Position numbers and translations under genes: made by a program
Origin: Raja brachyura
Lineage: Eukaryota
Direction of reading: 5' to 3'
DNA: 64,000 bases
NCBI GenBank assembly: GCA_963514005.1
Contig: OY740799.1
Location: 17,050,001-17,114,000, forward strand
Notes under the pieces: generated by a model
Seen by the model: only the letters and a program-made list of their open reading frames with translations
Told to the model about the DNA's origin: nothing
Databases searched by the model: none
In this document: positions 1-64,000 of the stretch, one piece after another
How positions within the stretch are numbered: the stretch's first letter is position 1
Layout of the letters: the number at the start of each line of letters is the position of its first letter

Positions 1-1562
1 ACAAAAGTAAATGTATTTTATTGCGATTTTATGTGATAGACCAACACAAAGTGGTGCATAATTGTGAAGTGGAAGGAAAATGACACATGGTTTTCAATTT
101 TTTTTACAAATAAAAAACTGAAAAGTGTGGCGTGCAAAAGTATTCAGCTCTGATCTTTACTCTGATACCCCTAAATAAAATCCAGTGCAACCAATTGCCT
201 TCAGAAGTCACCTAATTAGTAAATAGAGTCCACTTGTGTGTAATTTAATCTCAGTATAAATACAGCTGTTCTGTGAAGGCCTCAGAGGTTTGTTAGAGAA
301 CATTAGTGAACAAACAGCATCATGAAGCCCAAGGAACACACCAGACAGGTCAGGGATAAAGTTGTGGAGAATTTTAAAGCAGGGTTAGGTTATAAAAAAT
401 ATCACAAGCTTTGAACTTCTCACGGAGCACTGTTCAATCCATCATCCGAAAATGGAAAGAGTATGGCACAACTGCCAACCCACCAAGACATAGCCGTCCA
501 CCTAAACTGACAGGCCGGGCAAGGAGAGCATTGATCAGAGAAGCAGCAAAGAGGCCCATGGTAACTCTGGAGGAGCTGCAGAGATCCACAGCTTAGGTGG
601 GAGAATCTGTCCACAGGACAACTATTAGTCATGCACTGCACAAATTGGGCCTTTATGGAAGAGTGGCAAGAAGAAGAGTGGCCATTGTTGAAACAAAGCC
701 ATAAGAAGTCCCGTTTGCAGTTTGCCACAAGCCATGTGGGGGACACAGCAAACATGTGGAGGAAGGTGCTCTGGTCTGATGAGGCCAAAATTGAAGTGTT
801 TGGCCTAAATGCAAAACGCTATGTGTGGCGGAAAACTAACACTGCACATCACCCTGAACACACCATCCGCACTGTGAAACATGATGGTGGCAGCATCATA
901 CTGTGGCGATGCTTTTCTTAGGCAGGGACAGGGAAGCTGGTCAGAGTTGATGGGAAGATGGATGGAGCCAAATACAGGACAATCTTGGAAGAAAACCTGT
1001 TGGAGTCTGCAAAAGACTTGAGACTGGAGCGGAGGTTCACCTTCCAGCAGGACAACAACCCGAAACATACAGCCAGAGCTACAATTAAATGGTTTAGATC
1101 AAAGCATATTCATGTGTTAGAATGGCCCAGTCAAAGTCCAGACCTAAATCCAATTGAGAATCTCTGGCAAGACTTGAAAATTGCTGTTCACAGATGCTCT
1201 CCATCCAATCTGACTGAGCTTGAGCTATTTTGCAAAGAAGAATGGGCAAAAATTTCAGTCTCTAGATGTGCAAAGCTGGTAGAGATGTACCCCAAAAGAC
1301 TTGCAGCTGTAATTGCAGCAAAAGGTGGTTCTACAAAGTATTGACTCAGGGGGACTGATTACTTTTGCATGCCATACCTTTCAGTTTTTTATTTGTAATA
1401 AAATTTGGAAACCATGTATCATTTTCCTTCCACTTCACAATTATGCACCAGTTTGTGTTGGTCTATCACATAAAATCCCAATAAAATACATTTACGTTTG
1501 TGGTTGTAGCGTGACAAAATGTGGAAAAGTTCAAGGGGTATGAAAACTTTTGCAAGCCACTG
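1..1562 (+). mobile_element. Tc1/mariner DNA transposon (IR/DR type, Passport-like), left end cut by the window edge
   Basis: Bases 1-148 are the reverse complement of part of the right TIR (~1354-1562). The element ends ...gcaagccactg followed by TA (1563-1564). Internal direct-repeat motif TGCAAAAGT(A/T)TTCA occurs at both ends of the TIR, and a transposase remnant lies between the TIRs. Confidence 0.95.
322..1344 (+). pseudogene. Inactivated Tc1 DD34E transposase
   Basis: ATG at 322 (MKPKEHTRQVRDKVVE). HTH region RSTVQSIIRKWKEYG, then WSDE, FQQD and SPDLNPIE, with exactly 34 residues between the second D and E; C-terminus KGGSTKY*. Disrupted by a frameshift near 395, TAG at 594-596, an indel near 675 and TAG at 919-921. 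Confidence 0.93.
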
Positions 1563-3285
1563 TAGATGATCAGTTGGATGCAAGGAATTGTTCCTGAGTT
1601 TGGGAATGTCTTTCAAAGAATCACCAGTCTGGATTTTACGTCAAGTGTTAAAGGGGACACATCCAACTGTGAGCTGGGAATGTCCCATTAATTACAGGTA
1701 CTACGACCTTCATATCATGGGATACAGGAGGACACAACCTGGTTAATTAGCACTATTACTGCTCCAGGGTTTGCAAGTCTGTTTCGTCACACATTTTATT
1801 AGATGCGACTTAATCCAATTGCACATTTGCCAATAGCCCCTGTCACCTGATTACACCCTCCAATATAGAAAAAGGTTACATTTTTAATAGCAGCCTCTCG
1901 CTAAATCTAGTCTTGGCTCTCAGAAATTTTAAAAAGACAGCTCCTGCCAATTGGTGGCTGGGAAGTTTCATATCATCCACTGTGAAAATGATTGGCAGGA
2001 TGAAGAATGTAAAACATCACCAAACTGAAATTAAAACTAGATGTGGGGACAGTGCAGAGCACAAGAATCCAATAGACACAGCAGAATATTGAGGAACATA
2101 GAGGGGTGTTGGGGAACATATGGCAAAATACCTCATAGATTTAGAGATGGAATTCCACAGTCAAGAGCTTTGAGCACAGCAAACTATAGCCCCTTAGTTT
2201 AAACATGCCATTGCAAGATGACAGATTTGGATGATCAGAGATCTCAGAGCGGTACTTAAGTATGATGGGTGAGACCATGGAATGATTAGAAATTAAGTAT
2301 AACATTACAAATTCCAGCATTGCCACATCTTGAACTGATGGACAAATGGATGGATGCATTATTTTATTTTACTTCCTGATTTGAGAAAATCACCAAATCC
2401 TGTCATTCTTTATTTTCCTTGAGAAACTGCCTCTTAAAACTGTAACTTATGGAAGATGTCAGGTAAACAGCACCAAAATGTTAATACATTTCCAAGCGGG
2501 GTTAGTGTATGGCTGTTGTCTGGATGGGTGATAACCTTGCCTGAGAGAAATATAGAAGTGATCTCTCAGTGTGCTTAAAGCTCTTTGTCTTCTAAGTGGG
2601 GAAAGTCCGTATGCTTGGTGTGGTGTTGTTGCAAAAACAGTCGGGGGGACGGGGGGAGAGGAATAGTGAATATTTAGTACGGTGGATAAAGAACAATAAA
2701 ATGTTCCGTTTGTTGTCAAACTTGATTAGTGTTCTCAGTATTGTATTGGCATTGTGTCGATTATTATATAGCCTTGTACATCATAGATGGTGGAAATGGC
2801 AAGGTGAACCGCTTCCTACATATTATCCTGTCTTTGCCCTGTTCTATAGCAAAAATATTGTGTAATGAACGATAAAGTTCAGATTCTAATTAGGACGCCC
2901 TACTATTCTCCAACAGTTTCCAGAGAAATTTGACAATAGAACTATCAATAAATATCAAAAAGCGTGATATTTAGATTCTCTCTTGGTTGAGACAGAATCT
3001 GTCTGGAACTTGTGCAATAATGCAACTTGTCTTTTTTTTTGTAACAACAAACATGAATAATATTCAGGCACTATTTCCTGCTTTGGATAAGCTGATGTTT
3101 ACAAGGTGCAAGATGGGCTGTTCGATGTTCATTAAGAGGGCATTGGAACATTCAAGTGAACATGGTCCAATTAAACACGGCAAATGTAAAAGCAGGAGAA
3201 AAAGTAAGCTGTAAAAAAAGCAATAAGGATATAGTTTTCTGTACAAAATCAGAAACCCATGACAAAAAGCAACCTCCAATGGTAG

Positions 3286-3295
3286 TTTATTTATT
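3286..3295 (-). terminator. Probable ATP6V1F polyadenylation signal (two overlapping AATAAA)
   Basis: tttatttatt on + reads AATAAATAAA on -, ~690 nt past the stop codon, followed by T/GT-rich sequence on the minus strand. Confidence 0.55.
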
Positions 3296-3983
3296 GACAT
3301 AATAATCAGGGACAAGCAACATCATAAATATGCAATGTGAAGACGAGCTAGGACCAGATCAGAACCACATTCAGCTTCTGTTAAAACTAGCACAAACTGG
3401 GACCTGGGCAACACTGAATTTTCAGCACAAACAATCCTGTTTAGTGCCATCCAATAAAATACTAACCCAACTGAGAGCTTGGAGCTTGTGCCCATCCTAT
3501 CCGCCTGAGCAGCAGTGTTTTCTGCACTATCACAACTCAGCAGACAATAATTATTATCTTTAATTACAGTGTTTAAAAATGTCTACCTTGTTCCCCACTC
3601 TCTCAGATAGGCACAGCACGGAGCAATTTGAAATATCAATAGTTAGTACAAGATTAATTTACGCCAGGACAGGCACAGTGCCAGTTACAGCCTAGAGTTG
3701 CACCTTAAACAATTCCATCAAATACTCCCAAGTACAGAATTGAATGGAAATTAAATCATACACAAATTTGTAATGGGTAAAAGGTCACTAAATGGTGGGT
3801 TGGGATCACGTATACACAGTGGGAGTGGGGATTGCTTGCTGCAATGTCTGGCTAGGATTTGACAGCAGAGGAATCAGTACTCTGCACGTTGGACCAGAGG
3901 AATCAACACTCTGTACAACATACAATAAAACAACACAATGACAGAACTCAACGGCGACGCATGACTAGCACTGCATAGTCTAT

Positions 3984-4185
3984 CTACCGGAAGTCATCAG
4001 TACTGAACATTCCCTTAGCACGCCGCAGGATGGAGTCTTTAGAAGCATCATATGGGTGCTCCTTCGATGGGATCTCCAGCACAGCAGGAATCGATAATGT
4101 ATGTGCATCAATGACGTGACGAATCATCTCCGCAATGTATTGATTGATCAGAATTATCCCAATGTCATCACGATTCAAGAAACTT
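3984..4185 (-). CDS. ATP6V1F: V-type proton ATPase subunit F, coding exon 2
   Basis: Acceptor tttacag|A at 4185. Encodes [66 protein letters not shown]; 202 nt. Confidence 0.97.
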
Positions 4186-5689
4186 CTGTAAAGAAAATCA
4201 GAAAGGCTTATTCCAAGCTCCTGGCAAAATTGCAGGATCGGCATCGTAATAATGTCAACAGCATAGATTCTGTCAGCCTTCACAGAATCCTGGAGGTAGC
4301 CTCAAAGCCCAATCATTCAGCACTGAACTCAGGCTGGCTATAGATGCCTCCATTGCTTCTAGAAATTTAGCTGAATTATTCTGGGATTATTTCTGGGCAC
4401 AGGACAGGAGGCGGTGAAGGAAGAGAGTGTAAGTGAAGCCCACCTTCTGGTGTTGAGGTCAGGACAGGGAAAGAAAGTCAAGGCACCCACAGGACAGGAG
4501 GAGATAAGCTAACCCAAGCTGAGGAGCCGGCTGAGTGAATGAAATAGGGAGGACACACTGAATTGAACTTCCTGAGCAAAAGGAGGACTCACTTCCTTAA
4601 ACAAACGCTTGGCCCCACTTTCAGAATTCCCCGCACGTACTGAAAGATTTCACAATGTATCTGACGCCTATACAGGAGGCAAACCCAGAACTGTGGCCAT
4701 CTTAGCTGCTACTCTCACACAAGGTCCACAGTGGAAAGAAAGGGGAAATAGCTAGGACATGGCACAGTGTTGGCTCACCAGCAGCACCTCGCACTATGTC
4801 ATTCGGGATTGCATACATAAAACTCCCATGGGAGTAATCAGGCTCATAGAAAATTTACAACTCAGATCTACCCAATCTAATCTCACCTTCCAGCACTCAC
4901 CCTGAAGGTCATGGCTCTTCAAGTACATATCCAAATACTTTTTAAATATGAAGGTTTCTATTTCTACCACCCTTCTAGATTATGAGTTCCAGACTCCTTC
5001 CAATCTCAAGGTGAAAAATCTTCATATTTTCTTTAACCCTCCCACCAATTTTAATGTATCTCTGCTAAACAAAATGAGCTGTAATTATTCTATCTAGGCT
5101 CATCAATTTTATGCCCACCAATGAACATATCTTGGAGATATGGAGAGCAACCTATTTGCATTTTTAACAACCCCAGCCGTTATCAAGTAACTGAATCATC
5201 CTACCACAACGAGAGCAGTTCTGAACTACTATCTAACTCATTGGCGACTATCTTTGATCCGACTTTTCTGGCTTTACCTTGCACTCTTTACCTTTTCACT
5301 CAAGTGTCTAAATTGCACATCTGAAGAGTTCCTCCTCACTCTCAACGACATAGCGAGTTGTTGTATCATCTACCAACATGTCTTTTATACTTAAATATTA
5401 ATTATTAATTTATGTAATAAAAAACATGAGACGAAGTACTATAGTACATCACAAAATGTACATCACAAAATCTATCAATCTTTGCTTTAAGCTAGTGAGC
5501 TCCAGGATCCAGTTTTAGAAAATCACGCCAGGATTCACTTTCCTTGCATCTCGCCCAATCCAAATCCACAATTTTCAGATTAGACTAAACCCCTTCTGCT
5601 CCAGACCACAGGCAGATGTCCAGACCTGGAAAAATATCAGACTGGAACGCCAAATACAATATATGCATAGCAAGCTTGCACAAAATAGA

Positions 5690-6245
5690 GGGTGACAATG
5701 ATCAGGGTCCCGATCCCGTCCCCCCGGGTCCCTCTTCCCTGGCAGCTGGTCCCGGGTCGCTGGTCCCCGGCCCGGTTCCCATCCATCAAGCGCAGCCGCC
5801 CTCACTTGAAAGTCTCCTCGATTTCCGCCACGCTCGTCTCTTTCTCCACCACCAGAAAGTTGGGCCTGCGGTTCTTGTTGAGCTCGCCTATGCCGCCGAG
5901 CAGGAATCCGGTGCAGGTGTCCTCGTCCCCCAGCACTGCGATCAGTTTGCCCCGGCCCGCCATCGCTCACGCCTGCGCAGTGCCCCTGGTCAGGCGGACC
6001 CCGGCCTCAGGCGACGTCATCCGTCAACTGCCCCAGTACTGAGCATGCGCGTGAAGCCACGCCCCTCGTTGCCTTTACCCGTGACGTCTGTGCCCCAGCA
6101 CTGAGCATGCGCAGAGAGCCACGCCCCCCCTTGTTACCGTTACCCGGGACGCCAGTGCCCCAGTGCCGAGCATGCGCAGTGAGCCCCGCGCCATCCGAGC
6201 AAGCCAGTGAACGAACGCACGCGGAGAGAACACACTCGACGTCCT
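5690..6245 (-). promoter_or_regulatory. CpG island / TATA-less promoter of ATP6V1F
   Basis: GC- and CpG-rich tract over exon 1 and upstream. Contains NRF1-like GAGCATGCGC x3, Sp/KLF GCCACGCCC x2 and CRE-like GACGTC motifs. Confidence 0.8.
5806..5963 (-). CDS. ATP6V1F: V-type proton ATPase subunit F, coding exon 1
   Basis: ATG at 5963-5961. Encodes [52 protein letters not shown]; donor AA|gtgag (phase 2). 158+202 = 360 nt = 119 aa plus stop. Confidence 0.97.
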
Positions 6246-7064
6246 CATCAAAGATTATAGCTCCTCTATAATCTTTGGTCCTCACTGAGGACAGAAACAT
6301 GGGCGCAGGTTGGAAGTTGGGTTGCACAGCCACCCTGACCCGTCTGCAGTCATAACCATTTCTGGAGCAGCAACACCATCCTGGCACCTGCCACCCTTCT
6401 GGACCTACGGTCAGGTAACTGGCGTTCTGCTGCAATGTTGCCTCAGTTTAGCCCTCTCCATTAGCACAGCCCGACCTGCAGGGAATTGAGGGTGAGGGGA
6501 ATTGGTATTGGAGGAGTTGAGGCTGGTGTGGATCAACCATGATCTAATTCATTAGTAGGAAACGCTTTAATGGTTTGGTTGGCCAACATCTGGCAATATT
6601 TCCCAGCCATTAACCCATTGAAGGCTACCTGCCAGCCTTACTGCCATCAAATAACTCCGTCATATCCATTACCCCGTCTGCTGTCTCGGCAACTTATTCC
6701 CCCCCCCCCAGTTCTCACAAAGGGTCTGAAACATTAATTCTATTTCTCTGCCCTACCAGCAGTTTCTGTTTTGTTTTCTATTTATATTATATTATATACT
6801 TAGAAACATAGAAAATAGGTGCACGAGGAGGCCATTTGGCCCTTCGAGCCAAATACTTATGTATGTACTGTGGTTCAATTCAGTGTGTATTGCTAATCCT
6901 GAATGTAAGATGGTGCTGGAATGCCATATTTAAGAAGCAGTGGCAGACCAATGCCTGTGCTGACCATGATGCCAAAATCAAACTGCACATCTGCCTGGAC
7001 AGTCAATTCCCTGTCTGTTATTATGTTTGTTTAAATACGCTCTAAGTGTTGCTACTATATTTAA

Positions 7065-8480
7065 ATGTATAAGGCATGATAAGTAATTTTGCAGATGACA
7101 CTAAAATATGTGGTATTGTTGACAATGAAAAATATTATCTAGAAATACAGCAGTATCTTGATCAGCTGGGGAATGGCAAGTGGAGTTTAATTCAGATGAG
7201 TGTGAGGTACTGCCTTTTTGGAAGTCAAACCAGGCCAGGGCCTTCAAATGAATGGTAGGATCCGGGGGAGTGTTGTTGAGCAGAGGGATTTACGAGTACA
7301 AGTATATAGTTCCTTGAAAGTGGCATCACTTATAAGCTAGTTCTGTATTCCGAAAAACGCAAGGAATCATGGGATTTGCCAAAGGTTATTCGCCATAAAG
7401 AAAAAGCAAATGAAGCACTGGGTGTATAAACTGTATAAAATCTTATCTCTATTCATAATTTATGTGTAAAAATATATTTACTCTGAGGAACATGGGTGCC
7501 AGGTAGCGGGAGAGCGGGGTGTAACAGCGAGAGAGAGGGGGCAGATGCGCGCCTCATCCACAGCCAGGATCAAATCTGGGTCCCCGGCGCGTCATGCGCT
7601 ACCGAACCGCCACTAGACCACCCACCCTGGAGATGCCCGGGGCGACCCGAATCTACAGGACACCGGCGGCCCCAGGCCCACAACCAACACGAAAAAGAAT
7701 CGCCAACTCCAATCCAACCTCGCTCCCCAACGGGCCGGGGACCATCAGCCATACCCCCCACCCCATCCAGCAGTCGCCAGCCAACCCCCTCGGCGCCGGC
7801 GAAAGCCGAGTACCAGCCATCAACAGGGACACACACAAAGCGCTGCAGCAACTCAACTGGATAGGCAGCATCCCCGGAGAAAAGGAATGGGTGGCGTTTC
7901 GGGTCGAGACCGTTCTCCAGAGATTTTGCCTGACCCGCAGAGCCACCGCAGCACCCCATGTGTATAACCGCCGATGACCGGTGCTCAGCCCCTGCCGGCA
8001 TTGAGAGGGCCAACCGACAGTCACTGGACAAGGAGAGAGGCGCAGCAGATGGTCCCCGGCCCATCGGGGAATGCCCCCCCCCCCCATGAGCCGGAGCAGA
8101 GTTGAGCTGGAGCCAGCGTCTCCCTCCCACGCCGGCTGCAAGCCTGGGCCGGCGCCCCGCCCCCACGCAGCAACACGATCTTGCTTACTCACCGAAGCAT
8201 AAAGCAATAAAGATGACAAAATCATCGTAGCTTTGTACAAAGGAACAATAAATACAACTAATTCATAATTTGAAAGCAGTATTTTCTTACCGAGAAGAAT
8301 CAAAGATGAAATGAAGGTTCAGCTACCAACGAGTGACCTATGACCTGGGCATGCGTAGTCCGGATACCGAACTCGCTTATTGAAAGGGTGGTGAAGCTTT
8401 TATCATGCTGACCTTCACCCAATAGGGAATTGCCTATCATAATTGGGATGCTATGTTCATGTTATAAGAGCATAATTAGG
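7065..8480 (+). mobile_element. Decayed CR1-type LINE RT fragment, split by the insertion at 7332-8380
   Basis: ORF 7076 reads ISNFADDTKICG (RT FADD motif). The LINE sequence resumes after 8380 (gaaagggtggtgaag...). Confidence 0.8.
7332..8380. mobile_element. Non-autonomous element with ~20-bp imperfect TIRs and a GC-rich core (unclassified)
   Basis: Left end ataagctagttctgtattccg matches the reverse complement of the right end, ataagcgagttcggtatccg. It interrupts a CR1 fragment. Confidence 0.65.
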
Positions 8481-8916
8481 GCCGTTCGGCCCATCGAGTC
8501 TACTCTCCTATTCAATCAGGGGTGATCTATCTAATCGCTCTCAATCCCATTTTCCTACCTGAAGATTTTTCACAAAGTGCAGATTTTTTTAATTTCAAAG
8601 ACCGTAACGAGGTAGATTGGAAGATCGGGAAGTCATCATTAGTACATGAGAGGTCCTTTCAAGAGTCTGATAACAGCAGGGAAGAAGCTGTTCTTGAATT
8701 ATTCATTGTCCAGAAGGCTGCAGTGTACTTATGGGGAATCAGGTGTTGTTCCTTCAACTTTTATTAAACTTTAACTAGTTTAAGAAATAAAACTTGGCAT
8801 TTTGAATCTACTCCATCATTCATCACGACTGCTCTTCTGCCTTAATCCCATTTTCCTGCACTTTGCCTATGATTCCCTTAATATATAGAAATATATTTTG
8901 AATTAACTCAGCACCG

Positions 8917-9633
8917 TGTTAAGGTTCATTTCTTAAAACAGACAACTCACAATCATTTAGATAAAGCAACACAAGCTTTACTGATCATTTAGCCGGCGAG
9001 AGTGCCGGGGATACAAAGCCAAGTATGCAACAGATACTTAACCCCCTTCTGGGCCATCACTCTAATGAACAAAGTCATACAGTATCTTTCTATAGTATTT
9101 TGGAAACATAGTCACATATTTATACAGCAATGGTGTTTAACACAAATAAATCACAGAGTATACCCATTCAAAGCATTCTTGTCACTAACACAATACCCTT
9201 GTCATCCTGTGCTTCTATCAATCATAATCTGTTGATCACAAACATCGAAACAGGAATTTAGTCAAAGCCCAACATTTACAATTCTGTCTTAACAGTGTAA
9301 TCTTCGATTGTCAGCTACCAACCAGAAGTTCTTCTTTATAGAACCCTCACTCCAAAGGAGATGCATTCTCTCTCAAGGCTTCTGTTTACAGAAACTAGAA
9401 CCTTCTCAGGAAGTACGTCCTCTCCCACCATTGTCAATATATTTTGCTTGGGCACAACAGGAAGCAGCTTGAATGCAATTTGAATGCTGCCTCCAATTTC
9501 CTGATCGCCCAGCTCTTCTACAGCACAGAATTTCAAAGCTTCAGTTTACTCAAAACCCAAAGAGGTCAAATTAATCTTTACTTAATAAAATACCTTACGT
9601 TATAATTTATATTATATAACTAGGATATTCTCA
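8917..9633 (-). mobile_element. Putative solo LTR (717 bp)
   Basis: TG...CA termini with a 4-bp direct repeat accg at 8913-8916 and 9634-9637. TATAAAG (~9334-9340) and AGTAAA (~8977-8982) on the minus strand. It interrupts a CR1 3' fragment. Confidence 0.55.
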
Positions 9634-9774
9634 ACCGCCTAGCCTTTAGGTATAGGGAATCCCAAAAATTCACCACTCTATTAATGAAGAAATCTCTCTT
9701 AATCTTACCTATATTAGAACATAGAACAGCACAGGTACAGGCTCTCTAGCCCACAATGTCTGTGTTGTACATGT

Positions 9775-10600
9775 CGTGGAACATAAGGCAGAAGAACAGC
9801 TGGAGGTTGTGGTAAACACTGGTACTAACAACATGGGTAGAAAGAGGAATGAGATCCTCCAGAGTGAATATTGGGAATTCAGCCGAAATTCAACCGAGGA
9901 TAGGTCAGCTGAAAGTGTAGCTAAAGAGCTGGTGCCGGAGGGCAGGCTTTGGGTACGTTGATAATTGGGAACCCTTCTGGGTTAGGTGGGATCTCCACAA
10001 TTCAGAGGGATTGTGCCTTAACTGGGATCAATATTCTTTCAGGGAGGAGGGTTCCTGCTGCTCTGGAAAATTTAAATTAATGCAACACCTCGTACCTAAA
10101 TGTATTAATTACTTTTGGCTGCTCCCTCTTCCCCTCGAGAATGTCATGCAGCTGCTCTTATGACATCCTGGACCCTGGCACCAGGGAGGAAACATACCAT
10201 CCTGGAGCCTCGGTTGCTGCCACAGAATCTCCTGTCTGTCCCCTAACGACTAACGAGTTTCCTACTACTGAGAGAAGGAATGGGTGACATTTCGGGTCGA
10301 GACCCGAAACATCATCCATTCCTTCTCACCAGAATGCCTGTCCCGCTGAGTTACTCCAGCATTTTGTGTCTACCTTCGAGTTAAACCAGCATCTGCAGTT
10401 TTTTCCCACACAAGTTTCCTACCACTATGGCTCTGCCCGACATTACCCTTCCCCGCTGTGCCACGGAGCCAGGCTCGGTGCCACATTCAGGGCTACAGAC
10501 CTGACTGCTGCTTACCCTTGGCTGGTCAACCCCCTCAGCAGTACCCAAAAGGGTATGTTTTGAAGAGGAATGACCATAAGGGTAACTTGCACGCTCTACC
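9775..10600. mobile_element. CR1 ORF1 (SGNH esterase-like) fragments in both orientations
   Basis: Plus strand: EQLEVVVNTGTNNMGRKRNEIL. Minus strand ~10150-10270: VVGNSL...TDRRFCG...MVCFLPGARVQDV. Confidence 0.65.
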
Positions 10601-10974
10601 AACCCTTTTCTTTTCTTGTGGCCACCCATCTACTCTCTTCCAATACATTAGAAGTGACCACTTCACTATAACTCCTAATTACGAAGCTCCAGACAATCCC
10701 GAGTCCAGTCCTAAAATAATAGGTCTGTATTTCCACATGAAAGATGTGGAGGATAGAGTTCATGGAGCGATACGTTGATAGTCTGGAACATTTCAGTATG
10801 AGGAAAGTGGAGATGTTAAATATCTTGGAACGCATCAATGTTCTTAAATCCCACGGATAGACAAGATCTATCCCAGGAGGCAGTGGGGAAATAAAGGAGA
10901 GGATTTCTTTGGGGCTCAGGCAGAAATTTCTGCACCTTCAATAGCAATTGGAGTGATACCAGAAGACTGGGTGG

Positions 10975-11600
10975 AAGCAGACGGAGGGAGGGGAATAGTT
11001 GGGTTGAAAAGATAATATGGGTGTCTAATGGGAGGTGAGGATATGGATGAACGGAAAGGATGTCTCAGCTGGTGCGGGACAGTTGGAGGATGGAGGTATT
11101 ACATAAAGTTGGAGAATTCAGTGTTTGTACCATTGGGTTGTAATGTACCCAAGTGGAATAAGAACTGCTTAGTTTAGTTTAGAGTTACACATGGAAACAG
11201 GCCATTAGGCCAACGAACCCAGCACAATTTACAATTTCACCGAGCCAATTAATCTACAAATCTGTACGTCTTTGGAGTGTGGGAGGAAACTGGAGAAAAC
11301 CCATGCAGGTCACGGGGAGAACGTACAAACTCTGTATACACAGCACCCATAGTCAGGATCGAACCCGTGTCTCAGGCGCTGTAAAGCAGCAACTCTTCTG
11401 TGCCACTGTGCTGCCTTCCAGTTCTGTTCTTCCAGTTTGTATCTGGCCTCACTGGTAAGTGGAGGAAGGTTGGTATGGGAACAGGAAGGAGAGTTCAAAT
11501 GGTTAGTATATGGTGATCCAGGAGGGCTAGGCAGACCAAGCACGTGTACTGCTAAATAGTTGTGTAGACTACACCTGGTCTCGCTGATTCAAGAGGCTAT
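10975..11600 (-). mobile_element. Penelope-like retroelement 3' remnant (GIY-YIG C-terminus) with nested SINE
   Basis: Minus-strand reading ...HLNSPSCSHTNL...EARYKLEEQ / LFHLGTLQPNGTNTEFS resembles the C-terminus of vertebrate Penelope endonucleases. Confidence 0.6.
11167..11416 (-). mobile_element. tRNA-derived V-SINE (HE1-like)
   Basis: B-box GGGTTCGATCC, V-domain-like GAGTTTGTACGTTCTCCCCGTGACCTGCATGGGTTTTCTCC, and a (ctaaa)n tail. Confidence 0.8.
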
Positions 11601-12132
11601 ATAGAAACATAGAAAATAGGTGCAGGAGTAGGCCATTCGGCCCTTCGAGCCTGCACCGGCATACAATATAATCATGGCTGATCATCCAACTCAGTATCCC
11701 GTACCTGCCTTCTCTCCATACCCCCTGATCCCTCTAGCCACAAGGGCCACATCTACCTCCCTCTTAAATATAGCCAATTAACTGGCTTCAACTAAGAAGG
11801 TAGAAAATTCCAGAAACTCACCACTGTGTGAAAAATGTTTTTCTCATCTCGGTCCTAAAAATATTCCCCCTTATCCTTAAACTGTGACCCCTTGTTCTGG
11901 ACTTCCCCAACAATGGGAACAATCTTCCTGCATCTAGCCTGTCCAACCCCTTAAGAATTTTGTAAGTTTCTATAAGATCCCCCCTCAATCTTCTAAATTC
12001 CAGCGAGTACAAGCCAAGTCTATCCAGTCTTTCTTCATATGAAAGTCCTGACATCCCAGGAATCAGTCTGGTGAACCTTCTCTGTACTCCATCTATGGCA
12101 ATAATGTCTTTCCTCAGATTTGGAGACCAAAT
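11600..12132 (-). mobile_element. CR1/HER1 LINE 3' end
   Basis: ORF WSPNLRKDI...VQRRFTRLIPG...RLGLYSLEFRRLRGDLIETYKI, plus 3' tail CCTGCACCTATTTTCTATGTTTCTA. Confidence 0.9.
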
Positions 12133-12548
12133 TATCAAGAGGGCATAGGTTTAAGGCAAAAGAAAATATTTTTTAAAAAGGTAATCAACTAAACAACTAT
12201 ATATAATCTCTCTCTGGAGGTAGTGTAATAGGATATTGCTACATTTATAAAATACACTTAAGTAAGGCATAGACACAAAAAGTGAACTCTTGCAAGTAAA
12301 TAGTTAAGTGTAGGCAAGCAAAATGGTCAGCTTGGACATTGTGGGACATCATAGTTTTACTGTAAAGAAACAGACCTGAAGGGAGATGATGGGAGTCAGA
12401 GGATAAAGCCAGTTTTATGACTGATAACACATTGTTAATTCTCAACCCCAAAATCTTCCTGGATACCGTATTCAATTCCAAGTAACTGAAGATGAGACAG
12501 TTACGTCCAATAAGACAAAAGCATAAGACAAAATGTTATCAGGTATAT

Positions 12549-12554
12549 TTTATT
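12549..12554 (-). terminator. Probable FLNC polyadenylation signal (3' UTR ~12530-13459)
   Basis: AATAAA on the minus strand ~900 nt after the FLNC stop, followed by a GT/T-rich tract (ttttgtcttatgcttttgtctt). Confidence 0.65.
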
Positions 12555-13459
12555 ATTGCCAGACATTGGTTGATGTATCAAATACAAGGGCTCACTTTCA
12601 TACAAAGTTGTCTAGAAACATACAAAGTAACAACTCCAACATTGCCACCCATGTCCGAGGGCATGTCCAGCACTTTATGTGCTGCAACCCTTGCATGGTC
12701 TAGCTCATTTCCATGAGTACAGCAGTCAGTTCACCAAATGTCTTGCTCCAAACTGTCAGTGCAGTATCTGGTCAGGGTAACTAGTGGTCGGAGAAATTGG
12801 ACGTCAGATCATATTGGGAAAGTAACAGGGGATAAAGGGGAGGACATGGGATAAGTGGGAGATGTACAGACTGAACACAATGGTTGAATAACTAATTAAC
12901 GTTTTTTGGAACCCATTTCCACCAACCCCTTCTTAGCCTCAGCACAGGGACAATTAAGCCCAAGGATCCACCAATACCCTTTGAAAAGAACATTAGAAGT
13001 TGTCTGTCTTGCTTCAAGAGGAGCAGAAGATCGAGAAGGTGAATCGTCCTTGGAGCTGCAGCACCTGGAGGGGGTGCCAGTCAGGTATGCAGCCGGTACT
13101 GGCTCCTTTCAATACCCTCCAAAACAAGCTCCAATATTTTTACTGCAGAGTTCTTGGGGACACTCTTAACCAAGGAGAAATTGCCAATTGTTCTGGTAAA
13201 TTCAGTCAGCTTCTAAAAATCAGTTGTCTGGTGTTTGCCTGGAGAAGCTCTTCCCCAACCCCTCCCCACAATCTCCCTACCCGCCCCCACTCCCACTCCC
13301 ATCTCTTCCCACCCCCCCTCCCTCCCTCCCTCCCCAAACACCCCCATCCCTGCAAATGCAGGGCTGGATATTAGTTTTTAAGTTAACTTTTTTGTTGTTT
13401 TTCTATAAAACTTAGATAATTCAGATCCTCTGGGATGTAACAAAGGTTCCATCAGTCAT

Positions 13460-16400
13460 TCAGGGGACAGTAGCATGGAATGGGCTACCGGGCACACACT
13501 CATCGCCCCACTTCACAATCAGAATATAGTCGCCCTTCTCCTTCACAGTGTATGTGACGTTATATACACGATTACCCATGTGTTTCACATAAACTTCTTC
13601 ACAAGGGGTCTTCGGGCCATGCACACCGACCATCAACATGTTAGTTCCTGAAACAAAAAGAAGTTACTACAGTGAGCGCATCACTGCAAGGGATCACAAC
13701 AAATGCACATTTGCTGAGTTTGTCACAAGCCAATTAATGAAGGCAATACTAGCCTAGTAGGTTGTGCTTGAGTTTATACTTCCACCAACCATCAAGATAA
13801 TCCTTATCCCATGCCTTACCTAAACCCTACACTTGTCCCACCTTCCCGATTCCAGACACCCACCTGCTTTGCTGCAATCCACAGTGAAGTTATTTTTCTG
13901 CCCAATGAAAGCCTTGGACAGGCCAGGCCCTCGAGATACCACTTTGCTGGCATCAGATGTGAATTTGGGCATTGATCCATAGGCAGCAACTGTGGATGAC
14001 TTCGTAACTGTTTCAACCAAGACTGTGGATGTCTCATGTAAACTGTGGCCCCCCGACAATCGAACTCCTGAAATAGAAAACAGGCACAAGTTAGTCCTGT
14101 CACAGCTCCCTGGGAGGTGGAGTTAGACTTGATAGCCCCATTATTTATATTCCAGTTTAAAACGATTGTATGCTATCTTTTCATGTTATACATTTCTATG
14201 ATCCAATGAATTTGTGCTCACCTGTGACCTTGGCCTTGAATGGACTGCCAATAATATGTTGAGGTCCACCATATTTTATGGAGATCAGGTAATTACCAGG
14301 GGCCATTGGAGTGTAGGTTACCTTATAACCATCTGGGCCCTCTTGGCAGTCCATCTTCACTTTTGACGGACCATCAATGGTGACAGAAAGAGCTCCAGCT
14401 CCCGCATTACATGTATTGACAATGAATTCTGAGGGCACTCCTGCACAAAACACACACAATCACTGTGAAACAATCTTTTCCAGCATTTATAGTATAGGAT
14501 GGCTGAAACAAGCAACTAAGCCCCCAAACCAGCTTGTATTTCACATTTGGGTACCTGTTATTCTCTGCAAGGATTCTCTCAATTATATTCCAACATCCAA
14601 GTCACAACAAGTATCCATCGATATCTATTCAAATCCCTACTGAACCACTAAATTCCTGCTTGCAATATTCCAGTTCTCATTACATTGCCCAACTTGCTGT
14701 GCATTTTCAGTATCCCAGATTTTAAAAATATTTTAACACCACAAACCCATAAACAGATTCTAACTTGTACATTACCAACGTGTTGTTTTAATCCACAATC
14801 ACCTAAAATACATTGCAATCCCTCCTCCACCAGCTATCCATGCATGATGAATCCTGATGATTTCAAGTCAAATGTACCAAGGTATTATACCTGTGACACC
14901 TCCTTCCAGTCCAGGGCCATAGGCAGAGACCAAGCCAGGATCCCCCGTCTGTCCTGGCTCTCCCACTCGGATCCTGAATGGGCTGCCTGGGATGTGACAG
15001 GAATTGAACTTGACATCGATGGAGTGGACACCATTTTCACGTGGTATGAAGCGGATTGCAAAGTTATCTGTGAACAGAAACAGTCTAAGTTCTGGCATAT
15101 CTCCAAGGAGAGCTGGTGGAAATTAGAGTTAGGGAGGGGTCCAAGCTACAGGCATTAGAACATTTAAGATACATAGTTCAATAAATACAGCTGTTATATT
15201 TGGAAACTACATGCGTTAGCAATGCTGGGGGTGGATACAATAGGACGTGGAATCAGTATACACATGGAATTTTGGATAACATTAGGTTTACAGAAGCAAG
15301 AATAAGGAAGTCTGCCGATTCAATACTAGGGAACATTCAGATCTGTTGTGTACTATTACACTGTGGTCATTATGGAAACTTAATCGAGTTGAATTTTTGA
15401 TTAGAATGAGTGTCAAGGGTTATGGGGAGAAGGCCGGAAAATGGATTAGGAGGCAGATCAGCCATGAATGAATGGCGAGGTAGACTCGATGGGCCAAATG
15501 GCCTAATTATACTCCTATAACTTGTGAACTAATTTCTGAACCAATACAGTTATGTTCCAGGACTCGCCAGTGAGTTCCTTACAACATTAAAATTTTACAC
15601 TGATTAAAGTCATGGATGAGGGCATCAGTAGCAGCTGTGCAGCAGCAGAATCAAGTAATGCTAAAAAGGTGTTGTTGACAAATAAGATAAGGAGCTCCTC
15701 TTGGGGACAAATACAACTCCTTTCAAAACTGTCCACCATAGTTGCCGCTGTCACTAACACGCTCTAGAGTTCTGTGAAGGATTAAGTGATATTTTCTCTG
15801 CATAAAGCAGCTGTTTCCCACTTAGACGATCCAATGTCCAACATCTATTCCTTACTTGTCTTCAAGTCCTGGAGATCTTCCCACTACCAGTAGGTGGCAC
15901 TCTGAGTGCAGCAATCCATAGACTGCTAGTGTTGAGATAGGCAGAGACACACACACACACACCACACAGACCTACACACGCAGACGGAGGGAAATGGGAG
16001 GTACAATTACTGACACTTTGTTGAATTCAGTGCAAAGAGAAAACTGAAACACAGAAATGCTGAGGAAATAGCTCTGAACAAGTTATGACCTTATGTTGTC
16101 CTTCTAGAAGTTTCTGAATTACTGGAGGCTGCAGGGGCCTGGATCTCGTGTTACAGCTTAAGCCCCAGGCAGCTGCTGCAAGAGAGGCCATGGCACATGG
16201 TGTGGGAATGATTGCTTATTCTGGGTCAGATCGATAACACCCCACAGCTACATCCGGCTGGATTGGCTCCCAGCTCTCCCTGCCACAGTGATTCTTCACT
16301 CTCCTGCACGGCCTCACCCTCTATCTTGCTATTGTCAAAGTCTGGGGCACATTCTCCTTTCCCATGTAGATCTGCACAAATTGATTGCATGCTTGGATTT

Positions 16401-19400
16401 CAGTGCTGTCGCCCCATCAGAATGTTGAGAAATCAGATGATGAAAGTCATTGCTGTCAGCATTGTTGCTCTGGGTGAACTATTGTGTGGCTGGATTGAGG
16501 GCGTGGAACAGAACCAGTACAGGGGCAACAGAAGAGGATGCAGCGCAGATGACAAACGAGAGTCCCTTCACCCACCTCAAACCAACATTATCTAGCATCC
16601 AGTCACTCACCACTATCCAGCTCTGACATGTAACATTCCTCCACAGCCCCAGATGGGGTCCGAACTTTTGCATCAATCACTCCTCTCGCTCCATTCAGCT
16701 GAACTGCAAATGAGGCTTGTTGATTGACCTTCAATCCTGATTCCTGGACATAGATTAAATGGACAAACATTTGAAAACATATGACCAAGGCGTAGTCATC
16801 TGTACATGATTTATTGTGCAACACTAAATTTTGACAGTGCCCCTTCAAAATGTGCCAAACCAAAGAAAGCAAGTCACTCCTAGTGTCCCCCAACTGGAAA
16901 GCATGGATCAATCTCAAAATCCACTTGCGTGAAGTCAGATCATCCCAATTGGCACAAGAGATCTAGGTACAACATTTGCAAAGCCATCAAGAATGCCAAG
17001 AGACCAAGCTAAAGTCCCAGAGTAATCGCACCGTCACCCATCAACTATGCAAGGCTTGCAATCTATAATGGTTTGAACAGGAAGTTTGAATTACTGGCCA
17101 TAGCACATCCCTCCCGAACAAGCTACATGCACCCACCCCTCTGAAGCACATTAAATGCCTTGTGCCCACCTGAAGGCTGGTAACAGTGAGTCTGCGGGCA
17201 GCATCCGAGGGAGAAGCAATCGGAACAACGAATGGAGAATCTGGGATATGCTCATCGTTGAACTTGATGGATACCTCGTAGTCACCTGGAACAAAAGGAG
17301 GAGTTCAATTAAAGATAAATGTGGATACAGAAAAATGTAAAAAGGGGCAAATGATTCCATTCAATTTACTGACCAGGTTCCTGCACAATGTAGGAAACGC
17401 CACACGAGCCATCCTTGCGATCTTCAAATGAGATCTCTGCTTTGCTTGGACCTTCCACGGCAATGGAGAGACCTCCAGCTCCAGCCTCTCGAGTCCAGAT
17501 ACTGAATTCAGCTTAAATGGGAGAAAGGGAAAGAACAGTGAGTGACTATATGAGGGATAGGCACATAATAATACACTCTACATCCTCACCAAATCTACAC
17601 CCCTATTCTGCCCTTCCCATGGTTGGTCTGCATCCCACCTCATCCCCAGACTGCTCCGACATTCCTTTATCCCCCACCAAGATGGGCTCCGAAGTTCCCA
17701 GAACTTATTTTGTCACTGCATATTTGCTCTGGATATTAATAATTGGAATTTGTGTACTCAGGAGTCAGCCTTCATGAAATAATGTTCAGTGTCTGGGTTA
17801 GGTCTTCAAAAGCTTTTAGTCCAGAGAACCTTTGAACATTTAGAGGTGTCCTGTCATTTATAATGTGACACCAATGTAAATACGCTGTTCAATGAAACCA
17901 TGTCATCAGAAAAATATTGAAATAAACAATGCCGTTGTAACTATTAAAATTGCTACCAAAATTGTATTCAATCAGCTGCTGTCATCTTCCTGTTTAAGAA
18001 TACTAAATCATGATGTACTTATGGTTCAGGGTGATTCTACAACAAGAAGTGCCCACTTATGTTGAATAAAGACCCTCCACATCTATCAGTTTCTCTAGTC
18101 TACAAGCGTCTTTGTCACAATAGGCCTCATTCCTACCCTTCCAAAACTACACACACTTGCCACTTCATTCATTATCAGAAACTCACCTGGCACTGCAGCA
18201 ACACCACGCTCCAAACCAGAACCACCAGCTCGAACCTTGTGGGATCCTCCCTCGCCCATCGGTCCCACTGTGAACTGGAAGGGGCTTCCGGGAACATGTT
18301 GGCCTCGATACTTAACATTGACAATATGAGAGCCCATCTCCTGTGGTATGAACCGTACACTGTAAGTGCTGTCTTCTCCCTCAATAATTTCTGCATCATC
18401 CATCTTCCCAGATGGGCTGGTGACTTGAGCAGTCATCACCTTCGCCCCAACTTCCACTGTAAAGAAAGAATGACAGAAATGATAGAAAATGTCTTATGCA
18501 CACAGCAACACCACACCATAAAGCTATCTTTCCATTTTGTTTAAGTTTGCCAGATGCTCACCTTCAGCCCGTGGAATATTGGTAAAGGAGCCCAAGCTTT
18601 CGCGGCCCATGAACTCTCCGAACACGTTGTGGAAAGGGTCCCCTCCAACTTGTGTTGATTCTTCCACTCGGACTTCTCTCTTTGTTTCCCCACCGCGCGT
18701 TTTGCTGATCTCTGTCCGTTCCGTGCGTGTGTAGGTGTGGCTGCTGCGTGTGAAAGTCCTGGTCAAACGCTCCTGTGCGGATACCATCTGGAACCAGTTT
18801 CCTAGAAACAAGGTGGGAAGAAAGGAGGTGGGGGGAGAAATGAAGGAAGATCAAGCAAACGAGTTAATGGTGGAGTATGTGGGAATATATGATATTCTAT
18901 TTTGACAGAAACAAATAAAATGGAGAGACATTGCAAAAGTCTGATACAGGGGATCAGAGTCTGGGATAAAACATTAGTATGCCAGTGCAGTAAGCAAATT
19001 GGAAAGTTAACAGATGTAGCCTTCAGTTATAAAATATGAATGTAGCCTTCAGTTCAAAAATATGAATGTAGCCTTCAGTTATAAAAGCAATGAAGAGACC
19101 AGAGCTGGTAGTACTCTGCATAACTGGACTCCTTCTTTGAGAATGAAATTGGATGAGAAGCAGATCAAGTTTACTAGACTAATACTTGGATTGGTTTACC
19201 CAGAGCAATTTCTACTTGTCTAACTTGACCAACAGTCCTCACCAGACTTGGGCAGCATCTCTGGAGGACATGGATAGGCAACATTTCAGGTTGGGACCTT
19301 CTTCAGACCCGATACGTTGCCTATCCAGGTCCTGCAGATATGCTGCCTGACCCCACAGAGTTACTCCCGCACTTTATTTCACTCAAGATTTCAGCATCTG

Positions 19401-22400
19401 TAGTTTCTCATTACTCCATTATCTCATCTTCCGCAACAGACTTGTATCCACTCGAGTTTGAGGCATTGTAGTTGAAACGTGCATGCTCCTGGGAGATATT
19501 GAATAGATGAAACATGGAGAAAATATTTATTGTGGGAGAATCTAGATCTAGCAATCACCATTTAAAAAGAAGGGTTGCCCAATTAAGACTGATGAGAGAA
19601 TGTGTTCTGAAGGTCATAACTTTTGAACCTCTTCCTCAGAAGAGGTCATGAAGCATAGCTTTTGAATATTTGAGGCAGCTGTGAATAGATACCCGATTAA
19701 ACAAAGGATGAACACATACCAGCAGTGGGCAAGATTGCAGAGTTGTCACTACAATTAGCCTAGTCCCTCATACAATGACAGACCCAGCTTGAGAGGCCAA
19801 GTGGCATACTTCTGCACTTAAAACATTCTAAAGCACCTTTCAAAAGATGCTATAAAAATTCCAAATATTGGTTTAACCCGGTGGAGCTGTGTACATTCAG
19901 GCCCAATCAGTTCTTTCCATTATGGACCTTATCCCCATTATTCAATAATTCATCATAACGAGCCACAGCTGTGTCACTGGATGCGAGTCAGTGATGCAAC
20001 CAAAAATAGTGACCACTCCCTTGTGAACTCCCAATTAGATCTTCAAATCAACATGGGTTGAATGGTTGAATGTACATACTGATCATCAACCACAAATATT
20101 GGATTGTTAATACAGATAGTGAAAACACAGTCAGAACAAGGCAATAATAAGATCATGTGAAGGAATAGCAAAATATGTACCAGTCTGAATAGTTTTTTAA
20201 TTTTTTTTAAACAGGCGTATTAATTCCCTCCCTTGAGATGAAATGGCTGACTAATGAGAAAAGTTAAGCAGATTCAACCTATTGGAGTTAAAAACTGAAA
20301 AATTATATTGTTGAAAAAGTCTGAAAGAGGCTTGATAAAGCACATGCCATTTGTGGTGGAAATAATAATTGGGGATATAAATTGAGAAGGAATCATCCAC
20401 TGAAGACAAAACAAGAGAAACGCTTATCTTCGAGATAATGAATCTTCAGCATTCTCTAACCTACACAGCCTCAAAGACTGAATAACAACATAGATTCAGG
20501 TGAAGCTAGAGATTTCTTAATCTACAATGAATTAAGAGAGTTTTAGAGCAGAGGTAGGAAAATGGAACTACTGTAAATCCAAGATCACTGGCTGGCTCCA
20601 GCAATGGCTGCCTCGCCAACAGTCTGTCTGTCCCTTCTTTGTTGTTTGTGTGTTAAGTGGATGTTATTAGTGTTCTTTAGCTTGTTTTATGTGGGGGGGG
20701 TGGGGGGGGAAGAGGGAAAAGAGTTGGGGGAAACTTTTTCTAATCTCTTAGCTCGATCGAGATGTGATTTTTTTTTCCATATCGTGGATGTGATTTTTTC
20801 CGTATCGATTCCACTGCAGCCTAACATCAGGGAGTTGGCGGCCTTTGCTGGAGACTGACTTTGAGAGCTCTACCGCAGGGATCTGGTTAGAGACCGACTT
20901 TGGGAACTCCAAGCCGCAGGAGCTTCAACCACCCCGACATGAGAGCTTCAATCGCCCTGACGCGGGAGCGTCTTCGCTCTTTGACATTTTTCTCCATTCA
21001 AATGAATGTGCTCACTTTACTTGGTATATTTTTGTTCAGAAATAGGAGGCAGATCTCCATGAAGTGTTAAGAACTGCCCAAGTGAATGATGTCCATGAAA
21101 AGCCAACATCAGGTGTAATCAGGAAATTCCCAGGCAGGTGTGGGGAAATTCAGGATTTCTGCATATTTAGAGGCATGTGACAATCTCCATAAGATTAATG
21201 CTTCATTCTTAAAGTAAAACTCAAAAGTTCCAGCTCAGTCTCAAAATTAGGAGAAAGGCATTAAAAATAATAGCCTTTCCACTTTCACCTCCGATCAACT
21301 GTAATGTTACTATTTGATGAAGAACAGTATCCATTTGAAGATAATAATTGACACAAATAGAGGAAATTGATCAGAATAAGGGTAGCCAACATCTATTCTA
21401 ACACAAAAGAAATTACACTTCTCCTCGACTCAGTTGTACGTACCTGGAATCTTCAGATTCAGGTCACAGGTGCTGCCCACAGTTGCTATGGAGGGTGCCT
21501 GGCGCCTTCTTGTGATACTCTCCTTAATTCTCCCTTCACCAGTCATCTTCACTGTAAAAGGACTTCCTGCAATAAATGTCATATGATAATTTGTAGTAAG
21601 TTAAATACCAAGTCCTGCAGTTACTGAGTAACCTGCTGGATGCAAATCATGTCAGTGACTCATAGTGGAAGCTTCTGTTGAAATCTAAATGTTATTCAAA
21701 TCATATTGCCATGCCTTTGCAACATGAAGGAGCTTTCACTTTGTAGTTACTTACCTGGCACATGACAATCAGCAAATTTAATATTGATAATGTAGTTGCC
21801 TGGCTCAGTTGGGCAGTAAGTCACTTTGCACGTTCCATCCTCCTGATCCTCACAATTTATGTCAACTTTGCTGGGACCTTCAATGGACAGACCAAGTCCT
21901 CCATAACCTGGTAGATGGGTGCAAAACAGTACATCAATAACAAAGAATTGCCTTCCTTCATGTTAAATGCATCTCTTTTATTGATCTTTAAATTTACAAA
22001 TGTCCTCCAATACCCATTTGGTCATTTAGTTATTCATCCCAAACAGCTACATAAATCTCCTCCGGTTTGGAGATTGGTTACAATTTTCACTCGTGGCCTG
22101 AGCAAGTTTGCCTCCAATGACAGTCCACACGCAGAAGAATTTCCCTATTCAATTGCCAATTGAAACAAGGCATCTCCCGAGTCGTAAAATGGTCCTCAAA
22201 GGATCTGGCCCTTACCTGCACCCCTTGTGTCCACAATGAACTCAGACACCTCAAATGTTCGACCCTCCACCAGTCCTTTCCCAGAAACTTTCACCTTGGA
22301 GGCATCGCCAATCTCGGAGGCCCCCACCATGATCTTGAAAGGGCTGTTTGTTACATGACGGTTATTTTTCTTCACACTCACCACATGTTCTCCCACTTCC

Positions 22401-25400
22401 TTTGGGGTGAATGAAATACCTGTTGAACGGAAGGGAAATGGGGATTAAGTTGTTCAGAAATTGAAGGAGGCAAGAAATAACAATGGACAGAACATCTGAT
22501 CTGTTACAGCCAGAAACACCAAAACACAATAAGTTTCTCAAAGACTAACCAACTCACTGGACAGTCTCCAATTTATCACCATCCCCTATCCAGAAAAATT
22601 CACCTCCCACCACCATGGGATAATCCCCCTCCCCAATTGCAGACTTCTTCCCCACTGCTCATTCTTTTGCACTACAATCTTGCACACTTGTACTGCTTTG
22701 CCCTAGTCATTGTATTTACTTTTATAATTCATTGTTGTAAGAATACTGTTTAGTGAGATTCACGTGAACAAGGAATTTCATTCCATTTGTGTACACGACA
22801 ATTAACTATCAGATTTAATTTTACACCCTCGCAACCTTTTCTTACACAATCCAAATCTTATGCTTAGTCTAGAATTGATCTTCTCTAGCTGGAAAGGATC
22901 TATTTTTATTTATTCTGCCTAAAAGTCTTCAATCACATTGTTTCTCACCAATGTTGAATTTGAGAGAATTATCACATTCTGATTTTTTTTTAAGGAATCA
23001 GAGCAGATCATTCACTTTCAAGCTTACTATACCACTTATTGAGACAAGACTGGCTTTGTGCTCCTTCATAGTTGGATATAGTTATATAGCATAGAAACAG
23101 GCCCTTCGGCCCAACATGTCCACGCCTAAAAAGGTACCCTATCTAAGCTGTGCCTGCAATTGACCCATATCCTTCTAAAACGTTCCTATACATATTTGTC
23201 TATGAGTCTTTTAAATGTTGTTTATAGTACCTGCCTCAACTACCACCTCTGGAAACTTATTCCTTGTACCCACCATTCCGAGTACAAAACTTCCTATTAA
23301 ATCTTGCCCCTCTCACCTTAAACCCGTGTCCTTTGGTTCTTGAAACCCCTCCTCTGGGTAAAAGACTGCGAATTAACCCTACCTATTCCCATCATGATGT
23401 TATGCATATCTACGAGATCATGCCTCAGTCTCCTGCATCCACCCAAAAACGGAATCCACATTTTCTCAAATGGTTTACAGGTTAATAAAATTAAAAACAA
23501 CAAAATCTCCGTTTAATAAATGTCTAACAAACACCAGTGTCTAATCAATATACCCACTTGCCAAGTTAGCTTCTAGCTGTAATCACCATTCGCATCTGCG
23601 CCTTACCAATGTGCCTGTTGGGCAGCCTCTTCAGTAAGCAGGGCTCCTCATTACCCGACGGGCCTTTGATGCTGGCATTGAGTACGCTGAGATCTGTTTC
23701 TGTAATCTTCAATGAGACTTCAGTCGATGTGCCAACGTTGAGTTGCGAGGTTCTCATTGAGTCATCACCTGCACAAAATGCTTTCATCAACATGTTTGGT
23801 TCTCAATGATGGCCATCATTCCCAGTACCCTTGCAATTACCTCTCCTTCTCCAACCCAGATGACTGGTGGACTGGCTGGAGGTCTAAAAGTATAATATGA
23901 AAGAGTGGGGCCTTCATGGTCTATTCCAATACTGTTCAACCAGCATTGGCACAGGTAACAAATGGATTATAAACTCCTTTGTATCACAGACTTAGAGGTT
24001 GTTGGACTATCCGAATTGGTAAGGTGAAAAAATACAACACAGAATAGATACAGATCACTCCTTTCATCCACTCTCTCACGACATGGACCACAGTGGATCT
24101 GCTGAAACACCTCCAACTTCCTAAGTAGGCTTAAGAGGTTCAGCATGTCTGGAACAACTCTCACCAACTTCTACAGATTTGCCATAGTCAGCATTTTAAT
24201 CGGGATGCATCACTGCATTGTTTGGGAATAGCTCCATCCAAGACCAACAGAAGTTGTAGAGAATTGTGGACGCAGCCCAGACTATCACACAAACCAATCT
24301 CCCTTCCATTGACTCCATTTATACTTCATGCTGCCTCGGCAAGGCCAGCAGCATAATTAAGGCCGAATCGTACCCTGGCCACTCCCTGTTCTCCCCTCTC
24401 ATCGGGCAAAATGGTATAGAAGTATGGAAACGGGGACAGTTTCTTCCCAGGTTCAGGAAGTGAACCATCCTACCACAACTAGAGAGCAGTCCTGAACTAC
24501 TATCTACCTCAGACTTTCTTTAATCGGTCTGTACCTTGCAGTAAACGTTATTCACATTATTCCCTTTATCATGTATCTGTACACTGTGGATGTCTCAATT
24601 GTAATCATGTATTATCTTTTCGCTGACTGGTTAGCACACATCAAAAGCTTTTCATTGTACCTCGGTACACGTGACAATAAACTAAACTCAAACTCAAGTA
24701 TAAGAGTTGATGTCAGCAAGTCTGTGTTAACAATGGCAATCAGAGATTGCTGAACAGAGACCCAACAACAAACTCAAACAAAAACTCCCAGTGCTTGCTC
24801 TTCCTGCCAATGATATCAACAGGAGCATTATTCACCTTATTAGCACCAACTAATCCACACTGGAACAAACTCCTTTTTTCTGGATCTGGTGCACTGGCTG
24901 TGAATTCTGATTAAAAGAATCTAGCATGATCCCAAGTTACAATGCACTGTATCTACTAAACCCTACAAATTTATGGATGATGTCTCTTTGCAAAAATACA
25001 TTATTCAGTCACAAGATATCAGGGTGATTGCTTTAAAACAAAACAAAGGCATATAACCACAAGAATGCTAAGTTACCAGTGATCTTGGCAGTGAAGGGAC
25101 TCCCTGCAATGTGTTTGTCATCAAATCGAACAATAATGTTGTAATCTCCAGGGGCAGTGGGTAGGTAGGACACCGTACAGGTCCCATCCTTGTTGGCTTT
25201 GCATGTGATTTCAGCTTTAGAGGGACCTTCCACGGCAAGGGACAGGCCACCTAGTGAGAGAGAAAGACTATGTTTTTTTTTGCTATTTGTTGTACAACTG
25301 GTATGAAAACACGACTCCCACTCTTCCAATCACTCCCACCCAATTCTCATTCCATTATTCTTCTCATTTAGCAAGTCACCATCTGTCCACATACATCTTC

Positions 25401-28400
25401 CCAGTATTTCCCTTTTAGCAATCTATAATCCAGTACTCTGCATGGACAATAGACAAAATGCTGGAGTAACTCAGCGGGGCTAGCATCTCTGGAGAGAAGG
25501 AATGGGTGACATTTCTGGTCGAGACTCTTCCTCAGATTGTGAGGTACTCCAGCATTGTGTCTATCTTTGGTGTAAACCAGCATCTGCAGTTGTTTCTTAC
25601 CAATTCTTTGCATAGTTTTCCTAGTCAAATATTTTTTCACCCAGCCCAGATCCTACATTTTTCTTATGAAGGATTTCGGACCAGAAATGTGAACCGTTAT
25701 GTCTTTCTGCAAATGATGCCTGACTTCCTGAGTTTTTCCAGCATGGTTTTTAAATTGAACATTTCTTCCTTGCTTTCTCCCAATCCTTCAGATCTTTTCT
25801 CCCATTACAGGCTTCACACACTCAATGCAAGGGTAGTGCAATTAATGCCCATTGCCAAATTCAGGGATTCACACTTACCTTCTCCTGCATCCTTGGTGAC
25901 AATGGTAAATGTTGCTGGTTTGTTCACCATCCCATGGCTCAAACCAGGTCCAAAAGCAGTTACATGACCGCTGTTAATGGCATCTACATAGAACTGCAAC
26001 GGGCTACCTACAACAATAAATAAAGGGATCAGTAAAGGTCATTCTTCCCGTTGGATGCTGCAGTTGTTACAAGTCACCCAATCAATTTGATGTTTGTATC
26101 AGTACCTCCTTCGGTACATTGTTTCCCAATGGGGTCTTCTCTTGTTGTGTTGGAATGTACATGGGTCGCTCCATATCCTGGATATTGGCACCGAGGTCAA
26201 CAGGCACTGGGGCCTTCACACCCAGTCATCAGAATACAGTAAAATATCAGTGCTCAATCAGAATGGAGTACTGGTCACCAGTCGGGGCATGGCAGACTTA
26301 AGGCTGCCAACCCTAACGTTATCCCACTTCACATAACCATTCCCAACATAACAAGAAGACAAGTCTACGTTCACCCTGGTAGGAACAGCATCAATCGGAG
26401 GCAGCAAGAAGCCCACAGGTCCTGTGTTAATATGGTGATAGGTCAGGCAACAAGGTCGAGCCACATACCTGGGATGTGATTCCCATCATACTTGATGTCC
26501 ATCTCATGCAGACCCTTCTCGATCGGAGCATATTTCACCGTGACAGTCCCATCCTTGTTGTCAGTTATGTTTGGACGGCCAGTTTTACCAGACGGCATCC
26601 GGACTTCGCCTGGGACACGAGAATATTTCAGAACAAGAAGCAAGACTATTGTGCTGCAATACAGTGCCAGTGTGAAGAATACTTCACAGAGGGAAGATTT
26701 TAAAACGTACCTGTGATTTCTCCCTTCTGCACAGTGAAGGGAATGACCAGGTTGAATGGCCGAAGACCGTGTTCCATAACATCAACCGGGACAACAGACT
26801 CCTCCGTGGCCTGCAAAATGACCAAAACCATAGGTAGAGCTTAAAGACCAGCAAGAGAGCAAAAAGAATAAAGAGCAAACTAGAAGATTTGCAACAGACT
26901 ATTATCAGGGCATTTCATCAAGTATCTGGATTAATTCTGGGCCAGTTCAGCAGAGCGAGGATCTATGGAAGAATGATCAAGTGAGTTGCAAATAGGGCTA
27001 GACCAGGAGGAGTAGTGCGACTAAAGGCAGCAACCTGCACTGGGATCAGGTAACATTCCTGTCATTGGAGAACTAAAGTTCTGTAGATGACCAACTTTAA
27101 GCACAGCAAATGGACAATGCCGACAGGACCCTCCGTTACAAGCTGCTGGATTGGTTGAATTTCTGGCCAGTATTCCTACCCATTGATCACCTGCTTGCCA
27201 ATCAACACAGGAATAATCATGAGGTTGCTGGATTCACTCATCCTTTTTTACTTAAGCTCTGGTCATGTGACTGGTCATCCAACCTTGAAAATACACTTCT
27301 CCCCACCCAAAACATAAAGCAAGGGGGAAAGCAGCCATGGGACAGAGATTTAACATTGTGGTCCTTTATTTAATGTCCCAACTCTGCTCAGAGTTTCTGG
27401 GGATCAACTAGAGGCTCTGGAGCCGACTACCCATCTCAGTGCTCGTTTGGGCAATGTAAACAGATTCTTGTGATTATAAAATCTACGAATCACTACAAAT
27501 GGCCAATCAAAACAACAAATTGAACAGAAGAAACTGAACCTTGGTAAATCTGTACATTGACTTTTAAACTACCCCAGAGAAAAAAGGGCAGATATCTGTG
27601 GCAGATTTAAAGAGCTGTGGAGGGGCCTCCAAGTCCATCTGGATCAAATTAATCCCAGGTGCAGAAAGGCATCATCTTTCTTTCATACAATGGTGGTAGA
27701 TTTATGTTTATTAAATTATTTCAGCCGTGTGTCCTGATCACATGCAGCCAGCCAAGTATGGAAACTCCATCAGCAACATGACCAAGATAATTTTCCTTTT
27801 GGTCACAATGTCCAAAAATCATGCAGAGATTTACCAGGAGCTTAATTTATTCTACTATGATCTTTGTAATAGTAGGAAGAGAACCAGCTACCAAAAAATC
27901 CAACAGAAGCATTGATGCATACAGAAGAGACAAGACAGGACTCCATCCAGTCTGTGGTTAAAGACCAGTAGATTCAAGAATCAGCGAGGGATTGAAGAAT
28001 GACAGACTATGAGCACGAGAACAAGCCGAATGCAATAAAATGACAAAATGACCAAAAACAGGACAGAAGGATTAAAAGATTAGAGATGGCATCATGGAAA
28101 CTGAAAAATAGATTGAGGAGAAGGAAGGAGAGAATGGAAGTCCTGCTTGAAGAGAGTAGTTGGTGGTTAAATCTTATACCCAGTGTGGTGGATAGCCAGC
28201 ACGGCAAGGCACATAGGGCTGGTGTAGCTGCAGGGTATCGCAGGGCTCCTCAATGATGGGGATGGCATCACAGGCCTATGATTGGAGCAAGCTAAAAGTT
28301 AAACAAGTCCAACACACAACTCCCAAAACTCGCATCTGAAAAGTTTTAAAACAGGTAAGGGAGAAGCACAGTGACATTGCGACAAGCGAATGGAGCTGGT

Positions 28401-31400
28401 TTGGGGATGGTAACTGCACTCCCAAAAGCCAGTATTCCTCTGAACACCTCTTTCCATTGTGATATTCAGGTGACATTAGTTTGTAATGGTTTGGGAAGTT
28501 CTGGCCAGAGTTGGGGATGGGGAAAATGATGTGGACATCCATTTAACTGAACTCAAACATGGAGGCACAGAGGGATATGGGTCAGGACAGAGGCCATACA
28601 TCACAAATGACTTGTTCTCCACACGTTAGATCTTCTCCCCATGTTCCTCCAGTTCTTTGATTTTTTTTTTTTTTTTAAATCAACATTCTAAACAGAGTCC
28701 AGTTATGGGGAACATGGCTTCACAGACTAATATTCTGATTGATTTTAAGGGATTTTGTATTGTGTGGATGCAGAATCACTAAGCCATTGCAGATAAAAGT
28801 CACCACAAAAGGTTGATAGAATAGTCACCTGCTACCTCATATGAACTTTAACACTAGCATATTACATCAGCATATTACATCAGATAACCCATGCTTTGGG
28901 TTATTGATAGGGGACGATCAGCCATGATCACAATGAATGGCGGTGCTGGCTCGAAGGGCCGAATGGCCTCCTCCTGCACCTATTTTCTATGTTTCTAGAA
29001 CTAAACAGAGAGATTGTCAGACTAGAGCAACAAATCCAAATCAGTCCGGACACGATGCCCAAGAAAGTGTTTACATTGGTGTGGAGCTGCTTTACAGATA
29101 GTATTCTCTCAAATATGGTTGATTCAAGTGTTATTCATTATTAAGTGCAAGTGGATTGAAGGATTTGGTTGGTTAGATTACAATAAACTATTCAATCTGA
29201 TGGTAGAGCCTAGAACAATGAACATTAATGTTAGAGCAAGATTGTAACCCCTCCCCATTCTCCCCCCATATCCCTGAGAGCCTAACTTCAGTGATGGGAA
29301 ACTGTACAAGATGTTGGTGAACCATACTTGAGTATTATGTGCAGTTCTGGTCACCCAGCTATTGGAAGGATGTTATCAAGCTGGAAAGAATTTTAAAAAG
29401 ATTCACAGGGATGTAACCAGGACTGGAGGGCTTGAATCATAAGGAGATACTGGATAGGCTGAGGCTTTTTATTTTAACCTTAGAGAGTAGGGGCACCAAG
29501 GGGCTACGATTTCCACAAATTGGTGGGTATATGAAATGAACTTCAAAAAGGAAATGGTCAAAACATATACAACGATTGCATGCTATATAACTCTGACACT
29601 AATATTCCCATTTTAGAAGGTCGTCCAGGAATTCAAACTCTTCACCACAGGGAACCTTTTTGGATCAGACATGATAATATTTTAGACATAATGATCCTTC
29701 TAAAACAAGGTCATACAATTTAATGAAAGATAGTACATAAAATAGTTTGGCACATGGTTGCAGGAATTACTCGAGTTGTTCACTTATTCCAGGTCTGTGA
29801 CATTTCCTGTAGCCTGGCAACTTTCCCTTTCATTCCCCTCCTCTCAGTTCAATTCCTTTTAAGGGTACTGAATTTGCTTCCACCAATCTTTGTAAAGCAA
29901 ATTGTACACCACAATAACTCTGAAATACAATTCTTCTTTCTCCCCTTGGAATCGTTGCCTAATGACACTCTGGTTTTGAAGCTTCTTGCATTGGAAACAG
30001 TTTTTAAAACTTACTTCTGCTGCAAATTATATTGAGAAAGCTTTGAAAACATCTACCAAATTTTCCACAAACCTCCTCTGCACAGTGCCTCAGCTTATCT
30101 AATAGCTTCTTACAGTCCCTCATCCCTGGTCCCTCCATCCCTGCCTGCAAATGCTTAATTGTATTAGTTTAAAATGGCATACAGAACCTTCCTGAAATTT
30201 GGAATCGACACCCAGAACAATTAGGTCCCAAACATTGTTTTATAAAACAGTCTAGTGCAAGATCCTTGCTTTTATACTTGTTGCCAGTATTTATAATATA
30301 TATGGGACTTTAATTGAATGGTTTTCCAAACTTCAAGAATTAAGTATTTGCAGACATAGGCAAATGCACTTCTGCGTCCTGTTAAAAATGCCACCATAAA
30401 TAACAGGTGATGTACACTATTTAATTATTATGGTGTTGAATGCCAATAGCATGATCTAGTGATGCTAACTAGTTGGCATTACTTACCACCACATGGAACG
30501 GGCTGTTGGGTATAAGTTCCCCACCAAAGCGGATGGTAATAACGTATTTGCCAGGTTCCGGTGCTGTGTAATAAATGTCAAATGTTCCATCATGATTCTC
30601 AACCACATCGACATCCAGCTCAGCTCCATCAGGGGTTGACACCTTGCATGTGACCTTCCCTTTGCCAGCTGCCTTGGCATCCACCGTTATGACCGTCTCC
30701 TCGCCAATCTGGATGGTTGGACCAAGTCCAGCCCCTGGAAATGGATTAGGTGTCATGGTTAATGCGTGGTGCGATTCAGACTAGGTTTTACACACGATGA
30801 AAGTTACAGACACTGCACTTTTGTGGGGTGGGACTCCATCAGCAGTCAGGACACACAGAGTCAGGAAGGAGCATTAGAACACTCTGCAGACCGGATTGAG
30901 ATAGGCAGTGGCACCAGGAGCAGTTCCATCTCCCAACACAATGCATAAAATAAAACTAGAAGCGACTCACTGAAGAGCTGGAACAAGAGAGAGATGGGGA
31001 CAGGGTGGGGGTGAAGGACAGCAGGTGGGCCAGTAGATGGAGGTCAACAGGAACAAATATTTTAAGTTCAATTACATTTGTCTTGTCACCACAACCAAGG
31101 CAGCCACTTGGGTCACAATAAGCATTTGGGTGAAGTGGGGGTGGGCGGTTTGGCAGGGAAGATACAAGAAACAAAAATCAGCCAGCGTTCAGAATCCAGC
31201 TACAATGTACTGTGAACTCTGGTTAGATGGGAACTCAGCAGGGCTCTTGTTCCAGTTCACTGAACAGTGAGCCCCTGGGGAGGTGGGTGATGGGGTTTGG
31301 AATTTTCTGGTTCAAAGAGGCTGAAGAACTGAGCAGTTTGGAGGATGGTCACTCACCTAGTCCATGGCCACCGATGGACACTGTGGGGGAAGAGCAGTCA

Positions 31401-34400
31401 GTTAGAAACTGTCACCCATAAACTCAAAACACAGATTAATTGTCATTTGCAAGAAGCACAAGACAAGGCAGGCAAGAGAGGTTGAAATAAATCTCTGTAT
31501 TCATGTAGCATCAGTTCATGAAGCTGCTGGAACAGACTAGCACTCACAAACCACAGGGACCCGACAGCTGCTCCCACCCAGAGCACCAACATTACCCTAT
31601 GGCTGAGGCCCACAAACCTTAGCACCACCACTACTATAATTCCATTGGTAGCCAAACATTTGGGATTTAACAAAATATATTCCCGGGGATCTATGGTATT
31701 CAAGGTTCATTATCCGATATGACTACAGTTCCTGTTGGTAAGAGAATCCCTGGGACATGAGTAACCAAGGAATAAACACAACACCATTGCCCAGATTGCA
31801 CTCCCAGGACCCCTGCCACATCTTTACTACAAAACCCCATGTTTCCAGGGATCAAACTTCACTTCCCTTCTCAATTTCCAATGTAGCTGAGTGCATGATC
31901 AGATTTGCTACCCAGGAAGAGTAGACTCCAGTGGCTTGGGGGAAGTTGGGCGTTTATTTATTTCAACTTCTTGTTTAGACACATGGATGGATGCAACCAT
32001 TGACTGTACCTGTTACCAGACACTTGCTGGCATCTCCAGTAGGAATGGCATGGATTCGATATGGTGAATAGGGGATTTCATCGCCTCCATACTTGATAGT
32101 GATGGTGTAATGTCCAGTCATATCAGGGACATAGAACACAGTGTACGTCCCATCTCCGTTATCGCGGATGTTTGCCTTCTTTGGTTTGCCCTCAGGATCC
32201 TGAATGGAACAATATTGTTAACATCAAACAGCACAGGTCTTGGGCCACAGCAACCTTCACATAGACTGCCTGCATTTACACTAATGCACGCTAATGGGAC
32301 ATGGCCAAGTGCCCTCAGCCACCTAAAGTTGCCACTGGAATGCTTAAAGCAAGTCAGACAATCCTAACACTCCTTACAGCAGAAGATCTTCATCTCTATA
32401 TATGAGCAACTGGTTTATAGGTTGAAATAAATATTTGGCCCAAGCACTTGTGATACCATAAACAACGTTTGGAGTGCACAGCCAGAAGATCATAGATTGA
32501 AACTTCCGTTAAACAAACACTCAAGTATTTGTTCAGCAAGCACAAGGTGCACTATTGTTTGAGTTGTCCAATGAACTTCAAAACCTTGTCAGAGATCAGG
32601 GACAATGCAGCCACGCAACAATAGAACCCAAAGGAGATGGGCAGGTCACTCAAGATTTGTGCTGTTCCAAGAATGCAGAACCTCCTTTCAGATGTGACCA
32701 CAGCTTGGAACTAGGCAGTGTCACTTGGGCATCATTTAGTGGAGTTGAAAATCAGTCAATGTCTCATTCAAACAATCTTAGATCATTAATGTATGGCCCT
32801 GGTTGTACTGCATATTAATAAAGATGTGTAGGAGATATGGTCCAGACTTACAATGATCTGGACAGTGAGCAGCCCTTCGCCAGCATCCCTGGCATCAATC
32901 GTGAACTCGACCGGGAGACTAGCTGGCACTCCAGAGGCATTGAGTCCTGGCCCACTTGCTCGCACCTTGCTGGCATCATGAGTTGGCTGAACCTTGATCT
33001 TGAAGGGACTGCGAAAATAAAATAAAGTTAACTGGTTCCTGGAAGAGTGGGTTTTAATTCAAATGCCAGCGTGACATTTTTCAGGAACTTGGCAAAGGGT
33101 TGTCAAGGACAGTGCAGATAATGTGGACATAAATATTTTGGGGAAAAAAAAAAGTGCTTGATAAAGCGACACACACAAACATGCAAATGTGCTGTGGATC
33201 AAGGATCGGGGGGGGGGGGGGGGGGGCACAGTAACAACCCTGATTAATACCATGAAGTTAATTGAAGCACTGGAGTTCATTTCTAAAGGGAGAGAATTAA
33301 AAGCAGGTATTAAGATTTATATTGATTCTTAGTAGGGGCACACAAGAATTATCCTGGTGGCCTCTATAGTGAAGAATCAGTTATTAAAACAAGGGAACCG
33401 CAAGGTAAAGAATGAAACACGTAAAAAGACCAGATTTTCCTTTGGGTCTGCCTTAAATCTATATCATCTGGTCTCTCAAAATTTAGAGGGACCTTCAATA
33501 ATGTCTTCAAAATCTAGGCATTATCTTTTTCCAGATTCTCCAGTAACATACAGTCAGACGCTATAGCTCTTGCTCACCTGCGTGGAACCTCCTGGTCTGC
33601 ATATTTCACAGAGACAGTGAAGGGACCATCTGTGGTTGGGGTGTAGTGAACAGTATGTTTTCCATCTCCATTATCAATAACTTTTGTTGGCTCCGATACA
33701 CCTGGATAGAACAGAGTCAACGTTCACCCAACAACCACAGCCATTTCCACTTCTCCCAATTCCTCTCGGAACCCATCCTCTCTTCCCACTATTCCCTCTT
33801 CCTTTCCACCACCTTCACGATTGAGCAATGCTGTCCCCGTAGCAAACATACCTTTTCCCAGATAAAATGACACCTCAGTGCAGCAAACCTTGCCCTCTCC
33901 ATTCAGCTCGTCACATACCCCTCCCACAAAATTCCTCCCATCTGCCTCCCTCAAACTGCATTAGCAAGGCTTTAAGTTTTCCACCTATCCTCACACCACC
34001 AACATAAGGCCAGCCAAGATTTACCTGTGGGCCCAAGGACCAGCACTTCAAGTGGTGCCAGCCCAGCTTTGCTGCAATCAACTGTAAACGTCTGGGGCAC
34101 ATGTGCACGTACTCCTGTGCCCAAGCCAGGACCTGAGCACTTCACTTTGCTGGGATCGACCAATTCCTTCACTGGCACACGGAAGGGACTTCCTATCAAC
34201 ACAAAACAAGCATCACACCTCGTCTTGATTTGCCCCAGCAAAATACAAACAGCATACAAGCTAATAGAAAAGTGGAGACATCGACAGCTTCAGTTAACCC
34301 ACAGTGCACAGTGGAGAGTTTGAAATAAGAGGCACACTCAGTTGATTCAAGAAGGCAGCCCAAATGTGGAAAAGGCAGTTTGAAGGGGCCTATATTCTCC

Positions 34401-37400
34401 AGAATTTAGATGAATGATGGTCTCAGTAAAAACACTGGAGTATTAATTGGCAGCCATTGTGCTCACGGCAAGAACTTTCACATCCTCCCCCTCCCCAGCA
34501 GAATGACAAAGCTTTAGAATGTTCTATTCCCAACAGCTGTGGATACAGATTCAAAATGGAACTTTGCACTCTGAAGGAATTGAGGATATGGGAATAAATC
34601 AGAAAAGGGAATAGCAATGGACATTCAGCAATAAACACTGAATGGTAGAACAATTTGAAAGGGCCACATGGCCTCTCAGTGCCCTTATTTTACACATCTT
34701 CATAAGAAGTCTTATGATTTTGCTGCAGAGGAGGCACATGGAGCAGGCCAGAGAGAGGCAATGTTGGAAGACTAGAGAAGAGCTCTGATCCTCGCTGGCC
34801 TTGGACTGGCCCAATACATCAGTTGCTGAACTGCTTCCGTTTGTCACTGGGACAAGGTATCCCTCGGTGCAAGGCTGGGCAGAACTGCTCACCTGGAATC
34901 GGGTGCCCCCCAAACGTTATGTTGACATCGTAGTCTCCAGGAGTGAAGGGGATGTACTCAACACTGCAACTGCCATCTTTGTTGTCCTTGCAGGACATTT
35001 TCGCCTCAGAGGGGCCCTCGATGGCCAGTCCCAGGCCTCCAGTGCCTGCACCCCTGAGCAGAGAGTGGAGGGAGGGGATAAAGGAGAGAGAGAGAAAGAG
35101 AGAATGAAAAGAGAAAAAAAGTAGAGAGGAAGATAGTCAGGCCAAGTTAAAGGTAAAGATGAGCATAGCTCAGGTTACAGGTTCAGATGTAATGTCCAAA
35201 ATCAGTAAACCAATTCATGGCATTTTGTTTGTTTCCACCCCCTCACAACCATCCCAAACAAGCTTCAAATTTTGGCTCAGTTGGGAAGTCCCCAATCCCA
35301 TGGCGCATTCTTAGAAATAGACATAAAATGCTGGAGTAACTCAGCAGGTCAGGCAGCATCTATGGAGAGAAGGAATGGGTGATGTTTCTGGTCGAGACCC
35401 TTCTTCAGACTGATCCTTAGAAATGATCAGTATCACAAGGGATCAGTATCACAGTGTTGCTCCAACCCACAGAGGGTAATTGCGGATCAGCAAAAGGAAG
35501 GTAATGTCACTTATTCCCTTCTGAAGGGAGATGTATAAAGAGGGTTAGTGCTTATTGGGATTGGTGCAGATGGAATGTCCTCAGGACATTGGTGTGTCCT
35601 CATGACACACAATCCAAGAATAGCCAATGAAAGCCAGGGCCAGTGGGCTTGGGGAAATGCAAACATGAGAAAATAATCCAAAGTATCTTTCATTTCTTTG
35701 AGAGATAATAGGAAAAACTCATTTTGGATATTCAATGGTTAGAGATGGCCGCAAGAAGGGACAGTCCACGTAGGAAACAGAAGCAATTAAATGTATCCCA
35801 GTGAAGGCCCAACTTTTATCCACTATTTAAGGTTGCACCTCACCTGGTTTCCACAGTGAACCTATTGGGTTTGTTCACCAGACCTCCTTCCAGACCTGGA
35901 CCATACGCCCGGACACGGCTAGGATCACAGCCCTCAGTGACTCCAACTCGGAATGGACTTTTGGGGATTGGGACATCATCATAGAGCACTTCAATCATAT
36001 GCATTCCTGAAAGAGAGAAAAAAAAAAATCATATACTTATTAAAAGTCTGATCTAGTACGTGTGTAGATGTGTGTGTATATGTGGTTGTCTTTACATCTT
36101 CGCAAAAACACCAAGCGGTAACGATAACATTTTTACATATTCTGATTGACATATTTCCCCTCTAGGCCGAGATCACCTTATCTAAACATTTTATGCTTTA
36201 TTTCTCAACTTATTACTGATTAAAGTTTAAAAAAATCTAAATACATTGAATTTAAAACGCCAGCTTCACCTGTGATGTCACAATGGCTCGGCTAGCAGTG
36301 ATCAGCCTCACTCAAGATTTCATCCTATATTTCTTGTTATTCACGATTAAAGCTTTCAACAAGCCAATTTTCACAAGATTTTTACTGTTAAAATCATTCC
36401 TGCCAGCTTCCAACATACTTTGATACAATGTTGCGACACAGGAACTTTTGCACACTCTGAACTTTTCACCTCACAGGAGGGGGAGGGCAAATTGCTATTG
36501 CAACACGCAGGTGCAATTGGATTTTTTTTTTAAGCCCACTGCTGAGGGAGGCTGGAATCTTACATTTGGGAACGGCTTGTGTTGGAGGACCACGCCTTCC
36601 GTGGGGGCTACGGGTAGAGAATGGGTGCGTTGGGGGAGCAGACCCAACGAATCTGCACTTGGTCTAGTATATATTACTAAAACTGTCATCTTGTTTGTGA
36701 TTCTGTCTGCGTGCGTGCTCATGTGCTCCCGGAACTATGCCAAAATGGCACATGATAGCTCCACAATCTTGTTCAGATTGATGGTATATTTTACAAGTTA
36801 TTCATATTTTCAAATTACAAAATCCAGTGTGAGAAAAAAAAAATCACTTGAAGTTGCAGTGGCAGTTAGCAGCTATGACATCACAATGGGATCTCATTTA
36901 CATAAACTGCCCAAGAGCAGTGCTTCACCCCACAATGGGTTCTCATTTACATTTTTTTAAAACAAAATTTAACTTCTCACTGTAGAAAATTCCAATTCCA
37001 ACTTGCTGCCCCAAAACATTGTAACGGGCAGGGAATTGAATTTATTTTTAAAGATTAAAAAGAGGGAGGGTGAAGAGGACGGGGAGGGAGTGCTGGGGGA
37101 CGAGGGAAAATGAGTCGCACCTGTGCAGTTGGGGGCTATGGGTGAGTGGTGGAATATTGCATTAGGGAAGTAGGTTGCGTTTTTGGGTTCAGGTGAGTGG
37201 TGGAATATGGAGTTGGGGAATGGGTTGCATTGGGGAAAACAGGCCTCCAGTGGGGGCTATGGGTGAGTGGTGGAATATTGCGTTGGGGGGGAACATGTTG
37301 CATTGGGGACCAGGCCTCCCGTGTAACAGGAACCCAACGGGTCCCACTTGGTCCAGTTAATTAAGCTATAAAAACATGCCCTCTTAGCAGGCAGTCAACA

Positions 37401-40400
37401 AAATGCTCCTTATCTCAAAACTGCCCAGAAACCAACATCACTTTCCCTAATACCCCCTAGATGTTACACATTATAATATACAACTAAGGGGCCTCTTGCT
37501 CACACCAAAGGAATGTATGATCCAGGGAAGCTTCAGCAACAGTCACTGTTGTAACAAAAGCTAAGAGCCCATCAACAGACAGAGGGGAATATGATCCCGT
37601 GAAAGGACTGTTTCACTTTAAGCCGTGATCACATCTAGGCAAATCATTTCCTCAACATTTCTCAAAGTTAAAAAAGATATTTCTCATCTTCACTTGGAAG
37701 AGAGCAGGGAATCTTGCAACACAAGGGAGGAAAGGTAGGGCAAGATCCTTTTATTAGCAATGAAAACATGAAACAACAAATGTAGGAGTCAGGGATCAGT
37801 CCCCAATATCAGTCTGCCTGGATGACAGAGACTGGGTATTCTTTTCTGCAAGTCCATTAACTTTCACCACAAATGCCCCACGTGCCTACAGGTTTGCAAA
37901 AGGCCGGTGGGGTTACTTCACCAGAAATGGAACTCAGAATGACTGGGAAACTAAGTTCAAGAAAATAGGCAATATGTAAAACTTCAAACAGATACGGCAA
38001 GCATCGCTCACCATCTTCATAGGCTGTGTACTCCACATGGTAGGTGCCATCAACATTGTCTTTGATGTAACTGTCAGTAATGGCTCCAGAAGGATTAACT
38101 ATACGAATCTTGATGTGGCTCCCACCAGTCTTGTTGATAGATCGACAGTCCACAGTAAATTCTGTGGTGACCTCCCGGAGTACCCCTGAAAATGAGAGTC
38201 AAAATGGGATTAAATCTTCTTTACCCCCACCACAGCCGTGATCCTGTTCTTCTGATCATTTCCACGACAGGTCCTCAATACCTACTAACAACCCCAGCAA
38301 TCCCCCCACACCCACAAATGACTTGATGTCATTGAATAGTTACAGACACTCCCCAAAGAGGATAGCTTTCCACCAAAAGACTCTCCCAACCTCAGAGACC
38401 AGCTCTCCATCTGGACCTTTCCCCCCCAGCCACTGGAAAATCTTGGAATCAATAAAATGAAACCAATTCTGCAAACAATTTAATTGCTTGCTTATTCCAT
38501 CACTTTGTCTCAAAAATAGCATTTTCCCAAATTTAGCTTCTACTGCAGGATCCACACATAGCAAGAGTAGGTGCGGGTGTAGATTGTCTTACCACGAGGC
38601 TCCACTCCTGGTCCAAACACCTTAACTCCTGCTGTGTCAATTGCTGGATCGACCCTGACACGAGCTGGGAACTTGGGTACGGCATGCCCACCGTACTTGA
38701 TGGTAATGGTGTACATCCCATGGAACGGTGGGATATAGGTGATGGTATAGGTGCCGTCGCTGTTATTCTGAATGTGAACCTCCGCCTTCACACCAGTCTC
38801 GGAGATGATCTCGATCGTCAGCTCAGCCTCCCCAGCCTTGGAACAATCCACAGTGAATGTTCCTGCCTCATCAACCTTGCCGCGCTCGAGCCCAGGTCCG
38901 CTGGCAGTGACCTTGCTCGGGTCAAAGACAGGCTTGATGTCCGCCTTGAAGGGGGAGCCAGGAATATGGGCTTCAGCAAACAGGATGTTGACTGTGTATT
39001 CACCTGGCTCAGTTGGAAGGTACGAGACGGAGCAGGAGCCATCACCATTATCTTGGCACTCAATTTTTGCTTCACAAGGACCTTCCACAGTCAATCCAAG
39101 ACCACCGGTGCCAGCACCCTTGGTATCAATGGCAAAGGGAGCTGCTTTTCCAACCACACCACCTTTGAGACCTGGCCCATAGGCCCGCACCTAAAATACA
39201 ATAAAAATGCCTCATTTAACTCCCTCAGACCCACGCAGTCATGTGTGGTCCATACAGAATGTCAAACTGCAATTGCTCTGACAGAACTATCATCTCTGGG
39301 AAGCTTTATTCAAATATTGCACATGCTCAGGACCCTCCACGGTGTCTTTACTGCCAATCGAGTATTTTTGGCCATGTGGTTAGGATCATTTGGACTCTTG
39401 TGTGTGGTTCTCGTCATTGCCGCATTACAGGAATAATGTGGAGGCTTTGGAGAGGGTGCAGAAGAGCATCACCCTGATGTGGCCTGGATCACAGAATATT
39501 CGTTTTATTAAGGACCAATTGAGCAATCATGCATCGCTTTAGCTGGAACAGAGGATGAAGACGAAAGTTTTAAAAGATAATTTGCAAGTCGCGTATTTAT
39601 AAAATATCTAGTGGTACAGAGATGGTAGAGGCTTGGAGCACATGGCCAGGAGTGGTGCTGGAACCACATACAACAACATTTAAGAGGCAGGGATATGAAT
39701 GGTCAGCGGATGGAGGGATATAGACCATGTCCAGGCCAACAGGATCAGTTTGAATTGGCATCATGGTGAGCAGAGATGTGGTGGGCTGAAGGGCCTGTTC
39801 CTATGCTACACTGTTCTAAATGCTACGACACAAGAAAAGCCATGAACTATAAATCAAGCTCTCACAAAGTGGAAAGTAATAATGATCTCTTTGTTTCTGT
39901 GATATTGACAGAGTCCGAATATTGGCCAGGACCTGCCTCTTTGGGACGGGAACACAGGAGAATTGCCGGGGGAGGGGGGTGTTGCAGAACAGAAAGAGCA
40001 TTATTAATTCTGTATCAGAATGAACAGAAAATTAGAGTCAATATGGTTGATAATTTCAGGGTTGGTGGGGTGGGAGCAGAAAACATTTTCAGTTCCACAA
40101 GCACACAGGATGTCCAACATTGAGCCTTCAGTGTTAGACAGAGCTCGTGCAATGCAGTGAGCCACTGCTGCATTGGTGTCCTCACCTTGGTGGGGTCAGG
40201 AGGCATGACTCCCTCCACAGTGAAGGGGCTTCCAGGAACTGGATGTCCATCGTAGCTAACGTCCACCTTGTATGGTCCCTCCTCAGGCGGCATGTACTTG
40301 ACCGAGTAAACATCGCTGGTAGGTCCTGTCTCCACCTTGCACGGGATGGGACGGCGGGATGGAGATGTGATCTTCACGTCAACCTTCCCCTGTCCCCCTG

Positions 40401-43400
40401 CACCTCGAGTATTGACACTGAATTCCTGATCCTTCCCCACATCAACTTCTGCAACACAAACACACAATATGAGGGTGTCTTTAGCAGAGTAGCATATCCT
40501 GCGGCAGTTTAAAAGATGAATTATTTTACAAAAGACCAAGCTGAACCACGGAATGCAACATCAAAGGGCAGATATCGGAAGCCTCTGTTCAGATACTGAA
40601 CTCCCAGCCCTCACTGGTGATCAGAGTTGTGGTAATGTTGCCAGTCAAAGAGGCACATTTGGAAGAAAAAAGCTGAAATTTTAAGATACATTTTTAGAAC
40701 TCTGGACCTCTGCAGCTGAAGAAATCACCAGCAACAGCGGAGCAATTAAAAGATGGAGAATTAGTTAGATGCCAGATTTCAGCGGGCCAGCAGATGACAG
40801 GCTGGAAGGGCAATGGTGATGCAAGGGACAAGGCACAATGGGTGAAAAGACAAAACACAAGGAATTACACACCAATACTTAGCAGAGAGTGAGCGGCAGG
40901 ACAGACCAACTGCAGTTTTTGATATATACAAAGCATGAGTGCTTACTGTGGAAGAGGGTCATGCTGAGATACCTTGGGCACATTCCTACCAGCCTCAACT
41001 GATACAAGCCAATAGTTTCTAAGCATGATGACAAAAGATATTCACCAAGTGTTTATGCTTACTGTTATTTAGTCCCTGAACCTTGACCTTGTTCAGGTCA
41101 AGAGGTGGAGCCACATTAACGGTGAATGGACTCTTCGGAACCTGGTCGCCTCCATAGGTCACCGTCACCATCATGTTGCCCTGCAACAAGACCACAGCCC
41201 AATGATTGTTACAAGAGACATCAGTAAACTTTTAGTCACTGCATGCAATGCCCAACCCCAAGCTCGTTTAACTAACCAAACCCAGACATTTGCCACAGAA
41301 GATAACCAACTACACCAATCGGTGCACAATTCCCCATTCCCAACACAATCCACGGGATACAACTTGCCACTGGATTCAAACACTGTCCCACTGGGTGCAA
41401 ATCCCAACCCCATCTCAACTTTCAGCCCATCATCATTCCCCCACCTGCTGCACAGCAGTGTATTTCACTGTGTAGGAGTAGTCATGGTTATCGATGATCT
41501 CAAAGTCACGAACAGCCTCTCCCTTCGTGGCTCCAGTGAACTGCACATCCAGTGTGGCTTTGCCAGCGCCTTTGGTGTTGACCGTGAAATGAGTGGGTTT
41601 CCCGACCTCGACACCTGTAAACAACATACATGGTTTATTCAGAATTCAGTACCGATCCATAAACTCAGACATCTGCAACCAATACCCACCCCATGTCTCA
41701 CACTTATCCCACTGCTTTTATCAATATACCCACACAAACCTGTATCCATGACACCAGCCCCACTCCCAATTATGCCACACCCAAAAGTGAGGGTTTGTAC
41801 ATTAACACAGGTCTTAAGCACTGGGCTCAGTCTGTACATGATGGTCAGGTTTAGAATTAGACATCGAGGCCTCTTGCCCATTGAACCTGCACTGTCACTG
41901 ACCAAATGGTTTTGGATGATATGGGTTTGAGAATTAAATTTCTTACAATTCAGTGTGGGAGATGTTATTTACTGGTAAGTCCAGGATTGTCCTGGAGGCT
42001 TGGTGACCCACTAAATGATCACACCTCACACAGTCGATCAGCTTTGCCTCACCAGTCCGGCTCAGTCCGGGACCTTCAGCCTTGACCTTTCCAGCGTCGT
42101 GGGATGGCTCCACTTTAATGCAGAATGGGCTGATGGGAATCTCCTGTAAATAAATTGGACAGACTATGATTAGGGTAGATACAAATGCCACGGATGGTAG
42201 TTTTTTTTGGGGAGGGGTTGGTTGGTGAATAAAAATGCATGCGCCAAAACAGGGACTACGGAGATTAAAAAGGGCAATGCACTGCATTGTTCTATTAAAT
42301 ACAGTAAATGCTGTATTTCAGACAATACTTTGACAATTAATTAACCAGGCTCTGCCACCCTCTATCCATGCCACCCATGCCTCTCAAAAGGAACATACCC
42401 ATGAGGAGCAGTGGCCTACTTATTCCCTTGATGCTGCCCTGCCATTCATAGACCAATCATTCATCATTTATGTCCAATTAGATTGCACCCTTAAGTCCAC
42501 AGTCCCTCCTACCCACTAATCTATCACACTTCCACTTCTCCAACCCTCCGAGACACTATGTTTCCCCAGCACCCCCTCGGAAAAGACCCCTCCTTTCTAA
42601 ACAGTGACCTCCTATTTCTAGATTCTCCTCCTAAAGAAATCACATCACACCCCACAAGGAGCAAAATGTCCAACTGTTATTTAAACTAGGGAATTAACGA
42701 GGGTAGACAAAAATGCTGGAGCAACTCAGCGGGTGAGGCAGCATCTATGGAGCGAAGGAATAGGTGACATTTTGGGTCGAGACTCTTCTTCAGAATTAAC
42801 GGGTGCCTTTTGTCGGCAATGGTCACCGTAATTACACGGCAAGTGTAATCCCATGTGCAGTAATGAGCAAAATGAACACAACCTTAATAATGTGGGCTCC
42901 AGTTACAAGTTGCAAGTGTCTAGGGGAGTAGCTGATAGGTCCCCGCACAGCCTCTGAGCAACCATCATGCTCCCCCAACCCTATGCAGTGTTGGGCTCAA
43001 GTTAAATGCATACACCCATACACAAGGCAACATTCTTACTCCACCATGCCAAACTGCTTGAAGAATTTACTCTTTTTACAAATCTATTTGTTCAATAAGC
43101 CAGAACAAGCTCTCACAAGCACTAAATCTGCTCCATTTTACAAGGTCCTGGAGATAACTAATCACACCTTATTCAGAGCTGAACGACATTCAGCATGATC
43201 TGCAAGTTAGTTTTAGATCTGCAAGCTCAGAACCTTGGGTTTTATCCTGAAGAGGCCTGGAATTGTGCTGCAGCTGGATGAGGTCTGGATACACCCCACT
43301 CTGGGGACTACACCTCAATGCCGTAGTGCAAATTTACCAGAATAATAATAACGTACTCCTGTGGATTAAGGCAAGATGGTACCTGGACTAGAGTTTCATG

Positions 43401-46400
43401 GAGTGGTGTGATTCAGGTATTAAAGTCAGAAAGGATTGATTTGACAGATGGAGAGAAATCTCTTCTGAAGACGGGAGGGGGAGGGGTGGCAGGAATCTTA
43501 AACTTCAAACTAGGGAGTCCAAGGGAGATGACAGGAAAGCAGTCTTCATCCTGGTTTGTGGAAGTCTGCAACAGTCCCACAAAAAGCAAGAAGTTGGAGA
43601 TTTCAGAGTTGTGCTGATAAATCTTGGTGGAAATGGTGGTAGGTAAACCATCAGGGCAAGACTGGATCAAATTCAGGAGGTTCTCCAGCTACTGCACAAC
43701 CCTTCAAGATTTACCAACAACCTAGTAAAGAGTGCTTATTTTAACTAATCACGTAATTAATTGCGCAATCATCCACCTTCATCTTCTACCTGACACACAA
43801 TCCTCAATCACGAGTCTTTACCCGTCTATAGAACAAATACCAGACTGATTCCTCACCTCACTCCACCCACAGATTCTTCCCGTTTACCCTCAATACCAGG
43901 TAGAGCAGACATCGAGAATCACAGGTTTTAATGAACCGAGAAGGACAAACAGCTTGCATCTCCTTTGGGAGATGCAATCGCCAACCCATAGTCCTCATAG
44001 GGCAAGCAAGGAACTCCCAGCAATGGTGCAACAGAGTCCAAGCAGCATTATGTACCTGGTCAGCAAACAGCACCATGATGGTGTAGCGCCCAGCAGCCGG
44101 CGGAGTGTACTTCACTGTGAAAGTGTCATTGTCATTCTTGATGATGTCGAAATCGATGTCAGCCTCAGCTGGTCCCACAACCCCTGGCGCACACTTGATG
44201 CCAATGCTCACATCACCTGTTGGAGAAGAGGTCACAGGTCAACCCAGCATTCACCCAAGCCTATATTATGGTTTGTAATATTGAGGACCATGCTGTTATA
44301 CATCTACAATAATAAACCATATTTATCGGCATCATCTCAGAATTAACAGCTTACAAGAGGTCTGGATCTAAAGAAAGGTCTCGACCCAAAATGTCAGTCT
44401 GAAGAAAGTGCTTGACCAAAATGTCACCTATTCAGTTTCTCCAGAGATGCTTCCCGACTAGTTGATCCAGCACTTTGTGAGCTTATGTATTAAACACCAT
44501 CTGCAGTTCTTTGTTTCTATCCTCCATTACTTGTTCTTCAAATCCCTTTGCATTCCTTTGCCATACAAAGCATCCCATCCAGATGTATCACAGCTTGATT
44601 TGGCAACTACTCTGCTTAAAACCACAAATTGCATAGTTGTAGATGCAGCCCAGTTTATTAAAAAACCATCCTCAACCCACACCACCACACCAAAACAGAC
44701 TCCAACCACAAGTCACATTGCCTAGGGAAAGCAGTAAACATACAGACCATTCACACCCCAACCACTCTCTCCGCTCTCCCCTCATTGGGCAGAAGAAGCA
44801 AAAGGAAGACCAATTACCACCAGATTCATGAAAAGCTTATTTCCCCACTATTATCAGATTCTTGATCAGACCCCTCATTTGCTAGGCATAGATTCCTGAC
44901 CTTCCAATCCACCTCACTGCAACCCCTGCACTTTTTTGTATATTGACACTTTCTCTGCAGTTGCAACACAACATTCTAACAGTTTCCTTTCTCATCTGCG
45001 TTACCTGTTGTACTCATGTGGAGAGCGATTTGTCCATAGTACACACAAAACAAGGTTTTTCACCGTTTCACAGTAACCACAACAATAATGAACCAATACC
45101 TAGCCTTCTTCCATGCTTCGACTGTTTCTGATACCTATGACGTAGCAATTTCTCCATAACATCATCCCTTATTAACTGGTTCTTACCCCACCCCCCCAAA
45201 AAAAACGTCAGCATTTAGTTTGTAGTTGTTGGGTTTATCCCGCTACTCTGAAAAACAACGGCAGGACCTGGGTGGAGGATACCCCAGGGACTCACCTTGA
45301 CCAGCTTCACTGCAGTCCACTGTGAAGTAAGTGGGTTCATTGGCCTTTAGTCCAGTTTTTTCTACACCTGGTCCATACACCTTCACCTTCTGTGGATGAC
45401 ACCCTTCACCCACAGATACCTGCGGCACATGCAAAATGCAAAAGTTACCACACAGTTAACTCGGAGCATATTCCACTGCAATGCAAAGGCTGGAAAGTGA
45501 GAAGCACGGGACCAGTAGCGGAGTGTTTAACAAATCAGTCCGTTGCAGACCCAGTTAAACTCAATATGCAGAACCAAGTCCATCCCCACCATTTACCTCC
45601 CTTTGTGCTGCTCATTGACTCACCACTCCCCTTCGTACCCATCACTATCACACAGGCTCATCCCATTCCCTCTCCTGCTCGTCACTGCACCCACCAATTT
45701 TCATCTTATTGGCCCAATCCCACTGATTTAATTGACCATCATCACCCATGTGGACGTCAAGACCAGTCACCTGGTTTCTAGATCGTGCCTCCATCTCTAT
45801 GGCCTCCCTTTGGTGCGATGGACCCTTCATACCGCCACCTGCCCCTGCACACCCTCCCTCTCCCCACTTACTCTGAAGGGACTGTTCGGGACATTGACCG
45901 AGCCCCAGCTGATGATGATCGTGTGTTTGATGGGCTTCTGTGGCACATACACGCAGAAGAATGTGTTGTCCCGGTTATCTTTGATCTGGATGTCGATAGG
46001 AACACCCTCTGCATCCTTGAGAGAAACAAACAGAAATCAGGGCAAGCTATTGCTGAGAATCCTAAAACACTCGAGTAAAAACTCATGAAACCTATTCAAA
46101 TAGAAAATTCCCACTACTTTTCCAACATGCTGACAGGTGCTTCAGTTTGCAGATATTGATCAGGAAGTCCACTCCCACATCTCTGCCCACCTCCCTGACC
46201 ACCACTGGCATTCACCAGGACGTCACGTCATTACCTGTGCATAGATCTTGAGTTCACCCTTGCCAGCTGCCCGAGCATCAATAGTAAACTCAGCCGGTTT
46301 GTTCACAATGCAGCCAGTTGGTTCCAGACCCGGGCCAAAAGCCTTTACCTGAGAGCAAGATTGGCAAAACATTATTAATAGTTACGTCACCCACCAAAAA

Positions 46401-49400
46401 TCCATGTTAAAAGGAAAACAGGAACTAATCCACATGGTTAAAGTGACTACAGATGCTGGAATCTGGAGCAAAATAACACACTCATCAGGAAGCATCCGGA
46501 AGGAAGTGGATAGTTGACAGGACGCATGTTTTCTATCCTAAAAGCTAACTGTCCTTTGGTCTCCAAGGATGCTGCTTAACCCCAAGTTCCTCCAGCAGTT
46601 TGTATTTTGCAACCATGGGTTTTGTCAGCTAGATGTGGTATTCTCATACAATAAGCATTCAAACCAAGGAAAACACCTCTAACTGTCACCTTCAAGTCCT
46701 GAGCATATTATCCATCTTGACAATTCAGTGCCCAACTGAGGACCTACAAGTGCTAGTGCAGGGAATTGTAGCACTAAGGATACACAGCCACAGCCTACAG
46801 TTAGCTCTATACAACAAGGCCCTGTTGGTCATCTTGGGTGAAGCATTATAATCTACTGCTGGCAGAGGACACAGGATCCCCAGGTTTAAAGTTATGCACG
46901 AGACACACCCAGATTGGCAGATATTTCTCTTCACTTTTTGGGCAAAATTTTACCAAATCCAATCTTCTCATTCGAGTTTATGCAAATTTCCCTCTTGAAT
47001 TTAACAGTGGTCATGTTTGTGGGATGTTTGACCTCGTCCACAGCCAACAGGTTGAGCTTGATTATGTCAAAATATTTCATTCACTCATTTTTGAATTGTT
47101 TGTAAACTTCAAAACGTGCTCCCTGCAGCAAATTCCAAAGTCTCAAGAGAGTAATCACACCACCGATCCAGTCGATCCCCAGGCCCCTGCCCGTGCCACA
47201 CAATTTCTCTACACTCACCTTCTCTGGGAAGCTTTCATTGTTTGCCGGCAGGATGTGAGCCATGAAGGGACTATCTTTAATATCTTCATCATCACAAATC
47301 ACATGCACTGCATAATCACCAGGCTCAGTGGGCCAGTATCTCACATCACACGACCCGTCTCCTTTATCATCACACTCGATCTTGGCCTGTGAGGGACCTT
47401 CAATGGAGAAACCTGGACAAAGAATGATACAACCAATCGTTGTCAGAGATAAGAGGCCACAAGCTGTTAGACATTCACACAAACTAAATGTCAATCTCAA
47501 GAAGCAACTACAGCACATTCCTTTGTTTTTTGCATAAAAATCCAAAACATTTGGAATTAAATCTTTGAAATTTTTTACAAAATTATTTAAAATAAAACTG
47601 AAACCAAATGCAGAACTGATTATTTTTGGAACAATGGAAGCCAGCTTTGAGCTGACTTCGTTCCAAAAGAGTTTCCCTAATTATGGCAAAAAAACGCATA
47701 CTTAAATTCTGGAAAAACGCTCCCACAACAACGGTAAAAATGTGGATTTCAAATGTGTCCGAAATATTACACCTCAAAGATATGAGATTCATCCTAGCAG
47801 GCAAATCAGACCAATTCCAAAAAATTTGGTCTCCATTTATCGACTTATTACAAGCATAGGGTGCAACATAACTTTGAAAATAAATGGTTTCAGGACCTGG
47901 TGAGGGGTGTGTAAAGATACGAAGTAGGTACACGTGTTCCTCGTTTCGACGGGTTCTTCATTTTCACGCACTTACTATCTTATCTAACTTTCTCTATTTT
48001 TCTTCTTCTTAAAGTTTAAAACAAGAAGTGGTCCATGAAATGTATTATGTTATTTTTGGCTTGTACTACTGTAATGTACATTACTTCTAATAAAAATAAA
48101 TTTAAAAAAAAAAGACATTCACACAAACAAGACACGCACGGCAAGACAGGCAAAGCACAGAAAACTCATCCTGATGTATTTCTAAGTCTCATTATTGCAC
48201 TCGATTGAATGCGGATTGAACAGGGAGGAAATGCAGCAAATATATTGGTTTCAAACCAGTGTTGACCTTAAAAGGGAAGCCTCCCCAGTATGTCAGGAAG
48301 CGACAACACTTACCTAAAGTCCCAACTTCAGTCCCAATGGCCTCCACTACAAAATCTGCTGACTTGCCCACAACACCAGTCTCCAGTCCGGGTCCCCAGG
48401 CTCGCACCTTCTGGGCACCAGCTTCAGGTCCAACCTGCACCTCGAAGGGGCTGGAGGGCAACACATCAATCAGTGAATGCACACCCAACACAACATCTCC
48501 TGGTTACTGCATTAGCATTAGTACAAAAGATTGCTGAAATTATACTGAAAACACAAACATGAAATCTGTCCTAGTGTTATGCCGAACATTTATTTGTGTT
48601 GTCAAATACTTTGAAACTGAAAGATTGACTCGGGGTCCCAGAAGAAGACAGACAAACAGAGAGGGACCAGGGATGGGGAGAGGCGTTTCTGTGGACGTTA
48701 AGCAAAAATGAAACATTGTTCATTTGATATCCGAATTAAATGAACCACATTTGGTTAAGTATGACTCACCTTCTTGGAATAGCATAACCGCCCCAGGTGA
48801 TGGTCACCACATATTTGCCTCCAATCATCGGATGATATTCACATTCATAGATACCCTCGCCAATGTCACGAACCTTCACGGGTTCATCTGTGCCTTCTGG
48901 AAAGAAAGATACAAGGCCAGTGAGAGGCTTTGGCCAATTGCTGCATTGCCCACATGTGTCCCAATTCTTTTGCCTCAACCCTAGTGCAATGCAAATCATT
49001 CACCAAGACAGTGACTCGGCTTACAATCCAAGGACAAAAGCAAAATGCACAGGCGAGGTATGGAGCAAAATAAAGAGACTGTCCACAGCAGATTCCGGAA
49101 CCAACCCAAAGTGAAAACAGGGAACACTTATTCCATCACTTACCACACACCCTCATACCCCAACCACCTTCTTCCACAACAAATGCCAGGAGACTCACGT
49201 CTCCACCACCAAACAATACAATGACCCTGAAGTTCCAATGTCAAAAGAGCCTGCTAAGATGCCCAGTCCCTACAAGCCAACTTACTGGGTCCTTTGATGA
49301 CAACCTTCAGTTCCCCCGTGCCAGCTCCTTTGGTGAAGACTTTGAAGTCGGTCACTTCCTTGACTCGCACCCCTTTGGGCTGCAGACCTCTCCCCGAGGC

Positions 49401-52400
49401 TCGACACGCATTGGGATTGCATGCTGCAAGAAACACGCCAGTCAGGTTAATGTCAACCCATCAAATGCACAGAATGCCCACCCAGAGCCTACAGTCCACA
49501 GTCAAATCACAGTAACCACATCTACCAGCATTCCAGAGACATGAGGAGTCAAACCACCTGCTGGCTCAGCAAGCGAATAAACCAGCCGTGTGTGCTCCAA
49601 GACTGTCCCGCAGACAACACACACTAACCTCAGAGGGATATCAAGACACCCACTCAGTACCCAGAACACTGGTAATACTAGTCAGCAAGGCTTGATGATC
49701 AATGGACCAGGAGCGAGAGAGAGGGCCCGACCTCTCCACGTACAGATGACAAATCACCTACCTGTCTGCAAAAGGAAAGCGCGAACCGAGCAAGATTTTA
49801 ATCACGTCTCCATCAAACAAAAAGAGCAACCATAAACAGTGGGAGGAAAAGTAATTTTGGAAAAGTATACCCAAAGTTAACCAGTAACCTACAACCCATT
49901 CCACTCAAGGCCTGGCAGGAGCAGAGCCATTCAGCAGAATACGGCAGCCAACGTGCCCACCTAGAACCACAGCACAGCAGCTGATGACCAAGTTAGTAAC
50001 GACCAGGAACAGGCAGCACTAACCACCCTCTACCCTCAGAGGACTTACACTGACTCAGAGCCAGTGACATCCAGGGCCTGAACTGGCCTCTGAGCCAGTA
50101 CCCTCATGCACAGAGCAGGCAAAACCACCATCCCCCAAGCAGCCCCTTGGACAGACACGGTGTTTACAGATATCATGACCACGCATACAGACAAGCCCAA
50201 CCAGCGTCCCCTTGTACAGACACAAGCAGAGGCAGCCCCTCAGTCTAGGCCAATACTAACGTGCTCGTTTGGGTTTGGGAGGAGGGGGCGGTGCTTTCTT
50301 CGCCTTGTCTGCCGGCGGGGTGCGGATGGACTGAGGAACGATCATAATTGGAGCTGGTGTAGCAGCCTGGGCCAAAGGGGGGGATCCTGAGGTCAGTCCA
50401 AGCACAGAGGAAGAGCATCATGAGGAAGAGAAGGAGAGGTTAAAAGGTGTGAATGGCAAAATCCAGGCTCTTTCCTGCAGTGCAGTGGGATGTGGCAACA
50501 TGGAGCTCCCTCCAAGCTGACAAATCCGCAAAACAGTCCCATTCTCAGAGTGGCCCAAATGCCACCCAATCTCAGTTTTACTGCAACACCTTCACAGCCC
50601 TGGCTCTCAAAATCACCAGCATGGTCTCAACCTCCAAATGTCCACCAACACAGTGGACCCAGCTCCAGGCAGCCATGGTCCAAGCATTCTTGCAGCTTCA
50701 CTATTGTCCCATGCAAAACAGCCCAAACCTAACTTTCCTTATTACACAGCCATTCGCGTGCTAATTCAACAACTACGCACCAGCCATTTCTAACTTTCAG
50801 GACCATCACTTTTTGTTAATCTTGTGTCCCCCCACAACCAGGGGAGCATCTGCAAAGGTTTGATTTAAAAATGAGAGCCTGAGAAAGCAAGATCAATCAC
50901 TCAGGCCAGATTCTTCTATCTTACCAAAACCCACAAAGACAAGCTATTCCACAAAAGAAAGGCGGTTTTATTTTCCTTAATATACACGAGTAACAGCTTC
51001 CCAATGAGATGCATCTGTTCATCACTAAAGTAATTTGTTGGCTGTTCTTGGCAGGCTTCATCGGACAAGACAACAGTCCAAGTTAACTGGTCAACTCTTG
51101 GAGAATAAAAACATATGCTCTCTCATTCTGCAGTCCTCAACCTTGCCCAAGTGCCAAGTGCTTAATAGATAATGTCTGGAAATTAAGCTAGTCAATTGAC
51201 ATGGAAGCATTTTCACGTCTGTTTGGCCAAATCTCCAACCGGGCACAAGTAATTAATTTTTAACTCCAGTCCCCACCATCTCCATAATCATATAATGAAT
51301 GTTTACATGGCTCAATTATTCTAGGAAATTAACACCTTATAAATTGAATCTGTATGGATAGCAAAGCAAGATTCCTTCCCAGAATACTATATCTTAAATC
51401 ATTTGGCTTGGTAACAGTGCTGAAGAATCATGCAATTAGTGTCTAACCATAGAGACAAAACTGATACCACAGGATCGGATCACCAATGGAACATTTCAAT
51501 TAAATTATTGAACTGCTCAGGGCAACAACACTGTCTATTCCCAGTCATATAATAACTTCAGGTTCCATGCTAGAAGCCACCCTCATTCCCGAGAATGTAA
51601 AATGCTTGACAGCACTGTTAGAAAACCAGCGCTCTCATCAGGTGTTCTGGTTGATATTTTAACTCCTTCAGCGTCACATACAAAAAAAATATTAGTTATG
51701 CTGTGCACAATTGGCGACCATGACTCTTTTTGAAATAGTGACTTCACTTGTTGCAAAACATTTGAGCACCCCAGTGTTATGAAAGGGGGCTTTAGAAATG
51801 AAGGTTTTGGGGGGTTTTTTGTTGGGTTTTTTTTTTAAAACACACAAGTGCATACACAGACAGCTTGTGAGAGTTGTCGCATAGACCCACACGATCCATT
51901 CAAAAGATGATCTTTGCGCAAAAGAGAAATAATAAATACACAATTAATGGTATTTCTGACATTGATACAAGGATCAAATCCAATGACAGTTTTCAAAGCG
52001 TCAGCCTTCAATTGCTCCCATCCTCCCTCACAGCCCACCTGCGCTCCTGATTTCTCGCTACTTTCACAAATCCTACAATTCATAAGCTCCATCATGCCCA
52101 GGATACAAACCCCCTCCAACAAAAACGCACTCTCCCTGCCTCACCTCAGATCATCATTCTCACTCCCCTCTGTTCCCAAACATTCACCCTCCTTCACTCT
52201 CCCTGCATTATGTGATCTTCAACCCATCCCCATCTCTTAATCTCTCCTTTGGTTTCTTACCCCATTGTCACCCTTTGCTTGCTCGGCTCTTAGGGAGAGA
52301 AAGAGTAGAGGATGGGGGATGAATGAAAGGCAAAGGCTCCTTGCACAAAGAGCCCACATGTAGTGTGTGGACCTTACCTTCAGAGATGTTCACAGTGAAG

Positions 52401-55400
52401 GGGCTTTTGGGTATTGGCGTTCCAGCAAAAGTAACATGGACGGTGTGAGGACCTTCAAGCAGAGGTCTGTATGTGCAGCGGAGAACATTGTCTCCTTTAT
52501 CCTCCAGAATCACCTCCACCGTATCCCGCCGTCCCTGGGGATCAACAATGACCACTCCAACATCTCCTGACCCAGCACCTGAGGGGAAGGAAGAAAAAAG
52601 AGCTGTCATCAGTACAGTGACAGCAACAGCACACTGCCATCCATGCAGAGGAAGGAATTCATCCTTCACAAGTCAACATTAAAATGCAGTGCAATCAGTG
52701 GAGAGTGCCTAGATACATTTGGTCACTCAACACAACACCTCTCCAGCCTCAACCTTTTCATCACAAAGGGGATACTAAACACAAGAACACAACACCCTGG
52801 TGAAACAGTCCAGATCGCTGCAGAATTAAGGGAGGCTTTAGAAGAGAAGTACAGATCCAAGAACTGGGCCCTCAGGTCTCTTTGTTTGCAACATCACTTT
52901 TCAATTCTGACAGAGAACATTTATTCCAAAAAGTTGGTTTTTAATTTACTTTCAGTTTTCAAATGTCATTTAATTGACTTTGTCTTCATTCTGAATAAAA
53001 ACTTCAAATGTCATCTGAGAAATTCCAAAGATGGCCACCCCACCTCTCCTAAGCTACAAACCTCTCTTCCCTCCCACCTCACCACAATTTCCAGTGGAGA
53101 TCCATACATCACTTTGTTTCTCACCTGCCGTGTAAATGTCAAAGTACGTTGGCTTGTTGGCCACATTCCCATTCAGCTCCAGACCAGGACCTTGAGCAGT
53201 CACCTTGTTGGAATCACCCAGAGCCATACCAATCTGGACTTTGAAAGGGCTTTTGTCAATTTGCTGTCCAGCAAATAAAACTGTTACCTGGAAGCAAACA
53301 CAAAGGTAACAGTATTAAAGCAAAATGCCAGTGGCTCCAATCTCCCTCCAAAAACTTCAAATTCTCCACATAGCCGTGTGCACCATTTTCATGCCGTGCA
53401 CAAATCAGCGAATGCAATCTGACTTGAGTGGTTGTGTTGTCAGATTTGGATGATTAAGTGGCAATTTGATAGAGCTTGTGATAATTCAGGAAGTCAGCGA
53501 GGTGTTTGGAAACTATTTCCTCTGTAAACCCTCCCAGCAAACCCCAAAACAAAAACATTTGGATCTGGGTGCAAAATAGATTGTCAAAGACAAGATTGAT
53601 AGTTTCCCATCCCCAGTTATAATCCAAGAACAGGGAGCAGCAATGAGATGCAGATCAACCATTCGAGCAACATAACTATTTCCTTAGGATCCCGTGACAA
53701 AGGGTGGGGGCAATCGCACTGCTCATTTCACCGAATAGCTTCCGACATGGAGTTCCATTCACTGCCCCATCTGGTGATGAAAACATGGAAGGAACACTAG
53801 ATCTATGGGTCAATGCACAAGCAAACCTACGAATGGTGTATTTTACAGACAGTGCAAAATGATGGGACCTGTGAAGATGGAGCCAAAGCTTATTCTGAAT
53901 GAACTGAAGTCTTTGGAATGATCAAAGACTTACCTTATGAAGGCCAGCAACTTTGGGTATGTAGGAAACAGAGTATGTGCGGTTCTTGTCATTGTTTGCA
54001 GTCACGCGTGCCTATACAAAGAAAACAAAATGGTCATTCTATACTGCAACTGGTTACTCCCACACCAGCCCATTGAACAAAACAGGCAGCAGAAGATTCA
54101 GCTCACACAAGAAGTGCATACATTATAATTCCAACCCAATGATGCTTGCTCCCTCTGGAACACAACAGTCTGTATCAATGGTGCTCAAGTGGAGATAGCT
54201 GCAGGTTCTAGGTGTAAATATCACCAGCAATCTATCCTAGTCCAACCACATGAATGGTATGGATAGGAAAGCACACCAAAACCTCGACTTACTCTACAGA
54301 AATTCAGCAACCCCCGAATGACTCATCAATTTCTATAAAGACGCCATAGAAAATATCATCTTGGGATTATGGCAACCTATTTGCCAAGCACACAAGAATT
54401 TGTAAAGAGTTACAAATGCAAATTGATGAACAGCTTGTTCCTCACTGTGATCACATGGGAGGGCCACTTGAATGGGCCTCCAATGTGCTCGGGATAAATT
54501 CCAAACTTTCAAATCCACATCATTGCAACCCAGACATTTTTAAAACCTGTACTTTCTATGTAGATACCACACTGTATTCTGCTCTTTTTCACTACCTGAT
54601 GTACTGTATGATTTGCTTGGACACCACTTTCTCGGATTGAATTCCTTGGATTTCTCTTGCTTGGTACATGTGGCAATAATAAGTGTGCCACAAGTAGAGA
54701 TGAGCATCAATGAAGATCTTCTAAACAATATTTATATGCTGGAACTAATAACAAAGAAAGCATGGCCCATTCCCACACACTCAGTACCTCTTCAGTGTGG
54801 CCTTCAGGATCCTCCACAAAGACCAGGACCTCTCCAAGACCAGCATTAATCGTCTCCACGGTGAACTCTGCTGGCTTCAGGACTACATTACCCTGTGGCT
54901 CGATACCTAGATGCAAGCACAAGGGACATTTAAATATATCACAATAACTTTGCTACCAGGTCAAAGGACATCATCATCCCTCAAGATATTCACAAAGTGT
55001 TGGAGTAACTCAGCAGGTCAGGCGGCATCCCTGGAGACAAAGGATGGGTGACTTTTCAAGTCGTATCCCTTCTTCAGACTGGATGACTCATCATCCCTCA
55101 AACCAGGTTTAAGGCCATGGTCAATCTGACACACCAGTAAGCATTACCCCAGGTCAGAGAGCTTCCACAGAACCATCATCAACTGTTGCTCCTTAACCTA
55201 GCTGATAGGAGACAGCGAACAGAAAACTATCCCTTATTCTAGGTTAAAGAAAGTATTCTCAGACTAAGACCACATCTTATCCTTGGAAACATGATATGTA
55301 CTGGATAATATGTACTGGATAGTCAGTGGGCCAAGTTTTGGGCAACACATGAAGGGATTGTCCTTACCTGGCCCATAAGCTCGAGCTTTCTTGGGGTTGA

Positions 55401-56838
55401 GTTTTGTCCTGAGGGGAGCACCAGGCTTGAGCTTCGCCTTTGGGAACTGGGAGAGGTAGGTCATCACCGAGTGCTCATCAACGTTGGGGTCCACAATCTC
55501 CTCAGGGGCAATCACCTGCAGAGTGGACAAAGGAGGTCAGGGGTGAGCGCTGGGAAAGGGTTAAATGTGACACACACATGGATAAGCAAGGACGAGGAGA
55601 AATGTGAGGATCTGAGTAAGCATCAGCGAGATCGGGATTCCAAAAGCTCGTGCACAGTGGGGCCTAGCGTTGATTGAGAAGAGGGAGAGAGTCCAAGGAC
55701 ATTATTTCACCAGATTCTGTTGTATCTGTGCAAATGATGGGGGATGACAATGGAGACACTCACCTGAGGAACTCCCAGCCAATCATCAGCTTGTTGCATG
55801 GCCTCACGGGCATTCCCCACGGGTTGGTTCGGGTCCCATTCCTGCCAGTCAGGGCACAGACCTGTGGGCACAATGAACACCTTTCCAACAAAGGGACAAT
55901 GAAGTATGGAATCCCAGCATCAGGCAGGGAGAAAACCCATGCAAACAAAAAAAATCTACAAACTTAGCTCTGGGTAGCTTTATAATTGCTGAGGATCTCT
56001 AATGCAGAACAACTTTGGACCGGAAACTTGGAAGCTGCAATTAACAGTGAGCTTTTATTGAAGTCGATCACTTGTAGATTCATTGATCAGCAATCGCCCC
56101 AACTACCAAGTGCATGCTGAATCAGCGCCCATGCTCCTGTTCATGCCTAATCATGTAGCAGGAGCTGAGACGGTGCCAGCCCTGCTCACATCTGGTTCCG
56201 TTTAGCTTTAATTGTATACAGCTCTGTTAAGCATTTCCAACATTGCCAATTCAGCATTTTCAAATCCACCCCTGTGCTATGCAAAATCTTGGAGTGCCCC
56301 CTTCCTCAATCAGCACCACCATCACAGCACTGCTACAATCACACAGACGGTGAGGGTCACCTTCATCAACTGGTTCATTCTGGAAATAGTGACCCCCTGT
56401 GCAGCTACACATCTGATAACCTCATGGCCCAATTGATACTGTCAATCTTGGCAGCTACCTCAAACATGTAATACAACTACCCCTCCACTCAAAACAAACC
56501 TTGCAGCAATTCACTCGGGTTTAAACCCAATCCTTCTCCTTCCCCTCTCATTTATCCCACTGCACTCTCCCACACTGCCGAGCTCTTACCTGGTGCACAG
56601 TTGTCCACCAATGCACCCAGTGCCTTGCCGTCCTGCCAATCCCGGTGAAAGTTGGTGATAGGCAGCTGTGGGATCTTGTTCTGGATCCATCCCAACAATC
56701 TCTGCTTGGGAGTCTGCTTCTTAACGTCTTCATCATCCTCATCCTCCCACATAGGCATGGAGATGGAGTAATGGAGGATAAGGGTCCAGATCAGTCCCAA
56801 GATGAGCTTCAGGTTCCCATCCACAATAGCCTTACTAT
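13460..56838 (-). CDS. FLNC: Filamin C, exons 2-48 (5'-partial; exon 1 outside window): CH actin-binding domains plus 24 Ig-like repeats
   Basis: Exons traced with GT-AG boundaries and continuous frame: e2 56590-56838, e3 55764-55861, e4 55368-55515, e5 54788-54906, e6 53934-54011, e7 53125-53287, e8 52378-52578, e9 49286-49423, e10 48770-48896, e11 48314-48450, e12 47219-47412, e13 46235-46348, e14 45872-46015, e15 45296-45419, e16 44056-44216, e17 42053-42143, e18 41445-41614, e19 41063-41180, e20 40186-40448, e21 38593-39190, e22 38012-38185, e23 35844-36006, e24 34893-35053, e25 34025-34192, e26 33578-33701, e27 32852-33008, e28 32010-32199, e29 31357-31380, e30 30487-30734, e31 28180-28275, e32 26711-26810, e33 26469-26609, e34 25879-26007, e35 25077-25250, e36 23607-23768, e37 22216-22419, e38 21755-21907, e39 21444-21566, e40 18562-18801, e41 18187-18456, e42 17374-17511, e43 17170-17285, e44 16611-16743, e45 14891-15067, e46 14222-14440, e47 13864-14067, e48 13460-13647 (...[11 protein letters not shown]). 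Paralog identity comes from the FLNC-specific Ig20 insertion exon and adjacency to ATP6V1F. Confidence 0.97.
15390..15530 (+). mobile_element. CR1/HER1 3' tail fragment
   Basis: gtcaagggttatggggagaagg...tcagccatgaatgaatggcg...gggccaaatggcct; the same tail as other copies in the window. Confidence 0.7.
18562..18801 (-). CDS. FLNC: FLNC exon 40: FLNC-specific ~80-aa insertion in Ig repeat 20
   Basis: [57 protein letters not shown]...; 240 nt, phase 1-1. Confidence 0.95.
18860..19830 (+). mobile_element. Highly decayed CR1 fragment with a nested short palindromic repeat (~19245-19410)
   Basis: Residual similarity to the CR1 RT C-terminus and 3' tail seen at 62700-63535. Confidence 0.55.
19014..19086. 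repeat. 26-bp tandem repeat, ~2.8 copies
   Basis: atgtagccttcagtt(a/c)(t/a)aaaatatga repeated. Confidence 0.85.
23085..23440 (-). mobile_element. CR1 LINE 3' fragment
   Basis: Minus ORF ...[21 protein letters not shown]... and a 3' tail ending gggccgaagggcctgtttct. Confidence 0.7.
24095..24697 (+). mobile_element. Rex1/Babar-like LINE 3' fragment
   Basis: Degenerate [33 protein letters not shown]...[23 protein letters not shown]; ends gtgacaataaactaaactcaaactcaa. Confidence 0.7.
28180..28275 (-). CDS. FLNC: FLNC exon 31: hinge-1 cassette exon
   Basis: 96 nt, phase 0-0, [32 protein letters not shown]; acceptor catag, donor gtataa. Not in the supplied ORF track. Confidence 0.9.
29290..29560 (+). 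mobile_element. CR1 RT C-terminal fragment
   Basis: Reads [17 protein letters not shown] / [20 protein letters not shown] across a frameshift, homologous to 63000-63150. Confidence 0.7.
31357..31380 (-). CDS. FLNC: FLNC exon 29: 24-nt micro-exon (V)SIGGHGL(G)
   Basis: ttctaactgactgctcttcccccacag|TGTCCATCGGTGGCCATGGACTAG|gtgagt; this is the known filamin VSIGGHGL micro-exon. Confidence 0.92.
   Translation of the reverse strand, partial: CPSVAMD
35318..35413 (-). repeat. Dispersed short repeat (Penelope-associated type) with hammerhead-like core; related copies at ~7832-7935, 10270-10406, 19245-19410, 25450-25600, 42703-42793, 44365-44520, 54991-55081
   Basis: Shared consensus tgctggagtaactcagcaggtcaggcagcatctctggagagaaggaatgggtgacgtttcgggtcgagacccttcttcagac. 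Confidence 0.85.
36029..36667 (+). mobile_element. Non-autonomous Helitron, copy 1
   Basis: Starts A|TC (36029) and ends CTAG|T (36667). Sub-terminal hairpin gcagacccaacgaatctgc lies ~7 nt before CTAG. No TSD or TIR. Confidence 0.7.
36668..37356 (+). mobile_element. Non-autonomous Helitron, copy 2 (head-to-tail with copy 1)
   Basis: Similar 5' end (tatatattactaaaa), hairpin ggaacccaacgggtccc, then acttggtccag|t. Internal triplication of ggtgagtggtggaatat. Confidence 0.65.
39400..39820 (+). mobile_element. Decayed CR1 3' fragment
   Basis: ttggagagggtgcagaagag... and tail tgggctgaagggcctgttcctatgct. Confidence 0.6.
44525..45100 (+). mobile_element. Decayed Rex1/Babar-like LINE fragment
   Basis: Similar to 24110-24690 (gatgtatcacagcttgatttgg...gttgtagatgcagcccag). 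Confidence 0.55.
47485..48112 (+). mobile_element. 5'-truncated L1-clade LINE with poly(A) tail and 16-bp TSD
   Basis: TSD agacattcacacaaac at 47469-47484 and 48113-48128. ORF2 C-terminal remnant (C..H..C; [10 protein letters not shown]...[12 protein letters not shown]), then AATAAA and an A-tail at 48089-48112. Confidence 0.85.
50261..50386 (-). CDS. FLNC: Putative extra proline-rich cassette exon of FLNC between exons 8 and 9
   Basis: ctgacctcag|GATCC...GAGCAC|gttagt; 126 nt, phase 1-1 matching its neighbours. Stop-free: [42 protein letters not shown](P). Confidence 0.75.
54180..54680 (+). mobile_element. Decayed Rex1/Babar-like LINE fragment
   Basis: ttctaggtgtaaatatcacc...aaagcacaccaaaacctc... 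ending cttggtacatgtggcaataataa, like the other Rex1 tails. Confidence 0.5.
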
Positions 56839-57199
56839 CTGTGAATTACAAACCAGGCCTTGGGTTAGAACCTAACAGTGAAGCATTCATTCAGCATGAC
56901 AATAATAATCCTTCATGAGGCAGAGACAGAGACAGGGAGAGGCAGATGGGAACTTACGAATGGGCTGACACAGTCAAATGAAATAGGACCTCAAGGAAAG
57001 CATTTGAAAAGATCTGCAAAAAGAGTGACTAACCAATTCAAATCCCAGTCCAGAAACACTACAGTTTGTGGCTTGCCAAGTGTATGTAGGATCTGCATTT
57101 GGTGCGTTGACGAAATGGCGGAAAGTGCGTTTTAGTCTGTAACACCAATAATGTGCCTGTCCACAAAACAAATACAATTCAAGATTCATTCCCTAACGT

Positions 57200-58400
57200 C
57201 CATGCATGGCAGTGGTAGGGAAATGTGAGAATCTATTTTGAGGAAGTGGTAACAGGACACCTAGAAAATATTAACAGCATTGAACAGAGTCAACATGGAT
57301 TTATGAAAGGGAATTCAGTTTTGGCAAATCTTTCAGGGTGCATTTTAAGAACTTAAATAGTAGAAACATAGAAAATAGGTGCAGGAGTAGGCCATTCGGC
57401 CCTCTGAGTCTGCACCACTATTCAATATGATCATGGCTGATCAGTCTCCTGTACCTGCCTTCTCTCCATACCCCCTGATCCCTTTAGCCACAAGGGCCAC
57501 ATCTAACTCCCTCTTCAATATAGCCAATGAACTGGCCTCAACTACCTTCTGTGGCAGAGACTGGGGTAGAGGAGACAAAGATAAACCAGTTGATGCTGTG
57601 TATTTCGACTTTCAGAAGTCTATTATTAAAAGTTCACACTATTGTGGATAACATACTGGGATGCATCAAGGATTGGTGAATGGAGAGAAAAAACGGAATC
57701 AATTGATTGTTTGGTAGTAATGCTGCAGGAATCAGTGTCTTTGCTCAGTTGAATCCACAATGAGGCAAAATCAAATACAATTCCAAGTTTATTAACAATA
57801 GAAAGTTTGGCAGCAGTGTGTGCCGTCAGGCTTTCAGAGGATATGAAAAGATAAGGACATGGCGAAGGAAACGTGGGGGAAAAGATTCCGTTTGGTTGCA
57901 AACAAATATAGAAAGTGTTTTTTTTCCAAATGGCAAGAAACCCCAAAAGAGAGATCTTACATGAATTACTGAAAATTAATATGCAGGAACAACAAGCAAT
58001 AGTTGGCTAATGGCGTGGCTTGGTGGGTTTGTTACGCAAAGCAGCATGAAGTAGACTGGTTCTGTACTCAAGTTTGGAAGAATAAAGCGTGACCCATAAA
58101 ATTCTCACGTGGTTTAACAACAGCGATGGAGTGTCTGGAAGCAGTGATCAGTGTCAGAATAAAGGATCATCTGTTCAGGACAGACAAGAAATATTGCCTC
58201 CCAGGAGGCCGAGTAAATCTTCAGAATTCTCTGCAAGAGGACTGTGGAAGGTCAACATATTCAAGGCAGAGATCAATATTTTTAGAACTTGAGGTAATTC
58301 AAGCCTTTTGGGCGAGTACAGGAAAGTAGCACCAAGGGAAAGGATCAGCCTTGATCTTAAGAAATGGCCGAGCAGCCAACTTAAGCAGATCCTCGTGGCT
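57200..58400 (+). mobile_element. Decayed CR1 RT fragment with a nested minus-strand HER1 3' tail (57361-57560)
   Basis: SQHGFMKG and PVDAVYFDFQK motifs lie on either side of an inverted tail tagaaacatagaaaataggtgcagg. Confidence 0.7.
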
Positions 58401-59807
58401 CTCAATAATCAAGTATTATTCACAGGAAAATGACTGCATTGATGGAAATCAAAAAGGAACTCTCTGGTCAGTGATTGTCCAAGGCTTGATCAAAACAAGT
58501 GCTGGAACCAGCCCCCACCATGAGTAATTCTCTCCCTGTGAGCCACAACTTCCCAGCTGTTGCAGAGATCACTCTCACTCATCTGGGAATTGCTGGCTGG
58601 GGCCACAGCCAGTGATATTTTCAGCAACGTTCCAGTGTAACCAGGCAGCAGATCCTAAAAATTTCAGAGCTAGTCTTTCCTCCGCCACTCAATGCAGAAT
58701 TCAGAAGGATTTCCTCCAACACCGTACCGGATTGGCAGGGATCCGAGTGAGCCCACAGCTGTCACAGAAAGGAGCACTGCTGTCAGAGATTCCACTCACG
58801 CTTAAACCCCCCCCCCCCCCCCCAAAGTTCCAATGCACAGCCCTTATCCAGATCAGCCACAAACTTCCAACCCGCTGCATTCCTAACTAATCCCTCCTCA
58901 CACTCCACTACGAGTGTGGCAAGCACTGACTACCAACGAATGGGAGTGAGAGAGACACAGTGAGTGTACCAGTCTGCTGCATGCATTCTGCGTAGATAGA
59001 AGGTGATGTAAAGTGCAAACTATTTGTTCAGACATAAGCTGACACAGGAGCTCATCTGGCTTGACTGAAGATTCATTCATACTTTACCATGAAAGGATAC
59101 AGACACACAAGAGTTACCTTTCCAAACAACTGAAACATTAGCAACTCTTCCCAGCTGCACGGTGAATAACCCATACCCTAAATTAACAATGATTCCATTC
59201 TGTATGCAGGGCAAGAATCATTTGTTTAAACCATGTGCCTCGAGACAATGGACAACCCCTACCCTGTGGGAACAAGGTATGTACAGTTACACCATGTAGC
59301 CGTTACCCTGAATAAACTGTAGACTCTAAGTTACATTGAATAACCCTTACCCTGTATAAACAGTAACTCCATACAGAGGGTTTGACTGTCAAAGAATGAG
59401 AGTCCAGTGGGATTGTTAGTGATCTTTACCCTGAACAACAGTGACTGTATGGTTTGGACAAATCATACAATGCGGGCAGTTTAGCCCTGTAAGCTGCACG
59501 CGTGCTTTAAAAGAGCAGCCAATATGTCTCACAGCCTTGATCATTTCCCTCACACCGTATTTTTTTCCCCTTTCAATTGTTTATCCAATTCTTATCTGAA
59601 AGTTGCAGCTGGATTAGTTTCCTTACCCTTTCAGACAGGACAACTTAGATAACTTTCTGCACGATGGAATGGAATACTTTATTGTCACATGTGACAAGGC
59701 ACAGTGAAATTCTTTGCTTGCATACCCAAGGTATACAAAGAGTCGCCACATACAATGCTGACAAAGTTACAAAGTACCCCCCGCCGGCTCCTCCTTTATT
59801 CTCCTCC

Positions 59808-59808
<1 letters not shown>

Positions 59809-59842
<34 letters not shown>
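59809..59842. repeat. Poly-C homopolymer (~34 nt)
   Basis: Directly visible. Shorter C/G runs occur at ~6699, ~8073, ~33208 and ~58808. Confidence 0.9.
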
Positions 59843-59872
59843 ACACCAGGCCCTCCATTGTTCATTGTTCTT

Positions 59873-60165
59873 CCAGTGGTGCAGCCAGTAGAGTTGCTGC
59901 CCTACAGCACCACGGACCCAGGTTCGATCCCGACTATGGGTGTTACTGTGTGGAGTTTGTACATTCTCCCTGTGACTGTGGGGGTTTTCTTTGGGTTCTC
60001 TGTTTTCCTCCAACATCTCCAAAGACATACAGGTTTGTAGGTTAATTGGCTTCTGTAAATTGCCACTAATGTGTAGAATAGAACTAACGTACGGGTGATC
60101 ATTGGTTGGCACAGATTCGGGAGGCTCAAGAGCCTGTTTCCACACTGTGTCTCTACACTACACTA
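59873..60165 (+). mobile_element. tRNA-derived V-SINE (HE1-like)
   Basis: A-box-like gtggtgcagccagtagag, B-box ggttcgatcc, V-domain tgtggagtttgtacattctccctgtgactg, and a (ctaca)n tail. Confidence 0.8.
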
Positions 60166-60879
60166 TATTCTACCCTGCCCCCGAAAAAGCCTTCCATGAT
60201 TTTGAAAACCTGCACCAAATCCTCCTTAATCCTCTGCTCCAGTTCTCAGCTTTGATTCTTTCCATACAAGATTCCTCATAACAGGAAACTGTACTAAACC
60301 CCCTTTATAGCCCTCATCATAACTCTGCCATCTAATAATGTGTGAAACACAACTCACTAATCCAGGGACCGTACATGCTTAATAAACTTTAAATTAGAAA
60401 AATCTAATATATTGAATTCCATGTATTTTACTTACAAAAAAAAATTCCCCTCTCTCACTTTTTACCTTTGGTGATTATATATGCATTCAAAATTAAAGTT
60501 CCATAAAATGTGGTCATTTAGCTCATTAAATCTGTACTCCAAAATGTACCACTTCAATGCATAAATATAATCGGCCCCACATTTACCCATTTCTATTCTT
60601 TACTGTTGATTGCTTAGTGTTTGTTGCATCGGCGAACTTTAAAATGACGAACTCTAGAGATGCCAATACTAAAGCGACTCTTATATTAACCCTGATATCA
60701 CCATTCTAGACTTCTCGATGCTCCAGAAAAAACACTATTTAACCAGGCTACACTGTTTCACTATTCACACTGCTGCCATTTCTTTAGCTTTGCTCAGCAG
60801 TGGTTATTTTGTTGATTGCCTTTTGAAAGAAAAACATATGCAAACCATACAACCCTCAATACTTCAAATTAGCCACAAA

Positions 60880-63535
60880 ATCATTTCAACATGCAGGTAG
60901 ACTGGGAAAATCGGGTTGGTACTGGACCCCAAGAAATGGAGTTTGTGGGGTGTCTCTGATGGATTCTTAGAGCAGCTTGTACTGGAGCCTACCAGGGAAA
61001 AGGCAATTCAGGATTTAATGTTGTGTAATGAACCGGATTTGATAAGGGAACTTGAAGTTAAGGAGCCATTAAGAGGTAGTGACCATAATATGGTAAATTT
61101 TTATCTACAATTTGAGAGGGAGAAGGGTAAACCAGAGGTGTCAGTGTTACAGTTGAACAAAGGGGACTATGGAGCCATGAGGGAGGAGGTGGCCAAAGTT
61201 GACTGGAAAGATACCCCAGCAGGGATGACAGTGGAACAACAATGGCAGGTATTTCTGGGAATAATACAGAAGGTGCAGGATCAGTTCATTCCAAAGAGGA
61301 AGAAAGATTCCAAGGGCAGTGAGGGGCGACCGTGGCCGACAAGGGAAGTCAGGGACAGTATAAAAATAAAAGAGAAAAAGTACAACATAGCTGAGCTGGA
61401 AGCAAGAGGATTGGGTAATCTCACAGAGAGTGGTGAGTCTCTGGAATTCTCTGCCACAGAAGGTAGTTGAGGCCAGTTAATTGGCTATATTTAAGAGGGA
61501 GTTAGATGTGACTCTTGTGGCTAGAGGAATCAGGGGTATGGAGAGAAGACAAGTACGGGATACTGAGTTGGATGATCTGCCATGATCATATTGATAGGCG
61601 GTGCAGGCTCGAATGGCCGAATGGCCTACACCTGCACCTATTTTCTATGTTTCTATGTCTCTATGTAATGTTTAAAGAGCAACAGAAGATAACTAAAAAG
61701 GCAATATGGGCAGAAAAGATGAGGTAAGCTAGCCAAGAATATAAAGGAGGATGGTAAAAGCTTCTTTACGTATGTGAAGAGGAAAAAATTAGTTAAGACC
61801 AAAGTTGCACCCTTGAAGACTGAAAAAGGTGAATTAATTATGGGGAACAAGGAAACGGCAGATGAGTTGACCAGGTCCTTTGGATCCATCTTCACTAAGG
61901 AGGACACAAACAACCTTCCTGATGTACTAGTGGCCAGAGAATCTGGGGTGACGGAGGAACTGAAGTAAATCCACATTAGGCAGGAAATGGTGTTGGATAG
62001 GCTGATGGGACTGAAGGCTGATAAATCCCCAGGGCCTGGTGATCTGCATCCCAGGGTCCCAAGTGGCTCTAGAAATCGTGGACGCATTGGTGATCATTTT
62101 CTAATGTTCTATAGATTCAGGATCAGTTCTTGTGGATTGGAGGGAAGCTAATGTTATCCCACCTTTTAAGAAAGGCAGAAGAGAGAAAACAGGGAATTAT
62201 AGACCAGCTAGCCTGACATCAGTGGTGGGGAAGATGCTGGAGTCAATCATAAAAGATGAAATAGCGGCACATTTGGATAGCAGTAACAGGATCGGTACGA
62301 GTTAGCATGGATTTGTGAAGGGGAAATCATGATTGACTAATCTTCTGGAATTTTTTGAAGATGTAACTAGGAAAATGGACAAGGGAGAGCCAGTGGATGT
62401 AGTGTACCTGGACTTTCAGAAAGCATTTGATAAGGTCCCACATAGGAGATTAGTGGGCAAAATTAGGGCACATGGTATTGGGGGTAGAGTGCCACCATGG
62501 ATAGAAAATTGGTTGGCAGACAGGAAACAAAGAGTAGGGATTAACGGGTCCCTTTCAGAATGGCAATCAGTGACTAGTGGGGTACCACAAGGCTTGGTGC
62601 AGGGACTGCTGCTATTTACAATATACATCAATGATTTAGATGATGGGATTCAAAGTAACATTAGCAAATTTGGAGATGTCACAAAGCTGTGAGAACTGTG
62701 AGGAGGATGCTATGACAAATGCAGGGTGACTTGGACAGGGTGGGTGAGTGGGCAGATGCATGGTTGAGGCAGTTTAATGTGGATAAATGTGAGGTTATCC
62801 ACTTTGGTAGCAAAAACAGGAAGGCAGATTATTATCTAAATGATGTCAAGTTCGGAAAAGAGGAAGCACAACAGGATCGGGGGGGTCCTTGTTCATCAGT
62901 CAATTAAAGTAAGCATGCAGGTACAGCAGGCAGTGACGAAAGCGAATGGCAGGTCGGCCTGCATAACAAGAGGAGTTGAGTATAGGAGCAAAGAGGTCCT
63001 TTTGCAGTTGTATAGGACCCTAGTGAGACCACACCTGGAGTATTGCGTGCAGTTTTGGTCCCCTAATTTGAGGAAGGACATTCTTGCTATTGATGGAGTA
63101 CAATGTAGGTTCACAAGGTTAAACCCTGGGATAGCGGGACTATCATATGCCGAGAGAACGGAGCGGCTGGGCTTGTATTCACTTGAATTTAGAAGGATCA
63201 GAGGGGGTCTTATTGAAACATATAAAATTAAGGGTTTGGACATGCTAGAGGCAGGAAGCATGTTCCCGATATTGGAAAGAGCCGAGTAGATGAGGAAACA
63301 CTTTTTCTCACAGAGAGTTGCGAGTCTGTAGAATTCTCTGCCTCATAGGGCGGTGGAGGCCAGTTCTCTGGATACTTTCAAGAGAGCTTGATAGGGCTGT
63401 TAAAGATAGCAGAGTCAGGGGATATGGGGAGAAGGCAGGAACAGGGTACTGATTGTGGATGGTCAGCCATGATCACATTGAATGGTGGTGCTGGCTCGAA
63501 GGGCTGAATGGCCTACTCCTGCACCTATTGTCTAT
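60880..63535 (+). mobile_element. CR1/HER1 LINE ORF2 (endonuclease end plus RT), pseudogenised, with a nested 3' tail copy at ~61416-61665
   Basis: EN motif SDHN; RT motifs YRPASLTS, YLDFQKAFDKV, GVPQG, degenerate FGDV, RPHLEYCVQFWSP. Many stops and frameshifts; 3' tail cctgcacctattgtctat. Confidence 0.93.
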
Positions 63536-64000
63536 AACACATTTTCCTTCCATTCATTAACCCATAATTCTATTGCCAATCAGTTACATGCCAGATTATC
63601 CAAGGAGGTTCCACACCGCAGACATTAAACTCACTGGGTTGAACAAACAGCAACATAGCACATGGCCTTTAACCTGAAAAGAATCAGATGGAAACACACG
63701 CCGACGCAGATTACTCTGGGTGGACCTTTCTTGACCAGCAGGGATGCAATGTATCACTATTGATGCCTGTGTTTTTAATCTGGTTCTGATTTCATGTGCT
63801 GTGTATCTGTTTGTTCAACCCAGTGTTTGACATCTGCAGTGTGGAGCCTCCTCAAATAACCTTGAATCGAAATGAAAGTTGCCAATTGAAGTATGAACAA
63901 AGAAATGGAAGGTAATCATGTTAATAATGGCTTGTAGTTCTGGAGAAACCCAAGGGTAAACATGTTAAAAAATGAATCTGTGACTAATTTACAGTAACAA

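Follow-up and report, generated by a model that had tools for sequence, protein, structure and literature searches.

The filamin C gene (FLNC) of the skate was found to carry an exon of 126 nt, here termed exon 8a, between its exons 8 and 9. It is almost certainly a real cassette exon, and both forms, with and without 8a, are common in RNA. By protein comparison, its place, length and C-terminal sequence are conserved across the jawed vertebrates. The explanation which we consider probable is a frame-preserving jawed-vertebrate FLNC exon whose product would be a disordered linker of 42 residues, with a PxxxPKP end that would act as a splice-switchable SH3 docking site, most likely for nebulin or nebulette. 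FLNC is a major gene of myopathy and cardiomyopathy, and a second, presumably regulated FLNC exon whose insert occurs from chimaera to lizards suggests that a switch in rod 1 has been overlooked.

The whole stretch of DNA that was analyzed (the window) has a length of 64,000 nucleotides. The RefSeq FLNC protein of Leucoraja (P0018) was mapped to the window, resulting in a total of 48 exon segments and 47 GT-AG introns on the minus strand. Since 2649 of the 2672 aligned residues (99.1%) are identical to P0018, the host intron could be assigned as intron 8 of skate FLNC. The solved structure of the filamin A domains 3-5 (4M9P) starts at the residue right after the insert, before CNPNACRA, which confirms a position between the Ig repeats 2 and 3. 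Both assignments agree with the sequence-only reading that was followed up here. The features of the exon and its surroundings are as follows:

13460..56838, minus strand: skate FLNC, exons 2-48 and exon 8a, exon 1 not mapped (P0018 mapping)
52378..52578, minus strand: exon 8, end of Ig2, upstream partner of 8a (RNA joints, mapping)
50440 (A of TTAAC) and 50421 (A of CTCAT), minus strand: branch candidates (sequence)
50387..50445, minus strand: acceptor region with AG, pyrimidine tract and branch candidates (sequence, site matrix)
50261..50386, minus strand: cassette exon 8a, 126 nt, phase 1-1, net gain of 42 aa between Ig2 and Ig3 (sequence, RNA joints, RefSeq isoforms)
50313..50342, minus strand: second conserved block in 8a with a near-invariant Thr-Pro (column counts, 86 distinct inserts)
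50271..50291, minus strand: PPPPPKP codons, fitting PxxxPKP (nebulin/nebulette SH3 ligand type) and class II PxxPxK (motif match, definition from the available part of PMC3810769)
50255..50260, minus strand: weak donor CAC/GTTAGT (site matrix; used in RNA)
49955..50254, minus strand: candidate downstream splicing enhancers, ten YGCY, one TGCATG and one ACTAAC (motif counts)
49286..49423, minus strand: exon 9, start of Ig3, downstream partner of 8a (RNA joints, mapping)

Exon 8a is flanked by AG and GTTAGT, its length is a multiple of three and no stop codon is present in the filamin frame, as had been read from the sequence for a 126-nt segment of phase 1-1. The 43-letter peptide quoted at that time was also correct; its G and P are encoded by the codons that span the two junctions; they replace one Ala, which results in the net gain of 42 residues. 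Intron 8 contains 17 stop-free AG..GT segments of 99-150 nt with a length divisible by three, and the sequence alone is therefore no proof of an exon.

A search with the exon and its flanks matched nine sequencing runs, none of which is on record as RNA; four of the nine were examined. X1 (one related species, one study) as well as X2 and X3 (a second related species, a second study) were judged to be spliced from the exact skipping of GT-AG introns in their contigs. X6 covers the stretch in one piece without any of the joints between exons 8, 8a and 9 and behaves as DNA. In the contigs of X1, X2 and X3, all three joints were identified at the predicted bases with GT-AG ends. These are exon 8 to 8a (52378>50386) and 8a to exon 9 (50261>49423), the two junctions whose presence had been proposed as a check, and exon 8 to exon 9. 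The contig depth was 59.9, 40.9 and 86.4 for the inclusion joint and 53.3, 37.7 and 55.2 for the skip joint exon 8 to exon 9 (X1, X2 and X3, respectively); it is a rough guide only, and an inclusion of 'about half' is not a measured level. With inclusion and skipping joints in three runs with spliced contigs and the frame kept, the optional in-frame exon proposed in the sequence-only reading was borne out. For the exon of the second species two variants are shown, one silent and one replacing an Ala of the variable N-terminal region by Val, and three further differences occur beyond these.

The exon had been called hidden, which is not the case, since the RefSeq annotation contains 8a for numerous vertebrates, including the little skate. 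The accompanying guess that fish flnc models carry similar inserts was right, as seen from the RefSeq fish proteins. The RefSeq/Gnomon isoforms of Leucoraja erinacea (XP_055509199.1), Stegostoma (XP_048409865.1), Danio rerio (XP_009298480.1) and Anolis carolinensis (XP_062839468.1) share the gene, the junction, the phase and the sequence family; they are automatic models. The Leucoraja insert differs from that of the window in three residues. Of the 70 members of the elasmobranch cluster 40 were read; among the 15 listed, the insert is present in nine and absent from six, and both forms are annotated in four species (Stegostoma, Chiloscyllium punctatum, Leucoraja and Hemitrygon).

A protein search with the peptide only (proteins of up to 2000 aa) resulted in one shark fragment, and longer queries reached full-length FLNC. 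The best 120 of 1217 matches were surveyed, a ranking which favours insert-bearing proteins, and cluster members were added. An insert of 18-64 aa at the Ig2/Ig3 junction was found in 161 of 209 proteins; 45 are without it and three were unusable. The carriers comprise Callorhinchus, sharks, rays, bichir, sturgeon, paddlefish, gar and teleosts as well as lungfish, frogs, salamanders, caecilians, lizards and snakes. The conservation in other vertebrates, which had been named as a further check, could thus be traced by protein searches in homologous inserts from chimaera to squamates.

No insert was found for mammals, birds, turtles, crocodilians or the coelacanth among the proteins surveyed (best 120 of 1217 matches and profile search), and three bird fragments spanning the Ig2/Ig3 junction are without insert. 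The profile search against 50% representatives resulted in 134 matches with no insert-bearing mammal or bird protein or recognisable FLNA or FLNB, no further lineage and no convincing match outside the filamins; absence from such representatives is weak evidence, since isoforms collapse into clusters. Shortened inserts of 18-36 aa were found in a set of teleost proteins (P0095, P0099, P0109, P0112, P0114, P0119, P0124, P0127, P0128, P0130-P0132 and P0135). These FLNC proteins likely represent the other gene duplicate, and their inserts are mostly without PxxxPK.

An unrelated acidic insert of 83 residues was observed at the Ig2/Ig3 junction of the amphioxus filamin (P0212, Branchiostoma lanceolatum, CAH1264976.1). 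This junction may have taken inserts more than once.

The approximate consensus of the C-terminal two thirds, determined from 86 distinct inserts of 38-44 aa, begins with (V/I)QI(V/I) and ends with (K/R)xPPPTPPKP(R/K)(R/K)PT. Three prolines are invariant in these inserts, and the residue following the proline run is a K in 84 and an R in 2 of them. The Arg was observed in both caecilian inserts (P0025, P0151), where it replaces the otherwise fixed Lys of the motif. In the second conserved block, a P was found in all 86 sequences, a Q in 83, a T in 80 and a P in 82 and 83 sequences, respectively.

When the skate was compared with 44 rows of bony vertebrates, the identity was 65% over the last 30 residues of the insert and only 16% over the first 13. 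The corresponding values are 69% for hinge 1 (exon 31; 19 rows) and 75% and 89% for the flanking Ig segments. Hinge 1 was therefore rejected as a 'neutral' control, and since it is as conserved as the 8a core, conservation alone cannot separate a docking site from a spacer. Hinge 1 (window 28180-28275, minus strand) is present in 19 of the 44 bony-vertebrate rows, and the Ig20 insertion (exon 40, window 18562-18801, minus strand) in only 29 of the 44, which indicates that database isoforms skip exon 40 too. Exon 29 is a micro-exon of 24 nt (window 31357-31380, minus strand) coding for about 8 residues, and length differences of 8 residues among the database FLNC isoforms may stem from it.

No domain was assigned to the insert by Pfam. 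In an AlphaFold2 model of the shark fragment P0001, calculated with an alignment of 52 rows, the pLDDT of residues 270-307 was below 50 without secondary structure, compared to an average of ~70-92 for the flanking Ig domains. The insert is predicted to be a disordered linker between folded Ig domains, which matches the flexible segment that had been suggested between the Ig repeats. A possible docking of the insert onto Ig2 or Ig3 as a beta strand was also discarded, since the model shows no such strand. The proline-rich motif lies within the region predicted to be disordered, as is expected for an SH3 ligand.

According to the available part of PMC3810769, the SH3 ligands of nebulin and nebulette have the consensus PPxxxPKP with the minimal motif PxxxPK, and PxxxPKP is their Xin-type form. 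The XIRP2 peptide PPPTLPKPKLPKH, which was crystallised with the nebulette SH3 domain, contains a Leu at the normally invariant proline position (PMC3810769). The motifs were counted in 87 distinct inserts of 38-45 aa and compared to shuffled sequences. PxxxPK could be identified in 84 inserts (shuffle expectation 25.9), PxxxPKP in 79 (8.6) and PPxxxPKP in 69 (2.7), whereas the values were 81 (43.7) for class II PxxPxK/R and 80 (43.8) for class I; the insert rows are related, so that the shuffle counts overstate the support. PPxPxKP was found in 70 and PPPT(P/L)PKP in 56 of the 87 inserts. The PPPPPKP of the skate fits PxxxPK as well as PxxxPKP, and the class II pattern occurs twice in the skate insert. 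Neither this insert nor any of the other listed elasmobranch inserts contains the full PPxxxPKP.

The class II pattern pointed out in the sequence-only reading was thus confirmed for the skate and most other inserts, but it is lost in the six distinct squamate inserts, which account for all six failures. All six keep PxxxPK, and the loss of the class II pattern was probably one evolutionary event. Five of the squamate inserts read PPPTLPKP, the eight residues with which the XIRP2 peptide begins according to the available part of PMC3810769. WW docking, the other function suggested at that time, did not hold up for the canonical group I ligand PPxY, which was found in 0 of 86 inserts. PPLP was found in 2, an EVH1-type motif in 1 and TPP in 84 of these 86.

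In mouse, a cryptic Flnc exon 8a of 63 nt located in frame between exons 8 and 9 is described in the available part of PMC10770608; it is located at chr6:29,441,974-29,442,036 (NC_000072.6). Its inclusion is ~10% in wild-type gastrocnemius and <1% in the HSA-LR model of myotonic dystrophy (DM1), and the junction peptide VAPPCNPNACR was detected in the wild type only, showing that the exon is translated in normal muscle (PMC10770608). The authors, who deal with mammals only in this part, state that 8a is conserved in mammals and shorter in primates. The exons of mouse and skate share the intron, the frame and the Pro before CNPNACR, and splicing in muscle is documented for the mouse exon. The distance to exon 9 is ~845 nt in mouse and 837 nt in skate. 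They differ in length (63 nt compared to 126 nt) and in inclusion (~10% compared to roughly half of the contig depth in the skate relatives).

The same intron and frame make orthology likely, and the 63-nt exon of mouse is probably a shortened orthologue of the long 8a, a shortening which the short teleost inserts parallel. The long form places the mouse exon that disappears in the myotonic dystrophy model in an evolutionary context. In the available source, four exon-derived mouse residues (VAPP) are given, which differ from the usual insert end KPRRPT, and the mouse exon may lack the PxxxPK motif. KVAPP occurs inside frog inserts.

With matrices derived from the gene's own sites, the donor of 8a was found to be the second weakest of the 47 FLNC donors and the acceptor the eighth weakest of 47 (leave-one-out matrix). 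The ctgac previously regarded as branch-like is too close to serve as a branch point, since its A (50393) is located only 7 nt from the exon and branch points need a larger spacing from the AG. A branch point is more plausible at TTAAC (−54) or CTCAT (−35), which lie within the pyrimidine tract or upstream of it. The 300 nt downstream of 8a contain ten YGCY, a TGCATG (50105-50110) and an ACTAAC (49992-49997), which we take to be the motifs of MBNL, RBFOX and QKI, respectively. As many YGCY were found in 1 of 34 other introns, and a single TGCATG and a single ACTAAC in 2 of 34 each, whereas the comparison of the YGCY count with dinucleotide shuffles resulted in a p of 0.13. The case for these enhancer motifs is weak, being suggestive compared to other introns but not compared to shuffles. 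With its weak donor, the inclusion of 8a would depend on downstream enhancers in muscle, and a dependence on MBNL would fit the result of the mouse DM1 model.

Six read-through proteins (P0216, P0239, P0247, P0251, P0343 and P0352) end at a Ser right after the insert, and three (P0233, P0237 and P0241) continue past it as Ser-Gln-Tyr. From these residues, donors of the type GT-T.. and GT-CA. were derived at the protein level. Fish, snakes and a frog-like sequence appear to have kept a weak donor with a pyrimidine at position +3. In the skate, a TAG overlaps the donor of 8a and would be read as a stop in frame whenever this donor is bypassed.

The weak donor and the 17 comparable open segments of intron 8 could be taken as signs of splicing noise or of a chance open segment. 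This reading is already refuted by the RNA joints together with the conservation of the insert from chimaera to lizards, and about half of the contig depth, as a rough guide, includes 8a; its probability is negligible. Another possibility is an additional role of 8a as a decay switch or as an alternative terminus, where a missed donor would lead to the in-frame stop and either to a short actin-binding fragment or to transcript decay, as for the FLNA poison exon. The TAG overlapping the donor is in accordance with this, and the shared end residue of the six read-through proteins suggests a conserved stop. However, a stop within a GTTAG donor requires no extra explanation and spliced 8a keeps the frame. 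No contig of X1-X3 runs past the donor into the intron (contigs drop rare forms), the depth of the joint between 8a and exon 9 equals the exon depth, and the downstream intron is without AATAAA and contains one ATTAAA. A decay switch is thus considered very improbable.

The role of the insert could also be purely mechanical. As a third hinge, rich in proline and without specific partner, it would allow the actin-binding domain and Ig1-2 to move independently of Ig3-5, described as a compact unit in the available part of PMC7216277. This would be consistent with the predicted disorder (AlphaFold2), the length of 38-45 aa held in most lineages, the equal conservation of hinge 1 and the survival of the shortened teleost and mouse forms, mostly without motif. 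The conservation within the exon is uneven, however (16% compared to 65%), and the fixed K/R after the proline run (84 + 2 of 86) is not needed by a spacer, making such a hinge unlikely. SH3 ligand motifs are degenerate, and the binding of another SH3 domain or proline-reading partner, for example of the cortactin-like, CAP/ponsin or BIN1 type, or a switch in which the phosphorylated Thr-Pro is recognized by a phospho-specific WW domain would agree with the high counts of PPxPxKP (70 of 87), class II (81 of 87), class I (80 of 87) and TPP (84 of 86). It is nevertheless judged to be rather unlikely, as class I, class II and PPxPxKP all fail in the squamates, where PxxxPK persists, and as PPxY, PPLP and EVH1-type motifs are absent or rare (0, 2 and 1 of 86, respectively).

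The preferred explanation is therefore SH3 docking by the PxxxPKP end. This conserved end within a disordered linker is a candidate SH3 ligand that would be switched by splicing. If 8a is included, the actin-binding end of filamin C would be anchored to SH3 proteins located at Z-discs or at sites of repair. Docking to an SH3 domain as such is a putative function, considered fairly likely from the motifs. Against it stand the inserts of skate and sharks, which fit PxxxPKP but not the full PPxxxPKP, and most of the shortened teleost inserts (18-36 aa), which are without motif. The PxxxPK kept in the squamates despite the loss of class II and the PPPTLPKP match favour an SH3 domain of the nebulin family. 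Nebulin or nebulette in particular is proposed tentatively as the putative partner, its chance being below even.

A more far-reaching form of the docking explanation, which is possible but doubtful, is an ancient splice-switchable nebulin/nebulette SH3 dock near the actin-binding end that would have existed since the first jawed vertebrates, with the mammalian 8a as a shortened remnant of low inclusion. If this is true, filamin C would be linked directly to the thin-filament ruler in myofibril assembly and repair.

Compared to the XIRP2-type ligands of nebulin and nebulette, the skate insert shares PxxxPKP and the squamate inserts the exact PPPTLPKP, and these ligands and filamin C are all proteins of Z-discs or remodelling sites. 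The skate insert is without the first Pro of the ligand consensus, and the filamin C insert was compared by motif alone. Hinge 1 (exon 31) and the Ig20 insertion (exon 40) are likewise optional or FLNC-specific and add flexibility or a partner site, but their position and sequence are other than those of 8a (available parts of PMC7216277 and PMC7318287). In the same parts, these FLNC reviews name hinge-1 as the sole splice variant. The poison exon N of FLNA is a regulated extra filamin exon, as 8a presumably is too, but it brings a stop and decay (available parts of PMC8652244 and PMC13542418), whereas 8a brings neither stop nor frameshift upon inclusion and the frame is intact through both of its joints. 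The FLNA poison exon was described to be repressed by PTBP1 (PMC13542418, PMC8652244), and a Flnc cassette exon stimulated by PTBP1 is mentioned in the available part of PMC5716086, the exon being unnamed there. A position of the FLNA poison exon in the homologous intron, on which the earlier idea of an old hotspot of alternative splicing was based, was found neither in the available parts of the two FLNA sources nor by literature search.

Exon 8a is already known from the automatic RefSeq annotation, and its short mouse counterpart is published (PMC10770608, available part). The long, motif-bearing form across jawed vertebrates, its likely identity with the mouse exon and the nebulin/nebulette match were not found in print, nor was an account of the function, conservation or motif of the long exon, in a search with subscription journals largely outside its coverage. 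Two candidate sources were rejected, as the glioblastoma preprint 10.1101/2024.10.05.616792 concerns the hinge exon only and the 'exon 8a' of PMC13478325 belongs to Clcn1 (both according to their available parts). The motif match turns a 'function unknown' into an SH3 idea that can be tested cheaply.

Downstream of FLNC, two ORF pieces resembling subunit F of the V-ATPase were observed at about 3987-5966 of the window on the minus strand. They presumably represent ATP6V1F, the neighbour of human FLNC.
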